From: Vulcanimicrobiota bacterium
GTDB taxonomy: Bacteria > Vulcanimicrobiota > Xenobia > Xenobiales > JADMJV01
Length of the DNA: 64,000 nt
Assembly: GCA_050250895.1 (NCBI GenBank)
Contig: JBFWNU010000002.1
Span: 823,659 to 887,658, forward strand
Reading direction: 5' to 3'
How positions within the stretch are numbered: position 1 is the first letter of the stretch; each line of letters opens with the position of its first letter. Made by a program: the position numbers and the translations under genes. Of the stretch, positions 1 to 64,000 are shown in pieces. The notes beneath the pieces were generated by a model. It saw only the letters and a list, made by a program, of their open reading frames with translations, had not been told where the DNA came from and searched no databases.

Positions 1-222
1 CTGACCTTCTGCCAGGATGCCGCTGGCGATAAAACAACCCTTGCTTGTGAGGCGCACGTGGGACAGGGTAAGACTGACCGGGAATTCTTCGGCCCGGTCG
101 CGCACCAGGCGAAGCCGCACATGGACCAGACCACTGCCCGGATGAGCATCGCAACGAAAGGTGACCTTGTTGTCTTGTTGCTCGATGAAGTCTGCCGAAA
201 CCCTGTGCTTGCGCGCGAACAT
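1..222 (-). CDS. Partial CDS running off the left edge; N-terminus resembles the PilZ protein at 24845-25510
   Basis: Manual translation from ATG at 222: MFARKHRVSADFIEQQDNKVTFRC...LSHVRLTSKGCFIASG. Compare LIERIDNTLVYRC...IEHVRTLPAGGYLCVA in the PilZ protein. Not in the ORF track. Confidence 0.6.
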   Translation of the reverse strand, partial: MFARKHRVSADFIEQQDNKVTFRCDAHPGSGLVHVRLRLVRDRAEEFPVSLTLSHVRLTSKGCFIASGILAEGQ

Positions 223-234
223 AAAGGTTCTAAC

Positions 235-263
235 AGCGTAGCAGAAACTTGGATTTTTTTCAA
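235..263 (-). promoter_or_regulatory. Sigma70-type promoter of the partial CDS
   Basis: Minus strand TTGAAA, 17-nt spacer ending TGC, then TACGCT (extended -10), 12 nt before the ATG at 222. Confidence 0.55.
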
Positions 264-267
264 GTCC

Positions 268-891
268 TCAGAAGTGCCGTTGGGACAGTAGATAATAGAG
301 GATGAATTCGGCGTTGTCGGTCTCGATCTGATTGAGGGTGGCGGCGTCATAGCCAGGGTTGGGCTTGTACCAACCGCGGGAGCGGAAATAACGAGCCAGT
401 TCGGGGTCGACGAAAGGGCGGCCGTGAAACGCCAGGATCTCGTTGCGCATCAAGAGCAATTCCCACACGCTTCGGCCGGCGCAGTCGTCTTCGGTGACCT
501 CGCGCTGCGAGGTCCAGGCCCAGGCCCGCTGGTCGGCGCATTGGGTTGCTTCGGCCAGCTCTTTTGGAGAGAGCGGCCGGCCCAACAAGGGTTGCCACGA
601 CTTCTTGGGCACTCCGTAGACACTCAGAGTGGCGGCGGGGATGGCGGGCGCCGAGACGATGACCTCCCAGCGGTTCTCGAAGCGGTGCATCAAATGTTGG
701 CGCGGGCCAGAGGGATCCTGGCTCATGGCGACCGCCCACATGTCTCGCAACTGGACCGTGCCCAGCTTGCAGTTGGGGTATCTATGGCGAAGGCCCGCCT
801 GGATGTCACTGTGAGAGGCCGCCGTGTCATCGGCCCAGGCCGCCAGTGAGGCGATGAGCAGTAATGTGAATAAGAACGAGCGCCAGCCCAT
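268..891 (-). CDS. Secreted YARHG-domain protein
   Basis: Signal peptide MGWRSFLFTLLLIASLAAWA; C-terminal LMRNEILAFHGRPF..PELARYF...GWYKPN..LNQIETDNAEFI matches the YARHG pattern. Confidence 0.8.
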   Translation of the reverse strand: MGWRSFLFTLLLIASLAAWADDTAASHSDIQAGLRHRYPNCKLGTVQLRDMWAVAMSQDPSGPRQHLMHRFENRWEVIVSAPAIPAATLSVYGVPKKSWQPLLGRPLSPKELAEATQCADQRAWAWTSQREVTEDDCAGRSVWELLLMRNEILAFHGRPFVDPELARYFRSRGWYKPNPGYDAATLNQIETDNAEFILYYLLSQRHF

Positions 892-923
892 GCCGCACGA
901 TTCGGCGCGACGGGTCGTTTGCC

Positions 924-2483
924 CTAGTGGGCCGGCGCCACCGGCCCGTCGACCTCGGCCTTGCGGAGCAGAAAGATGAGCGGAATGCACAGGAAGCACG
1001 CCCAGGCCATGACCGCATAGATGTTGATATAGGCCAGCAAGGCCGCCTGTTGGGACACGGTGGCATAGGTAAGGGCGTCGGCCGCCTGCGGGTTGACGAT
1101 CAGGCCCGAAAGCTGGTGGTGGAAGCTCTGATAAACGGAGTCGTACGGGGTGATGTGCTCGACCAGATAGTTCTGAAAGCGCTGGGCTCCGCGTGCGATG
1201 GCGGTGGTGGACAGGGCGATGCCGATGCCGCCGCCGAGATTGCGCATCAGGTTATAGATACCCGAGGCCATGCTGAAGCGTTCCATCGGCAGGTAAGCGT
1301 TGGCCAGGGTGGTCAAGGGGACGAAGATGAATCCGATACCGACCCCCTGGACGATGTTGGCGCTGGTTACGTTCCAGATCGAGATGTCGAGATTGATGTG
1401 GGACAGGAAGATGTTGGAGAGTCCCAGCAAGAAGAAGCCGAAGCCCACAAAATACCGCCCATCGAAGCGAGCCAGCATCGGCCCGACGATCAGCATGGCG
1501 CAGAGCGCCCCTGCCCCGCGCGGGGCCACGGCCAGGCCAGCGTCAAAGGCCGGGTAGCCGACCAGGTTCTGAAGGAACAACGGCAAGACCGTAACCGAGC
1601 CGTACAGGACCGCCCCGACCACGGTGATGAGAAAGGTGGCGATCGCAAAGTTTCGGTCTTTAAGGATGCTCAACTCGACCACCGGGGCCCCGGTGGTAAA
1701 CTCCCAGTTGAGAAAGAACATCAGGGCGATGGCGAAGACCACGCCCAAAGTGATGATCAGGCTTGACTCGAGCCAGCCTTCTTGCTGGCCCTTGTCCAGC
1801 ATGATTTGCAGGGCCGCGATCCAGATGGCCAGGCTGAAGAAGCCTGGATAGTCCACCTTCGAGCCGGCGCGTTGCGACAAAAAGGGAGGATCCTCGATGA
1901 AGATCAGGGCCATGATGATGGCGATGACCCCCACCGGCAAGTTGATGTAGAAGCTCCAGCGCCAGGTATAGTTATCCGTGATGAAGCCGCCTACGATGGG
2001 ACCGAGGATGGGGGCCACCACCACGCCGACGCCGTAGAAGGCCATGGCTGCTCCTCGCTGGCGAGGCGGAAAGCTCTCGAGCAGAACCGCCTGGGCGGTG
2101 GGCTGCATGGCGCCGCCACCAAAACCCTGCAGGATGCGAGCCACGATCAGCATGTTGAGGCTGGTGGCCGCTCCCGAGAGGACCGAGGCGAAGGTAAAGA
2201 TGATAATGCAGGTGACCAGAAAGCGCTTGCGGCCGAAATTGACGGCCAGCCAGCCCGTCAGCGGCAGGACGATGGCGTTGGCGACCAGATAACTGGTGAT
2301 GGCCCAGGTAGCCTCTTCGGCTGTCGAGGCCATGCTACCGGCGATATGGGGCAGGGCCACGTTGGCAATCGAGGTGTCGAGAATCTCCATGAAGGTGGCC
2401 GACATCACCGCGATCGCGATCAGCCAGGGGTTGTGCTTGGGCCTCCAGGCCTGGGCGTCGGGTGGGGGTGCTACTGCAGCCAT
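924..2483 (-). CDS. emrB: DHA2/EmrB-family MFS multidrug efflux permease
   Basis: ATFMEILDTSIANVALPHI, GRKRF, WRWSFYINLPVG, LDKGQQEGW; many TM segments; start reassigned to MAAVAPP. Confidence 0.9.
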   Translation of the reverse strand: MAAVAPPPDAQAWRPKHNPWLIAIAVMSATFMEILDTSIANVALPHIAGSMASTAEEATWAITSYLVANAIVLPLTGWLAVNFGRKRFLVTCIIIFTFASVLSGAATSLNMLIVARILQGFGGGAMQPTAQAVLLESFPPRQRGAAMAFYGVGVVVAPILGPIVGGFITDNYTWRWSFYINLPVGVIAIIMALIFIEDPPFLSQRAGSKVDYPGFFSLAIWIAALQIMLDKGQQEGWLESSLIITLGVVFAIALMFFLNWEFTTGAPVVELSILKDRNFAIATFLITVVGAVLYGSVTVLPLFLQNLVGYPAFDAGLAVAPRGAGALCAMLIVGPMLARFDGRYFVGFGFFLLGLSNIFLSHINLDISIWNVTSANIVQGVGIGFIFVPLTTLANAYLPMERFSMASGIYNLMRNLGGGIGIALSTTAIARGAQRFQNYLVEHITPYDSVYQSFHHQLSGLIVNPQAADALTYATVSQQAALLAYINIYAVMAWACFLCIPLIFLLRKAEVDGPVAPAH

Positions 2484-3787
2484 ACGGTGGCTTCCACCGA
2501 CATGCCGGGATGCAAAGGCAGTTCCTGGCCCTGAGCGTTGAGCACGATCTTGACCGGAATGCGTTGAACCACTTTCACGAAGTTGCCCGAGGCGTTCTCG
2601 GGGGGTAACAGCGAGAAGATGGCGCCGGTGCCGGGCTGGATGCTCTGGACGCGGCCTTCCAGGTGCTGGTTGGGAAAGGCGTCCACCACCACCTCGACCT
2701 TCTGGTCGACCCGAATCTTTTCCATCTGGGTCTCTTTGAAGTTGGCCACGACCCACAGGTCGCTCTCGTCGACCAGGGCTAGCACCGGGGCTCCGGGGTT
2801 GACCACCTGGCCCGGCTGGACGTTCTTGCGAGCCACCCGGCCGGTGATGGGAGCCACCACCCGGGTGTGGGCCAGGTCGAGTTTGGCTTTGTCGAGCACC
2901 GCTTTGAGGCGCTTGACCTCGGCCTCGGCGGCTTTGACCGAACTCTCGGCCAAGACCACTTGAGTGCGCGTCGTCTCGGCCTTCTCATACTGGCCCTGAG
3001 CCTGGCCGATGCGAGCCTCCATCTCCTCGGCCGAAGCCTTGGCCCGGTCGAGCCCGCGGGCGGCCACCTGGCGACCCGAGCGAGCACTGGCCAGGTTGGC
3101 CTGGGCGGCGTGGACACCCTGACGGGCCTGCTCGACCCGCTTCTGGGCCTCGACGGCAGCCGCCTGGGCCGCCCTGAACTGCTGCTCGGAGATCTCCCGC
3201 TTGGCAAATAGTTGAGCGTAGCGCCTGGAATCTTCGCTCAGGCGGGCGGCCTCGGTCTGCGCGCCTTCGAGGGCGGCCTGATTCTGTTTGATGCCCGATT
3301 GGGCCTGGGCGATGGCTGACGAGGTCTGTTCGAGTTGAGCGGCGGCCACGTCGGCGGCGCGTTGGGCCGAGACGACCTGTTGGCGGCTCACCTCGATAGC
3401 GCTCGAACTCTCGAGCAGACTGGCCTGGCTGGTTTCGCGCGCCAGTTGCACCTGCAGGCGAGCCGTCATCAGTTTGCTCTGGGCGGCGGCCAGTTCGCCT
3501 TCGATCTGATCGACTCGAGCCTGATATTCGCGGGGATCGATCTCGAAGAGCAGGTCGCCCTCTTTGACCGGCTGGTTCTCGACCACGGCCACCTGGGTCA
3601 CCTGACCGCTGACCCGGGCGCTGATGGGGCTAATGGCTCCTTCGATCTGGGCGTTATCGGTGACCTGACGCAGCAGCGAGAGGTGATAGACGTGCAGGCC
3701 GTAGGCGGCTCCGGCGATGATGACGATCAGCATGAGCAGCCAGCCGATCGGGTTGCGGCGGGGCTTGGGTTCTTGTTGCTCACTCAT
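2471..3787 (-). CDS. emrA: EmrA/HlyD-family membrane fusion protein
   Basis: N-terminal TM, TDNAQIEG, long coiled coil, WVVANFKETQ, FSLLPPENASGNFVKVVQRIPVKI. Confidence 0.9.
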   Translation of the reverse strand: MSEQQEPKPRRNPIGWLLMLIVIIAGAAYGLHVYHLSLLRQVTDNAQIEGAISPISARVSGQVTQVAVVENQPVKEGDLLFEIDPREYQARVDQIEGELAAAQSKLMTARLQVQLARETSQASLLESSSAIEVSRQQVVSAQRAADVAAAQLEQTSSAIAQAQSGIKQNQAALEGAQTEAARLSEDSRRYAQLFAKREISEQQFRAAQAAAVEAQKRVEQARQGVHAAQANLASARSGRQVAARGLDRAKASAEEMEARIGQAQGQYEKAETTRTQVVLAESSVKAAEAEVKRLKAVLDKAKLDLAHTRVVAPITGRVARKNVQPGQVVNPGAPVLALVDESDLWVVANFKETQMEKIRVDQKVEVVVDAFPNQHLEGRVQSIQPGTGAIFSLLPPENASGNFVKVVQRIPVKIVLNAQGQELPLHPGMSVEATVWLQ

Positions 3788-5117
3788 CGGTGACACCTCT
3801 CTTGTGAAAAACCTCCAGCAGCATGTCGGGGCGACCCGAGGCCGCCGCCAGCTGGATCAGGGCCAGGTTGTAGCTGGCCAGCGCATCGACCCGCTGCACC
3901 GACAACCTGGTCAGAGCGGCCTGGGAAGACAGCACCTCGATGTTGTTGGTCAGTCCGGCCGAGAAACGGTCCTCGGACATCTCGAGTTCGGTGCGCGCCA
4001 ATTCTACGGCCTGGCCGGCCACCGCGAGCCGGGCCTGGGCCGTGCGCAAGATCGAATAGGCATCCCGCACATCCTTGTCGACCTGGATCGATTGGTCGTC
4101 GCGTTCGAGCCGGGCCTGGGTGACCCGACTTTTGGCCGCCTCGATCTGACCCTCGGTGGCTCCCCCGTCAAACAGGGGCCAGCGCAGATTGATGCCCACC
4201 GCGTGGGTGATGAACGAGTTGTCGAAGGGTGTATTGCCCGAGAACCCCACGTCAGCGGCCACATCGACCGTAGGGGAGTTGTCGGCTTCGGTGGCGTGAA
4301 GGCGGGCTTCGGCCAGCGACAGCTGATAATTTCGCAGGCGCATCTCCAAGCGCTCGGAGCGGGCCATGGCGACGGTCTCTTCTTCGCCGGGGTATGGGTT
4401 GGGAAGTAGCTGCAGCTGGTCGGTGAGCTGCACCCCCGAGGTCAAGGGCAACCCCGTCACCCGCAGTAGCTCGCGCTGAGTGGACCGGACCGCTTCTTCA
4501 TCCTGGGCCAGGGTCAGCCGTTGCTCGGCCAGTCGGGTTTGAGCTCGGGTGACGTCTACGCCGGCGCCGACTCCGGCCTGTTCCTGGTTTTGGGCCAGTT
4601 GCAGCAGCCGTTCAGCCAGGGCGACATCGGCCTGACTGGTGTGCAGCTTCTCTTCGGCCTGCAGGGCATAGATGTAGTCGACAGCCGTCAAGACCGTGAC
4701 GGTGCGCCGGGCCAGCTCGGACTCGGCCTCGCGCAGGTCGCGGCCCAGCGAGGCGGCCTCGACCTCGAAGCCTCGCCTGGGATCAAAGACCTTATAGAGC
4801 AGCTGCAGCCGCGAGTCGAAGCTGTAGAACGGGCCGATCAGGGCTGGAATGGGCAGACCGGGAGCGTCGAATCCCTGGGCCTTAAGGTTGACGGTGCGGT
4901 TGAATTGGCCGACCGTCAAACCTAGCTGGGGGGCGAAGGCGGCGTAGGCAGCCGTCACCGAGCCTTCGGCCTCGCGAATCCGCTCGCGCGACTCGCGGGT
5001 TGTGAGGTTACTTTCCACCGCCCGGGCGATGGCCTCGTCGAGGCCCAGCGCCGTGGGTTCGGCGGCGGCCGTCAGGCTCAGCGCCAGCAGCAGGGCCACG
5101 GCCAGCCAGCCTTTCAT
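3780..5117 (-). CDS. TolC-family outer membrane efflux protein
   Basis: Signal peptide MKGWLAVALLLALSLTAAA, two OEP-like halves, LRWPLFDGG; overlaps marR and emrA (operon). Confidence 0.85.
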   Translation of the reverse strand: MKGWLAVALLLALSLTAAAEPTALGLDEAIARAVESNLTTRESRERIREAEGSVTAAYAAFAPQLGLTVGQFNRTVNLKAQGFDAPGLPIPALIGPFYSFDSRLQLLYKVFDPRRGFEVEAASLGRDLREAESELARRTVTVLTAVDYIYALQAEEKLHTSQADVALAERLLQLAQNQEQAGVGAGVDVTRAQTRLAEQRLTLAQDEEAVRSTQRELLRVTGLPLTSGVQLTDQLQLLPNPYPGEEETVAMARSERLEMRLRNYQLSLAEARLHATEADNSPTVDVAADVGFSGNTPFDNSFITHAVGINLRWPLFDGGATEGQIEAAKSRVTQARLERDDQSIQVDKDVRDAYSILRTAQARLAVAGQAVELARTELEMSEDRFSAGLTNNIEVLSSQAALTRLSVQRVDALASYNLALIQLAAASGRPDMLLEVFHKRGVTDE

Positions 5118-5629
5118 AGCTGGGCCTCGTCGGCCTCGCAGACAGAATAGGCCAGCCGTTTGAGCAAGCTGGTAAGCTTCACCCGCTCGGCCTGTTCCAG
5201 GCCGCTCAGCATGCACTTGCAGAAGCGGTGATAGCGGGGGAAGATCTCGTCGATCAGTTCTTTGCCGGGGGGTAGTAGGACGGCCAGTTTGATGCGCCGA
5301 TCCTGGGAGTGGGGCCGGCGTTCGACCAGGCCTCGACGGGCCAGCCCGTCGATCAGACCGGTAATGTTGGCTGGAGTCTTGAGCAGCAGCGACCCCAGCT
5401 CTTTGAGCGGCACCTCGCCGCGATCTTGCAAAATGGCCAGCACATTGAAGCTGGCCAGAGTGAGGTCTACCTGGGCCAGAGCCGTCGAGAACTGTCGCTC
5501 GAGGCGATCGTGGGCCTGAATGAGCGAGATCAGCAGCCGACTGACGTCGGGATCGAAGTTCGGATCTTCTTTGGCTCTGGTGAGAAAACGAGACTCATAG
5601 TAAGCCTCGCGACGGAGGTCGGGGTCCAT
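5114..5629 (-). CDS. MarR-family transcriptional regulator
   Basis: LTLASFNVL, TPANITGLIDGLARRGLVERRPHSQDRR winged helix; first gene of the efflux operon. Confidence 0.9.
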   Translation of the reverse strand: MDPDLRREAYYESRFLTRAKEDPNFDPDVSRLLISLIQAHDRLERQFSTALAQVDLTLASFNVLAILQDRGEVPLKELGSLLLKTPANITGLIDGLARRGLVERRPHSQDRRIKLAVLLPPGKELIDEIFPRYHRFCKCMLSGLEQAERVKLTSLLKRLAYSVCEADEAQL

Positions 5630-5670
5630 TGTTTAGCCAGTATATATTTAGGGACCTAACTAAACAATGG
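5626..5670. promoter_or_regulatory. Probable MarR operator and promoter of the efflux operon
   Basis: Perfect 11-bp inverted repeat CCATTGTTTAG (5626-5636) / CTAAACAATGG (5660-5670); inner palindrome TTAGG-GA-CCTAA; TATACT -10 on the minus strand 9 nt before the ATG. Confidence 0.6.
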
Positions 5671-5680
5671 TTCAAATGGA

Positions 5681-5878
5681 CTACATCGACAGATAGAGCA
5701 GGGCGGCCGAGCCCAGATTCAGACCCCAGCCGAAATGGCAGTTCTCCAGCATGCGCATCGAGATGAAGGGGCCGGAACGGTCGATTCTCGAGGGAACCTT
5801 GAGGGTGTCGGTGCGCTCGGTGCGAACCGGTTGAGTGGTGCGTTGGGTCCGAAGGGACCGGCGTGATCTGACGTGCAT
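5681..5878 (-). CDS. Small hypothetical protein (65 aa), Arg/Thr-rich N-terminus, hydrophobic C-terminus
   Basis: Strong RBS AGGAGG 5 nt before the ATG; fills the intergenic space. Confidence 0.5.
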   Translation of the reverse strand: MHVRSRRSLRTQRTTQPVRTERTDTLKVPSRIDRSGPFISMRMLENCHFGWGLNLGSAALLYLSM

Positions 5879-5955
5879 GCTAACCTCCTGACGCTAGATT
5901 AGCCGGTCCAACTACACTATCTTTTGGTTTCAGTGTTCACGAAGTGAACAGGATG

Positions 5956-7275
5956 TTACAGATTTGCCTCTGTCTTGTTAACATCGGACTCGAAGACCCT
6001 CCAGGTGCGCCAGAGGGTGGCCAGGCCCAGCGTCCAGATTCCGCAGAGAAAGCCTAGCAATACAGGCTGCGGGCCGTGCAGCCAGCGGGCTACCACGGTC
6101 ACTGTGGCCAGACAGCCAAGAGCCAGATAGGTATTGTGGGCGTTAACGGCCTTGCGATGAGCCCCGTCGAGGATACTTCGAAAGCCGAAGAACCAGGCGT
6201 AAGGCACCACCGTCGGCAGCATCCAGTAGAGGGCATTCGAGGAGGCGGCCAGTTTATGTCCCAGGTAGAGGGTCAGGGCAGGCTTGAGCCCCAGGAAGCC
6301 CACCACCACTCCCAGGCTCATGACGGCGGTGATCCAGCGGAGCAACACCAGGAAGTGCCGGCGCAGATCTTCTCCCTGGCCGGTCCGCAACATGCGGGTC
6401 GACTGGGGAACCAGGATCATGGCCAGCGGATTGACCAGCGCTCCGGCCACCGTCAGCATGGTGCCTCCCAGGGCGATCACCCCGGCCACCTGCAGATCGC
6501 CGAAGTGGCTGGTGAGAGTCACCGGAACGCCGAGCAAGACCGACAGCGCCAGGGCGCCAGGAATGCGCGGGGCGGCGTACTCCCACAAGCGCCTGAGGTG
6601 CACTTCAAAGGCGCCCGGCCCGAGAGGTTCGTCTTCCAGTCTGGGAATGACCTGGCCAAAGAGGGCGATCGAGCTGATCAATAGATAGCCGATGCCGGTC
6701 CAGGCGAAGACCTGGGCCGTGGACTGACCCACCAGGGTGAGCGCCAGCAGGGGAGTCAAACCACTGCCGATGGTGATCAGGCTCGAAGTGGCGATCTCCA
6801 TGCGTCCCAGCAGGAAGTTGGCCGCCAGGGTGGTGGTGCACACGCCCACGAACATCAGGGAAATGGGGGGCACCAGAGCCGCGTGGGCGACATCGCCAAA
6901 GAACAAGAAGGAGACCTGAGCGCTGCACAGGTTGGCCGGTACTACTACCAGCAAAGCGGCCGCTCCCAGCAACACCGCGGCCGCTTTGAAGTAGCCCCGC
7001 TCGCTGTCCTGAGAGTCGGTGCCCCGGGCCGCAACGTGGTGGGTGATGGCCACTCCCAGGCACTGCATCAGGATGGGATAACCGTAAGAGAGCGTGCGCC
7101 GGCCGACGGCATATTCGGCGAACCCCTGCTCGCCCAGGAACTGGTTCGAAAGCCGGTAGGCCAACAGGTTACAGACCAGGATGAACAAGGTCGAGCCGTA
7201 GGTCCAGAGATAGTGCTCGGTCCTGGGCTTGGCGTACTTGTCGTGGCTCGCGCCGTTCACGCTCGTGCATTCCAT
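5956..7275 (-). CDS. Polysaccharide flippase-like (Wzx/MOP superfamily) membrane protein
   Basis: About 12 hydrophobic segments, LGEQGFAEYAV N-terminal motif, MOP-like layout. Confidence 0.6.
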   Translation of the reverse strand: MECTSVNGASHDKYAKPRTEHYLWTYGSTLFILVCNLLAYRLSNQFLGEQGFAEYAVGRRTLSYGYPILMQCLGVAITHHVAARGTDSQDSERGYFKAAAVLLGAAALLVVVPANLCSAQVSFLFFGDVAHAALVPPISLMFVGVCTTTLAANFLLGRMEIATSSLITIGSGLTPLLALTLVGQSTAQVFAWTGIGYLLISSIALFGQVIPRLEDEPLGPGAFEVHLRRLWEYAAPRIPGALALSVLLGVPVTLTSHFGDLQVAGVIALGGTMLTVAGALVNPLAMILVPQSTRMLRTGQGEDLRRHFLVLLRWITAVMSLGVVVGFLGLKPALTLYLGHKLAASSNALYWMLPTVVPYAWFFGFRSILDGAHRKAVNAHNTYLALGCLATVTVVARWLHGPQPVLLGFLCGIWTLGLATLWRTWRVFESDVNKTEANL

Positions 7276-7333
7276 AGGCGCGACCGTTGTTCCCGTTCAG
7301 ACAATTTTCAGCCCGTTGAGCTAGGTTGAGACT

Positions 7334-7846
7334 ATGAGAATCCACGCCTTTACCCCGAACCATCAGGCGGCCAGAAACCAGACCGCTACTCCCGAGCCCG
7401 ACAAGTGGCAGGTCTCGACCGGCTTCATTCCCCGGCTGGGTCACCAGTACCAGGGAGACTATGCCGACCTGAGCGCGATCGCTGACAGAGTCCAGGCGGG
7501 TGAGTTATCGGTTCCCAAAGAGGGACTCAAGGTCTGTCAGAAGGGTTGGCAGCCGGAGCGGGCCGTCGAGTTGCGCCAGCAGGGTCTGGCGGCCGCTGGC
7601 GTCAGCGCGGCTCTGCTGGTAGCCGGCCTGGCCACCGTGGCTCTCAGTTCCAGCCAGGGCGGACAGTTGGGCGGCTTGATGATTTCGCTGATGGGTGGGG
7701 GAGTGGCCGGCGCCGTGAGTGCCGGCAGTCTGATTGCGGCCGACCACTTCGAGCAGGCTCCTCAGATTCGCGACCAGGGCTATGTGGTTCGCACCAATGC
7801 GGGTCTCGTCTATCAGCCTTTCGAGGGGCCTGAGCAAAAGCTCTAG
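7334..7846 (+). CDS. Hypothetical protein with two Gly/Ala-rich hydrophobic helices
   Basis: 170-aa ORF; GLAAAGVSAALLVAGLATVAL and GGLMISLMGGGVAGAV. Confidence 0.6.
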   Translation: MRIHAFTPNHQAARNQTATPEPDKWQVSTGFIPRLGHQYQGDYADLSAIADRVQAGELSVPKEGLKVCQKGWQPERAVELRQQGLAAAGVSAALLVAGLATVALSSSQGGQLGGLMISLMGGGVAGAVSAGSLIAADHFEQAPQIRDQGYVVRTNAGLVYQPFEGPEQKL

Positions 7847-7852
7847 GCCTAG

Positions 7853-9445
7853 CTAGCTCTGCCAGCCGAGACGCCCCTCCTTGGGACCGCTTTCGCGGGG
7901 CACGAAGAGATACGCGATGCCACCCTGCAAGTCGGGACCGCGCACGGCATAGCGCTTGCCCTGACTGGCCAGAGCCGGCTGGGTGAGCGGCCACAATTCT
8001 TGGAATTGACCCACGAAACGAAAGCCGGCGGGCGGTAGCTTTGGTCGCTCGAGCCAGCAAGGCGGCCCCCCCAATCGGGTGCGTGAGGTGAGTTCGTCGA
8101 GGATCTCCATGACCTTCTCGCCGGGTTTGCCCCAGCCCGGGTTTTCTTCGATGGCCTCCCACTCGGTCTCGGACTCGAAAGCCCCCCGCACGGCTCGAGG
8201 AACAGGGTCGGTGTAAGCTTGCCAGCCGGTGATGAACACTTCGGGAAACAGCTTGACAGCGCTGGGTGGCATCGCCTGGCCGAGGCCATGCTGCTCTGGA
8301 TCGAGCAAGATCACTCTATTGGCTCCGCCGTCATATTCTTGCGGGGTACAGCGGGGGTTGCTGCAGACGAACACATAAAGGGTTCGTCCGGCCAGGCCAA
8401 GATCGAGTCGCCCCTGGCGATGGGCCAACTGAAACCAGAAGCTCAAGGCCTTCTGGCACTGGGCGCACTTGGGCCAGTGCTCGGAGGGGAATCGGTCGGG
8501 AAAGCCCCCGAATTTCTCACGGCCGTCGCCCCGGGGGTCGGCTTCGAGGACCGGTAAGAAAAAGGCTGGTGCCTTATCGGTCGCTGGCGTGATGGGGGGC
8601 TTCCAGGACACGACCTCCCAGAGATTGGGCCGGCGCTGGCGACTGTTGCAGGGTGGGAACTCTTTGTTGAGATAGTCTAGCATCGCTTCGGCGCCGGGTG
8701 AGACCCGCACGCCCCGGGCGAGCAAGGCCTCGCGCGAGGCCCGGGCCACATGGTTGTGGGAGCTAAAGTGAAGTGCCTGATTCGTCAGGGCCAGTGCAAA
8801 CTTCTCGAAACCTGCCGAAAAGCAAAGATAGGCGGCCTTGCTCAGGGTCGATGAAGACTGTTCGTATTCATAGATGGCGGCCTGAATCCCGGCCGAACGC
8901 AGCTGCGGCCAGGCCGAAGCCGGCGCCAGGCAACCGGCCTCGAGAGTCAGCCTCTGTCCTTCGAGCGAGACCACCAATTCCAGCCGGCAAGCCGAGCCAT
9001 GAGCGTCGACACTGGCTCGAAACAGAAAACGATTGGGTCCTGTCAGGCGAACCAATTCGGCCTTCTCGTCGCCCAGCGCGGCCTTGACCACGGCGGTGTT
9101 GACGATGCCCTCCTCGAAGACGGGGCGAAACTCGGGGCTAAGGTCGGGTCGGGTGCCCAGCTTCTCGGCCACGACGCTGCGAAAGACATCCAGTTCGAAG
9201 TCCTGCGACTCGCTCCAGGGAACCAGAGCGAAAGCCTCGAGCGAACGGGTGGTGCGGCCCAGGTCGGCCTCGAGTTCGGCCACTAGCTCCCAGCCGTCGC
9301 CCCAGGCGATTTCGTGGGCTTTGCGAAATTCGTGCGGGCGCGCCATCTCGGCCAGGACCGCGCGCAGGCGCTCCAGGGTCTTTTCGGGGTTCGACCGGGC
9401 CGTCTCTTTGGCCGATTCTATCAGCGCTTCCAGGGTTGCCTCCAC
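7853..9445 (-). CDS. Hypothetical protein with a C-terminal DUF1963/YwqG-like domain
   Basis: EKFGGFPD..WPKCAQCQKALSFWFQL, LYVFVC, TRLGGPPCW, GGIAYLF; GAAGGAG RBS before GTG 9445. Confidence 0.6.
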   Translation of the reverse strand: MEATLEALIESAKETARSNPEKTLERLRAVLAEMARPHEFRKAHEIAWGDGWELVAELEADLGRTTRSLEAFALVPWSESQDFELDVFRSVVAEKLGTRPDLSPEFRPVFEEGIVNTAVVKAALGDEKAELVRLTGPNRFLFRASVDAHGSACRLELVVSLEGQRLTLEAGCLAPASAWPQLRSAGIQAAIYEYEQSSSTLSKAAYLCFSAGFEKFALALTNQALHFSSHNHVARASREALLARGVRVSPGAEAMLDYLNKEFPPCNSRQRRPNLWEVVSWKPPITPATDKAPAFFLPVLEADPRGDGREKFGGFPDRFPSEHWPKCAQCQKALSFWFQLAHRQGRLDLGLAGRTLYVFVCSNPRCTPQEYDGGANRVILLDPEQHGLGQAMPPSAVKLFPEVFITGWQAYTDPVPRAVRGAFESETEWEAIEENPGWGKPGEKVMEILDELTSRTRLGGPPCWLERPKLPPAGFRFVGQFQELWPLTQPALASQGKRYAVRGPDLQGGIAYLFVPRESGPKEGRLGWQS

Positions 9446-9447
9446 GG

Positions 9448-9732
9448 CTACTCCTTCCGATAGGGCGAAGCGGGGCCCTGAGGCTGCCCGAGCAGCACCT
9501 TCAAAGCCGGCTCCCAGGCGAAGCGGGCGGCCACGAAGCATTGATGAGGGTCGGGTATCTCCTGGCCATTCGAATCAGAGTCTGGAATGCCCAGTGCCTG
9601 CCGACATTCGGGCGGCTGGACCCAGTTGCGATAGTCTGCATACAGCTCCAGCACGGCGTTCTTCTGCTTGAGTTCTTCTTCGAGCGCGGCTATTCTGGCG
9701 CGCAACTCTTGGGGGCGATCCTGTTCGCTCAC
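9448..9732 (-). CDS. Small hypothetical protein with an N-terminal coiled coil
   Basis: ELRARIAALEEELKQKNAVLELYAD; abuts the next gene. Confidence 0.55.
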   Translation of the reverse strand: MSEQDRPQELRARIAALEEELKQKNAVLELYADYRNWVQPPECRQALGIPDSDSNGQEIPDPHQCFVAARFAWEPALKVLLGQPQGPASPYRKE

Positions 9733-9826
9733 CCGGCCGCCTTCGCTGTAAGGACCCCTGCCCACCTTCTCGGGGCAGGGCTCGGGTCCGAGTCAGAGAA
9801 CCACAGGCGATGGGGGCCACATCGAC

Positions 9827-10558
9827 TTGGGCGACGAATCAGAACTCCCCTCTTTAAAAGAACCCGACCTCTACCCCGCGGCCGGTTGGGGTGCGCTGGG
9901 AGCTCTCTACCTGGTGTTTTTTCTCTTTCCCCCGCTGGGCCCCGCCATGGGTGGCTTCGTGCTGTTGCTGGATGTGGCTCTGGCCTTTTGTTTGGCCGCG
10001 TTCAGCCTTTTCGATAGCCGGCGCCGGCCGGGAGCGCCCACGGTTGGATACTGGATCGTGGTGTTGCTGCTGCCCTTGCAGGTGGCCGGCCTGGGCTCGA
10101 CCCTCAAAGCCCCCGATGACTTTGGCAACCCCTGGCCGTGGGTGGCGGCCATCCCCACTCCTTTGCTCGGTCTGACGGCCATGCTGGCCCTTTTCTTGAG
10201 TGTCACGGTCGGCTTGTGGTCGCTGGCCATCGTGAAGCGCTCCAACGACTTGTTCTATGCTGAGGATCTCAGCCTGGGAATGGCCAGTTTCACGCTCACT
10301 CGCGACTTCGATAGCTGGATCCACCTGGCCGCCAGAAGACGCGACCTTACTCGCTCCAAGACGGCTTCTTACCTACTGTTCCAGAATTCCATCCTGATGA
10401 TTCTAGCGGCCTGGCTGGGGTCCATGCTGGTGGACACCGATGTGCTGGCGGGCGTGGTGGCCCAAAACACCTGCGTCGCTTGCGCGGCCAACGCCTTGTT
10501 CAACCTGGCGCTGGCTTTTCTAACCGGCGCCAACCCCGATTTTTACGGCGAGGCTTAA
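9827..10558 (+). CDS. Hypothetical integral membrane protein
   Basis: About 6 hydrophobic segments. Confidence 0.55.
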   Translation: MGDESELPSLKEPDLYPAAGWGALGALYLVFFLFPPLGPAMGGFVLLLDVALAFCLAAFSLFDSRRRPGAPTVGYWIVVLLLPLQVAGLGSTLKAPDDFGNPWPWVAAIPTPLLGLTAMLALFLSVTVGLWSLAIVKRSNDLFYAEDLSLGMASFTLTRDFDSWIHLAARRRDLTRSKTASYLLFQNSILMILAAWLGSMLVDTDVLAGVVAQNTCVACAANALFNLALAFLTGANPDFYGEA

Positions 10559-10560
10559 GC

Positions 10561-11070
10561 TCAGACCGAGGGCAGATTGAAAAGGGAACCGGACTTACCC
10601 TGACTGATTTTCAATGCATCCAGGTCTTCTAGCAGCTTGGCCGCATGCGAGCAGACCCCACGAAAAAAGCGCAGCAAGTGTTCTTCGGCCGCGTCGAGAG
10701 TGTCTTGACCCTCAGCCAGGGCCCCTTCCATCAGGGCGATCGCCTGATAGCCATCGCCCATGGCCTGATCGATGCCGGCCAGACTGCCCGCGAAGGTGTC
10801 CTTGAGGGCCGGGGTGAGCTGTTCTGACAGGCTCACGTCCTGCAGGCGCCATTTCTGCTCGAAAAGTTCGAACATCTCGATAAAGCGTTGCAAGGCCTCG
10901 GCCGCATCCTCGATGTCGAGTTCGCCCTTGCGCAAGTCATCGAGCACCACCAGCATCTGACTCACATGATTGATGCCCGAAACGGGCGGGCGCAAGGAGT
11001 GTGGCGAAGAACAACTTTCGCACTGCCGGACTTTGGATGGAAGTTCAGAGCCGCAGAACAGGCAAATCAC
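10561..11070 (-). CDS. Zinc-ribbon plus helical-bundle hypothetical protein
   Basis: MICLFCG...CESC at the N-terminus, then amphipathic helices. Confidence 0.65.
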   Translation of the reverse strand: MICLFCGSELPSKVRQCESCSSPHSLRPPVSGINHVSQMLVVLDDLRKGELDIEDAAEALQRFIEMFELFEQKWRLQDVSLSEQLTPALKDTFAGSLAGIDQAMGDGYQAIALMEGALAEGQDTLDAAEEHLLRFFRGVCSHAAKLLEDLDALKISQGKSGSLFNLPSV

Positions 11071-11243
11071 AACCCACGCACATCCAAGCCAAACAGGTCT
11101 ACCAGCAAATCGCGCATCAGATCTTCTATCTGCTCCGCGCTGCCGAGCGATTCCTCTTGGGCTTCGACATTCCAGAAGTCGCCATCGACCCCCAAAAGCT
11201 GGTCGAGATCATCGACTATTTCGCGTATCTGCTCTAGTTGCAC
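11067..11243 (-). CDS. Small acidic protein (58 aa), below the ORF-track cutoff
   Basis: MQLEQIREIVDDLDQLLGVDGDFWNVEAQEESLGSAEQIEDLMRDLLVDLFGLDVRGL; TGA overlaps the GTG of the next gene (GTGA coupling). Confidence 0.5.
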   Translation of the reverse strand: MQLEQIREIVDDLDQLLGVDGDFWNVEAQEESLGSAEQIEDLMRDLLVDLFGLDVRGL

Positions 11244-11375
11244 AATCTCAGGGGGGCAAGGAGCGACCCTGCGGGTCGGGAGAAGGAGCTCTCGCTGCGC
11301 TCGAGGGATAAGGAGCGAAAATGAGCTGTCGCCCCTTTCGGGACGGCGGCTTGGCGGCTGCGCGCAGGCGCAGCT

Positions 11376-12569
11376 TTACGGTCCCATCAGCACGCCGTCT
11401 TCATTGACGAACGCGCCGTTGGTATTGGCCGCCGGAGCGGTCGGGGTGACTTCGGATTTTTCGCTGCCGGCACCGCCCGAGAACAGGCCGGTGAACCAGT
11501 TCCAACCGCGGTCGACCAGCTCGCCACCCTGCTCGAGCCAGGTGTCGTCGTTGTCGCCGACGGTCTGGGTGATGACCTGATCCTCGCCGTTGACTCGGCC
11601 GGTGACGGTGGTGGCGCCTTCGGCATCGCGAGTGACGGTGACTGATGACGCTCCGTCGGCCGAACCTTCTTTAGGCTTCTCGCTTTCGAAGCCGAAGAAT
11701 TCGGCCACGCCGCGGCCGAAGTTCTCGACCGCGCCGTCCGAGCTGCGCTCGGAGATGTCGACATCGGTGGTGACATCACCGGCGCCGTTGCTGCCAGGGT
11801 TGGTCACGGTCAGGGTCTCGCCATCGGTCTTGGCGCCCAGGTTGGGGTTGCGGTCGATGTCGGCGATGGTTACTTTGGAGGCATCGGGAGCGGCCTCGGT
11901 GTTCACGCGCGAGACCGCGCTGCCGTTGCCGTTCATGGCCACGGTCTCGGCCTTGACGGTATCCCCGTCAGCCGAGATAGCGGTGTCGGCTCGACCCTTT
12001 TCCGGCACGGTGGTGCTGCTGCTGATGCTCGCCCCGCCGTTGTCGGTAGCCACCGTGGCGGTGCTGGTCCCGTCTTCGTTCTTCTTCATGGTGCCGTCGA
12101 TTCCGACTTCACCGTTAGAGACGCTGGCGGTCTGCTCTTCGCCGGGTTTGAGATCCTGGCTGGAGAGGGCTTCAGCATTTTCTTTGCCAGGCACGACCAA
12201 TTTCTGGCCCGGATGAATCAGGTTAGGGTTCTTCAAATCGTTGGCCGAGGCGACTTTGTCGATGAGGGTCTTGCCGTCCTCATCCCGCTTGTAAATCTCC
12301 GAGAGCGAGTAGCCCTGGTTGCGCAGGATGCCTTCCAGCGAGTCGTTCTTGCCTTGCTTCCAGCCGTCGACGCTGACTTCGCTCGAGGAGGGGGCGAACG
12401 AGGCGAACGGATTGGGACGCTCGGCACCCACGCTCAAGGTGGCTGTGTCACCGGTGGTGACCGGGGCCGATTGCACCGTGGGGGCGGCGGCCGTTTCGGG
12501 ACGTGGAGCCAGACGGGGGGCGGCTACTGGGGCTGCGGATGGGGCGTTTCCTACGGCGGCTGCGGACAT
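11376..12569 (-). CDS. Protein with a variant LysM-like domain and a Thr/Asp/Gly-rich beta region
   Basis: VDGWKQGKNDSLEGILRNQGYS...VASANDLKNPNLIHPGQKLVVP (LysM-type ending); AGGAG RBS. Confidence 0.75.
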   Translation of the reverse strand: MSAAAVGNAPSAAPVAAPRLAPRPETAAAPTVQSAPVTTGDTATLSVGAERPNPFASFAPSSSEVSVDGWKQGKNDSLEGILRNQGYSLSEIYKRDEDGKTLIDKVASANDLKNPNLIHPGQKLVVPGKENAEALSSQDLKPGEEQTASVSNGEVGIDGTMKKNEDGTSTATVATDNGGASISSSTTVPEKGRADTAISADGDTVKAETVAMNGNGSAVSRVNTEAAPDASKVTIADIDRNPNLGAKTDGETLTVTNPGSNGAGDVTTDVDISERSSDGAVENFGRGVAEFFGFESEKPKEGSADGASSVTVTRDAEGATTVTGRVNGEDQVITQTVGDNDDTWLEQGGELVDRGWNWFTGLFSGGAGSEKSEVTPTAPAANTNGAFVNEDGVLMGP

Positions 12570-12711
12570 GGCGTGAATCTCTCCTGCGTGTTTATTGCCC
12601 CCAGGTTAACATGCGGATGTTACTGGCATGTTGCTGGCACAATCGCTGTGGTGTTAAATTTCTGTGAACTGTGTGTAAAGTTCTTCCATTCTCCTTAAAG
12701 TTTTCTTCGCT

Positions 12712-15009
12712 CTAGCGATTGATCTGGTTGAGAATCTGCTGCTTTCGCTGTTCTCCGGCCACGGCCGCCCAGGCGTTGAGCCAGGCCGTGGCTCCCTGGG
12801 CCGAACGCCAGGCATCGGTGCGGTCGCCGAGAGTGGACCACAGTTGATAGCTGCGGAGATTGTTCTCGAGAGGGCGAGTGACATCGTCACCCAATTGCTG
12901 GTGCTCAGCCCAGACCAGCCAGCGAACCATCGAGTCGACCAACAGGCCGGCGTGGTCTTTGCTCCACTGTAAGCCCGGCAAGAAAAGGGGACCGCCTTTC
13001 CAGGGGACCTCTTTGGCGTCGGGGTTGAAACTGAGCAAACGCAAGACCACCGGAGCCACCTGGGTGCCCCGGTTGGCCTGGGCGCCCAGCATGCCGGCCG
13101 CCAACTGGCGCACCTGCTGGCTGGGGTCTTCAAACATGGCCCGGGCCAGGGCGCCGGTGTCGAGATGATCGACCATGCCGGCCAGAATCGAGCTGAGCTC
13201 GGGATTGGTGGCGGCCGCCTTGATGAGCTTCTGGGTGGGCAGATTCGACCTGGCGCTCAGCTGCCCCGACAGCTTCTGCTGAAAGGTTCGTCGGGCGGCC
13301 GGGAACATCGTGACCAGTTGCGAATGCTCGAGCGTCTGGTCGAGGGAAGACGAGCTCTCGATGCGGGCCGCGGCGGCCCAGGTGCGTAGCAAGAGAGGCT
13401 CGCTCTGGTCGCGATGGAGCCGCTGCAGGCGGGTGTCGACCTGGGTCCCGCCGATGCGGGCCAGGCAGGCGATGGCAAAACCCCGCTGGCTGAGATCGGC
13501 TCCCTGGGCGGCGGCCAGTTTGAGCAAGCCGGGGGTGCTTTCCTGGCGCCGCTCGATCAACTGGTCGGCGGCGCTCGAGGCGCGTTCGGGGTCGGCCAGG
13601 GCGGCCAGCAGGGCGTTGACGGTGGGGGCGGCTGCCCACACCGTCAGGCTGGTAGCCAGCACCAGCCCGGCCAGAGTGAGGCGGCGCCGGCCGGCCCACA
13701 GGCCACCCAGCAGCGCCAGGACGGCCAGGGCCAGACCCTCTTGCACCGGCCGGTTAGCCGAGTCCGGCATAGCGTAGGGCTCGAAGCGAATATTGTCGCG
13801 GGCCAGAAGGTCGCGCGGAAACTCCCCTTCGATGACCGTCAGGGTCATTTGCTTGACCCGAGCCAGGACCGGCTTGAGCGCAGCCTCGCGGCCGCTGGAC
13901 AGATACTGTTCGTTGAGTTCATTGATTTCGGGGCCGCGCATTTTGAGGCGCTCTCCGATTTCGAGCAAGGCCTTTTCCTTCTTCTCGAAGTCGTGCAGCA
14001 GAGCGTCTTGCCCCACCGCCAACAGGTCCGAGGCGAACAGTTCGCGAGCGATTCCGTTCTTGGGATCGGGGTTTCGCTGGCTTGGCAACTGGGCGCGCTG
14101 GGCCGCCGACAGGTCGTCGATGGTGCCACCCAGGATCTTGAGCGGCAGGGGTTCGGTCAGGTTGCGAAAGACTTCCACGCCCGGCAGTTGGCGCTTGACG
14201 AACGAGTCGGGCAGGCCCTTGATTTTCATGGGCTGGTCGGCCAGTAGATAGACTACATTGTTCAATTCGCCGGCGTTGAAGGCCGACAGGCGCATGGGCA
14301 CCACCAGTTCTTTACTGGGAAAGCGAAATCCCATGCCCTGCACATAGCCGTCGAAGGGGCGTCCCGGCGTCTTGCCCGGTTCGACCCGACGCATGCCGGG
14401 ACGGGGATCGGCGGCCGATTTGTCACCCACCCGGGTCTTGACGGTCACGAAACACCAGCGCGCGGCCACATACTCTTCGCAGACCGAGTCCATGCCGTCG
14501 GGATAGCGATATCCATGCTCCTTCATCCAGCGACTGAGAGCCCCGGCGCTGCCGGCTTCGAGCACCGCTACCTGGTACATTCCCACCGCTTCTTCGCGAA
14601 GGACCCGCACCTCATCCCGGTCAAGCATCAGTCCGCCCGAGCCCTGGGCCGCTCGGGTGGGGGCGCCGCTTTCATACATAGCGGGGTGGGGGCGCAAATC
14701 GATGATCACCGGCGGAGGGTCGACGGCGGCGGCCAGATGCTCGAAGGTGGCATCGGGGATTTTGCGGATAGCCGGGGCAGTGGGGAAGGGGATGAGCATC
14801 CCGAAATCGTCGACCCGGCCGCTAAACCCGGGACGCAGGGCGATAGTCTCGATGCCATTCCGATAGAAGACATAGGTCTGTTGCTTGCCGATGCGCGAGA
14901 TCGCGGGACCGGGACCGTCGACCGACTGGATGGGTGGAACCATCCCGCACGGGTCGGCCAGGGCCAGGCTACTGAGCAGGGCGATAAAGATGGGAATCCA
15001 GGCTCTCAT
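12712..15009 (-). CDS. DUF2330-like secreted domain joined by a hydrophobic hairpin to a HEAT-repeat-like domain
   Basis: Signal peptide, then DPCGM, DDFGMLIPFP, EEAVGMYQVAVL, LVVPMRLSA (DUF2330-like); TM-RRR-TM junction; helical HEAT-like C-terminus. Confidence 0.7.
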   Translation of the reverse strand: MRAWIPIFIALLSSLALADPCGMVPPIQSVDGPGPAISRIGKQQTYVFYRNGIETIALRPGFSGRVDDFGMLIPFPTAPAIRKIPDATFEHLAAAVDPPPVIIDLRPHPAMYESGAPTRAAQGSGGLMLDRDEVRVLREEAVGMYQVAVLEAGSAGALSRWMKEHGYRYPDGMDSVCEEYVAARWCFVTVKTRVGDKSAADPRPGMRRVEPGKTPGRPFDGYVQGMGFRFPSKELVVPMRLSAFNAGELNNVVYLLADQPMKIKGLPDSFVKRQLPGVEVFRNLTEPLPLKILGGTIDDLSAAQRAQLPSQRNPDPKNGIARELFASDLLAVGQDALLHDFEKKEKALLEIGERLKMRGPEINELNEQYLSSGREAALKPVLARVKQMTLTVIEGEFPRDLLARDNIRFEPYAMPDSANRPVQEGLALAVLALLGGLWAGRRRLTLAGLVLATSLTVWAAAPTVNALLAALADPERASSAADQLIERRQESTPGLLKLAAAQGADLSQRGFAIACLARIGGTQVDTRLQRLHRDQSEPLLLRTWAAAARIESSSSLDQTLEHSQLVTMFPAARRTFQQKLSGQLSARSNLPTQKLIKAAATNPELSSILAGMVDHLDTGALARAMFEDPSQQVRQLAAGMLGAQANRGTQVAPVVLRLLSFNPDAKEVPWKGGPLFLPGLQWSKDHAGLLVDSMVRWLVWAEHQQLGDDVTRPLENNLRSYQLWSTLGDRTDAWRSAQGATAWLNAWAAVAGEQRKQQILNQINR

Positions 15010-15173
15010 GGTGTCTCCTCTTGATAGGCTGGCTCGAGCACCACGCGACTTTGCACTCGAGCGTGGGTTGTGCGAGCTCCATTAGAGATCCAAATGCTCT
15101 CCAGGGTCTGCCAGTCGTCTCCGCTGCGTAGGACCGTGAACCACGGTCCGGCCACTGTGTAGCGGCCCTCCAG

Positions 15174-15698
15174 TCATATTCGTTGCCAGAGGTGGTGCAG
15201 CCCGACCCGTTTGACCGTGCCCGAGGCCTCGGGCGGTTGGAAATCGCTGACCCTCAAAGGGTGAAAAACATGGCGGATGTCGAGCGGGACTCGCATGGGC
15301 TCCATCCAGACTCGAACGACATTCTGCTCGTCGATAATGCGAAATTCGACCGTGGCGAACTCTCGTCGCAACTCGCGGCGTAGCAATCTCTCGCGGTCGA
15401 CATCGAGCGGGCCAGGCCCTTCGGTTTCAAGCAGGCGACGACTCTGGCGCCCGAAATAGAGCAGCTCTTCGAGGGCGGGGCTCTCTTCGGTCATCGGCTC
15501 GTCGGCGAAGGCCGTCAGCAACTGGTGGAAGCGCTCTTGGGACAGGGGAGGGGTGGGATGGTTCGACAGGGCGCAGCCCGACGAGCACATCGTTTTGCCG
15601 TGCGGGTGGGGCACCGCCAGCGTCGGTCCATCGAGCCCGTCGGCAGCAGTCGGTAGAGCCAACCAGAGTAAAATGATGAAACCGATGAGTGCTGACAT
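15174..15698 (-). CDS. Secreted hypothetical protein
   Basis: Signal peptide; HPHGKTMCSSGCALSNH Cys/His cluster; C-terminal GTVKRVGLHHLWQRI. Confidence 0.65.
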   Translation of the reverse strand: MSALIGFIILLWLALPTAADGLDGPTLAVPHPHGKTMCSSGCALSNHPTPPLSQERFHQLLTAFADEPMTEESPALEELLYFGRQSRRLLETEGPGPLDVDRERLLRRELRREFATVEFRIIDEQNVVRVWMEPMRVPLDIRHVFHPLRVSDFQPPEASGTVKRVGLHHLWQRI

Positions 15699-15791
15699 GA
15701 TCTCCCCCTGTCGCCAGGACGACTTTTCTTCTTCCGCGGGATCTCCTGCGAAGAGGGTTCCTCCTGCGGCCAAGAGAAATTGCCAGAGCCC

Positions 15792-16298
15792 ATGAAGAAC
15801 CTCTCGCGCTGCCTCTTACTGTTCGCTCTCTTCGCGCTGCCGGCCCTGGCCCAGACCCGCGAAGACCAGCTCAAAACTGCCTTCGTATACCAATTCATTC
15901 GCTACGTCGAGTGGCCCCAACCCCTGACCACAGCCCGCCTGGCCGTGGTCGGCGAAGGCGAGTTCGCCGACGCCTTGATGTCGCTCGAGGGTCGCGACGC
16001 CGACGGGGTCCGGATCGAGGTTCGTCCGGTGGCCGACATCAGCGAGCTGGGGGGCTACGACGTGATCTTCGTGAGTCGTTCTCACGCCACGCTCATCCCC
16101 TCCATTCTCGAACAGCTCCGCGGAAAGCCCGTGCTGACGGTGAGTGATTCAGCCGGCTTTTGCAAGGCCGGCGGGGGCATCGAATTGACCGAGGTGCAGA
16201 ACCGGCTGCGCTATCGCGTGGCCCTCGAGGCCCTGGCGGAGGCCGGCCTCAAGCCTGGCGACGCTCTGCTGAAGTCGGCTCTTACCGACCTCCAGTGA
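15792..16298 (+). CDS. YfiR-family (DUF4154) periplasmic protein
   Basis: EDQLKTAFVYQFIRYVEWP, PVLTVSD..GFCKAGGGIEL, RLRYRV. Confidence 0.85.
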   Translation: MKNLSRCLLLFALFALPALAQTREDQLKTAFVYQFIRYVEWPQPLTTARLAVVGEGEFADALMSLEGRDADGVRIEVRPVADISELGGYDVIFVSRSHATLIPSILEQLRGKPVLTVSDSAGFCKAGGGIELTEVQNRLRYRVALEALAEAGLKPGDALLKSALTDLQ

Positions 16299-18268
16299 GC
16301 CCTGGCGAGGGGGCCCTCGAGGCTCTGCTCGAGGATCTTCGCGACGACGGTCGGGCCGAGTCCTCCGGCGGCTTCAGCCTGGACCCCGTTCGCGGCCTCG
16401 AGCTGCTGCGCACCCATCTCGAGCCCGATACCTATGTGCTGCACCTGGTGTCGGCCGCACTCGTCTCGGGGGCCCAACGACTCGACCTCGCCCTCGACTC
16501 TTACGAGTTCAGCCTGAGCTGGCACCCCCGTTTGACGGTCGAGGCCTCGCTGTTGGAACGTCTCGACCGTTACCTCTTGTCGGAGCAGAGCCAGCAGAAC
16601 CTTTTTATGCGCGAGCTGGCCATCGGTTTCTACGCGGCCGCCATCGAGGAGCCCATCGAGATGTTCCTCGACGGTCCGGCCGGTCGATTGCGCCTGGTCG
16701 ACCACCGTCCGGCCCTCGAGCCTGGGAGCATCCCTCACTTTCGCTTTTACCGCCGCCTGGGGACCGAGGCCCGACGCCTGCTGCAAGGGCTGGTCAATCG
16801 CTTTCCAGAAGAGGTGGTGCTACGCAGGCGTTGCCGCCACTCGCCCGTTCCGATCTGGCTCAACCGACAACCCCTGCCCCGGGGGGCCGAGTTAGAAAGA
16901 ACACTCTTCGTTATCGGCCTCGAGGACGCCCTGGTCGCCTTTTGCCGACGCGAGCAGCAGGTCCGGTCGCGGTTGACCTGGGTAGTCAATGGGGTCGACT
17001 TCGAGGCCCCCGTCCGCGGCCTGTCCCAGGCCGAGACCCGGGTGATCGGCTGGAATTCGACTCTCACCAAGGACTTGACTGATAGCGGTCTGGTCGATAA
17101 CGACCACTACCAGGCGGTTCGCCGACGGTTGCGGGGAACGGTGGCCGAAGCCGCCGTCAGAGCGGTCGCCGCCGTGCCGGCTCAACTGACCGGGCGCGAC
17201 GGCCGCGGCGTGCTCTTGATGGCCGCCGACAGTTTGCGCCGGCAGGCTCGCCTGACCGAGCTAGCCCGGGTTTTCGAGCTTGTGCTCGAAGACCGGGCGC
17301 GCGAGTTGGGCCCCGACCACCCCGCCACCCGGCGGAGCCTGACCGAGCAAGCATGGCTCGAACAGTTGCGGGCCGGGCGACCCCACGAACCGGCCGCCCC
17401 GGCGGCCCCGGCCCAACAGCGTCTTGAGCAAGCCGAGGTCAGGTTGCGGACGGGACCGAGCCAGAGCGCCCTGAGTCAGCGGGCTGTCGCCCTGTTCGAG
17501 CTAGGTCGGGCCGAAGAGGCCGAGAAGGTGGCCCAGGCTGCTCTCAGACAAGCTTTGCGCAACCATGGAGCGGTCCACCCTGAAACCGCCGGGGCTCGCT
17601 CTTTGTTGGCTGGTCTGGCCCTGGCCACTCGCCGGCCCGAGGCTCTCGACCTGCTCGCTCAGGCCGACCAGGCCCTGGGGCCCGAATTGGCTGGCAGCCA
17701 CCACCACCGATTGGCCTTGCGGGCCTGCCGAGTCAAGGCTGGCGGCAACGACCCCGACTTGCTAGAGCTAGCGGTGGCGGCCTGGGGGGCCGATCACCCC
17801 TGTCTGGCCTGGCTCTACGAAGCTCTCGGTCAGCCGCAGAGGGCGCTCGAGCTGGCGGCTCTGGCCTGTCGCCGACCCTGGCGCGGCGATCCGTTCTTTG
17901 GGCTGCCCATCGGCTATGGCGGCTGGTTTACGGCGGCGCGCCTGAGCGAGCCGGTCTGGCAGCCGTTCATGATCGGCACGAACCTCGAGTGTCAGCGGTT
18001 GCTGCGACGATTGCTGCGCTCGAGCCAACCTGAGCTGGCTTCGGCCGTTCTGGCCACCCGAGTCGGATGCGAGTTCGAGCAGGGGCAGGTGCGTTTGCGC
18101 GTCGACAGCCCCCGTTCGGTGGTCGGGGTCGAGGTCGGTGATGTCCTCTTGCCCGTTCTTGCCGGCCAACGCGAGTGGGTGGTGCCCTCACCCGCAGCCC
18201 GCGTTTGCGTGGTCTTCGACGACGGTTTCGCCTGGACCGAGGCCATCGGCCAGGAGTCGCCGCTCTAG
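16295..18268 (+). CDS. TPR-containing protein with a degenerate GHKL/HSP90-like N-terminal domain
   Basis: GTGA coupling to yfiR; ESSGGFSLDP..YVLHLVSAALVSGA; TPR_12-like LGPDHPAT and HGAVHPET motifs. Confidence 0.55.
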   Translation: MSPGEGALEALLEDLRDDGRAESSGGFSLDPVRGLELLRTHLEPDTYVLHLVSAALVSGAQRLDLALDSYEFSLSWHPRLTVEASLLERLDRYLLSEQSQQNLFMRELAIGFYAAAIEEPIEMFLDGPAGRLRLVDHRPALEPGSIPHFRFYRRLGTEARRLLQGLVNRFPEEVVLRRRCRHSPVPIWLNRQPLPRGAELERTLFVIGLEDALVAFCRREQQVRSRLTWVVNGVDFEAPVRGLSQAETRVIGWNSTLTKDLTDSGLVDNDHYQAVRRRLRGTVAEAAVRAVAAVPAQLTGRDGRGVLLMAADSLRRQARLTELARVFELVLEDRARELGPDHPATRRSLTEQAWLEQLRAGRPHEPAAPAAPAQQRLEQAEVRLRTGPSQSALSQRAVALFELGRAEEAEKVAQAALRQALRNHGAVHPETAGARSLLAGLALATRRPEALDLLAQADQALGPELAGSHHHRLALRACRVKAGGNDPDLLELAVAAWGADHPCLAWLYEALGQPQRALELAALACRRPWRGDPFFGLPIGYGGWFTAARLSEPVWQPFMIGTNLECQRLLRRLLRSSQPELASAVLATRVGCEFEQGQVRLRVDSPRSVVGVEVGDVLLPVLAGQREWVVPSPAARVCVVFDDGFAWTEAIGQESPL

Positions 18269-18284
18269 TTGGGAACGTTGGCCC

Positions 18285-18704
18285 ATGGACTTTCACTTCG
18301 AGCTGAACTCACGGGTCGAGCTTCGCGACCTCGACGCGCTCGGTCACGTCTACCACGTCAACTATCTGGTCTTCTTCGAAAACGTGCGCACCGCTTTCTG
18401 GTTCGACCTCACCGGCCATCAGGGTCTCGAGGCCCTCGATTTCGTGATGGCCACGGTGACCTGCAACTATCACGCGCCCGTCTACATGGGCGAGCAAGTG
18501 TGCTCACGCCTGCGGATCGAGAAGGTAGGCAACAAGAGCCTCACCCTGGCCTATGAGGTCTATTCCTCAAGCCAGGGCCGGGTGGTGGCCGACGGAATCT
18601 CGGTGCAAGTGGCTTACGACTATTCGAGCCGCCAGTCCAAGGCTATGGCTCCGGAACTCAAGGAGCGCCTGCTGAACTATTCGCGACCCAGAGCCAGAAA
18701 ATAG
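18285..18704 (+). CDS. Acyl-CoA thioesterase (4HBT/YbgC family)
   Basis: RDLDALGHVYHVNYLVFFENVR. Confidence 0.85.
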   Translation: MDFHFELNSRVELRDLDALGHVYHVNYLVFFENVRTAFWFDLTGHQGLEALDFVMATVTCNYHAPVYMGEQVCSRLRIEKVGNKSLTLAYEVYSSSQGRVVADGISVQVAYDYSSRQSKAMAPELKERLLNYSRPRARK

Positions 18705-19384
18705 CTCCAGGGAGGGTGATCGGGGGGGCGGCAGTCTACCTCGACGGGCTTTTTGCTGACGGGGTGAAGCAGTCCCAGTCGCCCCGACCAGAGGGCGATC
18801 TTTCCGCCGCGGAGGGGGCGCTTGGCTCCGTACTTCACGTCGCCCACCAGGGGGTAGCCGTGAGCGGCCAGTTGGGCACGGATCTGGTGATGGCGGCCGG
18901 TCATCAGTTCGACCTCGAGTAGAGAAAGCTCTCGGGCGGACTCTAGCAGACGAAAGCGCAGTTCGGCTCGTTTGGCCCCTTTGGCCTCGGACGAAACGAC
19001 GTAGGAGCGGTTCTGCTTGGCATTCTTGCGCAGATGGTCCACCAGTTGGCCGTGTTCGGGGGTCTGTCCGTGCACGACGGCCAGATAAGATTTGGTCAGG
19101 GTGCGGTCGCGAAATTGAGGGTGCAGGCGGGCGGCCGCCTTAGAGGTCTTGGCAAAGACCATCACCCCCCCGGCCGGCCGGTCGATGCGGTGCACCAACC
19201 CGACGAAGGCCTCGCCGGGCTTGGAGTAGCGCTCTTTAAGATAGCTCTTGACCCAGTCCAGCAGCGAAAGGTCGCCCGACGGGTCGGGTTGAGCCGGCAT
19301 GGAATGAGGCTTGGCCACGAACAGCAAATGGTTATCTTCCAGGAGGACTTTCGGTTCCACGCGAACGATTGCGTCGATGTCCAC
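18677..19384 (-). CDS. RluA-family pseudouridine synthase
   Basis: VHRIDRPAGG catalytic motif, TGRHHQIRAQL, PLVGDVKYG. Confidence 0.9.
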   Translation of the reverse strand: MDIDAIVRVEPKVLLEDNHLLFVAKPHSMPAQPDPSGDLSLLDWVKSYLKERYSKPGEAFVGLVHRIDRPAGGVMVFAKTSKAAARLHPQFRDRTLTKSYLAVVHGQTPEHGQLVDHLRKNAKQNRSYVVSSEAKGAKRAELRFRLLESARELSLLEVELMTGRHHQIRAQLAAHGYPLVGDVKYGAKRPLRGGKIALWSGRLGLLHPVSKKPVEVDCRPPDHPPWSYFLALGRE

Positions 19385-19464
19385 CCGCTCCCCTTCTGGC
19401 GGTGCGGAAACTCGAGACGTCCCGGCGATGTTGTCAACAACATCTGACCACTTGAGGGGGTAGC

Positions 19465-21078
19465 ATGGAAAACAACCAGCGCGTTCAGGCCCGTGACGGC
19501 TCGGGAAAACTGGTGTTGCCAGACGGTGCCATGGTGCGGGATTATCAGGTGCGCTATCTCACCTCGGGAGGGATGAGCGTGGTTTATGTCGGCACCAAAG
19601 GCGAGCGCGAGTTTATCCTCAAAGAGGTGCCTGCCTCGAGCGTCAAAGAAGTGCCGGCTCTCATTCAGGAGAAGGGTCTGCTCGAGAGGCTCAACCATCC
19701 GGGCATCGTCAAGTTCGAAGCCCTCTTCGACCACCAGGACTTCTTCTATCTGGTGCTCGAGTTTATTCAGGGCCGGCCGCTCATCTGGTATCAGCGCGAG
19801 GGCAATCGGGTCAGCGTCGACCAGGTGCTGGATTGGGGAGTCCAGTTATGCGAAATTTTCGGCTATCTGCACCAGCAGGACCCTCCCGTCATTTATCGCG
19901 ACCTCAAGCCCGAGAACGTGATCCTCTCGGATGGCCAGTTGCGCCTCATCGACTTTGGCATCGCTCGCGTCCATAAGGGCGACCGCTCCTCGGACACCGA
20001 GCTGATGGGCACCGTCACGACCGCCTCGCCCGAGCACTACGGCAGCGGCGAGACGGATGCCCGGTCCGACATCTACACCCTGGGTGCCACGCTCTATGAT
20101 CTATTGTCGGGCGGACGCCGGGCGTCGCAGATGGCTTTCAAGTTCGCCCCCATTCGCGAACTCAACCCTGATGCGCCCCCGGCTCTGGAAGAGGCCCTGG
20201 CCACTGCTCTGGCTTTTAAGCCTGAGGATCGCTTCCAGAGCATGGAAGAGTTTCGCCAGGCTCTGTTACACTGCCAGGGCAAGGCTCCCAAGCCGGCCCG
20301 GCGGGCTCCCAGCGACGGAGGCAAAGGGCCCAGTCGGGGCCTGATCGCGGTGTTGCTGGTCCTGTTGCTGCTCGTTGGAGTGGGCTACAACTATGGAGTG
20401 GGCCCGGGCGCGCCGCCGGTCGACCCGGTCGAGAAGATCACCGAGAACAACCTCGATGGGGATGTCTTCTTCAGCGGCAAAGTCAACGAGCACGACGTGG
20501 TTACCCTGGGTGAAGACATCAGCCTGTTCGCCGTCAGCGATACTAATGCCAAAGCCGGTGAAGAAAGAGCCCGCACCGTAGCCGAGCGACTCAACAAGCT
20601 GTATCAGGCGCCCTGTCTGGTGTGCAGCCTGACCTGGCTCGAGCCCGAGGACATTCGGGTAGGGCGCTTCAAGGAGAATGGCGAGGTGGTGGTCTTTCAC
20701 GCCCACATGCACGATGGAGTGGCTGCCGCCCGCCCCTTTCTCATCGCCACCGTGACCGACGCTCAGGCCAAAGAGTTTGGCCAGCGGCCCCGCTTTCTGG
20801 CCGCTTACTGGCGCGACTTGCTACGCGACGTCATCGATCTCTCGCGGGGGACCGACGCTCGCTATTCAGCCCTATCGGGCGAACTCGAGGACGAACTGCT
20901 CGAGGCGCGCCATCAGATGGGTGACGCGGCCAACGTCAAGAACCTCCACCAGGTGCTCAAGCGGCTGACGGCCTCTAAGGCACTCAAACTGTCCGATGTG
21001 TTTCTGCAGGTGCCCGACCGGGCCTTTTCCTCCGACGACTTTCCCGAAGTCGAGGGATTCGAGCCTCTCAAAAGCTGA
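19465..21078 (+). CDS. Membrane-anchored Hanks-type Ser/Thr protein kinase
   Basis: GGMSVVY, YRDLKPEN, DFG, SPE, DIYTLG; TM helix; C-terminal domain containing CLVC and HAHMH. Confidence 0.9.
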   Translation: MENNQRVQARDGSGKLVLPDGAMVRDYQVRYLTSGGMSVVYVGTKGEREFILKEVPASSVKEVPALIQEKGLLERLNHPGIVKFEALFDHQDFFYLVLEFIQGRPLIWYQREGNRVSVDQVLDWGVQLCEIFGYLHQQDPPVIYRDLKPENVILSDGQLRLIDFGIARVHKGDRSSDTELMGTVTTASPEHYGSGETDARSDIYTLGATLYDLLSGGRRASQMAFKFAPIRELNPDAPPALEEALATALAFKPEDRFQSMEEFRQALLHCQGKAPKPARRAPSDGGKGPSRGLIAVLLVLLLLVGVGYNYGVGPGAPPVDPVEKITENNLDGDVFFSGKVNEHDVVTLGEDISLFAVSDTNAKAGEERARTVAERLNKLYQAPCLVCSLTWLEPEDIRVGRFKENGEVVVFHAHMHDGVAAARPFLIATVTDAQAKEFGQRPRFLAAYWRDLLRDVIDLSRGTDARYSALSGELEDELLEARHQMGDAANVKNLHQVLKRLTASKALKLSDVFLQVPDRAFSSDDFPEVEGFEPLKS

Positions 21079-22722
21079 TCAGGACGCCAGTCGCCAGCTA
21101 CCGAGATGGTGGCTGGAACGCCGGGTCAGTTCGACGGTGGCGTCGGCAGGGTGGGCCGACACTTGCGAGGCGGTCGAAAGGGCGCCGTCAGCCGCCAACT
21201 CGAACCGCTGAAGCACTCGAGTGATGGCCATCTCGGCCTCCATCCGGGCCATCAGCTGTCCCAGACACAGGCGGCCGCCCCCGCCGAACGAGAACATCTT
21301 TTTGCTCTGGTTGGCGTGGCGGGTGCTGAGCAAGACAGTGGTGCCCTTCTTGACCGAGACTTCCTGGCCGGCCGGCCCGAGCCGGGTGTCTTCGAGAGCC
21401 TGGCGAGCGATGAAGTAGGACGGGGGATGTTCGGTGATGCTCTGGCGCCAGGCGCTGGCCACCCCTCTTAGAGCCTTGAGTTCCTTGAAGTCGGGGACGC
21501 TTTCTCCCACGGTCTGCGCGATCTCGTCGCGAACCTCGCTCTGCCGTCGGGGGTCGCGAGCCAGCTCGCAAAGGCTCCAGGAGATCATGCTGGCGGTGGT
21601 CTCGTGACCGGCTAACATCAGCGTCAGCACCTCGTGCCGCAAGCGTTGGTCCGAGAAGGGCTTGTCGGTCTGGGGGTCGCGGGCCGACAGCAAACCGTCG
21701 AGAGCGTCGCGCTGGCCAACTCCGGCCTGGCGGCGGGCAGCCAGCAACCGGTCGGCCCAGCCCTCGAGGGTGGCATAGGCTTGCCGGAGTTCTTTCCCTC
21801 CGGGCAGGCTGGCCCGGCTGACCCTACCGGGCAGCAGGGTTTCGGTGGCCACCGACCGTTTCACCGCGGCGAAGGCGTCGTTTAGCTCATCCAGGGCCGG
21901 GCCGTCGAGGTTGGCTCCGAAGAGGTGGGTCATGGCCACATCCAGGGTGAGCTTTTCTAGCCTGGCTTGCAGGTCGACTCGGACCTTTCCTCCCACGCCC
22001 AATTGCTCATCGAGGGCGTCCAGGTGGCGGTCGACCACGGCCGCGATGGAGGCCGTCTTCTCGTCGGTATGAAGAGCGTTACCCGAGAAATACGGTTCCA
22101 GGGCCTGCCGGGTGGTCTTCCAGTCCTGGCCGTTGTTGAGAAAGATGTTGTCGCGCCCGAACAGTTTGGCCAACCCGTGCGATTGCAGGCTCGATTTCTC
22201 GAAGCTGGACCCGTGGTTGTTTTCGGTGGCGATCAACACTTGCTGGGTGCTCTCGGGTCGCGCGTCAAACAACAGGGTGCCGGCCAGCGGCAGTTCTACC
22301 TGTACCACCGCGCCTTTGTCGTGGACGGCCTCGAAGACCTGGACCGGGTTGTCGAAATTCCGGGCCACGGCGGCGGCGAACTCGAACTTGCTCATGCTCT
22401 CGGGAGTCAGTCCCTGGCTGGCCAGATAGGGGCAAGCCCCGCCCCGGAACTCGGCTTGCTGGGCGTTGAGGGCCACCGCCGCCGGTCCGACCGGGGCCAG
22501 GCTGACCATCGAAGCCCCGGCTTGAACGGCTCGGGTCAGGCCGGGCTTGTCGGTCTGGGGGCCCAGCGGGCAGCGCACCTCCTGGGTGGCGTCCGCCAGT
22601 TCCAGGGCTAAAGAGGTGATCGAAGGAAGCGTTTCATCGATCGCGGCAGCCGCCGGCAAAGGTGCCGCAGCCGCTTTTCGCGGAGCAAAATGTCCGGCCG
22701 TGAGCCGGGGACCGATGAGCAT
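21079..22722 (-). CDS. Cytochrome P450, atypical
   Basis: I-helix LMLAGHETTA; heme motif FSFGGGGRLCLG; ExxR and PERF not found. Confidence 0.85.
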   Translation of the reverse strand: MLIGPRLTAGHFAPRKAAAAPLPAAAAIDETLPSITSLALELADATQEVRCPLGPQTDKPGLTRAVQAGASMVSLAPVGPAAVALNAQQAEFRGGACPYLASQGLTPESMSKFEFAAAVARNFDNPVQVFEAVHDKGAVVQVELPLAGTLLFDARPESTQQVLIATENNHGSSFEKSSLQSHGLAKLFGRDNIFLNNGQDWKTTRQALEPYFSGNALHTDEKTASIAAVVDRHLDALDEQLGVGGKVRVDLQARLEKLTLDVAMTHLFGANLDGPALDELNDAFAAVKRSVATETLLPGRVSRASLPGGKELRQAYATLEGWADRLLAARRQAGVGQRDALDGLLSARDPQTDKPFSDQRLRHEVLTLMLAGHETTASMISWSLCELARDPRRQSEVRDEIAQTVGESVPDFKELKALRGVASAWRQSITEHPPSYFIARQALEDTRLGPAGQEVSVKKGTTVLLSTRHANQSKKMFSFGGGGRLCLGQLMARMEAEMAITRVLQRFELAADGALSTASQVSAHPADATVELTRRSSHHLGSWRLAS

Positions 22723-22776
22723 GATTTGAGACTATCAGCTTCGGCTTAAAAAAAACTGTTCGAAACTCGCCTCTGG

Positions 22777-22811
22777 AAAAAAGAGAAAACCCCGGGCTGG
22801 CGGGCCCGGGG
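22777..22811 (-). terminator. Rho-independent terminator
   Basis: CCCCGGGC / GCCCGGGG stem with a 6-nt loop, followed on the minus strand by TTTTCTCTTTTTT. Confidence 0.7.
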
Positions 22812-22878
22812 CGAACTTTAGGAGTAGTGTGCAAGGGTCTTATCCCACGGACCAGCCGGCAGTCTAGAGGGTCAGTTG

Positions 22879-23121
22879 TTATGGTTTCTGAACAATTTCG
22901 AAGTCGGTCTCCCAGAAGCCGACCCGGTGGTTCTGGAGGTTCTCGACCTCGAGCCGAATCTGATAGCTCCCGGGCTGGACATCGGGCGGGATGGCAAAGG
23001 GGACCAGGGTTGCCTTGAAGTCGTGATAGTCGCCCCGCTGGTGCCGGACGGTCAGGGCCTGGCCGCAGTCCGGGCAGCGGGCGGCTTTTTCAATCAGGCT
23101 CTGGCAGTGGGGGCAGCGCAC
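22879..23121 (-). CDS. Small zinc-ribbon protein
   Basis: CPHC...CPDC; directly adjacent to the FmdB gene. Confidence 0.55.
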   Translation of the reverse strand: MRCPHCQSLIEKAARCPDCGQALTVRHQRGDYHDFKATLVPFAIPPDVQPGSYQIRLEVENLQNHRVGFWETDFEIVQKP

Positions 23122-23469
23122 TTAGTCAGAACTGCTGCTGGTGCTACTGCTGGTGGATTCGGTCTTGGAGGATGTGGTCGACGCCGAGTCGCTCGAACCC
23201 GACGAAGAGTCGGAAGAACTCGAGTCTGCACCGGTCGACGAGGGGGTGGACTTGGAACCGCCATTGCCGCTGTAGTCGTTGACATGAAATCCGGTTCCTT
23301 TGAAAATGATGCCGGCCCTGGAGATCTTGCGTTTGAGTTCGCCCTGATTGGCCTCTTCATGTTCGAGCGACAGACAGCGACCTTCGCAAGTGGTGGGCTC
23401 TTTGCCGCTGCGGACCAGCACCTCGAGATCTTTGCCGCAGGCCTGGCAACGGTATTCGTATATTGGCAT
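23122..23469 (-). CDS. FmdB-family zinc-ribbon protein with a Ser-rich tail
   Basis: MPIYEYRCQACG, GIIFKGTGFHVNDY; GGAGG RBS. Confidence 0.9.
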   Translation of the reverse strand: MPIYEYRCQACGKDLEVLVRSGKEPTTCEGRCLSLEHEEANQGELKRKISRAGIIFKGTGFHVNDYSGNGGSKSTPSSTGADSSSSDSSSGSSDSASTTSSKTESTSSSTSSSSD

Positions 23470-23604
23470 GCTAACCTCCACCGGCCATAATAGCGGCCAG
23501 ACTGCCGGGTTTAAAGTTATGATGCATTAGAATTGCGTTAGAGTTGGCACCAGGGGGACAGTGTTGTCTTCACGAATCACCGGGTGGATTGGAGGGAGAA
23601 TATA

Positions 23605-23997
23605 GTGAAAAAGTTAGCTTTAGTAGGACTCGCTTTGATGTTGGTTTTGTTGGGCTGCGGACCGTCAGGTCCCCCACCCGGGGCCCGCAAACTGGCCATT
23701 GTGGTAGACGGCAAGCCCGGGACCCTGGAAGGCACCATCAAGGCCAACAACCCGGGTTCGGCCGGCTTGAGTTCAAAGAACTTCAAAATCGAGGTTCCCG
23801 GCAAGCTCGAGCTCGACGCCGGACCCTCGGAATACACCATCATCTTCTATAGCATGAACAGCTACTGGCTCAAGAGCTACAAGATCACCCTCGATGGCAA
23901 AGAGTTGCTGCGCGGGCGTGACATGGTGGTCGAAGACGACAAGGGACCACGCATCACCCTTAACGTCGAGGCGGCCACCCCGACCCCCAGCGAATGA
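23605..23997 (+). CDS. Hypothetical lipoprotein
   Basis: MKKLALVGLALMLVLLGC lipobox; GGAGGGAG RBS. Confidence 0.75.
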   Translation: MKKLALVGLALMLVLLGCGPSGPPPGARKLAIVVDGKPGTLEGTIKANNPGSAGLSSKNFKIEVPGKLELDAGPSEYTIIFYSMNSYWLKSYKITLDGKELLRGRDMVVEDDKGPRITLNVEAATPTPSE

Positions 23998-24848
23998 GTC
24001 GCCGGGTCCTAATTACCGGCTGTTCGAGCGGCATCGGTCAGGCCACAGCCCTACGCTTGGCCGGTGCCGGCTATACCGTCTATGCCAGCGCTCGCAAGCT
24101 GCAGGACCTGGAGGTTTGCCGGCAGGCGGGTTGCCGCTGTCTGACCCTCGACGTAACCAGTGAAGAGTCGATGGTCACGGCCGTCGAGGCAGTCGAGGGA
24201 GGGGTCGAGGTTTTAGTCAACAATGCCGGCTATTCCCTTTCGGGGGCCCTCGAACAACTCGACATGGCGGCCCTTCGCCGCCAGTTCGAGACCAATGTCT
24301 TCGGTCTGGTGCGGCTGACCCAACTGGTTCTGCCCGGCATGCGGGACCAGGGCTGGGGTCGGGTGATCAATCTCTCGTCCATGGGTGGCGAGCTGACCTT
24401 TCCCGGCGGAGGGGCCTATCATGCCACCAAGCACGCGGTCGAGGCCCTTAGCGACGCCCTTCGCTTCGAAGTGGCCGGCTTCGGCATCCAGGTGGTGGTG
24501 ATTCAACCCGGCCTGATTTTCACTGAATTTTCGGACCGAGTGGCCTCGCAAATGGAGCCGGACCCACCCCCGGGCCCTTATCAGAAGTTCCAGAAGGCCG
24601 TCCGGGACATCACCCAAAGCGCCTACACCACCGGTCCGATGGCCCGCTTCGGGGGACCGCCCGAGGCGGTGGCCGCCGTCATCGAAAAGGCGATCCGCGC
24701 TAAGAAGCCCCGCACGCGCTACCCCGTAACGGCTTCGGCCCACCTGATGATGCTGACTCGCTCGATGCTCAGTGACCGCCTATGGGACTTGATGATGAAG
24801 ACGATCTATCCGTCTCCCGTGAGCGATTCTCCCCGAGACGTGGTTTAG
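23994..24848 (+). CDS. SDR-family oxidoreductase
   Basis: TGCSSGIG, NNAG, YHATK. Confidence 0.92.
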   Translation: MSRRVLITGCSSGIGQATALRLAGAGYTVYASARKLQDLEVCRQAGCRCLTLDVTSEESMVTAVEAVEGGVEVLVNNAGYSLSGALEQLDMAALRRQFETNVFGLVRLTQLVLPGMRDQGWGRVINLSSMGGELTFPGGGAYHATKHAVEALSDALRFEVAGFGIQVVVIQPGLIFTEFSDRVASQMEPDPPPGPYQKFQKAVRDITQSAYTTGPMARFGGPPEAVAAVIEKAIRAKKPRTRYPVTASAHLMMLTRSMLSDRLWDLMMKTIYPSPVSDSPRDVV

Positions 24849-25510
24849 CGACCGTCGAGGCGCGAGGGGAGGTCGGCGTAACTGGGGGCGGCCAGCGCGG
24901 CCAACCGGGCCTGGGTGGGGCTGATCGCACTGGGCACTGTCTGGCCGTCGCTTTCGAACGGCTTGCCGGCCTTGAGCGAGCGCTCATAGCGGCCTAGCAA
25001 GACTTTCGTGGCCGCATCCAGCTGGTAGAATTCCAGGCCGGCTCGGAAGGGGCGCGAAGCTTCGCTAAACCAGGCCACCCGAACTTTGCAGTCGAGGCCT
25101 TTGGCCAGTTTGAGGTTGAAGACCTGACCGGGCTGGAGGCGTTGGCTGGTCGCTACTTGCAGCCCTCCCACGCTGAAGTCGACGGTGGTGGCGGCGAGTG
25201 CCGAGCAGATCAGCGGCATGCGGTGGTTGAATCGCTCGGCGCAGCGCAGGCCGGCTCCGTTGGTGAGGGGCGGCACCAGGGTGCTGACCTCGGAGTTGTT
25301 CGAGTTGGCCACGCACAGATAGCCCCCGGCCGGAAGGGTGCGGACATGTTCGATCTTGACCCACAGGCGAACTGTGGCTCCCGAGCGTCCGGCTACGCGA
25401 ATCGACATCTCGCCGCCCCGCGCGGGCTGTTTCTTGCAGCGATAGACCAGGGTGTTGTCGATCCGCTCGATCAACTCCACCAGCGGCCCACCCATCAGCT
25501 TGTCAAACAT
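24845..25510 (-). CDS. PilZ-domain c-di-GMP-binding protein
   Basis: RCAER (RxxxR), DFSVGG (DxSxxG), AGLEF. Confidence 0.75.
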   Translation of the reverse strand: MFDKLMGGPLVELIERIDNTLVYRCKKQPARGGEMSIRVAGRSGATVRLWVKIEHVRTLPAGGYLCVANSNNSEVSTLVPPLTNGAGLRCAERFNHRMPLICSALAATTVDFSVGGLQVATSQRLQPGQVFNLKLAKGLDCKVRVAWFSEASRPFRAGLEFYQLDAATKVLLGRYERSLKAGKPFESDGQTVPSAISPTQARLAALAAPSYADLPSRLDGR

Positions 25511-25647
25511 AGGTACCTTCCAATACAAACACCAACCTAGACCAGCAGCCTTAAAAAAAGTTTGCCAGCTTGTTACCGTCACCCCGGTTCGTTCTGCCAG
25601 AGGGTACCTTGCCAGCGAACCAGAATATCCAGGGTAGGAGGAGCCAG

Positions 25648-26436
25648 ATGTTGAGTCAGCTTTGGGATAACCCGATCTTCGTGCGCACTCGCCAGGTAGA
25701 GGAGCGCACTCTCGGGTCGGGAGCGCGCGCTTACCTTCAGCGATACGGCGCCGGTTTGGCGATTTTGTTCGGGCCGCTGGGGCTCTATCTGCTCTTTAGC
25801 ACCGACCATTGGTGCAACCCCGCCCGCGTGCTCGAGAGCCTGGGTGGACTGCTCAATTTCTCGGCCGTCTTGATGGTGCTGTATATCACCAGTCGGGCTC
25901 TCAACGGTACCTTCTCGGCTATCACCCTCGAACGCGAGCAAAAGACCTACGACACTCTGGTCTCGACCAATTTGACTGGCTCCGAATTGCTGTGGGGCAA
26001 GGCGGCTTCGGGCCTGTGGCCGGTGGTGCGCGAACTTTGCCTGGTGGCGCCGCTGGCTCTAGGCCTGGGGGTGCTGGCCGGCTATCCGGTCGAGGCGGTG
26101 GCTTATCTGGCGCTGTGCCTGGCCTGTCTGGGCTTCTTCGGAGCCACCGGACTGGCCATGTCGTACGCCTCCAACTCGACTCAACACGCGACTCGCCGGG
26201 GCACGGCTCTGGCCGGGTTCTTCATGCTGGGCGGCCCGATGCTGGACTGGTTTCTTTACGGCTTGACCCGCGGCGAGACTTTTACGCCGATGGCCACCTA
26301 CCTCAGCCCCCTGGCGGCGGCCATTTCGGTGCCCAGCAGTGAACTGTGGGCCGGCAGCCTGGTGCTCTACATGGTGGGCACGGTGTTGCTCTGGAAGATG
26401 CTCGGCAAGATGGCCGAGTCGGCGAGGGTTCGCTAA
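25648..26436 (+). CDS. ABC-2-type transporter permease-like protein
   Basis: WDNPIF, AITLEREQKTYDTLVSTNL..ELLWGK; multiple TMs. Confidence 0.75.
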   Translation: MLSQLWDNPIFVRTRQVEERTLGSGARAYLQRYGAGLAILFGPLGLYLLFSTDHWCNPARVLESLGGLLNFSAVLMVLYITSRALNGTFSAITLEREQKTYDTLVSTNLTGSELLWGKAASGLWPVVRELCLVAPLALGLGVLAGYPVEAVAYLALCLACLGFFGATGLAMSYASNSTQHATRRGTALAGFFMLGGPMLDWFLYGLTRGETFTPMATYLSPLAAAISVPSSELWAGSLVLYMVGTVLLWKMLGKMAESARVR

Positions 26437-27272
26437 TGAAGCTGTTCGAGTCATTCAAGGCGTGGTTGGCCCGGTTGGCCGAGAACCCGTTCGTGGTGTC
26501 GGCCGCCCAGGTCGAGGCTCGGCGTTCTTCGCTCACCCGCTGGTTGAACGGCTATGGAGTTTATCTAGCCATTCTGGTCTTGCCGCTGAGTCTGTGTAGC
26601 AGCGCGGCCAGCCTGATGGAGGGCGACTCGCTAGAGGGGGCCGTGCGAGTGACCGCTGTGATCGTAGCTCTGGTCCAGGTGGTCTACGCCTCGATCCGAG
26701 CGGTGAGCAGCACGGCCACGACCATCGTCTCCGAGCGTCAGCGCGGCACGCTGTTGACCCTGGCGCTCTCAAAGATCAACTCGGCCGATTGCGCCGACGG
26801 GGTGGCCGCGGCTGGCGTGCGGCCGTTGTTGCGCGAGCTGACCATCCTTTGGCCCCTGAGCCTGCTGATCTGCCTGGCGGTGGGGGGCGACCTCTACTCG
26901 GCCGTCATGCTATGGGCGATCAGCTGTCTGATGGCGATCTTCTTTGCCTACAACGGTGTCTACTACTCGGCTATCTCTCGCGACGCGGCCCAGGCTAGCA
27001 ACAGCGGCCTGATGAACGTAGTGACCCTGCTCTTGCTGACCCCCTTCATCTTCTTGATGGGAGGCTTTCTCGCCGGGCCGCTGTGGCTGATCCACCCCTT
27101 TGCCGGTTTGAGCCTGGCCTTTTTCGGCCCCGGCCTACCCCAGGGCGGAGACTGGTTCAATTTGATGTTCATTCGCTGGTGGACGATCCTGGTGCTGCCC
27201 GTCTATGTGCTGATGATTCGGGACGCGCGCCGCCGAGCCACCCGGGCTCTCGAGCGCGTCACCCTCACCTAG
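26436..27272 (+). CDS. ABC-2-type transporter permease-like protein (paralog)
   Basis: ENPFV, TIVSERQRGTLLTLALS; TAATG coupling with the previous gene. Confidence 0.7.
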   Translation: MKLFESFKAWLARLAENPFVVSAAQVEARRSSLTRWLNGYGVYLAILVLPLSLCSSAASLMEGDSLEGAVRVTAVIVALVQVVYASIRAVSSTATTIVSERQRGTLLTLALSKINSADCADGVAAAGVRPLLRELTILWPLSLLICLAVGGDLYSAVMLWAISCLMAIFFAYNGVYYSAISRDAAQASNSGLMNVVTLLLLTPFIFLMGGFLAGPLWLIHPFAGLSLAFFGPGLPQGGDWFNLMFIRWWTILVLPVYVLMIRDARRRATRALERVTLT

Positions 27273-27293
27273 ACCGTCCTTGGTTATCCAGCC

Positions 27294-28169
27294 GTGAAGC
27301 GGGCCGGAATTGGGCGAATGTTGGCCGGCCGCTACCGAGTCGAGCGTTTGCTGGGTGAAGGGGCGGCCGGAACCGTCTGGCTGGTCCGCGACACTCGCGA
27401 CAAGGGGTTAGTGTGGGCGCTCAAAGAGGTCGACTTCAACCTGCTCCCTTTCGACGAGCGGGACGAGGCTCGCAAACTGTTTCAGCGCGAAGCCAGCATG
27501 TTGATGCAGCTCAACCATTCTTGCCTGCCCAAAGTCGTGGAGCGGTTTTCTGAGGGCGGGGCCGAGTATCTGGTCATGGAGCGCGTCGAGGGCCCAACCC
27601 TGGCCTCGATTCTCAAGAGCGCCGAAGGACCCTTACCCGAGCACCAGGTGGCGGAATGGGGGGTTCAGATCTGCCTGGCGCTGGAGTACCTCCACGGCCT
27701 GAATCCGCCCGTGATCTATCGAGATCTCAAGCCCGCCAACGTGATGGTTGGAGTCCGCGGCCCCCTTAAACTGGTCGACTTCGGCATCGCGCGCCCGATG
27801 AACCCCGAGAAGCCGGGCGACACCACGGCCTACGGCACGCCTGGTTACGCTCCCCCGGAGCAGTACATGGGCAAGGCGACCCCCAGGTCGGACGTCTACG
27901 CCCTGGGGGCCACCCTTTATCAACTGGTGACCCGCTACGAGCCCGAAGAGTTCAGCTTCTCGTTTGCGGCCGCCCGCGAACTCAACCCCGAGCTGTCGCG
28001 CAACTTCGAGAGCTTGCTGGCCCGGATGCTCTCCAAGGCCGAGGCCGAGCGGCCGTCGGCGGCCGAGGTCCGTGAAGAGCTGATTCCGATCGCTACTCGA
28101 CCCCGTTCCTGGCTGGCTCGGGCGGCCGGTCGAGCCGAGCACTGGCTGCGCCACCGGGGTAAGATTTAA
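27294..28169 (+). CDS. Hanks-type Ser/Thr protein kinase (cytoplasmic)
   Basis: LGEGAAGTVW, ALKE, YRDLKPAN, DFG, GTPGYAPPEQY; start may be ATG 27318. Confidence 0.92.
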   Translation: MKRAGIGRMLAGRYRVERLLGEGAAGTVWLVRDTRDKGLVWALKEVDFNLLPFDERDEARKLFQREASMLMQLNHSCLPKVVERFSEGGAEYLVMERVEGPTLASILKSAEGPLPEHQVAEWGVQICLALEYLHGLNPPVIYRDLKPANVMVGVRGPLKLVDFGIARPMNPEKPGDTTAYGTPGYAPPEQYMGKATPRSDVYALGATLYQLVTRYEPEEFSFSFAAARELNPELSRNFESLLARMLSKAEAERPSAAEVREELIPIATRPRSWLARAAGRAEHWLRHRGKI

Positions 28170-28205
28170 CAGTCCTATGATGCTCTCGGTTTACATAAGT
28201 CGAGT

Positions 28206-30185
28206 ATGCAAATTCGAGGGGCCAACCAGTCCATTCTCCACCGTCCGGCCGCGCCACGCTTGCGGGCACCGGTCGCTCCCCGGTCATCCGACCATTTTTC
28301 ACCTGGCCGCGACGCCGGTTGGGTTAGCGTAGGGCGCGTTCTCAACAGTCTGAACGCGACCCTGGCGGCCAGCGCCGGGGGAGGCCCGGCTGGATTGGCC
28401 CTGGGCATGGGAGCCCTCCAAACCCTGAGCCAGGTTCCCCAGGTCGGGGCCTTCGTGGCCACCGGACTGAGGCTCTTCGATGTCGACAAGGTTCCCAAAG
28501 TCGGGAATTTCGCCCTGCCTGCTCCCGCCAGGCCGCGACCCGCGCCGGCCAGACCGCAACCGAGTCTTGCCCATCAGGCTCCGCCCCGGGCCGGTAAGGC
28601 AAGGGCCATCGAGAAAGCCGAGCTGGGTCTCCCGGCCTCCGGCAGCGAACCGGCTGCGCCCAGGCGAGCCTGGATGAAGTTTGGAGTGATGGGTGCCCTG
28701 GCCGTGGCCGGCATCGGCGCGCCGCTGCTGGCCCAGGCCCCGGCCCCGCCGGTCGAGCCGGCCATGTCGGTCGAGGCTCCCCAGCCTTCCACCACCACCC
28801 AGGTTCGGGTGGACGGTTGGCGCCAGGGGCCCAACGACACCGTCGAGGGAATCCTGCGCAATCAGGGCTACTCCACCGGCGACATCTACTCGGCCAATCC
28901 AGCCGGCAAGACTTTGCTCGACCTGGTGCTCGAATCCAACGGACTTTCTCGGGCCGAAGCCCTTCAGGCCGGCCAGCAGCTGACCGTGCCCTTGCCGGGA
29001 CGCGAGGCCGCCCCCCCGCCGGCCCGCCCGGCTGTCGTGCGACCGGCTGCGCCAGCCGCTGTCGGCACGGCCGAAAACGTCGAGGTGAGAGTCGATCGCT
29101 GGCGCCAGGGTCCCAACGACACCCTCGAACATATCCTGCGCAATCAAGGTTACTCCCTCAACGAGATCTATCGTCAGGGCCCCGATGGGACCAACCTGCT
29201 CGAGCAGGTGGTCCACCAGAACGACCTGGCCGGACCGAACCAGCTGCGCGCCGGACAGACCGTTCGCGTGCCTGCCCACGGCAGCCAGAGGCCGTCGCTC
29301 GAAGTGCCCCGGGCGCCGGTAGAAGCCGAGCCTGAGCGTCCCGTCCAGGCTGAGCCCGAAAGGCCGGCTGCCGAGCCCGAGGCACCCGTTCAACGGGCAC
29401 CTCTGATCCAGCGCGAGACGACCAGGGTGCGCGTCGACCGCTGGGGCGAGGGACCCGACGACTCGATTTTCAGAATCCTGATGCATCATGGCTTTACCCG
29501 CAACGAGATCTTCCGTCACGACGCCACCGGGCGCACCATGATCGAGTGGGTGACCGAGTTCAACGGCCTCAAGCGACCGGAAGACCTGCGCGCCGGCCAC
29601 ATCGTGCAGGTTCCCTATCGCTCTATTCCGTCGCGAGAAGTTCCCGCTCCTGTGGTCCTCACCCCGGCCCGGCCCGAGACTCCGGTTCAAGCCGAGACTC
29701 CGGTTCAAGCCGAGACACCGGCTCAACCCGAGACACCGGCACAGCCGGAGACGCCAGTCCAGCCTGAGCGCCCGGCCGATCCCTTGGGTGAGCCCACCGC
29801 CGAGATGGGTCTTTTGCTCGACGGCATCACCCAGGGCAAGTTCACTCGTCAGGAATTTCAGTTCCTCAACTCCTATGCCAATCGCTACGAAGAGACGCGG
29901 GCTCGCTTCTCGGAGGGTGGCTTTACCAACGACGAGTTGCGCACGCTGGGCGCCTGGGAAGTGCGCTACGGTCAAGAATACGTCCGTCTGCTGCGCGATG
30001 ACAACACGCCCATCCACATCGCGCCCGGCGACTTGAACGACCCGGTGGTGGCTGCCCGCAACCGCATTCATGAAGAAGGCGGGCGTATCTACGATGGCTA
30101 CAAGGCCGGCAGTATGAACGCCGAACAAGCCGTGCGCGCCATGGTCAACCAGCGGGGAGCCTCGCGTCGCCTGGGCGGGCAGTAG
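28206..30185 (+). CDS. Protein with three variant LysM-like domains
   Basis: Three copies of VRVDxWxxGPxDxxxxILxxxG(Y/F)...N(G/D)L....LxAGxxxxVP separated by Pro-rich linkers. Confidence 0.8.
   Translation: MQIRGANQSILHRPAAPRLRAPVAPRSSDHFSPGRDAGWVSVGRVLNSLNATLAASAGGGPAGLALGMGALQTLSQVPQVGAFVATGLRLFDVDKVPKVGNFALPAPARPRPAPARPQPSLAHQAPPRAGKARAIEKAELGLPASGSEPAAPRRAWMKFGVMGALAVAGIGAPLLAQAPAPPVEPAMSVEAPQPSTTTQVRVDGWRQGPNDTVEGILRNQGYSTGDIYSANPAGKTLLDLVLESNGLSRAEALQAGQQLTVPLPGREAAPPPARPAVVRPAAPAAVGTAENVEVRVDRWRQGPNDTLEHILRNQGYSLNEIYRQGPDGTNLLEQVVHQNDLAGPNQLRAGQTVRVPAHGSQRPSLEVPRAPVEAEPERPVQAEPERPAAEPEAPVQRAPLIQRETTRVRVDRWGEGPDDSIFRILMHHGFTRNEIFRHDATGRTMIEWVTEFNGLKRPEDLRAGHIVQVPYRSIPSREVPAPVVLTPARPETPVQAETPVQAETPAQPETPAQPETPVQPERPADPLGEPTAEMGLLLDGITQGKFTRQEFQFLNSYANRYEETRARFSEGGFTNDELRTLGAWEVRYGQEYVRLLRDDNTPIHIAPGDLNDPVVAARNRIHEEGGRIYDGYKAGSMNAEQAVRAMVNQRGASRRLGGQ
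29673..29765 (+). repeat. 18-bp tandem repeat encoding five copies of (P/A)ETP(V/A)Q (linker)
   Basis: PETPVQAETPVQAETPAQPETPAQPETPVQ. Confidence 0.8.
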
Positions 30186-30224
30186 CCGGAAGGAAGCAGC
30201 GCCCCGGCCACAAAACTGGGGTCC

Positions 30225-31730
30225 ATGTTCTCCAAAGTCCTGATCGCAAATCGCGGTGAGATTGCCGTGCGGGTGTTGCGGGCCTGCCGTGAGTTGGGCG
30301 TACGCACCGCTGTAGCCTACGCCGCCGTCGACCGTTCCAGCCTGGCCGTGCGCCTGGCCGACGAAGCCTATCTGGTCGAGGGTCCCGACGCCAGGGGGGC
30401 CTACCTCAACATCGCCGGGATGGTTGAAGTGGCCAAAAGGTGCGGCGCCGAGGCGGTCCATCCTGGCTATGGCTTTTTGTCCGAGAACGCCGAGTTTTCG
30501 CGGGCTTGTCGGGAGGCCGGCATCGTCTTCATCGGTCCTAGTCCCGAAGTGATCCATCGACTGGGCGACAAGAACCAGGCGCGGGCCGCTATGGCCACCG
30601 CGGGTGTGCCGCTGGTGCCCGGCACCGATGGACCTTTGGCCGACGGTGACCAGGCCGTGGCCGAGGCCGAGCGGATCGGATATCCGGTTCTGTTGAAGGC
30701 GGCCGGTGGGGGAGGGGGCCGCGGGATGCGCCGGGCCCACAACGCCGACGAGGTGCGCTCGGGCTTTGAACAGGCTCGTCGCGAGGCCCTGGCGGCCTTT
30801 GGCTCACCCTCGATCTATCTCGAAAAATATATCGAGCGTCCGCGCCACATCGAGATTCAGATTCTGGGCGACAACTACGGCGAGGTGGTTTATCTGCACG
30901 AGCGCGAATGCTCGATTCAACGCCGTTTTCAGAAGATGATCGAAGAGGCTCCGTCGCCTTTGCTCGACCAGGCAACCCGCCGGGCCATGGGCGAGGCGGC
31001 CGTGGCCGGAGCCAGGAAGGTCGGCTATGCCGGCGCAGGCACCTTCGAGTTTCTGGCCGACGATGATCGCAACTTCTATTTCCTCGAGGTCAATACGCGC
31101 CTGCAGGTGGAGCATCCCGTGACCGAGATGATCACCGGCATCGATCTGGTCGAAGCTCAGTTGCGGGTGGCCGCTGGCGAGAGGATGTGGCTCCAGCAAG
31201 ACGAGATTCCCCTTAACGGCTGGGCCATCGAGTGCCGCATCACCTGCGAGGACCCCTTTGGCGGTTTTCGGCCCTGCCCGGGCAAGGTCGAAGCGGTGCG
31301 CTATCCGGCGGGGCCGGGCGTGCGCTTTGACTCTCACCTGTACCCCGGCTATGTGGTGCCGGTCGACTTCGACTCGATGGTGGGCAAGCTGATCACCTCG
31401 GGCGAGGACCGCGAACAGGCCCGCCGGCGCATGCTGGGGGCCCTCGACGAAATGGTGCTGGCCGGCTTTCCCAACTCGGTGCCCTTCCACCGGTTCGTGC
31501 TCAACCATCCGGTTTTTATCGAAGGTCATCTCTCCACTCACTTCCTGGACCAATACCTCGGCGAGTTCTCTCGCCAGGTAGACCAGGACACGGTCGACCT
31601 GGCCGCCGTGGTCGGAGCAATCGAGCGTTTTCAGGCCCAGGCGCCAGCGGGCGCCAACCAGGACCAGTATCCGGCTTGGCGCCGCACCGGTCTCGAGCAG
31701 GCCGTGGCCGGCCGAGGATTTAGCCGATGA
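30225..31730 (+). CDS. accC: Biotin carboxylase subunit of an acyl-CoA carboxylase
   Basis: LIANRGEIA, HPGYGFLSEN, GGGGRGMR, ERECSIQRR, FLEVNTRLQVEHPVTE. Confidence 0.93.
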   Translation: MFSKVLIANRGEIAVRVLRACRELGVRTAVAYAAVDRSSLAVRLADEAYLVEGPDARGAYLNIAGMVEVAKRCGAEAVHPGYGFLSENAEFSRACREAGIVFIGPSPEVIHRLGDKNQARAAMATAGVPLVPGTDGPLADGDQAVAEAERIGYPVLLKAAGGGGGRGMRRAHNADEVRSGFEQARREALAAFGSPSIYLEKYIERPRHIEIQILGDNYGEVVYLHERECSIQRRFQKMIEEAPSPLLDQATRRAMGEAAVAGARKVGYAGAGTFEFLADDDRNFYFLEVNTRLQVEHPVTEMITGIDLVEAQLRVAAGERMWLQQDEIPLNGWAIECRITCEDPFGGFRPCPGKVEAVRYPAGPGVRFDSHLYPGYVVPVDFDSMVGKLITSGEDREQARRRMLGALDEMVLAGFPNSVPFHRFVLNHPVFIEGHLSTHFLDQYLGEFSRQVDQDTVDLAAVVGAIERFQAQAPAGANQDQYPAWRRTGLEQAVAGRGFSR

Positions 31731-32545
31731 AGTGGGTTACCTTCGTCCAGCAAGACAAGTCGGCGCTGGGTCAATTGCGTGACGGCCGAGTGATTGATGT
31801 GTCGGCCGGGCGCTGGTCCGATCTGGGAGCCTATCTGGCCGCAGGCGCGCCCGAGATCCGGGCTGACGGCCCTGACTACGCCTTGGAGGAAGTGCGCCTG
31901 GCCGCTCCCGTCCCGCGTCCGCCCAAGGTGGTGGCGGTGGGGCTCAACTATCGAGACCACGCCGAAGAGCAGGCCAAAGTCACTCCCGATTATCCGATGT
32001 TCTTCAGCAAGGCCCGCACCTGTGTGATCGGCCCCGACGAAACGATTTTGTTGCCCGAGGGGCGCAAATACATCGATGTCGAGGTCGAGTTGGCGGCCGT
32101 CATCGGGCGAGGCGGCTCGAACATCCCGCGCGAGCGGGCCCTCGAGCATGTCTTCGGTTTCACCATCATGAATGATGTCAGCGACCGCAAGGCGCAAAAG
32201 GACGATCGCCAATACTATCGCGCCAAGTCGTTTCCCACCTTTGGTCCCTGCGGTCCCCTGGTCATCACTCCCGACGAGTTCGACCACCACCACGCCGATA
32301 TTCGCCTGCGCCTCAATGACCGGGTCCAGCAAGAGTCCAATACCCGTTACATGATGTTCACGGTCGAGGTGCTCATCGAGCTGCTCTCGGGCTTTCAAGA
32401 GCTAGAGCCCGGCGACATCCTGACCACCGGCACGCCGGGCGGGGTCGGGGTCTTTCGGGACCCGCCTGTCTATCTTCAGGACGGGGATGTGGTCGAGTGT
32501 GAAATCTCGGGTCTGGGCAAATTGACCAACCCGGTCAAGCGTTAG
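31727..32545 (+). CDS. Fumarylacetoacetate hydrolase family protein
   Basis: VGLNYRDH, DVEVELA, NDVSDR, AKSFPTFGPCGP, PGDILTTGTPGGVG. Confidence 0.92.
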   Translation: MKWVTFVQQDKSALGQLRDGRVIDVSAGRWSDLGAYLAAGAPEIRADGPDYALEEVRLAAPVPRPPKVVAVGLNYRDHAEEQAKVTPDYPMFFSKARTCVIGPDETILLPEGRKYIDVEVELAAVIGRGGSNIPRERALEHVFGFTIMNDVSDRKAQKDDRQYYRAKSFPTFGPCGPLVITPDEFDHHHADIRLRLNDRVQQESNTRYMMFTVEVLIELLSGFQELEPGDILTTGTPGGVGVFRDPPVYLQDGDVVECEISGLGKLTNPVKR

Positions 32546-34404
32546 AAATCGTGGCCGTCCCAGCCGTCACCCGGTAGAGCTTCGGCCGGCGTCTCTTCCT
32601 CTTCATCGACTTCCACCCAGACATATTCGTATTCGTCGTCGTCGGGGTCGAGTTCGGTGTGAATCACCTCGCCGTCGGGTAGTTCGTCCTCGGGCGCTGG
32701 CGGAGGAGGCGGCGGAGGGTGATAGGCGTTGACGTTATCCAGGGTGACTTCTTCGAACACCGTGCTCTCGTCGAGCAGATAGTCGTCATCGAATTCTTCG
32801 TCCTCATCTACCTCGACCCATTCGAACTCCTCGTCGGGGCCGAACACGCCCGGGGGAAGCTCCAGGGGCACGGGGGCGGGAGCCTCGGGCTCGGCCTCGA
32901 GGCGCTCGGTCAAAAGCTCGCGCACTTCCTTCTCGGCTTCGTTGCCGGCACCGAAGCTGGCCATCTCGGTCAACACCGAGTCGACCATCTCGAGGGGCAG
33001 TTTGGGTACCCCCGCCCGGGCTTCGTCCGTCCGCCCCAGGGCCGCCAGGCTGAGCAGGTTGTAGGCCAGAAAGAGCCTGTCTAGCGCGTTGTCGGCCCGG
33101 TCGAGTTCCTGACACTGGTCATAGCAATCCTGATAGCGCCCCTGAATGTAGTGGTCGGCTACCACCTCCCAGGGTTGAACCTCGGGGGCCTCCTCGGCGA
33201 ATTTCTCTTCGAGCAGCTTGCGAACTTTCGCTTCGGCCTCGCTGCCCGAGCCATGTTTGTCCATCTCACCCAGGGCCGCGATGGCCATTTCGAAGGGTAG
33301 CTCTTCGATGAAGTCCAGCGCTTCCTCTGGCTCGTCGAGAGCGGCGTGACAAAGCATGGTGAAGGTCGGGTAGAGGGTGGAAGGCATGTCGGGGTCATCG
33401 CGTAACTGCTCGGCCAGATCCAGAGCGTCGAGATAGCGCCCGGTAGCGTAGTAAGAAGCCACCAGTTCCCACCCCGTCATGGCGTCCTGGCTGGCCTCAT
33501 AGGCTTTAGCCAGGGGCCGCAGGACCTCTTCCACGTCGTCGGCCGCCAGCTCGGCCTGCAGTCTGAAAGCGCCGCCATGTCCGGGATCGATCTCGAGGAT
33601 CCGCTGGACCAATTCGGCCGTGCGCGGGTCTTCGCGGCGAAGATAGATGCAAGCGACCAGAAAGAGATAGGTGGTGTCATTGCCGGCCACCGCCATGCTC
33701 TTTTCAATCAGGGCATCGGCCTCCTCGGGTTTTCCGTCGAGGTCGAGCAGGGTCGCTTTCCAGCCGGCCACCCAGGGGTTCTCGGGATTGGATTCTTGCA
33801 GCAGTTCCCAGGCCCGGTCGGGCATCTGGCGTTGCAGGGCGCCCTCGACCGCTCGCCGCACCAACTCTTCTTCGTCGGGATTATAGGCAGCCCCGAGCTC
33901 GGCCACCTGAAAGGCCAGATCAGGTTTGTCGCACTCTTCCAGCAATTTGGCCGCGGTCAGCGCGAAGACAGGGTGCTCGGGCACCTTGTGAAAGGCTTTG
34001 CAGGCAAGCTTTTCGGCCTCTTCCTTCTCGCCTCGGGCCTGGAGGCGCACGGCCAACCCGTGGAGGGCTCCGGGATTCTCGTCATCGTATTTGAGAGCCT
34101 CGCGATAGGCATCCTCGGCTCCCTCGAGGTCGCCCGTCTTTTCCATGGTCATGCCGAAGGCCAGCAGCAGGGTGGCGTCTTCGGGGTTGTCGCCCAGTTT
34201 GTCGTTTAATAGATCCAATGACTCATCCTCACGGCCTTGAATGACCATGAGCACAGCCAAGCCTGCGGCGTATAGGTTTGAGCCTTCCCCGGCCAGCTCG
34301 TTGGCCTGCTCGAGCATCAGCTCGGCAGACGCGATTTCTCCGCGCAAGAGTGCCTGCTGAGCCGACTCGAAGAGAGACTGCGGGTCGCTGAGGTTCATCG
34401 ACAT
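32542..34404 (-). CDS. TPR-repeat protein with an acidic, Pro-rich C-terminus
   Basis: GDLEGAEDAYREAL and other TPR-like helices; E/D-rich tail. Confidence 0.75.
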   Translation of the reverse strand: MSMNLSDPQSLFESAQQALLRGEIASAELMLEQANELAGEGSNLYAAGLAVLMVIQGREDESLDLLNDKLGDNPEDATLLLAFGMTMEKTGDLEGAEDAYREALKYDDENPGALHGLAVRLQARGEKEEAEKLACKAFHKVPEHPVFALTAAKLLEECDKPDLAFQVAELGAAYNPDEEELVRRAVEGALQRQMPDRAWELLQESNPENPWVAGWKATLLDLDGKPEEADALIEKSMAVAGNDTTYLFLVACIYLRREDPRTAELVQRILEIDPGHGGAFRLQAELAADDVEEVLRPLAKAYEASQDAMTGWELVASYYATGRYLDALDLAEQLRDDPDMPSTLYPTFTMLCHAALDEPEEALDFIEELPFEMAIAALGEMDKHGSGSEAEAKVRKLLEEKFAEEAPEVQPWEVVADHYIQGRYQDCYDQCQELDRADNALDRLFLAYNLLSLAALGRTDEARAGVPKLPLEMVDSVLTEMASFGAGNEAEKEVRELLTERLEAEPEAPAPVPLELPPGVFGPDEEFEWVEVDEDEEFDDDYLLDESTVFEEVTLDNVNAYHPPPPPPPAPEDELPDGEVIHTELDPDDDEYEYVWVEVDEEEETPAEALPGDGWDGHDF

Positions 34405-34461
34405 AGACGAAATCTTTGTTAGACGGGAGGATGTCGCTTCTGGGGTGCCTAACCCGCCTGT

Positions 34462-35079
34462 ATGCGACGGCCAGCCATCACGGTCCTATTCCTGCTGCTG
34501 ATGACATTTGCCTCCGGCTGCGGGCAGCAAGTTCACTATGAGAAGATTGACCCCAAGGGCCGCTTCGTCAGCGAACGCTATCAGTTTTGTTTGCAAACCC
34601 CCGAGGATTGGGAGGTTCGCGAACGGGTCCAGTCTAGTGAAGTGGTTTGCCTGAGCCGTCGTTCTGGGCCCAACGATCCCTTTCGCGAGAACCTGGTGGT
34701 CGGGGTCGAGCCCCTGACCGAGAGCCTGACCTCGGAGCAGTATGCCGAAAAGAAGCAGTCCGAGTTGGGCAGCCAGGCCGAGGTGGTCGACAGCCAGCTG
34801 AGCGGCGACCTGCCCCACCTGACCTATCGTCACTCGCTCGACGGTCAGCCCATCGAGGTGCTGGCTTATTTTCGTTCTCATCAGGTGGGGGGCGCTTATT
34901 ACGGGCTGAGCTTCCTCTTCAGTCAGAGGGCCGAGGACTTTGCCGAAAGTCGCCCCATTTTCGAAGAGGCGGCTTCGACCTTCAAGTTCGGCGATGCGGA
35001 GTGTGCCGAAATGAGAAAGCTCGGTTCTTATCCGGCCGACCTGCCGACCCCCGAAGTCACTCGTTCCCCGGCTCCGTAG
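34462..35079 (+). CDS. Lipoprotein, possibly PsbP/DcrB-like
   Basis: FASGC lipobox; YQFCLQTPEDW, DPFRENLVV, FEEAASTFKF. Confidence 0.6.
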   Translation: MRRPAITVLFLLLMTFASGCGQQVHYEKIDPKGRFVSERYQFCLQTPEDWEVRERVQSSEVVCLSRRSGPNDPFRENLVVGVEPLTESLTSEQYAEKKQSELGSQAEVVDSQLSGDLPHLTYRHSLDGQPIEVLAYFRSHQVGGAYYGLSFLFSQRAEDFAESRPIFEEAASTFKFGDAECAEMRKLGSYPADLPTPEVTRSPAP

Positions 35080-35641
35080 GTCCCTGCCAGGGGGCGTACA
35101 GATCGTGGCTGATCGAGAACTGCTCGAGAATGCGTCCGACCGTGTGATGAACGATGTCCATGACCGTTTTGGGCTGATGATAGAAGGCCACGATGGGGGG
35201 CAGCACGGTCGCACCCATCTCGGCCAGGGCCACCAGATTGCGCAGGTGACCCAGGTGAAAGGGTGTCTCGCGGGGCACCACCACCAGTCGCCGTCGCTCT
35301 TTGAGGGTGACATCGGCCGAACGGCTGATCAAGTTGTCTCCGAAACCGTGAGCCACGGCCGCCACCGTCTTCATGCTGGCGGGCACGATCACCATGCCCT
35401 CGACGGGATAGGTGCCTGACCCGATCGAGGCCGCCACATCGTTTTCTTTGTGATAGACATCGGCCAGTTCGCGCACTCGGTCCAGGCTCCACTCGGGGCA
35501 CTCCAGACGCAGAGTCACCCCGGCCGAACGGCTGATGAGCAGGTGGGTTTCGATGGCTGGCTCGGCCCTGAGCAACTCCAGCAGGCGAATGGCATAAATC
35601 GAGCCACTGGCGCCGGTCATGGCAAGGATGATACGTCTCAC
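35057..35641 (-). CDS. ubiX: Flavin prenyltransferase
   Basis: AMTGASGSIY, ASIGSG, PASMKT, RSADVTLKERR, PRETP. Confidence 0.93.
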   Translation of the reverse strand: MRRIILAMTGASGSIYAIRLLELLRAEPAIETHLLISRSAGVTLRLECPEWSLDRVRELADVYHKENDVAASIGSGTYPVEGMVIVPASMKTVAAVAHGFGDNLISRSADVTLKERRRLVVVPRETPFHLGHLRNLVALAEMGATVLPPIVAFYHQPKTVMDIVHHTVGRILEQFSISHDLYAPWQGPTEPGNE

Positions 35642-35669
35642 GCCGGGCCTTTTGCCCTCGCCCGTCGCC

Positions 35670-36257
35670 TTACCTGTCGGGGCGGCCCAGCCAGAACTGC
35701 ATCGGTTTCGGGCTCTCGTGGTCCTCGTCGAGATCCTGCCAGCGATACTCGGTGGTGAGGCCGGGCTCGGCCCGATAGCCTCGGCCGTGCCAGAACGGCT
35801 CCAGGCTGCGATAGTCGTTCGGCCGGCGGGGATGGTCCTCGGGGCGGATCACGGCGCAAAAGCAGGTTCGTCTGAAACCGTGGCGGGCCGCGGCGGCCTC
35901 GCGCCGGTCGAAGAATTCGTGTCCCAGACCGCGCCCCCGATAGCTTGCCAGCAAGAGCGACTCGCCGAAGTAGTAGAACTCGTCGGGGTCGAGTCCGGCT
36001 TGCTGAAAGGGCCGTCGAAAGTCGTCTTCTTCGTCAGCCAGGGGCAGGGCAGTCGAGGCTCCTACCGCCTGACCCTGGTCGCGAACCACCACCAGCGCGC
36101 TGCGGGGCGAGCGGACCAGCGTCTGAAGATAGCGCAATTCATAGTCGAGATCGCCGTCGTAGAGGTAAGGGAACTCCCGAAAGATGGTGAGCCTGAGCTG
36201 GGCCAGTTCCGGCAGCAGGGCCTCGATGTCGGTTCCCGCGCACTCCACGATTTCCAT
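35670..36257 (-). CDS. GNAT-family acetyltransferase
   Basis: LRLTIFREFPYLYDG, YFGESLLLASYRGRGLG; AAGGAGG RBS. Confidence 0.88.
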   Translation of the reverse strand: MEIVECAGTDIEALLPELAQLRLTIFREFPYLYDGDLDYELRYLQTLVRSPRSALVVVRDQGQAVGASTALPLADEEDDFRRPFQQAGLDPDEFYYFGESLLLASYRGRGLGHEFFDRREAAAARHGFRRTCFCAVIRPEDHPRRPNDYRSLEPFWHGRGYRAEPGLTTEYRWQDLDEDHESPKPMQFWLGRPDR

Positions 36258-36329
36258 CCTGCCTCCTTCGTTTCACACTTTCAGAAAACTTTCACGGCTC
36301 GGACCTAAGCTGGCCAAAACACGAGAAAA

Positions 36330-36653
36330 CCATCATGGCGATATCAACATCGCGCTCAACCAGGCCTTCGGTGGCTTCAACGTCCGCCCCACCAATCAGA
36401 CCCAGCGGGTCGGAACCTTCACCGTCACCGCCGGAGTGCGCTCGGATGGCGTCAAGCCAGCCGAGGTGCTGGTCTTCGAAAAAGGCGAGTTTCGCAATCG
36501 CAATCGCGGCTTCGGCTTTGGCAACTTCCAGTTCGACACGACCCTACCCAACGCTCGGGTGGGTAAGACCTATCAGGCCCAGATCTTCTGGGGACGCGCG
36601 ATGTCTTCATGGACGAGGCCAACGAGCGCGTCTTCATCAGCACCCTGTTTTGA
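36330..36653 (+). pseudogene. Probable gene remnant (no clear start, apparent frameshift)
   Basis: Protein-like frame GDINIALNQAFGGFNVRP...KTYQAQIFW continues in another frame as RDVFMDEANERVFISTLF*. Confidence 0.35.
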
Positions 36654-36779
36654 CAGGAGCCAATTGTTACGGAATGGTAATAAAGTTTTCCGTGCCTTAA
36701 CAACTTTTGTCCCTCGCTATGTTCTCTCTTGGCTAGACTGAGGTCTGGAGAGAGGAGCAAAGACGAAAGGACAACACCA

Positions 36780-37202
36780 ATGGCTCAACCTATCCGTGGC
36801 GGCGGAAGTGGCAAACACCGGAGCTTTGCTCCCAGAATCAAGCGACCCGTGAAGAAACCCACTCACTTTCCCCCCTCAGCGCCCAATCGCGGCACTCAGA
36901 AGCCCGACCCCTCTCTCAAACCCTCCGGCGGTGATAAAGGCTGGAAACACCTTCCCGGCAACTCGGGTCCTAAAGTCGACTCCGGCGGCAACGCTTCTGG
37001 CGGACTCAAGCACACCCCGCCCAGCCCTTCGGGGCCAAAGATCCCCAGCCACGACACCGACGTTCCCCCCACCAATGTCGATCCCAACTTGCGCCACGGA
37101 ACCCCGCCCTATCGGGGACCTCTCTATCTGGCCCAACCCTCGGCGGGCGGGCAGGCCGCTGCAGCCGGACTGGCTGACAACTACGCTAGCGCGTTCACCT
37201 AA
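36780..37202 (+). CDS. Pro/Gly/Lys-rich low-complexity protein
   Basis: AAAGGA RBS before ATG 36780; terminator follows. Confidence 0.6.
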   Translation: MAQPIRGGGSGKHRSFAPRIKRPVKKPTHFPPSAPNRGTQKPDPSLKPSGGDKGWKHLPGNSGPKVDSGGNASGGLKHTPPSPSGPKIPSHDTDVPPTNVDPNLRHGTPPYRGPLYLAQPSAGGQAAAAGLADNYASAFT

Positions 37203-37236
37203 GAAAAGTGTCCCTCGAGGAGGGGCACTTTTCTTT
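37201..37236. terminator. Bidirectional rho-independent terminator
   Basis: AAGAAAAGTGTCCCT ... AGGGGCACTTTTCTT hairpin between convergent genes. Confidence 0.8.
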
Positions 37237-37927
37237 AGATCCACTGGTAGGCCATCACTTTTTCTGGCTCGCCTTCGGGGACGGCGGTGAATTTCGATTC
37301 ATCCACGCTGGGACTGAGATTGACCTCGGTGCAGATGAAGTCTGAACCGAGGACCGCGTCTTTGCCTCCGCCCGAGTCTTCGCCCACGGCATCGGCTCGG
37401 CGCAGCAGCAGGTTGCGGTTGGGGTCGATCCAGAAGCGAAAGACCACTTCACCTCCCAGGGCGCTTTGTTGCCGGGAGATCAGCCGATTGCAGGTGACAC
37501 CCTCGACCGCTTCGGTGCCGTCCTCGGCGGTGGGCAGCGACTTGGGGATCTTCCAGAACAGGTTGTTCTTGAGAAAGTCAGGGTCGGGAGTATACTCGAC
37601 AAAGCCCTCTTCTTTAAAGACCTCGCCGGGATTGTCCTTGAGAGCCGAGGTTCGGTTGAACTCGCGCAGCTTTTCACCGTCAAAGACGACATCGGATTCG
37701 TGGATGGTCCACACGCCCAGGTCGGCGCTGAGAACCTTCTTGTGCAGATAGAACTTCTTGCCCTGGGTGGTGAGTTCGAACTCGCCGGTGGTGGCGGCGC
37801 CGCCGGTCAGTCCTCGATGGGTGACCTTCCACTTGGACGAATGAGTCTTGTCGGCGTTGACCTTGGCGATCGGGCCGCCGCAACCGGCCAGCAGCAGGCA
37901 CAAAATGGCCAGCATCGTGCGTTTCAT
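37235..37927 (-). CDS. Lipoprotein, LolA/DUF2092-like fold
   Basis: LLAGC lipobox; GTEAVEGVTC, FWIDPNRNLLLR, NLSPSVDESKF. Confidence 0.65.
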   Translation of the reverse strand: MKRTMLAILCLLLAGCGGPIAKVNADKTHSSKWKVTHRGLTGGAATTGEFELTTQGKKFYLHKKVLSADLGVWTIHESDVVFDGEKLREFNRTSALKDNPGEVFKEEGFVEYTPDPDFLKNNLFWKIPKSLPTAEDGTEAVEGVTCNRLISRQQSALGGEVVFRFWIDPNRNLLLRRADAVGEDSGGGKDAVLGSDFICTEVNLSPSVDESKFTAVPEGEPEKVMAYQWI

Positions 37928-38367
37928 GGATTTTGCTCCTTCTTGAAGTTGTCAAAGTGTGTTCGCAGACAGGGGCCGATTCCTTCGAATTCGGCCAGGG
38001 ACGGCCCGAAGTCGATCTCGCTCCCGTCCTTGAGTAGTAAACTTGCGCCCAGAGAGTGCTCTACCACCCGCTTCACCTCGACCCATCCCAGACTGAGGTG
38101 GGCCAGGGGGCCGCGCGCGCTGACGCCGTCAGGCCCTATGCTCACCTGGGCATAGTAATCTTTGAGACCCACTCGAGCCAGGGCGCCGGCGCAAGCCAGC
38201 GCGAACAAGACCCCCAGCAAGACGCAGACCCGCTCATTGATCCCATGCATGGCCAGAGGGCCGTCGAGGGTGATGATGATGAGCCCGAGCACGGCTAGCA
38301 GGACCAGAAAGCCGGCCCCGCCCATGGGGACTGCCAGGCTCGAGGCTCGACCGTGAAAAGTCGTCAT
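37924..38367 (-). CDS. Two-TM membrane protein with a bacterial PH-like domain
   Basis: Two TMs, then IGPDGVSARG....LGWVEVKRV; ATGA couplings on both sides. Confidence 0.55.
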   Translation of the reverse strand: MTTFHGRASSLAVPMGGAGFLVLLAVLGLIIITLDGPLAMHGINERVCVLLGVLFALACAGALARVGLKDYYAQVSIGPDGVSARGPLAHLSLGWVEVKRVVEHSLGASLLLKDGSEIDFGPSLAEFEGIGPCLRTHFDNFKKEQNP

Positions 38368-38867
38368 TCTTCCTCTTCGGGCATCTCGAACGAGTTTATC
38401 TCGTCCCAACGTTTGCCCTCTTTGTTCTTGATGGTCTGGTCGGTGACCTTGGCCAGCTGCACCAGCACTGCACTCTGGTCCTCGCTCATGCGGCGAAGGA
38501 TGAGGAAGTTGGGATTCTCCTGAGCCATGTACTCATTGAGCAGAGTCGGCGAGACGGCGTAGTGTAGGGGAGTGTTGCCCAGGTTGTCGACCGCGTTCGG
38601 ATCGGCGCCCTCTTTGAGCAGCAGCATCGTCATCATGGGGTTGCAGTAGTCGGCGGCGATATGAAGTGGGGTTCTTCCCTGGCTATCGCGATAGTTGGCC
38701 AGTTCGGGATTCTCTTTGAGCGCTGACTGGGCCCGGATGGTAGCGTCTTCGGTGTGGGCGCTGATGAGCTTGGTGAAGCTCGCGCCGCTCGAGCAACCTA
38801 CTAGCAGCAAGAGCATGATAACTGTTGGTAGAACTGCTCCTTCTGTGCTTTTTTGCTTGGTGGACAT
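38364..38867 (-). CDS. Ankyrin-repeat lipoprotein
   Basis: LLVGC; GRTPLHIAA, GADPNAVDNLGNTPLHYAV. Confidence 0.85.
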   Translation of the reverse strand: MSTKQKSTEGAVLPTVIMLLLLVGCSSGASFTKLISAHTEDATIRAQSALKENPELANYRDSQGRTPLHIAADYCNPMMTMLLLKEGADPNAVDNLGNTPLHYAVSPTLLNEYMAQENPNFLILRRMSEDQSAVLVQLAKVTDQTIKNKEGKRWDEINSFEMPEEEE

Positions 38868-38980
38868 GACTAGGATTCTATCATATGCAACACCATGCGG
38901 CCAGGTATTTGGATGGGATTTTTGGCGCGATGGGCCGGCACCCGTCGAGGCCCGCCCGGGCGAGCCAGGCGTTGCTCAGC

Positions 38981-41293
38981 CTACTCGAACTCCAGGCTCA
39001 GCTTACCGGGGGTGAAGGGCAGACGGGCCTCGAGGGTGCGAGTGGCGGGGTTATAGGTCGAGGGCACCGACTGGCCGTTCAGGCGCAGGGTCGACCGGTC
39101 CAGGTCGTGCCAGGTCAGGGTCAGCTCGCGAATCTGGCTGACCCGCGGCCCGGGCTGGCTGGTGATGGTCAGGGCCTGGCCCTGGACAAAGTGGATCTCT
39201 TCGGTGGGAGCGTCGATGGTCAGGCTGTCGTCGAGGATCAGGTCGGCCTCGCCCCGGCCACGCACCACCGAGAGCTGAAGGCTGGTGAGCGGGGTCTGGT
39301 CGACCCACTGGGTGGGTGGGCGGCGGCAGACGATCGAGCCGGCCCGCTGATAGAGGGGCAGCCGCTCGAGGGGCACTTCGGTGAGGATATCCCCCGCCAC
39401 GAGCTGGTTGGCGTCGAGGTCCCACCAGCCGCCCGGAGGCAGGTGGACCTTGCGAAAGCGCTGGGCATCGGCTACCACCGGGGCCACCAGCAGGGCCGGC
39501 CCGACCAGAAATTCGTCCTCCACCTGATAGGCCAGCTCGTCGTCAGGGAACTCGAGCCAGAGCGGGCGCAGGATGGGAGTGCCCGTGCGGTGGGCATGGT
39601 GCAATTGGCTGTAGAGATAGGGCATCAGCGCATAGCGCCGTTCGATGACGGCGCGGCTGATGTCCTCGACTTGCTCGCCCAGCGACCACGGCTCCTGGTC
39701 GGGGGTGTCGCGGGTGCTGTGGGTGCGCATGAACGGCATCATCGAACCCACCTGGATCCAGCGAATGTAGAGCTCGGGCGTTGGACGGCCGATGAAGCCG
39801 CCAATGTCGGGCCCCACGAAGGGAACACCCGACACGCCCAGGCCGATAGCCATGCGGATCGAGAGGGCCAGGTCGTCGAAGGTGGCCGAGTTGTCGCCGG
39901 TCCAGATGGCGGCGTACTTTTGCATGCCGGCATAAGAGGCGCGGCTCACGATAAAAGGCCGCAGCTTGGGATCGGCGGCCACCAGGCCTTCATAGGTCGC
40001 TCGAGCCATGAGATAGCCATACAGGTTGTGCAAGCGCTTGATGCCTTCGACCACGAACGGCATCTCGCGACCCCACAGGGCCGGCTCGTTCATGTCGTTC
40101 CAGAAGCCGGCCACGCCGCGGGCGCGGTGGTCGGCGTCGAGCCTGCCCCACCAGGCCCGGGTGGCCGGTTTGCGAAAGTCGGGAAAGTAGCACCAGCCCG
40201 GCCAGACCTGACCGCGAAAGGGTTTGCCGTCGAGATACTTGAGAAAATGGTCGCCGGCCAGGCCCGTGTCGTGCACGGCGTAGCCGGGTTCTACCTTGAC
40301 TCCGGGGTCGATGATGGTGACCACCTTGAAGCCCTGGCTCTTGAGTTCTTGTAACAGAGCCTCGGGAGCGGGAAAACGCTCGGCGTCCCAGGTGAAGACC
40401 TTGTAGGCGTCCATGAAGTGGATGTCGAGATAGAGGACGTCCGCGGGGATTTTGCGCTGGCGATAGTTGCGGGCCACATCGCGGATCTCGTAGTCGGGAT
40501 AGTAGCTCCAGCGGCACTGCTGATTGCCCAGGGCCCACTTGGGCGGCATGGCCATGCGTCCGGTCAGGCGGGTGTAAGAGTCAAGGATCCGCTTAGCGTC
40601 GGCACCTAGAAAGACATAATAATCGAGGCTTCCCCCCGCGGCGCCGAAGGAGAAGAGCCGATCATTACCGGCTCCTAGATTGAACGTCGAACGATAGGGA
40701 TTGTCGAAGAAGATCCCATAGGTCATGCGGTGGTGGCGGCCCAAAAAGAAGGGGATGGTGCCATAAATGGGGTCGGTTTCGTTGGTGTAGCCGGGAATGT
40801 CCGAGTTCCACATCGTCCAGAAACGCCCGGCCTTGTTGATCGGACCCGTCTTTTCGCCCAGGCCGAAGAACTGCTCTTTGGGCCAGAGCTTCTTCCAGGT
40901 GCGGATTTCCTTGCCGTCCCAGCCGTGGCCGAACGACTCGTCGTCGAGCAAGACCAGCGAGCCGTCGGAGCGCAAGAAGGACAGGCGCACCGGGTTCTTC
41001 TTGACCACTACCAGGGCATAACCACAATCGATGCTCAGGGCTTCGGGCCGGTCTTCGACCTTGAAGGTCGCCGGGGGCAACGGCTGCAGCACCGTTTCGG
41101 AGGGTTCAGCGTCAGGTCCGAGTTGCACGCGGATGACCTCGCCCTGATGAAAGGTTAGCGTCAGCGGGCGGTTCGAGGTGGTGATCTCGAGGCGGTTGTC
41201 GACCATCCGGTGAGAGCGATAATCACCCAGGAATTCGTAGTCGTCGGCCAGGGCCGGGGCAAGTAACAGCAGCAGCAGGAGTAGGCGTTTCAC
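38981..41293 (-). CDS. Secreted glycoside hydrolase family 31 (alpha-glucosidase type)
   Basis: Signal peptide; GFWNDMNEP nucleophile, WTGDN, GPDIGGF. Confidence 0.93.
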   Translation of the reverse strand: MKRLLLLLLLLAPALADDYEFLGDYRSHRMVDNRLEITTSNRPLTLTFHQGEVIRVQLGPDAEPSETVLQPLPPATFKVEDRPEALSIDCGYALVVVKKNPVRLSFLRSDGSLVLLDDESFGHGWDGKEIRTWKKLWPKEQFFGLGEKTGPINKAGRFWTMWNSDIPGYTNETDPIYGTIPFFLGRHHRMTYGIFFDNPYRSTFNLGAGNDRLFSFGAAGGSLDYYVFLGADAKRILDSYTRLTGRMAMPPKWALGNQQCRWSYYPDYEIRDVARNYRQRKIPADVLYLDIHFMDAYKVFTWDAERFPAPEALLQELKSQGFKVVTIIDPGVKVEPGYAVHDTGLAGDHFLKYLDGKPFRGQVWPGWCYFPDFRKPATRAWWGRLDADHRARGVAGFWNDMNEPALWGREMPFVVEGIKRLHNLYGYLMARATYEGLVAADPKLRPFIVSRASYAGMQKYAAIWTGDNSATFDDLALSIRMAIGLGVSGVPFVGPDIGGFIGRPTPELYIRWIQVGSMMPFMRTHSTRDTPDQEPWSLGEQVEDISRAVIERRYALMPYLYSQLHHAHRTGTPILRPLWLEFPDDELAYQVEDEFLVGPALLVAPVVADAQRFRKVHLPPGGWWDLDANQLVAGDILTEVPLERLPLYQRAGSIVCRRPPTQWVDQTPLTSLQLSVVRGRGEADLILDDSLTIDAPTEEIHFVQGQALTITSQPGPRVSQIRELTLTWHDLDRSTLRLNGQSVPSTYNPATRTLEARLPFTPGKLSLEFE

Positions 41294-41434
41294 CTCGGTC
41301 CCTTCGCGAAAGAGCGCGAACTCCTGTTGTCACAAACTTTTAACATTCCCTGGGAACCCTGGTTGGAACTCGGGCCATTGTGGCAGTCACAGGTCAGCCA
41401 CGACGGCTTCAATAGAATCACCAGGAGGTCCACT

Positions 41435-42457
41435 ATGAGAATCGCCGACATCCCCCGACTCCAATCGGTCTTTCAAACCCGCGCCGCTCGCACCGAGCCC
41501 ACCGGCAAGGTCGAAACCGAGCAGCAGCCCACGGAACGAGTGACCCTCAAGGGCCGCAGTGGCGAGTTTGCGCCTTTGCGCTCGCTGTCCGGCAAGAGTC
41601 TATTGGCGATGGCCAGCCAGACCGCTTTGCAGGCGGCCTCGGTGGCGGGTCTGCCGGCCGCCGTGACCAGCGCCTTCGCCCCGGCCGAGTTCCTGATGCT
41701 CAACTCGGGCGACTATCACAACGCTCAGCATCCGGTCAACGTGGGAGAGACGGTCAAGACCATCGCCGGCAACGCCGGTCGCTCGCCGGAGCGGGTCGAT
41801 TTTCTGGGCCAGGTCTCTCTCATCCACGACGCCGACGAGCGCATCCTGATGGATGGCCAGGGTGGCTACAGCTACAAAGAAGGCGCCGCTCCGGCCCGGG
41901 TGCCGGTGACGCTGGCCTGGATGGACCTCAACCAGGACGCCCTGCAAGACCGATTCGGCTGGAACGGCGGCCAGTTCGACGAAGCCAAAGCCTTGATCGC
42001 CGGCACCGAGCATCCTCTCAACGACAGGGTGGGTCCCAACCGCACCTACAACCTGCCGGAGTTTGACGGCAAGAGTTCTCAGGCCGTGCTGGCCGAGCAA
42101 CTTGCCGGCTTGCCCGAAGAGCGGCGGGCAGCCGTGCTCGAAGAGATCCAGATGCTGCGCTTTGCTGACCAGTCGGCCGAGTATCTCAACGGCAACGATC
42201 AGGCTCGCCAGGCCGTGGTGGGCCTCTCGAGCGAGATCGGCGTGCCGGCCGAGGCCCTGCTCAAGGGCACTCCGTCTTTCGTTGGCGGCCTGGGTCAGGA
42301 CAATGAAGCCTTCGGCGACCTGCCCATCGCCACCAGCCGCAACCTGGCCGCGGAGTTCAAGCTACAGGCTCACATCTATGAACCGGCCGAACTCCACGGC
42401 CTGCTCTCGCAACCTCAGCGAGCCGCTCTGGATGGGGTCAAGCTGGGTCTGGAATAG
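41435..42457 (+). CDS. Hypothetical protein
   Basis: AGGAGG RBS before ATG 41435; low-complexity N-terminus, then a globular-looking region. Confidence 0.7.
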   Translation: MRIADIPRLQSVFQTRAARTEPTGKVETEQQPTERVTLKGRSGEFAPLRSLSGKSLLAMASQTALQAASVAGLPAAVTSAFAPAEFLMLNSGDYHNAQHPVNVGETVKTIAGNAGRSPERVDFLGQVSLIHDADERILMDGQGGYSYKEGAAPARVPVTLAWMDLNQDALQDRFGWNGGQFDEAKALIAGTEHPLNDRVGPNRTYNLPEFDGKSSQAVLAEQLAGLPEERRAAVLEEIQMLRFADQSAEYLNGNDQARQAVVGLSSEIGVPAEALLKGTPSFVGGLGQDNEAFGDLPIATSRNLAAEFKLQAHIYEPAELHGLLSQPQRAALDGVKLGLE

Positions 42458-45400
42458 AGTTCTACGATGCGCTCGTCGGCCTCATCGGCGAGGTGGTGCT
42501 CCTGGATAAAAGCGCTGGCCCGGCGCACGGCCTCGAGATTGACGGTCTGGCTGAACTCTTCGAAGCTTTCGAAGCTTCGACCGGTGTTGCGCAGGCCCGC
42601 CCACATCGAGCGCATGACGTCGGTGAAGAAGCTGTCGACGTTGGCCAGAAACTCTTCGCGAGCCATGCCGGGGTGGCGCTTTTTGAACTCTTCCGAGTCA
42701 AAGTGCTGGAGTAGTTCCAGGCGCATCTTGCCCATCAAGACCACGAAGGCGTCTTTCTTGAGGGTCCCGGCCGAGCGCCCGAAGCAGTGCAGCAGCCCGT
42801 CTTTTTCGAACTCCTGCAACTGCGTCTCGCACTGGGCGGCCGAGGCCCGGTTGTCGTAGAGTGACTGGCGGGCATGGAACAGGCTGCCCTTGAGGGTGGT
42901 GGCGTCGCGCGAGTGAAAGGCCAGGCCCAACTCGGCGAAAACGTTTACGATACTACCGTACTGCAGCCTCAGGCTGGCTTCGAGGTCGGTTTCGACGGCC
43001 GTGCGGGCGGTCTGGAAATACCATTGGTGCTTGGGCTCGGGGCTGAAGCAGTCGCTGACCAGGCTGCATAGCACCGCGGCGGCGCTGCGCTCGATGCCCT
43101 GGCCGTCGTGCATCAGGTGATCGGGGGTCGAAAGAGTGATGTCGAAACGCCCCGACACCTTGGCGCTGGCCTTGATATCGGCGTGGGTGAAGCCCTTCTG
43201 CAGGCGTTCGATGGCCGCCTTTTTCAGCTTGTCGGGGTCGGCCTTCAGCTGGTCGTAGTTGGGCAGCCGCTCGAGCAGATGGGGATTCATCTTGAGGATG
43301 CTCTCGTAGAGGTTGTCGAAAAAGGCCGTTTCAGGCGAGTCGAGCAAGCGCTCGATCTGCTGCTTGCTGGTCGATTTCGAGGCGATGAAGCTCAGGGTCA
43401 GGTCGGTTCCGTTTTCGGTCTGGTTGCGCGAACCGCGGATGTCGCAGGCCGACATCTCGACCCCGAAGTCGATGCCGCCCACCTTGATCTCCAGACCGCT
43501 CTTGTCGCTGACGGTATCGATGACGGTGTCTTCACGCTGGCCGCGAGGCAGCCAGGGCACCGGGTAAGAGACGCGGGTCTGACTCTCGTTGTGCTCCTGG
43601 GTGAGCTTGACCACGCCGCCGAGATCGAGCTCGCCTTCGAGCAAGACACCGTCCGAGAGAAAGCAGACAGGCTGGTCATAGCTGGGGTCCTCGTCGGTCA
43701 GCTGCAGCTTGTGCATGATCGACTGGATGAACTTGGCCGCTTCATCTTCATTGGCGAAGACGTAGCTGACCTTGGAGTATTTCGAGGCCTTGCCCTTGAT
43801 GCCGCTCTTGAGGGCGTCGCTATCGACCCCGGCGCCGGCCCCGATACGGGCGTCAAAGGAGACGGCCACCCCGCCTGACTCGGTCTTCTTGACCTCGATG
43901 ATACCTTTGCCCTCGACAAAGGCCTCGGCGTGAAGAAAGAAGGGGATGTCGACGGCTACACCGACCTCGGCGCTGACCGACAGGCGCATCTCGTCGCTGG
44001 GCGAGTCGATGGCCGCGTTGATCAAGCTGCGAATAGCCCGAAACGACATGCCGTCCTTGAGGGTCAGAGCCTCACGCAGCTGGGCTTCTTTCTCGGCTTT
44101 GGTCAGGTCGGTCCGGGCCATGACCTTTTTGGCCTCGAGGATTTGGCGGGCCGCTTCGAGTTCGCCGGCGGGTCCCCGGAATTGGCGATTCGCATCGATC
44201 GATGCGGGCAGCCCGTCGCGGTCCCGCCCGGCCTGGGCCAGCAGTTTGTCGAGCTCCTGCACCTGGGAGCGCAAGCCCCTGAGGTCGGTGGCCACCGTCT
44301 GGCGACCACGCCGCCCCGCCTGCTCTACCGTCACCCCGATGTTGACCAGCCTTTGCAGGTCGGACTCGGCCGGCTCGCGGCGCAGGGCCCCAAGCTCCTG
44401 GTCGTCCCACACGCCTTGCTTGAGGCGAGCCATGCGCTCGATGGCGGTGCCGCGGTATTGAGGGTCTTTGACGATGCGTTCGAGGATGCTATGGCGCGAG
44501 CCATAGGCGCTGTCGCCGCGCTCGCCGCGCAGGCGGTCCACCAGCGAGCACTTGCCTTCGCTGTCGACCAGCAAGGCTTGGGCCTGACCGTGACGGACCA
44601 GAAAATCGGCCATCACCAGCCCCTCGTCGGTATCCTGGTCGTAGGGGTCGAACAGGCCGCGCACCTCGCGTCCGGCCCGGTCTTGCAGGCGGCGCAGGGC
44701 CAGTTGGGTGAAGCCGTCGAGGAGATCGGCGGGGCTGCCGGCCCCGACCACCACCTTCTCGAGGTTCTTGGTGTCAAGCGAAGGAATGACCTCGAGCATA
44801 GCCTTGACATCGGCCGGTTGCAGACCGTCGCCGGCCAGGGCCAGCAGGCGATCGATGGCCCCGCGATTGTCGTCGCTGTAGGCTTTGCCAGCCAGCATCA
44901 GAAGGTTATCGAACTCTGCTGGCGACAACTTGTGTGCCTTGGCATAGGCGGCCAACTGGTCGAACCGGTCGCCCAGTTTTCGCGCCGCTTCGAAGCGGCC
45001 CAGCAGGCCCTCAGTAGCCCACTCGCGCCGCCGGCACTGGTCCAGATGCTGCTCGCGCACTTCGGGCCATTTTCGATCGCGGATGGCGTCGTCGAGGTCC
45101 CAGCGATTGTGCTGGTAGGCGCGGTTGATACCTTGCCGATGATAGTCCGAGCCGACCCGGTCGCCCAGGGGACGGTCGCGCCACTCGGTGCGGGGCAGGT
45201 CGCCCAGCAGCTCGACCAGCGCCTGGCGTCGCTCTGGCGAGAGGGCTTTGGCCGAGACCACGAAGTCGCGCACGTAAGACGAGTCCCAATCGCGATAGTT
45301 GGGGCTCCACAGCCGGCCCGTGTTGGACTCTGGAATATAGCTGCCGGCGGGCAGGCCGGCCACCTGGCGCACCAGTTCATTGAAGATGCGACGGATGCCG

Positions 45401-47079
45401 TCACTATCGGCGGACTGGTCGCGGCGGGCGTCGCTGTAGGCGTCCGACAGGTCGCGCAGCTGGGCTTCGCTGGCCTCGTCGAGTTGCTCGGGCAGGCTGG
45501 GCAGAGCGGCTTCGCACTTTTTGATGGTGGCATAGAGAGTTTTGAAGTCCTCGGTGGAGGCGCCGTAGCGCAGGCGGTTGGCCCCTTTGAGCAGGGCGGT
45601 CGAGGGGGTGAGTTTGGCCAGGGCTTCGGCCCACTCGGAGTCGACGGGGATCTTGTGGTTGCGCGGCACCTCACTGAGGCTATCGAGCACCCGGCGAGCC
45701 ACCGCCGCCGCCACCGGTTGGTCGGCATGCTTTGCGGCCAGCAGCAGCAAGCTGCGGCTGCCGGCCATGGCGGCGTCGGCGTAGCGACCGATGCCGTCTT
45801 CCTTCAGGCCGCGCTTGTCGGCCCAGGTGACGCGCTGGGCGATGGCGGTGGCCACCTTGCCGCTGGCATCGGGCCGGCTCAGCAAAGGCTCGAGAAAGCC
45901 GATGTCCTGGGTTTTTTCGTAGGCGTCGAGGGCAAAGCCGACCAGCCGGTGAGGCTCGACCTCGAGCTGATGGAGCTGGGCCAGAGCCGTCTTGTAGGTG
46001 GCCGGGCTGACCCGGTCGCCGCTCAAGCTGTCGAGCAGCCGCCAGGCCTTTTCCTGGTCGTTGGCCGGCTGGCTTGCATCGGCCGGTCCGCCGGGAACGA
46101 AGTGCCCATGCACGTCACGACCTCGGGTCTGGTCGCGCAGGTCCTCCTGTTGGTGCCGATGGAGGCTGGGATAGAGTTCGCGCACCAGGTGCAGCAGGCG
46201 TTCGCGAGCCGGGCCGCGGGCCTGGGCCAGAGCCAGGCCGATAGTTTCACAGTCGAGTTCGGCCACATAACGTGGGTCGTCTTTGTGCTTTGTGACGAGC
46301 TCGGTCAGCAGGTCGGCCCAGCGCTCGCCGCCAAAGTTGGGGTCGATCTTTTGCAAAGCCCGGCCGGCGTTGCTCAGATAGTCGAGGTCTTTGGGCTCGA
46401 GTCCCTCGAGGCGCTCACGGATCATCGAAGTGAGCACGGCCTTTTGCTGGTCATCAAACCGGGTGGGACCGGCTTCGCGCCGGCTGCGGTCGAGCACCGA
46501 CTCGATGTCGAACAGGCTCAGTTTGGGGTCCTGCAGGTCTTCGGTGATCACCTCCGGGTCGTCGCGGCGCAGATAGCGGCGGTATCCGTCGAGTCCCTTT
46601 TCGAGAATGGCGGCATGTTGGTCGACATCGTCGGTCTGACGAAGGGCGTCGTTGGTGTCCACCGCCAGCCGAGCCAGGCGACTGTCGAAGCCCGTGCTGC
46701 CCATGCCGGGGGTATGGACGCGCCGCTCGATCAGCGCGAAGGCCTGGCGCAGCAGGCGCGCTCGGGTGGCCGGGTTGTTAACCGTGCCGGGGGTTACCAG
46801 GTCGTTGAGCAGTCCGTTGACCAACTCGACCTTGACCTGATCGGGCAGTCCTTCGAGGAAGTCAAACTGGCCTTCGAGCAACAGCTCTCGCGCCCCGGGG
46901 GGCACCAGCACCGGCAGCTGCAGCTGGCGTAGCCTGGTGATATCCTGGCCGGCCTGACCGGCGTAGCCAGGTGGGGGAGGGGTGGCCGGAGCCCAGCCCG
47001 TGTTCGGGTCTTGGGGGCGAGTGAGGGTAGGGGTGGGATAGTTGGGATTCAAGGGTGTGGGTGAGATTGAGCTGGCCAT
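42415..47079 (-). CDS. Large (1554 aa) hypothetical protein; helical body, beta-rich C-terminal part
   Basis: Uninterrupted ORF with genome-typical codon use; no family recognised. Confidence 0.8.
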   Translation of the reverse strand: MASSISPTPLNPNYPTPTLTRPQDPNTGWAPATPPPPGYAGQAGQDITRLRQLQLPVLVPPGARELLLEGQFDFLEGLPDQVKVELVNGLLNDLVTPGTVNNPATRARLLRQAFALIERRVHTPGMGSTGFDSRLARLAVDTNDALRQTDDVDQHAAILEKGLDGYRRYLRRDDPEVITEDLQDPKLSLFDIESVLDRSRREAGPTRFDDQQKAVLTSMIRERLEGLEPKDLDYLSNAGRALQKIDPNFGGERWADLLTELVTKHKDDPRYVAELDCETIGLALAQARGPARERLLHLVRELYPSLHRHQQEDLRDQTRGRDVHGHFVPGGPADASQPANDQEKAWRLLDSLSGDRVSPATYKTALAQLHQLEVEPHRLVGFALDAYEKTQDIGFLEPLLSRPDASGKVATAIAQRVTWADKRGLKEDGIGRYADAAMAGSRSLLLLAAKHADQPVAAAVARRVLDSLSEVPRNHKIPVDSEWAEALAKLTPSTALLKGANRLRYGASTEDFKTLYATIKKCEAALPSLPEQLDEASEAQLRDLSDAYSDARRDQSADSDGIRRIFNELVRQVAGLPAGSYIPESNTGRLWSPNYRDWDSSYVRDFVVSAKALSPERRQALVELLGDLPRTEWRDRPLGDRVGSDYHRQGINRAYQHNRWDLDDAIRDRKWPEVREQHLDQCRRREWATEGLLGRFEAARKLGDRFDQLAAYAKAHKLSPAEFDNLLMLAGKAYSDDNRGAIDRLLALAGDGLQPADVKAMLEVIPSLDTKNLEKVVVGAGSPADLLDGFTQLALRRLQDRAGREVRGLFDPYDQDTDEGLVMADFLVRHGQAQALLVDSEGKCSLVDRLRGERGDSAYGSRHSILERIVKDPQYRGTAIERMARLKQGVWDDQELGALRREPAESDLQRLVNIGVTVEQAGRRGRQTVATDLRGLRSQVQELDKLLAQAGRDRDGLPASIDANRQFRGPAGELEAARQILEAKKVMARTDLTKAEKEAQLREALTLKDGMSFRAIRSLINAAIDSPSDEMRLSVSAEVGVAVDIPFFLHAEAFVEGKGIIEVKKTESGGVAVSFDARIGAGAGVDSDALKSGIKGKASKYSKVSYVFANEDEAAKFIQSIMHKLQLTDEDPSYDQPVCFLSDGVLLEGELDLGGVVKLTQEHNESQTRVSYPVPWLPRGQREDTVIDTVSDKSGLEIKVGGIDFGVEMSACDIRGSRNQTENGTDLTLSFIASKSTSKQQIERLLDSPETAFFDNLYESILKMNPHLLERLPNYDQLKADPDKLKKAAIERLQKGFTHADIKASAKVSGRFDITLSTPDHLMHDGQGIERSAAAVLCSLVSDCFSPEPKHQWYFQTARTAVETDLEASLRLQYGSIVNVFAELGLAFHSRDATTLKGSLFHARQSLYDNRASAAQCETQLQEFEKDGLLHCFGRSAGTLKKDAFVVLMGKMRLELLQHFDSEEFKKRHPGMAREEFLANVDSFFTDVMRSMWAGLRNTGRSFESFEEFSQTVNLEAVRRASAFIQEHHLADEADERIVELYSRPSLTPSRAAR

Positions 47080-47347
47080 ACTTTCATTGTCGTGCCCAGG
47101 CTAGCTACCAACAAGTGGGGCATCCATTACGATTCTGTTTCTCGCGTTAACTTTTTCCTCCAAGTTGTTTCCTTTTGGGTTTTCGAGTCTTTAAAGATGG
47201 AATTCTCGTGTTTTAACAGGCACTTCGAGGTGTCTGTGTCGCGCAGAAAGCTGTTACATTGTTTACTCTGAGTTCATAAGTTTTACCGAATCGACACCTG
47301 TCATCGCCGGGCCCTTTCCTTAGTCTTAAGGAGAGAGGTAGTGAGCA

Positions 47348-48556
47348 ATGGCAGCAGCACCCGTGGGCAAGGCAGCCCCCAAGAAACCCCCGACCCCGGT
47401 CCGTAACCCCCGGAGGGCGGCGCCGGCGGCCAGAGCTGGTAAGCCCCAGAAGCCGCAAACGCAAGCCGGCCCCGCGGCCAGGACCCCCGCCGCCGAGGCC
47501 AAAGAGAAGCCTTCAGGCTCGGGCCAGACCCTCTTCGGACGCATCAAGGATTGGTGGAGCGGTGGCTCTTCATCCGAACCGGCCAAGTCCGGTCAAGCCG
47601 GCAAAGCCGACCAGCCCGGCAAAGCAGACCAGCCCGGCAAAGCCGAGCAGCCCGGCAAGGTCGACCCCTCCGGTAATGCGGACGCGCCCGGCCAGAGCGA
47701 GCGGCCTGCCAAGGCCGAGCAACCCAAGCTTGAACTCGACCAGGGCCAGACCCTGCGCAGTGGCGACGAGGGTCCGAAAATCAAGCAACTGCAAGAGATC
47801 CTCAATCGCGGCGGAGCCAAGCTCGACCCCGATGGCAAGTTCGGAAGGGACACCCGCGACGCCCTCGAGAAATTCCAGCGGGATCACAAGCTCGAGAGTG
47901 TCGATGGAGTGGTCGGTCCCAACACCCTGGCCAGGCTCAACGAGGTGGGAGCGACCGCGCACGGTCAACCGGCCAAAGAGAGCGAACCCGTCAAGCCCGT
48001 TGACAAGCCGGGTCGCCAGGGCGATCTGGGCAGCGCCGTGCGCGATGGGCGAGCCGGCAAGAAGACCGACCTGGGCAACCTGCGGACCCTGGCCGACGCC
48101 CGTAGGACCGACCAGGGTCTCTATTTTCGGGCTGGGGCCGCCATCGATACCGACGGTTCGGGGCCGTCCCACGGCGACCGGTACCATCAGAGCAAGACCT
48201 CTTTGAAGACTCGCGACAAGGGATATGTCAACGCCGACAAGACCCCCTATTTCGTGTTGCCGCCTCAGGTGGCTCGTCAGGTCGGAGCCCGACCCGGCGA
48301 TCTGGGCCTCATCAAGCGAGGCGACAAGACCATTCCGGCGGTGTTTGCCGATGTGGGCCCGCCCAACAAGATCGGAGAGATTTCTTATAACGCGGCCCAG
48401 CAGCTCGGCGTCAATCCGAACCCCAATACCGGTGGCACCCAGCGCCCCGAGGTGGAATACATGGTTTTTCCCGGCTCGGGCACGCGCAATCCTCGGGCCG
48501 CCGACCTGACTCCCGAAGCCCTCGACGCCCGGGTGCGCCAACTGCTCGGCCGGTGA
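47348..48556 (+). CDS. PG_binding_1 domain plus GH75 (fungal-type chitosanase-like) domain
   Basis: LRSGDEGPKIKQLQ..DGKFG..FQRDHKL..DGVVGPNT; AIDTDGSG, NADKTPYFVLP, AVFADVGPPNKIGEIS, YMVFPGS; GK(A/V)(D/E)QP linker repeats. Confidence 0.8.
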   Translation: MAAAPVGKAAPKKPPTPVRNPRRAAPAARAGKPQKPQTQAGPAARTPAAEAKEKPSGSGQTLFGRIKDWWSGGSSSEPAKSGQAGKADQPGKADQPGKAEQPGKVDPSGNADAPGQSERPAKAEQPKLELDQGQTLRSGDEGPKIKQLQEILNRGGAKLDPDGKFGRDTRDALEKFQRDHKLESVDGVVGPNTLARLNEVGATAHGQPAKESEPVKPVDKPGRQGDLGSAVRDGRAGKKTDLGNLRTLADARRTDQGLYFRAGAAIDTDGSGPSHGDRYHQSKTSLKTRDKGYVNADKTPYFVLPPQVARQVGARPGDLGLIKRGDKTIPAVFADVGPPNKIGEISYNAAQQLGVNPNPNTGGTQRPEVEYMVFPGSGTRNPRAADLTPEALDARVRQLLGR

Positions 48557-48712
48557 CGGATGCGCGGGGGTTGAAAACCGCCGAGACGCAAAGGTTCGGA
48601 GGGGGCGGTGGTTTTCGGAGGCTCGGCTCTCGGTCGTGCTTTTTGGTTAGCGGACCGAAACTGGGACTGGGACGTAGGGGGCTACTGCCGTGCGGCCCTG
48701 ATGTCGTCTCAG

Positions 48713-48744
48713 AAACAAAAAAGGAAGCCCGCCGGAGCGGGCTT
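48713..48744 (-). terminator. Rho-independent terminator
   Basis: AAGCCCGC-TCCG-GCGGGCTT followed by CCTTTTTTGTTT on the minus strand. Confidence 0.75.
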
Positions 48745-48777
48745 GATGAGCGGGTACAGGTTACAGAGTCCAGGAGA

Positions 48778-48969
48778 TTACAGGGTCGGATAGCGATTGC
48801 AGTAGGCGTGGCGCACGAGCGGCCAACCGCTGGACCAGTCCTCGTCATGCGGAGGCTGGTCGCGACTGGCGCGCTCGCCACGCCTGAAGTCCTTCGATTC
48901 TTGACAGCCAGCCTGGCTGGAGAGTTGGGCGCCACCCGCGCCCGTTTCGGCTCGCTGTCGAGTTTCCAT
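48778..48969 (-). CDS. Small hypothetical protein (63 aa), probably leaderless
   Basis: TATTCT 6 nt before the ATG; terminator about 35 nt after the stop. Confidence 0.4.
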   Translation of the reverse strand: METRQRAETGAGGAQLSSQAGCQESKDFRRGERASRDQPPHDEDWSSGWPLVRHAYCNRYPTL

Positions 48970-49573
48970 AGCCAGAGAATAGCCCGGTCTTAGCGGACCG
49001 CCCTCCCCCGCTGGGAGCCTAAACCCCTATCCCAAGGGATCCAAATTTGAGCGGGTCACCTCAAGGTCGGCGCAGATTTTACCGCTTGAGAGTGGTCTCA
49101 CCTCGTTCGATGTGGCAAAACCCTAGCCAGCGAGCCCACTCCAGCCTGCGCGCACGTGTCAAGAGAAGGCCGACGCACGGCTCCGGTGACCCCTCGGTAT
49201 CTCGGCGGTTTCAACGTCGGCGCTCGCTCGATGTAAAAACCGCGGAGGACGCAGAGTTCGCGAAGGTGTGGCCGAGGCTTCAGGGGCGGTGTCTCTGGAG
49301 GTCAGTGGCCCGTCTTGGAAGGTTAAGAGATTGGGGTGGAGGAGCCAGAGGCGACCAGGTGAGCGCTCGTTCGATGGGGGGGCTGACCACCGAGGTGGTG
49401 GGCAATCCCAAAAAGAAATCCGGTCGAGAGCCAACCCTTCCAGATGCACGGCCCTCCCCGCGCCCCCCGCGGAGCCCCGCGGTTTCCCATTTTCGAGCGC
49501 TCACGCCTCCAGAGGCCCTAACCTCCTCCGCGCCCCCCCGCGGAACTCCGCGGTTTCACCAACGCGCGCCCAC

Positions 49574-50380
49574 CTAGAGCTTCTGGAACGACAGCAGGGC
49601 GATCACCAGGCAGCCCAGGGCCACGCGCCAATATCCGAAGAGGGCCATGCCTTTGGATTTGATCCAGTTGACCATCCACTTGACCGCCACGAAGGCCGAC
49701 AACCAGCTGGCGGCAAAACCGATGAGGATGACGCTGGGCCCATAGCTCTGGATCATCGCGTCACCGTGCTTGAGGCCGGCGTAGCAGGTGGCCGCACCCA
49801 GGGTGATCACGCCCAGCAGAAACGAGAACTCTACCGCCGCTGACAGAGAGAGGCCCACCAGCACTCCGCCCAGGATAGTGACCAGGCTGCGACTGGTGCC
49901 GGGCCACATGGCCAGGCACTGGATCAGGCCGATGCCCAGCGCCGCGCGCCAGTGCAGGGCGCTGAGGCCTTTGCCTTCCTTCTTGTCGTCGAGGGGAAAG
50001 GCCAGAATGACCAGTCCGCCCACCAACCAGGCCACCGCGATGGGCCACAAGCCGAAGAGATACTTTTCGACCTTGTCATCGAAGAGCAGGCCCACCACGG
50101 CCGCCGGCAAGAAAGCCGTGATCAAGCAGATGCCCAGGGTCTTACCCTCGGGGTTTTTGCCCATGAAGCCTTCCAGCACTTGTTTGACCCGACCCCAATA
50201 GAGGCGCAAAACGGCCAGAATAGCGCCGGCCTGAATGGCGATGGCGTAAGCGTTAGCCGCCTCGCTCTCGGGAATGCCCAGCAGGCGCTGGGTCAGCAGC
50301 AGATGGCCGGTCGAACTGACGGGCAGGTATTCGGTGATCCCCTCGACCACCCCGAGGATGAGTGCCTGAAAGATGTCCAC
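49574..50380 (-). CDS. uppP: Undecaprenyl-diphosphate phosphatase
   Basis: LGVVEGITEYLPVSSTGH, PGTSRS, AVEFSFLL. Confidence 0.95.
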   Translation of the reverse strand: MDIFQALILGVVEGITEYLPVSSTGHLLLTQRLLGIPESEAANAYAIAIQAGAILAVLRLYWGRVKQVLEGFMGKNPEGKTLGICLITAFLPAAVVGLLFDDKVEKYLFGLWPIAVAWLVGGLVILAFPLDDKKEGKGLSALHWRAALGIGLIQCLAMWPGTSRSLVTILGGVLVGLSLSAAVEFSFLLGVITLGAATCYAGLKHGDAMIQSYGPSVILIGFAASWLSAFVAVKWMVNWIKSKGMALFGYWRVALGCLVIALLSFQKL

Positions 50381-50434
50381 GGCCCGAATTTTCGCGGGTT
50401 TGGGCCGCCTCCCTCGTGAGAAAGGAAGGTCGCG

Positions 50435-51361
50435 TCAGCGAAACGAGCTGAAAAAGATCCAGATCTCGTCCGCCGCATTGAGGTCGCGACTGACTTCTCC
50501 TACCATCGAGACCGGCAGATACTGCGGGCCCGAGGGCCATGTGTGGCCGCCGTTCTTGATCTCGTAGAGCACGACCGGAGCTCCTTTGGATGAAGGCCAA
50601 CTGGTGCGGGTGACCGAGGTGTTATCGCCGGGAGCGTCGATGGCCCGCACCGAATCGGGTGACTGCGAACAGCCGTTGCGACGGCGGAAGATGGCCAGGG
50701 TTTTCTCGGTCGAGAGCACGGCGTCGCGATCTCGGCCCAAGATGCGAATCATGCCGCCCTGATAGGGCACCAGCGGGTCCCCCGTGCCGTTGAAGACGGC
50801 CAGCCCCACCGGGGGGCCGTCGGTGCAGTCGTCTTCGAGATAGCCAGGCAAAGGCATGGTGACCGGTGCCACCGCGCGAAAGACGCCCGGCAGCTTGCCC
50901 ACCAGGAAGTAGCAGGCCTGTCCACCGCGCGAGATGCCAGTGGCAAAGATCCGACGCGAGTCGATAGGAGCCACACTCTGGACTTGTTCGAGCACCGTCT
51001 TGAAATAGGCCAGGTCATCGTTGGGATTCTCGATGCTGGCCGAGATTTCGCCCTCGCCGAAGTTCCAGAGTTTCTCGCCCCCGGCCTCGGGATAGACCAC
51101 GTAGAAACCGTGCTGGTCAGCCAGCTGGTTGAAGCGATGCCCGGTCATGCGGACCATCTGGCGAGCCGTGCCCGAGCCTCCATGGATGACAAAAACTAGA
51201 GGTCGTGCCCCTTCCAGGGCGGCGGTCTGTTTCGGGGTGTAGAGCAGGTAGCGCCGGGTCACCCCAGCCTGGTCGAAGGTCTTTTCGTGCAGCCCCGGCC
51301 GGGCCGCCGCCAGCCCGCTGGCCAGTAGCAGCCAGGCCAGCAACCATCTACCAGATGGCAT
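50435..51361 (-). CDS. Secreted alpha/beta hydrolase (LpqC / PHB depolymerase-like esterase)
   Basis: PLVFVIHGG, GISRGG nucleophile elbow, GTGDPLVP, GGHTWP. Confidence 0.85.
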   Translation of the reverse strand: MPSGRWLLAWLLLASGLAAARPGLHEKTFDQAGVTRRYLLYTPKQTAALEGARPLVFVIHGGSGTARQMVRMTGHRFNQLADQHGFYVVYPEAGGEKLWNFGEGEISASIENPNDDLAYFKTVLEQVQSVAPIDSRRIFATGISRGGQACYFLVGKLPGVFRAVAPVTMPLPGYLEDDCTDGPPVGLAVFNGTGDPLVPYQGGMIRILGRDRDAVLSTEKTLAIFRRRNGCSQSPDSVRAIDAPGDNTSVTRTSWPSSKGAPVVLYEIKNGGHTWPSGPQYLPVSMVGEVSRDLNAADEIWIFFSSFR

Positions 51362-53357
51362 TGCGGCGCTCGCCCTCGCGTAGCATCGGGCTGCCGGGCG
51401 GGATCTTGAAGGCCTGCTCGAATTCGGGCAGGTTCGACAGCGGTCCGTTGACCCGATAGCGAGGGTGGGGATGGGGGTCGGTGTTGACCTGCAGGCGCTC
51501 GTATTCGGGGCGCATGTTCATAGCCCAGACGCGGGCGTAGGCCAGGAAGAATCGCTGCTCGGGATTGAACTTGCCGCTGCGATCGGGAGGGTTTTTCTGC
51601 CAGGCCTTCTGCAGGGCGCGATAGGCCAGCTTGAGTCCGCCCAGGTCGGCGATGCTCTCGCCCACCACCAGTTTGCCGTTGATGTGCAGGTTATCGGCCA
51701 CGGTGTATTCGTCGAACTGCTTGACGATGCGTTCGGCCAGACCTTCGAAGCGCAACTTGTCGTCGTCGGTCCACCAGTTTTCCAGGTTGCCTTTGGCGTC
51801 GTACTTGGAGCCCTGGTCGTCAAAACCGTGAGTTAACTCATGGCCGATGACCATGCCCAGGGCCCCGTAGTTAAGGGCGTCGTCGTAGTCGTTCGAGAAG
51901 AAGGGAGGCTGGAGAATGCCGGCCGGGAACACGATCTCGTTAGAGGAGGGGTCGTAGTAGGCGTTGACCGTCTGGGGGGTCATATACCACTCGTTGGGGT
52001 CGACCGGTTTGCCGATCTTGGCCAGGTCGCGAGCCACCTCGAAGGCCTGGGCGGCCAGAGCGTTCTCGGCATAGGCCCCGGGCTTGATGGTCAGGCTGGA
52101 ATAGTCGCGCCACTGATCGGGGTAGCCGATCTTCTGGCGGATGGCCTGGAGCTTCTCGACCGCCTTGAGGCGGGTAGCCGGGCTCATCCACTCGAGGGTT
52201 TCGAGGTCTTCGCGTAGGGCCGCCCGCAGGTTGGCGATCAGCTCTTCGACGCGGACTTTGGCTTCGGGGGGGAACTTGCGGGCCACGAACTTTTTGCCCA
52301 AAGCCATGCCGATGGCGCCATCGGTGGCTGCCACCACCCGCTTCCAGCGCGGTTGCATCTTCTCGGCGCCGGTCAGGGCCTTGCCGTAGAAGTTGAAGGT
52401 CGCTGTCTCGAACGGCTCGGCCAGGCTGGGCGCTTGACTGTGGACCAGGTGCCAGCGCAGGTAGGTCTTATGGGTCTCGATGGGAGTCTGGGTCAGGGCT
52501 GCGTCGAGCGCCTTGAAGAAGTCGGGGGTGGCCACGTTGAGCCACTCGATTTCGACGCCCATCCGTTGAAAATAGGTGGCCCAGTCGAAATGGGGGCTGA
52601 CTGCCTTCAGTTCGGCCAGGGTCTTGGGGTTGTAGGTCGCTTCGGGGTCGCGCAGGGCCACCCGTGTCATCGAGTCTTTGGCCAGTTTGCTTTCGAAATC
52701 ATAGACATAAGAGCTGTCGTGGGCCGAGCCCTGGGCCGAAGGACCCATCAGATTGAACATAGTGACCAGGTGGCCCTGATAACCCGAGCGGATCTTCCGG
52801 GACGCCTCATCGTCGCGAAAGTAGTAATCGCGATCAGGCAGTCCCAGCCCGCCTTGCGAAAGTTGGCCGATGACTTTCGAGCTGTCTTTCGAGTCTTGCA
52901 CGGCGCCGAAGTTGAAATAAACCCATACGCCCATCGAGTGGAGGCGGGCGACCTCGGCTTGCAGACTCGCCTGGTCGGTGATGGCCTCGATGCGAGCCAA
53001 CTCGTCGGCCAGCGGCTTGAGGCCGGCGGCGTTGATGGCTTTGGTGTCCATCCCCGAGGCGTAGAAATCGGCCAGTTTCTGCTCTTCTGAGCCCGGGGCG
53101 GGATTTTGCCTTCCGAGTTCTTCGAGAATCTCGCGACAGACCGCTTGATTGTTCTCGGCCAGCACGTTGAAAGTGCCCCAGCGGGGGCGGTCCGAGGGAA
53201 TCGGATTGCGCTTCATCCAGCCGCCGTTGGCGTACAGATAGAAATTCTCGGCCGGCGACACGGTAGTGTCCATGTCGGCCGGGTCGAGCCCGGTGGGTGG
53301 GGCTGCCCAGGCGGGCAGACAGCAAAGAATGGCCAGGGCCAGGAACAGTCGTTTCAT
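51348..53357 (-). CDS. Secreted M13-family (neprilysin/PepO-like) zinc metallopeptidase
   Basis: VNAYY, PAGILQPPFF, HELTHGFDD, GESIADLGG. Confidence 0.95.
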   Translation of the reverse strand: MKRLFLALAILCCLPAWAAPPTGLDPADMDTTVSPAENFYLYANGGWMKRNPIPSDRPRWGTFNVLAENNQAVCREILEELGRQNPAPGSEEQKLADFYASGMDTKAINAAGLKPLADELARIEAITDQASLQAEVARLHSMGVWVYFNFGAVQDSKDSSKVIGQLSQGGLGLPDRDYYFRDDEASRKIRSGYQGHLVTMFNLMGPSAQGSAHDSSYVYDFESKLAKDSMTRVALRDPEATYNPKTLAELKAVSPHFDWATYFQRMGVEIEWLNVATPDFFKALDAALTQTPIETHKTYLRWHLVHSQAPSLAEPFETATFNFYGKALTGAEKMQPRWKRVVAATDGAIGMALGKKFVARKFPPEAKVRVEELIANLRAALREDLETLEWMSPATRLKAVEKLQAIRQKIGYPDQWRDYSSLTIKPGAYAENALAAQAFEVARDLAKIGKPVDPNEWYMTPQTVNAYYDPSSNEIVFPAGILQPPFFSNDYDDALNYGALGMVIGHELTHGFDDQGSKYDAKGNLENWWTDDDKLRFEGLAERIVKQFDEYTVADNLHINGKLVVGESIADLGGLKLAYRALQKAWQKNPPDRSGKFNPEQRFFLAYARVWAMNMRPEYERLQVNTDPHPHPRYRVNGPLSNLPEFEQAFKIPPGSPMLREGERRNAIW

Positions 53358-53404
53358 GATGGATCTCCCGTTCGCCCTTGAACCGGCCGGGCCCCTTTGA
53401 GTTG

Positions 53405-53602
53405 CTAGTCAGACCATCCCAGAGGCTGGCCTCGATGGCCCGGCCGTTCGACAGCCACGGCCGTGGGGGGCTGTGGCGCCGGGGCCCGTCGCGACAACAA
53501 GACGGTCAGGGGCGGGGCGGCGGGTGGACCGCTGACCAGCGGTGGCGAGGCCAGGGCTAGCAGGGTCAACAAGGTAAGAAGCCAGGCGGCGCGCTGTTTC
53601 AT
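53405..53602 (-). CDS. Small secreted or membrane-bound Pro-rich peptide
   Basis: ATGA overlap with the upstream gene; signal-like MKQRAAWLLTLLTLLALA. Confidence 0.45.
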   Translation of the reverse strand: MKQRAAWLLTLLTLLALASPPLVSGPPAAPPLTVLLSRRAPAPQPPTAVAVERPGHRGQPLGWSD

Positions 53603-54903
53603 GGAGTGAGGTCTCCGGCCAGCACGCCATGCGGGGTGCCGATGAGGAACTGGCCACTGTCGTTGAGGGCCAGCACTTCGTCGGGTCGCAGCACGCGATT
53701 ACCCGCTTTGAGCACGAAAGCGCTGCCGTCGTTGACGTTACCGGTGACCACCCCCGACGAGGTGCCGATTAGGAAGGTTCCGTCTTCGCGCAGCACGGCG
53801 CTGATGTTCTGGATGTGGCCGTCGCCGGGCATGTCGTCATAGCCGTCTTCGTCCACGCCATTGTTGGCATAAAGCTTGTGACCGTCGAGCTTGACCAGGG
53901 TCACCTCGTCACGCGAGGCGTCACCGCGCACCACCCCTGAGAGAGTGCCGGCCACGAACTGGCCGTTCTCGTTGAGGTCCATTCCTTCGTCGGCTCGCAC
54001 CGTCTTGCCGTCAAGCTTCACCAGGCTGGTCTGGCCACCCACCTCGCCGCGAATCAGGCCGGGGCCGGTGCCGGCGATGAACTGGCCTTGATTGTTGAGC
54101 TGTACTTCATCGTCAGCCCAGACCTTGCGGCCATCAAGTTGAACCAGCCTGGTCCCACCGTCGATATGGCCCTCGACCAGGCCGCGGGTGGTGCCAGCCA
54201 CGAACTGGCCGCGGTCGTTCAAGTCCAGACCATCGTCGACCTTGAGCGTCTTGCCGTCGAGGGTCACCAGGTGGGCCTCGCCCTGGGCCACCTGGCCGGT
54301 GACCAGACCCTGCAGCGCGCCCGCCAGGAAATGGCCCGAATCGTTGACGTCAAAGCCCTCGTCGGCGAAGGCCGTCCGCCCGTCGAGCTTGAGAAAGCGG
54401 GCCTGGCCGGTAGTGAGGTCGCCCACCACGATGCCGCGGTTGGTGCCCACGATGAACTGGCCCTTCTCGTTGATGGCCGAGCCGCCGTCCGAGCGAAGGT
54501 CCTTGCCCTCGACCCGCAACAGATGCTGGCTGCCGGCCTGGTTGAGGTTGCCGACCACGATGCCCTGAATGGTGCCGACCACGAACTGGCCTTGGGAGTT
54601 GACGGCCCCTCCTTCATTGGCGAACAGCTTGTGCCCGTCAAGCTCGAGAAAGTGCCCGGTGGCCGTGCCTTCGGGAGCTTCCGGCAGGGCGATCTGGATC
54701 GAGGGCTGGTTGCTGGCGGTGCACCCGGCCACTGAAGTCACCGCTACCAGCCCCAGCAACGCCGCTCCCCACAACGACTTGGGGGAATGGGCGGGGGTCG
54801 GGTCCTGGGTGAAGTTGTCCAGCGAGGGAGCTTCTTCGGTTGGGACGGTGGCGGAGCGAACTCCGGGAGGGGCGGCATGGCGGACGGAACTCAACTTCTG
54901 CAT
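53599..54903 (-). CDS. Eight-repeat beta-propeller protein, possible lipoprotein
   Basis: Eight repeats of about 41 aa, consensus LDGKxxxADxGxxLNxxGQFxxGTxxGxxxG; internal hydrophobic helix ending VAGC. Confidence 0.75.
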   Translation of the reverse strand: MQKLSSVRHAAPPGVRSATVPTEEAPSLDNFTQDPTPAHSPKSLWGAALLGLVAVTSVAGCTASNQPSIQIALPEAPEGTATGHFLELDGHKLFANEGGAVNSQGQFVVGTIQGIVVGNLNQAGSQHLLRVEGKDLRSDGGSAINEKGQFIVGTNRGIVVGDLTTGQARFLKLDGRTAFADEGFDVNDSGHFLAGALQGLVTGQVAQGEAHLVTLDGKTLKVDDGLDLNDRGQFVAGTTRGLVEGHIDGGTRLVQLDGRKVWADDEVQLNNQGQFIAGTGPGLIRGEVGGQTSLVKLDGKTVRADEGMDLNENGQFVAGTLSGVVRGDASRDEVTLVKLDGHKLYANNGVDEDGYDDMPGDGHIQNISAVLREDGTFLIGTSSGVVTGNVNDGSAFVLKAGNRVLRPDEVLALNDSGQFLIGTPHGVLAGDLTP

Positions 54904-55056
54904 GTCCCCAGTGTAACGTCTTGATGTTTCTAAACTGTTTCCAAAATGTATCCGGGTTTCTATTCCTTCACGTGCAACAACTTCCGTCTCTAAGTGGACA
55001 CTTTTCGCTGTCGATTTCTACCGTCTACCGACTTCCGTCTGATCCTACCGTCTGAT

Positions 55057-55971
55057 CTACCACGCGTGCCCGGCCATCAGCATCGAGGCCAGGGCTTCGC
55101 TGATCGGTTGTCCGGTTCGGTTTTCATACCAGCCGTAGGCCGGGGAGGGGTTGACCTCAAAGCAGCACACCTCGCCCTCGGGAGTGAAGCGAAGGTCGAG
55201 CCCGGCCAACGGCAACTCGAGGCGTCGGGCCAGGTTCTGGCAGCGTTCAGCCAGCTCGGCGGGAAGGTCCCAGGCCACGATCTCGGACTCTTTGTCATAG
55301 CGATAATCACTCTTCTGCGACTCGATCCGCGAGGCGAAGACACCGTGGTTGCCGACCACATGGACCCGCACGTCAAAGCCCGGCACATAGCTCTGCAGCT
55401 GCAAAGGGCAGTATTGCAGTTGCTCGAGTCGATCCAGATCTTGTTCTTGCAGCTTCTGCACGATCGAGCGCTGGTAGCTGATCGATTTGAAGATGACCTC
55501 GCCCTCTTGCTCTTCGTAAAAGAAGCGAGCCTGCTGGTCGCGGTTGGTCACCACCGTGGCGGGCACAGCCAGGCCCGCTTCGGCGATGAGGCGAATCTGA
55601 TAAGGCTTGCTGGCGTTGGAACTGGCCGCCCGCGGCCGGTTGACCACCAGACCCGGAAAGTTGTTGAGCCAGCCCACCAGGGCCGACTGGCACTGATGGT
55701 TGACGTGCACGACCTCCTCGTCGCTGTACTCTTCATAGACTTGAAAGTTCGAGAAGCCGACGCGATGATAGATAGCCCGAATGCGGCTGCACGCGATCCG
55801 CTCGCCACCCAGCAGAAAGGCATCCTGTTCAGGCGTCGAGCCGAAAGCGAGACGAATCTCGCCGGGGATGTCGTGCACCGAAAAGAACATCGATTCTGCC
55901 CCGGCCGCCGACAAGGCCTCGGCGATGCCGACACCCATCGGGTCTTCGGGCGAAGAGATGACCAGGATCAC
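55057..55971 (-). CDS. ATP-grasp ligase (RimK / MvdC-MvdD-like), catalytically intact
   Basis: MILVISSPED start (GTGA coupling), NASKPYQ, GLAVPATVVTN, VIFKSIS, LQSYVPGFDVRVHVVG, DYRY, GLDLR, FEVNPSP. Confidence 0.9.
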   Translation of the reverse strand: MILVISSPEDPMGVGIAEALSAAGAESMFFSVHDIPGEIRLAFGSTPEQDAFLLGGERIACSRIRAIYHRVGFSNFQVYEEYSDEEVVHVNHQCQSALVGWLNNFPGLVVNRPRAASSNASKPYQIRLIAEAGLAVPATVVTNRDQQARFFYEEQEGEVIFKSISYQRSIVQKLQEQDLDRLEQLQYCPLQLQSYVPGFDVRVHVVGNHGVFASRIESQKSDYRYDKESEIVAWDLPAELAERCQNLARRLELPLAGLDLRFTPEGEVCCFEVNPSPAYGWYENRTGQPISEALASMLMAGHAW

Positions 55972-56837
55972 GGCTTGCCCTCCAACAACTCGGCCACGGC
56001 CGAGCGCACCGTCTCGTGAGATAGGGCCGCCAGGCTGGGAAAGCTCTGCAGCGAGCCCACCTGCCACTGCCCGTCGTGACCCCGTCGCAGGTTGAATTCG
56101 CCCAGATTCAGCTCGAGACTGCGGGCTAGGTCAAGACAGGCCTCTTGCAGTTGCGCGGGTGGCTCGGCTTCGCCTACGAACAAGCCTTCTTCACCCACCA
56201 CACACAGGGCGCCGGCCCCCGGCCACGGCTCGGCCTCGAAATGAATCGGGGCCAGCGGCAACCGCTCGAGCAGCTCGAGTTGGTCCTCTTCCATGGCCGT
56301 GAAGTGGCTGCCGGGGTCGCCCACCTGGCGATAGATGATGCGCCCCTGGTGGTGCCGATGAAAGTCGCGAGCCGCCTCAGGATCCGAGGTCACCAGCATC
56401 TCGGGCACCGGCAACCCGGCCGCGCTGACCGTGCGCATGGTCGACCAGCGCGTTCCCCAGGTATCAGGCCGGCGAAAAAAGTTGGCCATCAGGGCCGTGT
56501 CCGACAGTTGGTCGAACATGGCGATGAGGGTGGCCCACTCTTCGAGCTGAATGTAACCGCGATCTTGCTCTGAAAAGCCCTCCAGGCTTTCGGGGGGCAC
56601 AAAGAAATGGTCCATGCAAACCGCCGACACTGTCGAGAAAGGCAGCACGCCCCCATCGGGCAGATAGACCAGGCTCGTGCCCGGGTCGGGCCCAAGATAG
56701 AGCGAGCATTCCGAGAAAAACTGCTCTTGAGTAAAGAACGCCACCGGTCGCCGTTGGCGATTGAGCAGCGTCTCGTAAAGAATGGCCAGACCCGGATGTT
56801 GAAGGGTCCCGTAGAACAGGACGCACGATTCTTGCAT
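55968..56837 (-). CDS. ATP-grasp-fold protein with a degenerate active site (probable pseudo-ligase)
   Basis: AGLPVPEMLVTSDPEAARDF and LERLPLAPIHFE align with the neighbour. Key positions differ: K to R (IIYR), no DVRV, DLR to NLR, EVNP to SLQS. Confidence 0.75.
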   Translation of the reverse strand: MQESCVLFYGTLQHPGLAILYETLLNRQRRPVAFFTQEQFFSECSLYLGPDPGTSLVYLPDGGVLPFSTVSAVCMDHFFVPPESLEGFSEQDRGYIQLEEWATLIAMFDQLSDTALMANFFRRPDTWGTRWSTMRTVSAAGLPVPEMLVTSDPEAARDFHRHHQGRIIYRQVGDPGSHFTAMEEDQLELLERLPLAPIHFEAEPWPGAGALCVVGEEGLFVGEAEPPAQLQEACLDLARSLELNLGEFNLRRGHDGQWQVGSLQSFPSLAALSHETVRSAVAELLEGKP

Positions 56838-56844
56838 TCAGAGG

Positions 56845-57780
56845 CTAGGCGAAGAAGCGGTTCGAGAGCGTCGTGACCGTCGGCTGCACGCGATTGAACA
56901 CTTCCAGGTCCTTTTCGCCGAGCTTCTCGTTTTCGATTTTGAAGGACTCTTTGGCCTCGAGGGATTTCTCGATATTGAGTTTCTCGGGATTCTTGTCGCC
57001 GAGCTTTTCATTCTCGGCTTTGAAGCTCTGCTTCTCGGCCTGCTTGTCGAGCAACTTATCGTTCTGGATAGCCTTCTCGTTGTATGACTTGTCACCGAGC
57101 TTCTCGTTTTCGGCCTTGAAGCTCTGCTTTTCGGCCTGCTTGTCGAGCAACTTATCGTTTTGGATAGCCTTTTCGTTGTATGACTTGTCACCGAGCTTTT
57201 CGTTTTCGGCCTTGAAGGTCTGCTTCTCGGCCTGCTTCTCGAGCAACTTATCGTTTTGGATAGCCTTTTCGTTGTATGACTTGTCACCGAGCTTTTCGTT
57301 TTCGGCCTTGAAGGTCTGCTTCTCGGCCTGTTTGTCACCCAGCTTCTCGTTGGTGACGGCCTTTTCATTGTAGGACTTGTCACCGAGTTTCTCGTTCTCG
57401 GCTTTGAAGGTCTGCTTTTCGATGCTCTGCTTTTCGATGGGCCCTTTTTCGAAGGACTGCTTATCGGCTTGCTTCTCGCCGAGCTTTTCGTTCTCGGCTT
57501 TGAACGAGAGCTTCTCGATATTCTTCTCTTGTCCCAATTTCTCGGGAGCGAACTTCTCGTGGGTGCCCTTCTCGGGTTGGCCCTTCTCGTAACCGAGCTT
57601 TTCGCTGGCGAATTTCTCAGGCTGCTTCTCGCTGCCGTGCTTGCAGAACGACTGCTGGAAGCCCGGCCCCTCGGTCGGCTTTCCGGCGGGTGCGGGGGCC
57701 GGTCCGCCGAGCGAGCGGATTGGGCCCTGGTGGGTGGTTAGCGCGGGACGAAACTGTGACGAGATGAACGGTTCTTTCAA
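56845..57780 (-). CDS. Lys/Glu/Asp-rich repeat protein; candidate multi-core precursor for the adjacent ATP-grasp ligases
   Basis: GGAGGAG RBS before TTG 57780 (MKEPFISSQF..., 311 aa); about 45 (D/E)K dipeptides; 7 nt upstream of the ATP-grasp gene. Confidence 0.8.
   Translation of the reverse strand: MKEPFISSQFRPALTTHQGPIRSLGGPAPAPAGKPTEGPGFQQSFCKHGSEKQPEKFASEKLGYEKGQPEKGTHEKFAPEKLGQEKNIEKLSFKAENEKLGEKQADKQSFEKGPIEKQSIEKQTFKAENEKLGDKSYNEKAVTNEKLGDKQAEKQTFKAENEKLGDKSYNEKAIQNDKLLEKQAEKQTFKAENEKLGDKSYNEKAIQNDKLLDKQAEKQSFKAENEKLGDKSYNEKAIQNDKLLDKQAEKQSFKAENEKLGDKNPEKLNIEKSLEAKESFKIENEKLGEKDLEVFNRVQPTVTTLSNRFFA
56993..57420 (-). repeat. 96-bp (32-aa) tandem repeat, about 4.4 copies
   Basis: Consensus KQ(T/S)FKAENEKLGDKSYNEKAIQNDKLL(D/E)KQAE; DNA copies differ mostly at synonymous sites. 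Confidence 0.9.
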
Positions 57781-57804
57781 AGTCGAAACTCCTCCGAATA
57801 CCAA

Positions 57805-57813
57805 ATTGTATCA
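57805..57813 (-). promoter_or_regulatory. Extended -10 element upstream of the precursor gene
   Basis: Minus strand TG-A-TACAAT just upstream of the GGAGGAG RBS. Confidence 0.45.
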
Positions 57814-57849
57814 CGACCCCACCCGGTTTGGTCTAGAGGTTGGCCAAAA

Positions 57850-58227
57850 TCAGTGGCGCACCCCGCTAAGGTAGGTCTCGGCCAGCACTCGCTGGTCCTG
57901 GCCGCGCACCTGCCACGAAACCACGACCTGGGCGCTTTTCAACAGGCGGGGATCTCGTCCGGCCAGCTCAGCGATCTCTTGCCGGATGGCAAAACGCTGC
58001 CCTTCCACCGTGATGTCCTCGGTGTAGATGCCGACCTCGAGTTGCTCGAAGCTGGTGTGCTGCAGTCTGGCCAACCGGTCCTGGGCCAGGTTATTGGCCA
58101 CCAGGCGCGCTTCGGTCCGAGCAATCGCAAGCAGCGAGGTGGGGAAGAGGTTGAGCACGAGAATGCCGATCACAAAGGCCACGGCCGCGGCGAAGACCAC
58201 TTCTGCCAGGCTCAATCCCCGTCGCAT
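57850..58227 (-). CDS. Prepilin-like protein (PilV / pseudopilin type)
   Basis: MRRG-LSLAEVVFA class III signal; C-terminal VVVSW. Confidence 0.75.
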   Translation of the reverse strand: MRRGLSLAEVVFAAAVAFVIGILVLNLFPTSLLAIARTEARLVANNLAQDRLARLQHTSFEQLEVGIYTEDITVEGQRFAIRQEIAELAGRDPRLLKSAQVVVSWQVRGQDQRVLAETYLSGVRH

Positions 58228-58277
58228 CCCGCATGCTTCCGCGAGGACCGCGCTGCAACCTGCGAGAAAGCCTGGTA

Positions 58278-58919
58278 ATGGACCCCGGGAAAAGGCGCTT
58301 CAAGACCGGCGTGACGCTGATCGAGCTCATTATCTACGCCGGCTTGAGCTTGCTGTTGCTGGGTCTGCTGTTTTATCTCTTGTGGCCCAGCGCCCGGGCC
58401 TCGGGGGTCGCCACCGCCAAGGTGCGCCTTCACCAGATGGCCACCAACGTCTTGACCAAGCTGGGCCGCGACCTGGCTACCAGCAATGCCTCGGCCGTTT
58501 CTTTGCTCGATTCGGCCGCGGCCCCCCAGCCCAATGGCCTGGCTCTGGTGCAAGCTCGGGGCCTGACGGCCAGTGGCCAGACCAGCTGGCAGACCGAAGC
58601 CATCTGCTATCTGTTCTTGCCGGAGCAGGGCCGCGTGGTGCGCCAACTTTGCCCCCCCGAGCCGCCCTCGGTCGTTTTTCTGGCCTCGCGGCCGGCGCTG
58701 CTCTCGGCCTCTGACCTGCTGGCGGTGGCCCAAAACTCCAACCAGACCCGCCGCACGTTGGCCCAGCAGGTTACCCGCTTCGAGGTCTTTCACGAGGGCG
58801 ACACCCGAGCCAGGGTGGTCTCGCCCCTGCGGGTGCGCATTCGCCTCGAAGCCGATGTGCCCGGCCGCACCGCCCCGGAGGTTTTCGAACTGGAGCGAAC
58901 CTTTGCGCTGCGCGATTAA
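58278..58919 (+). CDS. Prepilin-like protein (PilW / GspJ type)
   Basis: KTG-VTLIELIIY N-methylation motif. Confidence 0.75.
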   Translation: MDPGKRRFKTGVTLIELIIYAGLSLLLLGLLFYLLWPSARASGVATAKVRLHQMATNVLTKLGRDLATSNASAVSLLDSAAAPQPNGLALVQARGLTASGQTSWQTEAICYLFLPEQGRVVRQLCPPEPPSVVFLASRPALLSASDLLAVAQNSNQTRRTLAQQVTRFEVFHEGDTRARVVSPLRVRIRLEADVPGRTAPEVFELERTFALRD

Positions 58920-60468
58920 GATTGTCTTGCTGATGGGACTGCTCTGGGCGGGGGCCACCGCCGAGGTTCGCGACCTGATGATCGTGGCTGTCGACACCCA
59001 GGGCAAGAACTTGCGCGCCGAGCTCTATCTCAAGGCCGAGGGCTTCGAGTTGCTCGGTCCCAGCGGGCGGGCCTATGCGGTCGAGATGGACCCGTTCACT
59101 CTCAAGAATGGACAGGTTCGCCTGCGGGTGGGCCTGATCCATCCAGACTACATCGGTCTCTATGAAGAGATCGACTTTCGTCGCGGGGTGCCCGTCAAGC
59201 TCAAGATGGTGCCGCGCATTCGCCGTTTCGAGTTGCAGACCGATCCCCCCGATGCCCGGGTTCGCTCCCAACAGGGCTTTCTCGAGCGGCAGCCGGATGG
59301 CTCGCTGGAGCTCGACCCGGCCGCTTACCTTCCCCTGGCCGGGCGGGCCGGTGGCGAGCCTGTCTATCAACGCGCCCCCGCCGAGTTGACCCTCGAGGCC
59401 GACGGCTACGAACCGACCAGCCTGATCATCGAGCCCGAGCAGTGGGCCACCGGTCAGCTGGGCTCGGTGGCCCTACCCGCCGCCCGCGGTCTGGGGCCCT
59501 TCCTGACCCGCCTGCGTCACTCTCCTGGCCCGCTGCTGCTGGTGTTGACCTTGCTTGGGCTGGGCGCTCTCAAAGCTCGTCAGCTGGCCGCCAGGGCGCG
59601 TCTGGCCGAGCAACTCGAGAGCCTGCGCGCCGATGGTAGCGATCCCCTGGCCGGAGCCGAACTCGGTGGCTATCGGCTGGCCGAGCAGTTGGGCCAGGGG
59701 GGCGCGGCTGCCGTCTATCTAGGCTATCCGGCCGCCAGCCTTGACCTGAGCAAGCCCGTGGCCGTCAAGGTCGTGCACCGCCAGTTGGCCCAGGATCCCG
59801 ATTTTCTCCAGCGCTTCTATCGCGAGGTCGAGGTGAGCGGTTCGCTGGTCCACGCCAACATCGTCGAACTCAAAGACTATGGCAACCAGGACGGGCAACT
59901 CTATCTGGTGTTGGAATACCTCAAAGGTACTTCCCTGCGGGATAAGGTTCGGGCCGGCCTGCCCCTCGCCCAGGTGATGGACTACCTTCGTCCGGTGGCC
60001 AAAGCCCTGATTTACGCCCACCAGCAAGGCGTGACCCATCGCGACCTCAAGCCCGAGAACATCATGGTGACCGAGCACGGTCTCAAAGTGATGGATTTCG
60101 GCTTTGCCAAGAAGCACAACGCCTCGACCATTACGGCCACCGGATTCATCTTCGGCACCCCGGCCTATCTGCCACCCGAGCAGGCCCGAGGCGAGGTCTG
60201 TGCGGCCACCGACCAGTATGCCTTCGGAGTGCTGGCCTTCGAGCTGTTCACCGGTCGCTTGCCCTTTGAAGCCGAAGAACCGTTGGCTCTGGTGATGCAG
60301 CACATGAGCGACCCGCCGCCCAGCCCGCGCGACTTTCGCCCCGACCTCTCGATCGAAGTCGAGGCCGTCGTGCTCAAACTGCTGGCCAAAGACCCCGAAG
60401 ACCGTTATCCCTCGATGAGCCAGGCCTGGCAGGCGCTCGAAGAGGCTAGTGGGCTTTCCACAGCCTGA
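58903..60468 (+). CDS. Ser/Thr protein kinase with an N-terminal extracytoplasmic PEGA-like region
   Basis: Signal-like N-terminus, LQTDPPDARV, TM, LGQGGAAAVY, VAVK, HRDLKPEN, DFG, GTPAYLPPEQ; start uncertain. Confidence 0.88.
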   Translation: MRCAIKIVLLMGLLWAGATAEVRDLMIVAVDTQGKNLRAELYLKAEGFELLGPSGRAYAVEMDPFTLKNGQVRLRVGLIHPDYIGLYEEIDFRRGVPVKLKMVPRIRRFELQTDPPDARVRSQQGFLERQPDGSLELDPAAYLPLAGRAGGEPVYQRAPAELTLEADGYEPTSLIIEPEQWATGQLGSVALPAARGLGPFLTRLRHSPGPLLLVLTLLGLGALKARQLAARARLAEQLESLRADGSDPLAGAELGGYRLAEQLGQGGAAAVYLGYPAASLDLSKPVAVKVVHRQLAQDPDFLQRFYREVEVSGSLVHANIVELKDYGNQDGQLYLVLEYLKGTSLRDKVRAGLPLAQVMDYLRPVAKALIYAHQQGVTHRDLKPENIMVTEHGLKVMDFGFAKKHNASTITATGFIFGTPAYLPPEQARGEVCAATDQYAFGVLAFELFTGRLPFEAEEPLALVMQHMSDPPPSPRDFRPDLSIEVEAVVLKLLAKDPEDRYPSMSQAWQALEEASGLSTA

Positions 60469-62065
60469 GCCGGATACGGTCGGCCTGGCTAAGATACTCG
60501 TTGAGCCCAAAGTGAAAGATCGAGGTCTCGGCTGTCACCTGGGTCTGGGTGCCGCCGGTGGGACTAAAACCCTGACCGACCAGGGCATTGACCACCATGT
60601 CGAGAGGGTTGACGCCTTCTTCTGGACCGTCCATGTTCTGTTCGTCGAACTCCATTCCGGGCGGTCCGCTGATATTGGCGTCGAGCAACAGCCGCTTGAT
60701 TTGATGCCGGGGAGTGTTGTCGCGGTCGTTGCTTTGGAGCCGAAAGATGAGGGTGTGCAATTGGCTGATCTGTTCGGGTGTGAAATCGACGGTGAAGTTG
60801 ACCACCTGATCTCCCACCGGAAAAAGGTCATTGTCACGCACATTGTTGCGGAAACTGAAGCTGACGTGGGAGCGGTTGACGATAAAGTCGGCCGCCTCAG
60901 GCACCGACACCAACCCGACGTTGTCGAGGGTCACGTGGCTGCCGGGGTTGATCGCCTCTTCGGGATGATTGGCCAGAAAGGCGCCCACCAGGGTGATGTC
61001 CGAGGCGACCAGATCCCCTTCGGTGTAGATGATGCCTTGAAAATAGGAGCCGTCGGGCGAGCCCGAGATGGTGACCGTATCCTGGGCGATCAAAGCCACT
61101 TCATTGGCGGCCGCCAGGGCCACCCCCGAGTTGAGGGTGACTTTGCCTCGGGCCACAATCGCCCCACGCCCCACCACCGGCCCGTCGACGATCAGGTCGC
61201 CGTTGACCAGCAACACCCCCTCGTCGAGGCGCAGTTGCGACAACCTGGTCACATGCTCAGACGACTCGCGCACTCCGGCCACCAGCGTCTCGCCCCCGAG
61301 CAGCGGCCGCCCGCCTTTTTCGAAGTAGCGTTCGACCTCCAGAGGCGGCAGATCGACCTGGCCGGCAAAAGGACGCAACTCCCCGTCGACGGTGACTCCG
61401 TCGCTCACCATGATCGACCCCTTCGCCTCGAGATTGCCGGACACTCTGGTGTCGGTCCCGTCAAGTTCGACGGCTAACCCGGCGGCGTTGGAGCGCAAGT
61501 CGGCCCGGCTCAGGTCCTCGAGCTCAAAGCCGTCGACCGCCTCTTCGACACTGTCGAGGGCGCCCACCACCAGCCTGCCACTGGAGTGGACCGGCCCCGA
61601 CGAGGCCAGGGCATAAGGAAAGCCCGGCACGTGATAGATGGCTTCGACGGTCCGCTTGACCCCGCCCGACTCGCCCACGGCCACCACCTGAATGGCATCG
61701 ACCGGCAGCGAGCGCCCGTTCCAGCCCTCGACAGCCGCGGCCGCACCACGATTGTCGTGAGACTCGGGAATACCCCAGTCGGCGGCCTGCTGCTGGCTAA
61801 AGGCCACCCGCCCGACCGAGTCGGTCAGCTTCACTTCGACCGACTGGCTGGGGTCGTCGGTTTTGCCGAAGCCTGGCTCGGTCAGCAGCCGCTCCACCGC
61901 CTGGGCGATGGCCGCATCGGCGGCGTTGGTGGCCTGGTCGCCGTGGCCGGCCCTCAGGCCGAAGTTGAGGTGGAAGATGCCGGTGCTGGCCGCCGTGAGC
62001 CCCAGCAGCAAGATCAAGGTGCCCACCAGCAACGTGGTGGCCAGCGTATTGCCCCGAGTCTTCAC
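60446..62065 (-). CDS. PilX-like protein with a beta-helix-like region
   Basis: MKTRG-NTLATTLLVGTLILLLG, ATNAADAAIAQA; GVLLVNGDLIV and FQGIIYTEGD repeats. Confidence 0.65.
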   Translation of the reverse strand: MKTRGNTLATTLLVGTLILLLGLTAASTGIFHLNFGLRAGHGDQATNAADAAIAQAVERLLTEPGFGKTDDPSQSVEVKLTDSVGRVAFSQQQAADWGIPESHDNRGAAAAVEGWNGRSLPVDAIQVVAVGESGGVKRTVEAIYHVPGFPYALASSGPVHSSGRLVVGALDSVEEAVDGFELEDLSRADLRSNAAGLAVELDGTDTRVSGNLEAKGSIMVSDGVTVDGELRPFAGQVDLPPLEVERYFEKGGRPLLGGETLVAGVRESSEHVTRLSQLRLDEGVLLVNGDLIVDGPVVGRGAIVARGKVTLNSGVALAAANEVALIAQDTVTISGSPDGSYFQGIIYTEGDLVASDITLVGAFLANHPEEAINPGSHVTLDNVGLVSVPEAADFIVNRSHVSFSFRNNVRDNDLFPVGDQVVNFTVDFTPEQISQLHTLIFRLQSNDRDNTPRHQIKRLLLDANISGPPGMEFDEQNMDGPEEGVNPLDMVVNALVGQGFSPTGGTQTQVTAETSIFHFGLNEYLSQADRIRLRLWKAH

Positions 62066-62109
62066 CTGGACTCTTTCGACCCGCGCTCGCCGGTCGCCTG
62101 GGCCGAGCC

Positions 62110-62430
62110 TCACGGGGCGGGAGGCGGCCGGCGGCTGAACTGAGAGTTCTGCCAGATGATCCGAGCCCGCTCGCCCACCATCTGGCAGGTAACCGGTCGA
62201 ACCGGGACGGAAAACTGTCGTGCAAACACAGAAGCTACCTCGTCGGCAAGCCCCTCCCAGTTCGAAAGGCCGGCTAGCATCACCATGAGAGCGTCGGCTT
62301 CAGGGCTGTACTCATCGGGTGGTCCGCCAATCGACATCGGATCGAGAGAAGCTAGCATCTTCTGCAGCTCGAGTCGAACTCGTAGATACTCCCTTTTCTT
62401 GCCATGGCTACTAGGGTCAGCCTTCAGCAC
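62110..62430 (-). CDS. Small hypothetical protein (DUF1871/YugE-like)
   Basis: LDPMSIGGPPDEYSPEA..VFARQF; start uncertain. Confidence 0.4.
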   Translation of the reverse strand: MLKADPSSHGKKREYLRVRLELQKMLASLDPMSIGGPPDEYSPEADALMVMLAGLSNWEGLADEVASVFARQFSVPVRPVTCQMVGERARIIWQNSQFSRRPPPAP

Positions 62431-62459
62431 GTCGACACCATGAAGCAGTCGCCCCTCCC

Positions 62460-62570
62460 TGACGGCCGCGGATTTCGTCGAGGTGCTCGTAATAGTAGAC
62501 GAGCGCGGCGTGAACTTCGGCCAGGGAGAGATGGAACTCGCGGGCGATCTGGACGTAGGCGGTGCCTGAA
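62460..62570 (-). pseudogene. DUF433 antitoxin-like remnant
   Basis: QIAREFHLSLAEVHAALVYYYEHLDEI matches the DUF433 C-terminal half; the N-terminal half is replaced by repeats. Confidence 0.55.
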
Positions 62571-62588
62571 GCGCGTCTGTCGTGGCGG

Positions 62589-62968
62589 CGCGGCGCGTGG
62601 TCGAAGCACAGGTCGGTGCGGCTCGCCAGTGGGGCGCCTGAGACATCGCGGAGATCAGGAGGGCACGGAGAGGGTTGTGGGGGGCGTGGGGTGAGCGTCC
62701 TGGCGACCACCTGGTGCCGCACCGCCGCCGTCAGCCTGGGTGGCTCGACCACGGTCGCGGGGCAAGCCGACCTCCGCACGGAAGAGCAACCTCGGCCGAG
62801 TACGGCGCTACCACGTGCCGAATCCGGCACCACCTGGTGCCGTACCGCCGCCGGCCAGCCTGGGTAGCTCGGCCACGGTCGCGGGCAAGTCGAGTTCCGC
62901 ACGGAAGAGGCGCGGCGCGTGGTCGAAGCACAAGCACAGGTCGGTGTGGCTCGCCAGTGGGGTGCCTG
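62589..62968. repeat. Composite A-B-B-A direct repeats
   Basis: Unit A (CGCGGCGCGTGGTCGAAGCACA...GCCAGTGGGGYGCCTG) near 62589 and 62910; unit B of about 80 bp (CCACCTGGTGCCG...CCGCACGGAAGAG) near 62707 and 62830. Confidence 0.75.
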
Positions 62969-63449
62969 GGAGATATATGCAGAAAGCATCAGGTCCATTG
63001 TAGCACGATGGGGGAGAGCCTCCCGAGTAGAGCGCTCGCAATATTTCCGCGGCGGCGGTTGGAAAGCGCTTCGCTTTTTGGTTGGCACTAGACGCAGCCG
63101 CCCACAGCCGCGGACCCCAGCCCGGATAACGGCCCGGCGATTTGGCAACCTACACTGCCGAATTCGGCGTACCAGACTGCCGAATGAAGGTGCGGCGACG
63201 GAGAAGTGACCCCCGCTGGTTAGGCCTTCTCTCGCGGAGGGGGTCGCTGAGCCGTCGCCCCCGGCGCGCTCCTCTCGCGCAGTTCTATCAGGTTCAACGT
63301 GGTCTGAGAACTGCGCCCGCGCGCCTTTCAGCCACGGTCACGCCCTTCTCCGTTGCAGTCTTGCTCACGTCCCGCGGCGCTGGCGAGCGCCCTTTGGGCA
63401 AAGGGCGCGCCAGCGCCGCGGTGGCGTTTCAGTTTCAGATTTCGAGCGG

Positions 63450-64000
63450 CTATGGTTGCAGCGGGCGAAATCTGGCCTGCTCTTCGCTCCAAACTCGCAA
63501 TCGTGGTAAGAAAACGCCTTTACCAAAAGAGTCGTTCGGATCTTCTCGCTGATCCCGAACGGAGAATTCCGATACGCCGTCGTGATCGCTGTCGGTTACA
63601 TCTATCGCAATCCCGTATGGGGAATCGAGCCTCCCAAGCTCTTTCAGTTCATCTGACGAGTCGAACAGCAACATTGAAATTTGGCCATGGCTGCCACCCC
63701 ACTGGTGGAAGAGCAACAAACCACGTTTGCCCGTGCTGTAAACACAAGCGCCTCCGATCCAAAAGTTTCGACCATATATTCGATAAGGCTTATCGGTTCT
63801 TTCGCCACGCCTAGTAATGGTTGCACGAGCAATCCTTCCAAAACTTAAGGACGTTGCCCTTTCACACAAGACCTCGAAAGCTCCGATGTCGCGCTTCTCT
63901 ACGATAGACCAATTTCTAACATCTGGGAAATCCCGTCGCGCCCCGAAAGCCTCGCCGGGCTTGGCCGCAGAACGTATGATGTAGCAGCGATTCACCTCCT
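63450..64000 (-). CDS. Hypothetical protein, possibly entering from the right edge; lower GC than the surrounding genes
   Basis: 181-aa ORF with an FG-GAP-like DSDHDGVSEF loop. Confidence 0.55.
   Translation of the reverse strand, partial: EVNRCYIIRSAAKPGEAFGARRDFPDVRNWSIVEKRDIGAFEVLCERATSLSFGRIARATITRRGERTDKPYRIYGRNFWIGGACVYSTGKRGLLLFHQWGGSHGQISMLLFDSSDELKELGRLDSPYGIAIDVTDSDHDGVSEFSVRDQREDPNDSFGKGVFLPRLRVWSEEQARFRPLQP

Follow-up and report, generated by a model that had tools for sequence, protein, structure and literature searches.

A putative protein-stapling cassette related to graspetide biosynthesis: a (D/E)K-repeat protein encoded with an ATP-grasp ligase and its degenerate paralogue

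Plesiocin, a graspetide with Thr ester links, has a TTxxxxEE core that is repeated four times on one precursor and is served by a single ligase. Lys-based rings are described for two other systems with five rings each, corallotide and myxomiditide (PMC13097080, PMC12848669): CorB, which needs a partner protein, closes five KxxxD lactams on CorA (approximately 22 kDa; PMC13097080), and MyxF acts on (KxxE)n, where it forms the contiguous lactams Lys1-Glu4 and Lys5-Glu8 and handles up to four KxxE motifs in N-to-C order (PMC12848669). Long repetitive precursors are often found in graspetide groups 34 and 35, with group 34 having partners that lack a Pfam match and group 32 having diverse neighbouring proteases (PMC13097080). 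In the Makarova 2022 survey, no precursor was found for ATP-grasp branch 8, the substrates of which were proposed to come from peptidases or to be encoded elsewhere; the precursor search was confined to proteins of ≤150 aa, and the survey also describes a precursor cluster with several core-peptide repeats (PMC8939145).

We report the analysis of a three-gene locus within a stretch of 64,000 nucleotides from a Vulcanimicrobiota bacterium (contig JBFWNU010000002.1; hereafter the window), which an earlier note had put forward as a candidate graspetide-like system. Our data suggest that the trio is rather likely to represent a self-contained protein-stapling cassette related to graspetide biosynthesis, a reading that is based on sequence comparison. 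The conserved adjacency of the genes and the residue pattern of the first lead us to infer that the gene 1 protein is the substrate of gene 3.

The three genes and the repeat protein

Reading of the open reading frames in the window gives three genes, all on the minus strand. Gene 1 (56845-57780; TTG start, TAG stop) encodes a (D/E)K-repeat protein of 311 aa, the putative substrate, gene 2 (55968-56837; ATG start, TGA stop) a pseudo-ATP-grasp protein of 289 aa, and gene 3 (55057-55971; GTG start) an active-type, graspetide-synthetase-like ATP-grasp ligase of 304 aa. Genes 1 and 2 are 7 nt apart, and genes 2 and 3 overlap by the four letters GTGA, which comprise the TGA stop of the former and the GTG start of the latter; this confirms the tight linkage first noted. 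In an N-terminal alignment the homologues start M(A/S)DLFI, in register with the TTG start of gene 1, and a GGAGG ribosome-binding site can be read from the sequence 10 nt 5' of this TTG (57791-57795, minus strand). The GC3 values, 0.78, 0.76 and 0.78 for genes 1, 2 and 3, respectively, back the chosen reading frame.

Residues 1-49 of gene 1 (57634-57780, minus strand) constitute the leader-like, Pro/Gly-rich and non-repetitive stretch of about 49 aa that had been described, and are followed by the (D/E)K-repeat region (residues 50-290; 56911-57633, minus strand) with 45 units, which is exactly the approximate figure given earlier. The dipeptides, 33 EK and 12 DK, run from residue 51 to residue 290 and account for 45 of the 56 Lys residues being placed directly after D/E; the spacing from unit to unit is 4 (n=19), 5 (n=14), 6 (n=4), 9 (n=6) or 14 (n=1). 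Shuffling residues 49-294 10,000 times gave 12.1 ± 2.7 (D/E)K with a maximum of 24, and the observed pattern is thus far above what is expected from composition. The motif (S/T)FK(A/I)ENEKLG(D/E)K was located at all seven of the claimed positions (starting at residues 92, 124, 156, 188, 220, 252 and 279). Tandem Repeats Finder identifies a 96-nt tandem repeat (56992-57421; 4.5 copies, 90% matches) that corresponds to a 32-aa unit. At the protein level this unit is present as three full copies (residues 150-245), preceded by a variant copy and followed by a partial copy, and the previous count of four was therefore slightly generous; the differences are, as stated then, mostly synonymous, with pairwise codon differences among the three full copies of 1/5/4 (synonymous) and 1/2/1 (nonsynonymous). 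The ESM Atlas model of gene 1 is of low confidence (pLDDT 0.42, pTM 0.29), which is consistent with a disordered unmodified chain.

The tail reported for gene 1, VFNRVQPTVTTLSNRFFA, was also found. The C-terminal region (residues 291-311; 56848-56910, minus strand) ends ...LSNRFFA, an example of the end motif (P/L)(S/T)xR(F/M)(F/L), which was picked out by eye from the listed sequences and is present in all 15 listed C-termini; the L063 and L064 proteins, in addition, end SSRFF. The residues past RFF differ across the family (A, V, FKP, YGAE, YNV, VKQ and VK), which speaks against the C-terminus as a fixed acceptor.

The ligase and its degenerate paralogue

Gene 3 matches the NCBIfam model TIGR04187 'ATP-grasp ribosomal peptide maturase' over its full length (8e-44), followed by MvdC (1.5e-33) and MvdD (7.6e-31), compared to 4.1e-11 for rimK_fam and 3.1e-5 for Pfam RimK, and the proposal of a graspetide-like ligase stands for this gene. 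Its scores are far below the curated NCBIfam cut-offs (150.1 vs 350 bits for TIGR04187, 116.3 vs 425 and 107.5 vs 475), which makes it a divergent family member. All six PDB sequence matches are graspetide macrocyclases with PsnB as the best (1.9e-28), and the nearest solved relatives are PsnB, AMdnB, MdnB/C, CdnC and PruB. Moreover, K122, K162, R202, R224, D226, D259, E272 and N274 are kept in 15/15 of the gene-3 orthologues.

Two RimK assignments were tried and rejected: that gene 3 is a RimK-type alpha-L-glutamate ligase (rimK_fam 42.8 bits vs a cut-off of 143.4), and that the substrate is of the RimK type with a C-terminal Glu (the precursors end variably and not in Glu). More broadly, RimK/TTLL-like glutamylation, in which the ligase would attach free amino acids or amines to the C-terminus or to the many side chains of Glu/Asp and would form no rings, is in our estimate highly improbable, given that the similarity to macrocyclases is much stronger than the weak similarity to RimK that would favour it. 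The conserved tail of gene 1 might also be taken to speak for such a modification, but the variable residues past RFF provide no fixed acceptor, and the strict Lys-Glu/Asp pairing, in which almost all Lys residues have an acidic neighbour, would be without purpose.

For gene 2, profile searches gave no Pfam match, and the NCBIfam matches were weak and restricted to the N-terminal half. Its AF2 model (pLDDT 86.8) was aligned by Foldseek with TM scores of 0.77-0.79 to PsnB, 0.78 to MdnC and 0.61 to RimK, the identity to the PsnB chains being about 20%. PsnB (PDB 7DRM) thus stands nearest to both genes, to gene 3 among solved relatives and to gene 2 in structure. In ATP-grasp enzymes the Mg-binding triad is D-E-N. 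Among the 14 gene-2 orthologues, the columns corresponding to D259, E272 and N274 are kept in none, the K122 column is R in all and the SDYRYDK loop is deleted in all, while K162 and R202 are each retained in 6/14. Since gene 2 is without the metal-binding triad and the 17-residue loop we consider it to be a pseudo-ligase; judged from these residues and the predicted model it is a non-catalytic paralogue with a graspetide-macrocyclase fold. As far as sequence can tell, gene 3 is the only member of the ATP-grasp pair that can be capable of catalysis. Hence, of the 'tandem ATP-grasp ligases' originally suggested, one has its catalytic residues intact and the other is a degenerate paralogue.

Conservation of the cassette and distant relatives

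The synteny was analysed using 15 retrieved loci from related Eremiobacterota/Xenobia genomes. A gene-2 homologue is positioned directly upstream of the ligase in 14/15 loci, and a (D/E)K-repeat ORF is present upstream of it in 13/15; the co-occurrence of ligase homologues and repeat ORFs, which the earlier note had pointed out as something to check, is thus the rule. The two loci without a repeat ORF are one at a contig end (L024) and one (L030) where the ligase is a frameshifted remnant and both partners are missing. Each of the 12 repeat ORFs whose N-terminus is complete has 27-102 (D/E)K, three more ORFs being partial, and the complete ORFs of the relatives are 188-561 aa long. The family pattern comprises 459 five-mer and 208 four-mer units. 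In L016-L019, 78-102 of 79-109 Lys residues follow D/E and Ser+Thr number 16-24, and the scarcity of the latter indicates that Lys is the sole conserved nucleophile there. Some variation was also observed: the L020 repeat ORF has an in-frame stop, and the L038/L067 cassette is without the upstream motif-bearing ORF and has a divergent EK-tract ORF on the opposite strand at the contig end. The cassette is absent from a genome of the same genus (G001, 98% complete), and it is therefore dispensable.

Within these 15 loci the synteny is limited to the three genes and takes in neither a protease nor a GG site nor a transporter. An M13 peptidase is encoded in the window two genes downstream (51348-53357), with no counterpart in the other related loci. 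This bears on whether the system is a multi-core RiPP, i.e. whether a protease encoded elsewhere cuts the cyclised repeat protein into small cyclic peptides that are exported. Such processing has a parallel in known multi-core graspetide precursors (Makarova 2022, PMC8939145), and the M13 peptidase would be at hand in the window. We nevertheless judge it unlikely, because that peptidase is not shared, protease, GG site and transporter are conserved in none of the 15 loci, and the units abut without spacer or conserved cleavage site.

The leader-like region includes a recognition-motif candidate, PFISSQFRP (residues 4-12; 57745-57771, minus strand), which is an instance of FI-x3-(F/L/M/Y/Q)-R-(P/T). 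In ten aligned N-termini F5, I6 and R11 do not vary and P12 hardly does; the first position is L rather than P in most relatives. As a regular expression built post hoc from the same sequences in which it was counted, the motif gives one match per locus in 12/12 Xenobia-type and 21/21 distant loci; it also matched two further loci retrieved after it had been fixed. The background is one stray match in a total of 574,686 six-frame residues, and the window has one match in total. PFISSQF can be written P-h-h-x3-h, which is similar to, although no exact match of, the published signature Phhx(1,2)h with its x1-2 spacing (PMC8939145).

Distant relatives of the ligase, in other phyla and in archaea, have the same type of pseudo-ATP-grasp partner, which is a homologue of gene 2 by hhalign (probability 97%, E 9.5e-11) and has a fold resembling AMdnB/MdnC. 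In 21/21 distant loci a K/D/E tract and an HFIxxxLRPDL motif are present at the C-terminus of unrelated proteases (S8, M6, M64 and weakly S1-like). The ratio K:D+E is close to 1:1 in these tracts (22:22, 12:12, 13:13, 20:20 and 28:28), and the archaeal tracts, from methanogen-lineage MAGs (Methanoregulaceae, Methanospirillum), are richer in K than in D+E (17:11 and 20:14). Named isolates account for two of the distant loci (Roseateles flavus 2.12, Roseateles subflavus APW6). Judged by eye, the tract in distant relatives precedes a stretch that resembles a coiled coil.

That the ligase pair acts on a substrate encoded elsewhere, with the repeat protein being a polyampholyte that is co-transcribed as a scaffold, chaperone or regulator, is very unlikely in the light of these loci. 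The tract and FIxxx(h)RP accompany the ligase pair both on four unrelated protease families (21/21 loci) and as stand-alone proteins (12/12 loci), and where repeat ORF and partner are missing (L030) the ligase is frameshifted. The suggestion of substrates elsewhere made when no branch 8 precursor was found (Makarova 2022, PMC8939145) would support this alternative, but the precursor search of that survey stopped at 150 aa.

Proposed mechanism and comparison with known systems

We propose that gene 1 is made as a disordered, highly charged chain composed of PFISSQFRP, a stretch of approximately 240 residues in which (D/E)K units mostly follow each other at intervals of 4 or 5, and the RFF tail. 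Gene 3 would activate Glu/Asp side-chain carboxylates with ATP and couple them to Lys epsilon-amines, giving what are presumably Lys-Glu/Asp amides. Each Lys would most likely pair with the acid of the next unit (K-x2-3-E/D), resulting in up to approximately 44 contiguous small macrolactams, although the connectivity of the rings (i+3/i+4, adjacent E-K or long-range) is not deducible from sequence. Serial Lys-Glu/Asp lactams at the same spacings have experimental precedent in MyxF and CorB (PMC12848669, PMC13097080). Gene 2 would be an obligatory non-catalytic partner that may dock the substrate or its motif, or else act on the ligase by stabilising or activating it. The product is probably a full-length, charge-neutralised, protease-resistant protein that is left uncut; the absence of a conserved protease or exporter makes an intact modified protein likelier than many released cyclic cores, and of the two outcomes in the earlier note we favour the single stapled polypeptide.

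Amides could instead form between chains, and the resulting polymer of the repeat protein, a covalent network or fibre, would serve as structural or matrix material. Numerous, uniform units on a chain predicted to be disordered would suit this, the coiled-coil-like stretch after the tract in distant relatives could gather tails, and cross-linking of protein dimers has been achieved by engineering a graspetide synthetase, ThfB (PMC13003496). We find intermolecular linking improbable, however, because spacings of 4 and 5 residues are those of known intramolecular ring sizes, the characterised natural graspetides compared carry intramolecular rings (PMC12848669, PMC13097080), and neither a signal peptide (N-termini inspected by eye) nor an export gene is conserved in the 15 related loci. 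Stapling within the chain thus remains our preferred reading. It would extend ATP-grasp macrocyclisation beyond peptides with few rings, to entire proteins in which contiguous lactams number from tens to about a hundred. The product, a ribosomal poly-lactam 'chain of rings', would carry far more macrocycles than corallotide or myxomiditide and would represent a charge-neutralised polymer that is genetically encoded and probably resists proteases. The dead-enzyme partner would join a newly recognised theme, that of partner-dependent graspetide synthetases.

More tentatively, and with somewhat less than even confidence, we suggest that the ATP-grasp/pseudo-ATP-grasp pair is a widespread module of several bacterial phyla and methanogen-lineage archaea, that it recognises FIxxx(h)RP and cross-links the neighbouring K/D/E tract, mostly on protease tails, and that Xenobia has a stand-alone, hyper-expanded form. 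In the latter the protease would have been dropped, the motif placed N-terminally, the polarity flipped from KE to EK and the tract expanded to 27-102 units. If so, the 'missing precursor' of branch 8 would be the tails of the neighbouring proteases themselves, which the two Roseateles isolates make testable in culture.

Gene 1 lies adjacent to and co-directional with the ligase pair and has patterned Lys and Asp/Glu, as is asked of a graspetide precursor. It differs from the usual short RiPP precursor, from which a leader is removed and a core exported, in its length of 311 aa and in having no conserved protease, GG site or transporter. The N-terminal motif resembles PFFARFL of microviridin (MdnA/MdnC) in having Pro-hydrophobic-hydrophobic...aromatic within the first 30 residues (here P4-F5-I6-x3-F10); unlike the microviridin leader, the spacing is x3 and not x1-2, the relatives mostly start with L or H, the motif is C-terminal in the distant relatives, and there is no TxKYPSD core.

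The ligase clade fits branch 8, a group described as precursor-less, with the match made by description only: an ATP-grasp enzyme occurs with a catalytically inactive ATP-grasp paralogue, and the distant gene-3 relatives adjoin peptidases of unrelated families (PMC8939145). It deviates in that the window clade has no conserved adjacent peptidase, lacks a peptidase domain altogether and has a hugely expanded tract, and, relative to branch 8 as published (PMC8939145), in that the distant loci carry the K/D/E tract and motif on the peptidases themselves. With this fit, and with uncharacterised groups having long repetitive precursors mentioned in recent surveys, the 'undescribed class' suggested at the outset was too strong (PMC8939145, PMC13097080).

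Corallotide shares with the cassette a large precursor with repeated K-x3-D units closed (i, i+4) by a TIGR04187-type ligase, a ligase that needs a partner protein and a product that stays protein-sized (PMC13097080). It is restricted to Corallococcus and has five spaced rings within other sequence, whereas gene 1 has 45 abutting units and its relatives up to 102; the partner protein of corallotide is a 2OG oxygenase, by which the product is hydroxylated as well, in contrast to the dead ATP-grasp in the window, where the cassette comprises neither an oxygenase gene nor a beta-lactamase gene (PMC13097080). The myxomiditide KxxE rings, two naturally and four when engineered, are attached to a microviridin core on a short-peptide precursor, and the catalytic residues are kept in all four Myx ligases, with MyxD2 catalytic together with partners, unlike gene 2 (PMC12848669). 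The likeness to myxomiditide is that one ligase paralogue is inactive alone and requires partner ligases, and that the ring-closing E abuts the K of the next ring, giving the same 'EK' junction as in gene 1 (PMC12848669).

The repeat gene and its ATP-grasp partners

The cassette comprises three genes on the minus strand of the window: gene 1 (56845-57780; 311 residues, TTG start, GGAGG 10 nt upstream) encodes a (D/E)K-repeat protein, gene 2 (55968-56837; 289 aa) follows after a 7-nt gap, and gene 3 (55057-55971; 304 aa) has a GTG start that is overlapped by the gene 2 stop. This confirms the co-directional, tightly linked layout described in an earlier note, which had proposed a graspetide-like system from the sequence. 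In an alignment of N-termini the TTG start falls level with the M(A/S)DLFI with which the homologues begin, and the GC3 values of genes 1, 2 and 3 (0.78, 0.76 and 0.78, respectively) reveal that gene 1 matches its neighbours. Scanning positions 54700-58400 gave one promoter-like site (0.6 expected) and six terminator-like sites (4.6 expected), none of which is usefully placed.

The gene 1 protein consists of a 49-residue non-repetitive, Pro/Gly-rich N-terminus, approximately 240 residues with 45 (D/E)K pairs, and a closing tail of 21 residues with RFFA at its end. An acidic residue precedes 45 of the 56 Lys in the repeat region, and the units are spaced by 4 (19 times), 5 (14 times), 6 (four times), 9 (six times) or 14 (once) residues; 10,000 shuffles of the region gave 12.1 ± 2.7 (D/E)K with a maximum of 24, compared to the 45 observed. 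At the DNA level there is a 96-nt tandem repeat (4.5 copies, 90% matches). The earlier note was also right that a 14-residue motif occurs seven times and that repeat copies differ mostly synonymously, the latter judged on the three full copies of the 96-nt repeat. Using the whole repeat protein as query, one match at E ≤ 1e-5 was obtained among 7,999 scored candidates, which gives no family size because low-complexity words swamp the candidate list. ESM Atlas features (≤ 0.80, EspF-repeat clusters) and resemblance in structure to unrelated repeat proteins were rejected as composition effects, as was the Pfam family Ribosomal_L27 (2.4e-4, no significant stretch).

Gene 3 matches the NCBIfam family TIGR04187 ("ATP-grasp ribosomal peptide maturase") over its full length (8e-44), followed by MvdC (1.5e-33), MvdD (7.6e-31) and, far weaker, the RimK family (4.1e-11), all with scores under the curated cut-offs, and its sequence relatives in the PDB are graspetide macrocyclases in six cases out of six (PsnB best, 1.9e-28). 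Amino-acid addition by the ligase, to be set beside a RimK-family match that is present and far weaker than the maturase matches, is in our estimate a most improbable alternative. For gene 2 there was no Pfam match, and the NCBIfam matches were weak and confined to its N-terminal half; its AF2 model (pLDDT 86.8) superposes over the whole length on PsnB (TM 0.77-0.79) and MdnC (0.78), compared to just 0.61 for RimK.

Aligning 15 gene-3 and 14 gene-2 orthologues, we found that K122, K162, R202, R224, D226, D259, E272 and N274 are kept in all 15 gene-3 orthologues. In all 14 gene-2 orthologues K122 is replaced by R and a 17-residue loop (SDYRYDK) is absent, D259, E272 and N274, which correspond to the Mg-binding triad of ATP-grasp enzymes, are each kept in none, and six still have K162 and six R202. 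Given this loss of catalytic columns, including the Mg triad, gene 2 is a conserved pseudo-enzyme and not a second ligase. Hence, of the tandem ATP-grasp ligases suggested previously, both have the graspetide-macrocyclase fold but only gene 3 keeps the catalytic residues. Complex prediction for genes 2 and 3 together with the first 60 precursor residues gave scores of 0.00 and 0.01, where 0.32 was the mark to reach (run without controls), and counts neither for nor against binding.

The genome of the window carries a second, unrelated graspetide-type locus (L062; G000:C13:27000-39000) with features at 6061-7053 (+) and 7786-8430 (-), where a 330-aa ATP-grasp protein, 29% identical to gene 3, adjoins a 214-aa ORF. 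The latter repeats a microviridin-like core (T-M/L-A/R-Y-P-S-D-S-D) six times and would be a multi-core precursor of the microviridin class.

The cassette in related genomes

By the names given to close homologues and related genomes, the lineage belongs to Eremiobacterota (Vulcanimicrobiota), class Xenobia. Strong gene-3 homologues (47-54% identity) were detected in 13 of the 41 relatives searched, one of them as a broken copy. Fifteen gene-3 loci were compared, with the caveat that relatives do not give independent counts. In 14 of them the ligase has a gene-2 homologue immediately upstream, and in 13 a (D/E)K-repeat ORF is in turn upstream of that homologue, which answers in the affirmative whether ligase homologues adjoin such ORFs. 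In one exception, L024, the contig ends inside gene 2; in the other, L030 (G005:C68, 4312-5278), the gene-3 homologue is broken across three frames, with neither pseudo-ligase nor repeat ORF, and is a decayed remnant of the cassette. That the repeat pattern travels with the ligase pair also counters a reading of gene 1 as a single-alpha-helix (ER/K-type) structural protein, which we rejected as well since Gly and Pro dominate unit positions 1-2; any non-substrate role for gene 1 appears very improbable.

The complete repeat ORFs span 188-561 aa with 27-102 (D/E)K, and most of their units are either five-mers (459; typically G/L/Q/F-P/G/A-x-E-K) or four-mers (208). In those of L016-L019, 78-102 of 79-109 Lys follow D/E while Ser and Thr together number just 16-24, which leaves Lys as the only conserved nucleophile. 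Conserved in the repeat proteins are an N-terminal M(A/S)DLFIxxx(F/L)RP, with F5, I6 and R11 invariant, and, read by eye, a C-terminal (P/L)(S/T)xR(F/M)(F/L). Some genomes have two or three cassettes with differing unit sequences.

Among 401 genomes sampled from the phylum, a gene-2 profile detected the gene in 16 (the 17th match being a cross-hit on the broken ligase in G005), distributed over five families and in none of the 297 genomes of the largest family sampled. The cassette is dispensable within the genus, G001 (same genus, 98% complete) being without it. Against 1.84 billion representative proteins the profile gave just 30 matches at E ≤ 1e-30, so the gene-2 family is small.

A few loci differ in detail. 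In L020 (G016:C32, 6154-7257, minus strand) one in-frame stop splits the repeat ORF into pieces of 259 and 108 aa in the same frame, which may reflect a sequencing error, a pseudogene or read-through. At L067 (G098:C895, 3503-4651, plus strand) the sole EK-tract ORF (EKGREKGREKGEEKG...) beside one cassette is on the opposite strand and runs off the contig end, with no FI...RP motif in its visible part. The cassette L038/L067 and the interrupted L020 ORF do not fit neatly into the family pattern. In L029 (G018:C26, 2828-4066, plus strand) approximately 190 non-repeat residues separate the EK tract (TEKDPNEK units) from the terminal APSGRMFA. Depositor labels of the cassette-bearing records L034, L039 and P0026 include Armatimonadetes, Burkholderiales and Nitrosotenuis; these look like binning or labelling errors, the contigs being placed in the class/family of the window itself.

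Beyond the trio no other neighbour is conserved, and no conserved protease or transporter was found in the 15 fetched loci. Directly downstream of the cassette in the window is a 434-aa ORF (53599-54903, minus strand) whose product has a hydrophobic segment at its N-terminus and repeats a ~33-aa unit (LDG..., GQF(V/I)AGT..G.V.G) many times; it is without Pfam or NCBIfam match and not conserved beside the cassette in relatives. An M13 (neprilysin-type) peptidase (51348-53357, minus strand; E 9.6e-126 and 5.4e-70) and a PHB-depolymerase-type esterase (50435-51361, minus strand) lie two and three genes downstream, respectively, neither in synteny with the cassette in other loci. In the upstream flank, three ORFs (57850-58227, minus; 58233-58919, plus; 60446-62113, minus) are prepilin-like by eye (G-x4-E, then a hydrophobic helix) and lack Pfam matches; of this flank only 60446-62113 and a kinase-like ORF (58573-60468) have counterparts in related loci, and in one only (L027).

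Protease-associated relatives and the shared motif

Scanning genome contigs with the gene-3 alignment gave 31 loci, 10 of which are of the Xenobia type (eight on the contigs considered above). The other 21, with 36-46% identity over the best matching segment, belong to Chloroflexota, Acidobacteriota, Planctomycetota, Actinomycetota, Pseudomonadota (including the isolates Roseateles flavus 2.12 and Roseateles subflavus APW6), Syntrophobacter and Bryobacteraceae and, among archaea, to Methanoregulaceae/Methanospirillum. A tree of the ligases groups the 17 Xenobia-type rows in a single clade (support 99/96) with the protease-associated rows outside; it is rooted on a long-branched microviridin-like ligase from the genome of the window, which makes the polarity unsure.

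In all 21 distant loci the ligase pair is preceded by an ORF that ends in a K/D/E-rich tract of 51-137 residues, followed by a coiled-coil-like stretch (by eye) and (H/P)FIxxx(L/M/Y/Q)RP(D/E)L, and in 20 of them a large non-repeat part precedes the tract. Five of these 20 N-terminal-part ORFs were scanned with Pfam and gave S8 (two ORFs), M6, M64 and a weakly S1-like match; the L050 ORF has no such part and no Pfam family. Inspection by eye of the protease N-termini gave no Sec signal peptides. Protease and ligase are separated by a gene of 234-296 aa, a homologue of gene 2 (hhalign 97%, E 9.5e-11, 237 columns, central subdomain absent) whose product folds like AMdnB/MdnC (model pLDDT 88.3, TMq 0.70-0.72). 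We suggest that these relatives of the cassette decorate the neighbouring proteases. Here D/E follows K and the motif is C-terminal, whereas in Xenobia D/E precedes K and the motif is N-terminal; K and D+E are present at about 1:1 in most bacterial distant tracts, while K exceeds D+E in the archaeal ones.

The regular expression FI.{3}[LMFYQ]R[PT], built post hoc from the family sequences, matched the expected ORF in 21/21 distant and 12/12 Xenobia-type loci, with one stray match in 574,686 six-frame residues; the window, which amounts to 127,996 six-frame residues, has one match. Two loci from another class of the phylum, fetched after the expression was built (L063, 2882-3763, and L064, 2791-3762, both minus strand; G047 and G053, genomes of 2.5-2.7 Mb), have an N-terminal GLFITSELRPDL motif. 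Their substrate-like proteins combine EK-type and KE-type tracts with a hydrophobic segment rich in Met (MELYMLMELMMMLMMMMM...), end in SSRFF, and look intermediate between the N-terminal-motif and C-terminal-motif architectures.

Proposed modification and comparison with known systems

Taken together, these sequence comparisons make it reasonably likely that gene 3, recruited to the repeat protein by the FIxxx(h)RP motif and assisted by its dead paralogue gene 2, would close Lys-Glu/Asp macrolactams in series along the (D/E)K array. The cassette has no conserved protease or exporter, which makes a heavily stapled protein left intact a more likely product than many released peptides. The multi-core alternative, in which a protease encoded elsewhere would cut the precursor, is in our view unlikely. 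The same arrays might instead be cross-linked between molecules, which we consider improbable to a similar degree; rings within one molecule, the reading we prefer, would have the sizes discussed below.

Makarova et al. (PMC8939145) describe an ATP-grasp branch without precursor (branch 8) that typically encodes a catalytically inactive ATP-grasp and for which peptidases were proposed as suppliers of substrates; our link to this branch rests on its two described features, the inactive paralogue and the adjacent peptidases (the latter seen in the distant loci), and not on tree placement. Candidate precursors were there limited to ≤ 150 aa, and the leader signature given, Phhx(1,2)h, is close to PFISSQF of the window, but the latter has x3. 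Open-access full texts yielded no description of (D/E)K-repeat precursors, this FIxxx(h)RP motif or protease-tail substrates. Graspetide systems have been sorted into 43 RODEO groups (PMC13097080), a graspetide leader moved to the C-terminus is still functional and multivalent cores are modified better with two leaders (PMC13003496), and one ligase paralogue of the Myx system works only with partner ligases (PMC12848669). MyxF works along (KxxE)n from the N- to the C-terminus and forms contiguous lactams, Lys1-Glu4 and Lys5-Glu8 (PMC12848669), and CorA (~22 kDa) has five KxxxD lactams that depend on a partner protein (PMC13097080). The four- and five-residue periods of the (D/E)K array equal these demonstrated K-x2-E and K-x3-D/E ring sizes.

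Follow-up and report, generated by a model that had tools for sequence, protein, structure and literature searches.

The gene analysed here encodes a full-length, degenerate copy of a graspetide ATP-grasp ligase (the twin), and we regard this protein, with a probability of roughly 0.6, as the subunit that does not catalyse within an asymmetric heterodimeric ligase, which would act on a 319-aa EK-repeat precursor. The twin is homologous to the ligase, has lost catalytic residues throughout its family, evolves under purifying selection and stands in a conserved gene order with overlapping stop and start codons; its predicted fold is intact. In the window, by which we mean the whole analysed stretch of 64,000 nucleotides, the cassette comprises the following features:

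55057..55971, minus strand: graspetide ATP-grasp ligase, active as judged from its residues, 304 aa from GTG (TIGR04187 E 1.1e-43; PsnB 7drm E 5.5e-29)
55968..55971, minus strand: GTGA overlap of the ligase GTG start with the twin TGA stop, 4 nt (sequence read)
55968..56837, minus strand: the twin and subject of this report, a presumably catalytically dead ATP-grasp paralog of 289 aa (ORF list, BLASTP, profiles, alignment, dN/dS, AF2)
56838..56844, minus strand: 7-nt spacer from the precursor stop (TAG) to the twin ATG (sequence read)
56845..57804, minus strand: putative precursor of 319 aa if read from its TTG, with many E-K dipeptides (33 EK; ORF list)
56992..57421, minus strand: tandem repeat within the precursor gene, 4.5 copies of a 96-nt (32-aa) unit (Tandem Repeats Finder)

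The twin, the ligase and the precursor

In the ORF list the twin (55968–56837, minus strand) starts with ATG and extends over 289 aa with zero internal stops, in agreement with an earlier note on this DNA that had called the frame full length and free of frameshifts. The alignment with the downstream ligase claimed there was likewise found: in BLASTP, 243 positions align at 25% identity (E 1e-17), hhalign matches the profiles of the two families over 280 columns (E 1.1e-42), and the two pairs of matching segments pointed out before, GLPVPEMLVTSD with GLAVPATVVTNR and LERLPLAPIHFE with LEQLQYCPLQLQ, both reappear in our alignments. TIGR04187 scores 30.8 bits on the twin against a cut-off of 350, with the match limited to residues 89–173, and no Pfam ATP-grasp family matched it at E up to 1; its best solved relative is PsnB (profile E 2.5e-19). 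In the AF2 model (pLDDT 91.5, pTM 0.88) the twin has an ATP-grasp fold with all three domains, which Foldseek aligns with PsnB, MdnC, AMdnB and CdnC at query-normalised TM values of 0.74–0.80 over about 305–334 columns (0.76–0.78 for PsnB alone). With its three domains complete, the twin is an ATP-grasp protein that derives from a graspetide ligase, and the three-domain fold of PsnB (7drm) is common to twin and ligase.

The ligase is matched end to end by TIGR04187 (149.6 bits), yet below the curated cut-off of 350, and PsnB is also its best solved relative. Its catalytic motifs are invariant in 12/12 orthologs, and every listed catalytic or core-binding residue is kept in all 12 partner ligases; judged by these residues, the ligase is active. 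A start at 56067, that of the longest ORF, was rejected because orthologous ligases start at the GTG at 55971, a start that produces the 4-nt overlap with the TGA stop of the twin. The (A/G)TGA overlap of 4 nt is found in 12/12 loci and is a signature of translational coupling. Among 61 related genomes, the ligase lies immediately downstream of the twin in 20/20 strong genomic matches.

The putative precursor carries the motif EPFISSQFRP at its N-terminus and ends with ...LSNRFFA; its internal repeat has a period of 96, 90% matches and no indels, and its EK pentads have KxxxE spacing. Related loci likewise have K/E-repeat ORFs just upstream of the twin, and in these a regex search found the N-terminal motif DLFIxxx(F/L)RP in 9/19 and the C-terminal RFF in 13/19, plus two variants. 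Genomes related to that of the window contain the precursor-twin-ligase cassette as well; named records carrying it elsewhere are Eremiobacterota/Xenobia MAGs, and a search for related loci with an 11-row alignment returned six named genome loci. No RNA run was listed as carrying the cassette, and one DNA run contained 5% of the sampled words.

Catalytic losses were counted in an alignment of 41 twin-family members against the 12 partner ligases. The Mg ligands D259, E272 and N274 are kept in 1, 0 and 1 of the 41 twins, respectively, and the DYR/DFR loop is a gap in every one of them; alanine mutations in the DFR loop of PsnB abolish macrocyclization (10.1101/2021.03.09.434688). The column of the core-binding Arg72 of PsnB is occupied by Asp, Glu or Asn in 40/41 twins (Asp in 34/41), and that of Arg213, critical in PsnB (10.1101/2021.03.09.434688), by Arg in 18/41 and by Ala in the window's twin, whose Mg triad positions read N, S and Q and whose ATP-lysine positions are both R. 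The substitutions described previously, SKPYQ to TRWST, IFKS to IYRQ and FEVNP to GSLQS, are all seen in these alignments; regarding the two motifs said to be absent, an unrelated stretch stands in place of DVRV, and the stretch with DYR is deleted, leaving a gap of 17–18 residues. The protein had been read as a catalytically degenerate paralog, and this degeneration is family-wide rather than a private defect (DFR loop kept in 0/41). The twin thus appears to be a pseudo-enzyme that has lost ligation catalysis.

Other parts of the protein were retained. The hinge Glu is invariant across the family, the K122 column holds R in 40 and K in 1 of the 41 members, and the K162 column K in 24, R in 16 and Q in 1. 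The twin also keeps, by its aligned residues, the counterpart of the hydrophobic leader pocket of PsnB: the columns of Tyr171, Ile193, Leu196, Val201 and Phe203 are occupied by Y/F in 30/41, L/I/V in 37/41 and 40/41, V/I/A in 39/41 and F/Y in 38/41 twins, respectively, and the Pro and Glu flanking the pocket are present in 41/41.

Predicted pairing of the twin with the ligase

An inactive partner subunit had already been suggested from the sequence, with a multimer model as the proposed check, and this idea is supported by the family-wide losses, by purifying selection and by a predicted heterodimer. Complexes of twin and ligase were predicted in three runs together with three controls in one structure-prediction job. 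The pair (partner pLDDT 91) reached ipSAE values of 0.90, 0.90 and 0.91 compared to 0.00 for the best control, a high score that may reflect likeness to known structures alone, as homodimers of PsnB, MdnC, MdnB and CdnC have been solved. At least 97% of the contacts were common to the runs. Of 157 solved complexes 116 attain this ipSAE mark, as do 2 of 215 mismatched pairs, a calibration that is rough here, where own alignments were used. The twin is predicted to bind the ligase as a heterodimer, with an interface formed on its side by helix 90–111 (contacts 95–110) and the strand VPEMLVTSD (144–152). The centre of the PsnB dimer is formed by the alpha3-alpha4 helices (10.1101/2021.03.09.434688). 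Several of the most conserved residues of the twin (Y95, E99, W101, A102, P145, T150 and S151) lie in this helix and in the LVTS strand. Conservation of the twin interface as a whole showed no significant excess over the rest of the protein (Mann-Whitney p 0.12); 8 of the 23 twin columns conserved to at least 90% fall into the predicted interface (Fisher p 0.053), and enrichment at the ligase interface was zero (p 0.73).

We propose that the twin would be made in a fixed ratio with the ligase encoded immediately downstream and that both would pair through the two-fold interface by which graspetide ligases usually dimerise, resulting in a built-in heterodimer in which one subunit catalyses and the other does not. 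The twin would probably dock one of the two conserved precursor ends and/or hold the active subunit in a productive conformation; the active subunit would meanwhile install cross-links, whose nature, like any help of the twin with repeated processing, we infer. PsnB provides the closest model for such a division of labour: its dimer was found with the full enzyme-ATP-leader-core complex in one subunit only (10.1101/2021.03.09.434688). PsnB is, however, a homodimer in which both chains are catalytically competent, whereas the twin lacks the DFR loop, the equivalents of Arg213 and Arg72 and the Mg ligands, so that asymmetry in the present case would be hard-wired in the genes.

A more far-reaching version can be formulated, which we put forward only tentatively and consider rather unlikely in its entirety. 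The twin would be the substrate-docking half of an obligate, hard-wired heterodimer, both ends of the precursor (N-terminal PF(I/V)S..RP and C-terminal RFF of an EK-repeat protein of 200–570 aa) would dock, one in the leader pocket of each subunit, and the single active site would staple dozens of KxxxE units processively, in the same way throughout a large cross-phylum ligase clade that includes group 39 (see below). The partner ligases keep a hydrophobic leader pocket of their own, and a separate docking subunit is therefore not obviously needed.

The same retained residues would also suit a free-standing protein for chaperoning or recognition of the precursor, RRE-like and either alone or homodimeric, that passes the substrate on to a homodimeric ligase, with no stable heterodimer being formed. 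The leader pocket kept in the twin, a precursor with two conserved termini, a partner ligase with all features of a self-sufficient homodimeric graspetide ligase and the non-significant conservation of the interface are consistent with this idea, which we nevertheless judge unlikely. The heterodimer model (0.90 versus 0.00 in the controls) argues against it, as does the location of several of the most conserved residues in the modelled dimer contact. Moreover, the 4-nt overlap in 12/12 loci, and (A/G)TGA in 42 of 47 loci of a second family introduced below, are what one usually sees for subunits produced in equal quantity.

Related dead twins, neighbouring genes and selection

A second, more distant family of dead twins precedes related ligases in 47 of the 49 metagenome loci with downstream room, with (A/G)TGA at the stop of the twin in 42 of the 47. 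The adjoining ligases score 247–288 bits, in full-length matches, on an HMM of the window's ligase family. Gene order in these loci is twin-ligase-precursor, compared to precursor-twin-ligase in the window. Of the six tabulated members of the distant clade, five have non-basic residues at both phosphate-binding positions; patterns seen there include YAR---EGN and VTA---VKH. In a phylogenetic tree the window's twin family, a clade separate from the second dead twins, joins six other degenerate proteins (SH-aLRT 96), whereas its profile is closer to that of its own partner ligases (E 1.1e-42) than to the second dead family (E 1.9e-27, from a 5-row alignment). Tree and profile scores disagree, and the dead twins may have arisen once or twice. 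A profile built from 11 'degenerate' proteins was contaminated by two ligase-like rows and mainly re-found partner ligases; its use was limited to locating tandem pairs. Ligases of a distant family within the phylum that had seemed to lack a twin are not clean exceptions, since a weak twin-like ORF (E 8e-6 to 3e-4) lies directly upstream.

These data bear on the idea that the twin has an activity or a nucleotide-dependent role of its own, either as a sensor or switch that binds ATP or ADP although the classical Mg ligands are missing, or as a catalyst of another step with relocated residues. The basic residues, Lys or Arg, at the two ATP-phosphate positions (40/41 and 41/41 as counted for the subfamily) would permit nucleotide binding or a residual or different activity, the hinge Glu is invariant, and the near-invariant Asp (34/41) in place of the core-binding Arg suggests that the former active site has been selected for a new function. 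Essentially all members have lost the Mg ligands and the DFR loop, however, and in the tabulated members of the distant clade the phosphate positions are mostly non-basic; a role common to both families, if there is one, cannot need nucleotide binding. We consider an activity of this kind improbable.

Comparison of 12 larger loci and a scan of 55 neighbouring proteins revealed no exporter or other conserved gene beside the three-gene cassette, and no member of the transglutaminase family was found among the 55 proteins at E up to 1e-5. The downstream 434-aa lipoprotein-like protein, M13 peptidase, esterase and UppP of the window were rejected as parts of the system, having no homologs in the 12 other loci (BLASTP E up to 1e-4). 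The M13 peptidase lies two genes downstream in the window; at two other loci (L018 and L019) the ligase is followed by an M54 peptidase. Long EK-repeat substrates and a cassette without an exporter gene together point to intracellular protein stapling rather than a small secreted peptide. The lack of further conserved genes also weighs against a function apart from catalysis, be it self-protection, product binding or regulation by sequestering precursor or product. A dead enzyme that can still bind may, in general, be a decoy, and no specific evidence for such a role was found; the strict stop/start coupling with the ligase gene and the place of the twin between it and the precursor gene are more in keeping with a biosynthetic subunit, which leaves this explanation very improbable.

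That the twin is a decaying pseudogene, a relic of ligase duplication, as the missing catalytic residues might suggest, has a negligible probability given a frame open at full length in all examined loci but one, a cassette of a single genome with a broken twin and a broken ligase, the dN/dS values below, a pLDDT of 91.5 and 41 homologs that form one clade (SH-aLRT 99). In five genome pairs, dN/dS of the twin was 0.07, 0.17, 0.07, 0.15 and 0.21, and that of the ligase, in the same order, 0.04, 0.25, 0.08, 0.19 and 0.17. The dN/dS estimate called for in the earlier note accordingly speaks for homologs that are not decaying (0.07–0.21 versus 0.04–0.25), and purifying selection on the twin is about as strong as on the ligase.

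Known systems and wider meaning

The pairing of a dead with an active ligase has already been catalogued in gene surveys, and the window's cassette is a further variety of it. In microviridin clusters, MdnB and MdnC are likewise encoded by two adjoining paralogous ATP-grasp genes beside a precursor gene, but both ligases are active (PMC8939145). In five microviridin-like tandem ATP-grasp pairs from related genomes, ten of ten checked positions are kept in both genes, so the contrast drawn before between such clusters and the present one, in which one copy appears dead, holds. An inactive second ATP-grasp is already mentioned for one graspetide branch: in the accessible part of Makarova et al. 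2022, branch 8 is described as having a 'truncated inactive ATP-grasp' beside an active one and a link to peptidases of unrelated families (PMC8939145). There, precursor candidates were limited to 150 aa or less and none was predicted for branch 8 (PMC8939145). The inactive copy of branch 8 consists of both N-terminal domains and is assigned no role in that part of the source, whereas the window's twin is full length with three domains modelled and its cassette has an evident precursor. Apart from PMC8939145, a full-text search for literature that links a pseudo-enzyme, inactive homolog or heterodimer to graspetide enzymes or to ATP-grasp enzymes of RiPP pathways found none in the texts covered.

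The second dead-twin family is possibly of the branch 8 type. Judged by precursor sequences, it matches graspetide 'group 39' in the accessible parts of Carter 2026, where the Bradyrhizobium precursor head PFVS..DRP...ELRVRDL is the same as in our second-family metagenome precursors (PMC13097080). Two adjacent synthetases are listed in 21 of the 27 distinct clusters of one part of the supplementary table (PMC13097080), the second synthetases being known here as listed entries without sequences. Some group 39 precursors begin with EPFIDPQSRPDL or QPFITTDLRPDL, resembling the EPFISSQFRP of the window. In the main text, as far as available, the uncharacterised group is mentioned for a transglutaminase-fold protein alone (PMC13097080), a protein without counterpart among the 55 neighbours scanned here. 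The same study reports, for MirB-MirC and CorB-CorC, graspetide ligases that require a partner protein or are activated by one, billed as the first partner dependence; the partners, a SurA/PPIase-like protein and a 2OG oxygenase, are encoded alongside the ligases and co-purify with them (PMC13097080). Those partners are not paralogs of the ligase, whereas the twin is; the large precursor CorA with its repeated KxxxD lactam motifs is comparable to the KxxxE spacing found here.

A functional parallel exists in azoline RiPP biosynthesis, where the 'C protein', an inactive E1-like protein, partners YcaO cyclodehydratases, binds the leader and potentiates the catalytic subunit. It is a non-catalytic homolog of an ATP-using enzyme, with a fold and chemistry unrelated to ATP-grasp, and is not a paralog of its catalytic partner.

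So far, graspetide ligases have been regarded as homodimers that suffice by themselves. The first report of a ligase that depends on a partner dates from 2026 and concerns partners unrelated to the ligase (PMC13097080). If the twin pairs with the ligase as we propose, the cassette would be a natural experiment on the asymmetry of PsnB-type dimers in which the contribution of the second subunit is visible without its catalysis. Expression of clusters of the type of group 39 and its relatives, present in many soil phyla, from the ligase alone may then fail, and the chemistry would be wrongly predicted by genome-mining tools that take the twin for a second synthetase. Should the tentative docking version be true, a large cross-phylum clade of graspetide-type ligases would consist of two-subunit protein-stapling machines instead of homodimeric peptide cyclases.

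The three-gene cassette and its linkage

The window carries, on its minus strand, a tight head-to-tail array of three genes: a putative precursor rich in Glu-Lys (EK) dipeptides, the degenerate ATP-grasp paralog (the twin) and the active graspetide ligase.

56845-57804, minus strand: EK-rich precursor ORF, 319 aa, full of Glu-Lys dipeptides
56992-57421, minus strand: 4.5 copies of a 32-aa unit within the precursor
55968-56837, minus strand: twin, 289 aa, as in the ORF list
55057-55971, minus strand: ATP-grasp ligase, 304 aa, GTG start at 55971

In the sequence, seven bases separate the precursor stop from the ATG of the twin. The longest ORF of the ligase begins at 56067; all ligase orthologs start with M-I-L-V, at a point that corresponds to the GTG codon at 55971, and the ligase is therefore taken as 55057-55971 with 304 aa. 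This GTG shares four bases (GTGA) with the TGA stop of the twin.

A twin match is contained in 18 of 61 genomes related to that of the window, and each of the 20 strong twin matches is followed immediately, in the same orientation, by a weaker match that is the ligase. Twin and ligase overlap by an (A/G)TGA stop/start in each of the 12 loci fetched first (7 GTGA, 5 ATGA). In 12 loci taken with more flanking sequence, of which six are new places, the pair is again present, and in nine of these 12 an upstream K/E-rich ORF matches the precursor of the window by BLASTP. Homologs of the window's downstream genes are found in none of the 12 longer-flank loci, and a Pfam scan of 55 neighbouring proteins yields no family common to the loci. 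The unit is a three-gene cassette. At one locus (L129:3513-4778) the twin is reduced to its C-terminal ~85 residues and the ligase sequence is distributed over three reading frames; both genes have decayed in this genome. A distant family within this phylum has related ligases that seemingly stand alone (L047:4117-4986, L048:2470-3186, L130:3886-4611). Directly upstream of each is an ORF that weakly resembles the dead twins in their N-terminal half (E 8e-6 to 3e-4) and may be a still more diverged twin.

Several other genes adjoin the cassette. An M13 metallopeptidase (51348-53357, minus strand) is encoded two genes downstream of the ligase, and an M54 (archaemetzincin-like) peptidase follows directly in two distant loci (L018:6431-7009, L019:6174-6740). 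These peptidases recall the reported association of branches 7 and 8 with peptidases from unrelated families (PMC8939145); a peptidase neighbour is not conserved across the twin family. A 434-aa protein (53599-54903, minus strand) starts like a lipoprotein (...VAGCTAS...) and repeats the unit 'GQF(V/I)(A/V)GT...G(L/I)V(V/T)G' about ten times; it matches no Pfam family at E <=1e-5 and is missing from the other cassette loci. Next to the cassette the window also has Ser/Thr protein kinase genes (58573-60468, plus strand), and a pair of them adjoins it at L017:4425-7147, possibly a coincidence in kinase-rich genomes.

Catalytic losses, selection and fold of the twin

The homology of twin and ligase proposed in the earlier note holds, with 25% identity over 243 positions (BLASTP, E 1e-17) and 280 aligned columns between the two family profiles (E 1.1e-42). 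Against TIGR04187 (ATP-grasp ribosomal peptide maturase) the ligase aligns over the full model (E 1.1e-43); the twin covers model positions 84-166 only (E 1.6e-7) and matches no Pfam ATP-grasp family. The best solved relative of both is the plesiocin ligase PsnB, and residues named in the PsnB preprint (10.1101/2021.03.09.434688) were mapped through the alignments, the PDB chain numbering being that of the paper +20. The losses read earlier from the twin are all borne out: the Lys of SKPYQ and the ATP-binding Lys of (Y/F)K(P/S) are replaced by Arg, the Arg of DVRV (PsnB Arg213) is missing, the stretch with DYR (the DFR loop) is deleted in a gap of 17-18 residues, and Asn, Ser and Gln stand in place of the Mg-binding Asp, Glu and Asn. 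A joint alignment of 41 twins and 12 partner ligases extends this to the family; every tabulated catalytic residue is retained in 12/12 partner ligases.

Catalytic positions in 41 twins (window ligase numbering unless PsnB is named)
DFR loop: missing in 41/41
Mg ligand D259: retained in 1/41
Mg ligand E272: retained in 0/41
Mg ligand N274: retained in 1/41
K122: Arg in 40/41
K162: Lys 24, Arg 16, Gln 1
Arg213 column (PsnB): Arg in 18/41
PsnB Arg72 counterpart: Asp 34, Glu 3, Asn 3, Ala 1

The conserved core-binding Arg (PsnB Arg72) has as its counterpart D76 in the window's twin (codon about 56610-56612). Its exchange for Asp in 34/41 twins is a selected switch from positive to negative charge at what was once the active site. 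The counterparts of the leader pocket (PsnB Tyr171, Ile193, Leu196, Val201, Phe203) are hydrophobic in 30-40 of the 41 twins, and the Pro and Glu flanking the pocket are invariant.

A word-indexed search retrieved ten homologs of the twin with 32-84% identity (11 hits including the window's own protein, from 2096 candidates), and an exhaustive protein search gave 29 cluster representatives at E <=1e-10 and 159 at E <=1e-3. Named records stem from MAGs labelled Candidatus Eremiobacteraeota, Candidatus Xenobia and Vulcanimicrobiota, and from one labelled Burkholderiales. The dN/dS check called for earlier (Nei-Gojobori, five related-genome pairs) gave 0.07-0.21 for the twin, near the 0.04-0.25 of the ligase, although values from the two pairs with dS of 1.0-1.9 are rough; the twin is under selection and conserved. 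An AlphaFold2 model built on the 41-row alignment reached a pLDDT of 91.5 and a pTM of 0.88. Its top PDB matches by Foldseek are PsnB, MdnC, AMdnB, CdnC, PruB and MdnB (TM 0.73-0.80), followed by RimK, LysX and ArgX at about 0.60, from which the twin is predicted to have the entire, untruncated ATP-grasp fold, its C-domain being shortened. Judged from its sequence, the twin is a conserved, selected, catalytically dead paralog that is produced together with the active ligase.

The predicted heterodimer and the EK-repeat precursor

The proposal that the twin serves as an inactive partner finds computational support: complex prediction with both alignments in one job scored ipSAE 0.90, 0.90 and 0.91, against 0.00 in each of three controls. 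The complex runs share at least 97% of contacts, with a partner pLDDT of 91. In a benchmark 116/157 solved complexes and 2/215 mismatched pairs reach the same mark, counts that hold only roughly because our own alignments were used here. The predicted contacts are pseudo-symmetric, with twin helix 90-111 (contacts 95-110) against ligase residues 89-104 and twin strand 144-152 (VPEMLVTSD) against ligase 40-47, the reverse pairing also being present; the preprint places the dimer centre of PsnB at its alpha3-alpha4 helices (10.1101/2021.03.09.434688). Alternatively, resemblance to the solved homodimers of this family may account for the score, and conservation is not significantly higher at the interface than elsewhere in the protein. 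A heterodimer of twin and ligase is predicted, with support rather than proof.

The precursor begins with '(M)(S/A)DLFIxxx(F/L)RP' in 9/19 loci by regular expression, several others being cut by the locus end; the counterpart in the window is 'EPFISSQFRP'. Its C-terminus is 'RFF' plus 0-4 residues in 13/19 loci and an RFL or RMF variant in two more; at two loci where another ORF was scored in this count (L007, L012) the precursors end in ARFFA and SSRFF. The middle carries 13-88 EK dipeptides (33 in the window), often as EKxxx pentads that put Lys and Glu at i and i+4, a spacing resembling the KxxxD lactams described for corallotide in PMC13097080. Orthologous precursor ORFs are roughly 190-560 aa long. 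The precursor of the window has no signal peptide-like start and the cassette no exporter gene; such a long EK-repeat precursor would fit protein stapling within the cell better than a secreted peptide. That two docking motifs and two pockets would make an attractive fit is something we only infer.

The PsnB preprint reports that the dimer turns asymmetric upon substrate binding, a single subunit forming the full enzyme-ATP-leader-core complex (10.1101/2021.03.09.434688). Starting from such a dimer, one chain would give up catalysis while its fold, dimer contact and leader pocket are kept.

Related pairs and published graspetide groups

The exhaustive search also gave 98 weaker hits with lengths of 250-420 aa, of which 14 are degenerate at the catalytic positions too. 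A tree was built from 98 rows, namely the 12 ligases, the 41 twins and, out of 84 other hits with lengths of 285-345 aa, the first 45, so that 39 were excluded. In this tree the 41 twins form a single clade (SH-aLRT 99) that groups with six other degenerate proteins (96), and the partner ligases form their own clade (99). Scanning metagenomes with five distant degenerate proteins as queries, we found 336 stretches matching the pattern, confirmed 83 and kept the best 80 (L049-L128). The twins at these loci make up a second, distant family of dead ATP-grasp proteins. Among these best 80 of 83, a ligase lies downstream of this second-family twin in 47/49 loci with at least 600 nt downstream, and in 42 of those 47 the twin stop reads ATGA or GTGA. 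Those adjacent ligases that match an HMM of the window's ligase family at full length reach 247-288 bits. The precursor follows the ligase here (e.g. L052:3980-6372, L064:3992-6459), has 140-185 aa and begins '...PFVS(Q/P)EDRPEV...ELRVR(D/E)L'; EK repeats are present in both precursors read at full length. Its end is a coiled-coil-like 'QVIQAVAGLTKQVxxLANQVEELRKK'.

The contrast with microviridin drawn in the earlier note stands. Five tandem ATP-grasp pairs in the same genome group, beside long precursors with repeated KYPSD/KFPSD cores, keep all checked catalytic residues in 10/10 proteins, so that classical clusters with two active ligases coexist with the dead-plus-active pair. The precursor of these microviridin-like clusters (L041-L045, e.g. 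L041:610-3973) is very long, about 470 aa.

A Bradyrhizobium precursor with the second-family head motif is assigned to graspetide group 39 (Carter et al. 2026, PMC13097080). One part of that paper's supplementary table gives two adjacent synthetases for 21/27 distinct group-39 clusters, from Nitrospirota, Chloroflexota, Cyanobacteriota, Armatimonadota, Acidobacteriota and Pseudomonadota; the main text, as far as available, brings up group 39 only for a transglutaminase-fold protein. The paper describes graspetide systems with MirC and CorC as the first known to depend on a partner protein; unlike the twin, neither partner is a paralog of the ligase it serves. According to one sentence in Makarova et al. 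2022 (PMC8939145), branch 8 loci include an ATP-grasp gene whose product is truncated and without catalytic activity, a possible counterpart of the dead twins. A full-text literature search found no paper describing a pseudo-enzyme subunit of a graspetide ligase. The dead-plus-active pair is a new lineage-specific form of a pairing that surveys list and leave uncharacterised, and such a dimer would be a small evolutionary step from the substrate-induced asymmetry of the PsnB dimer.
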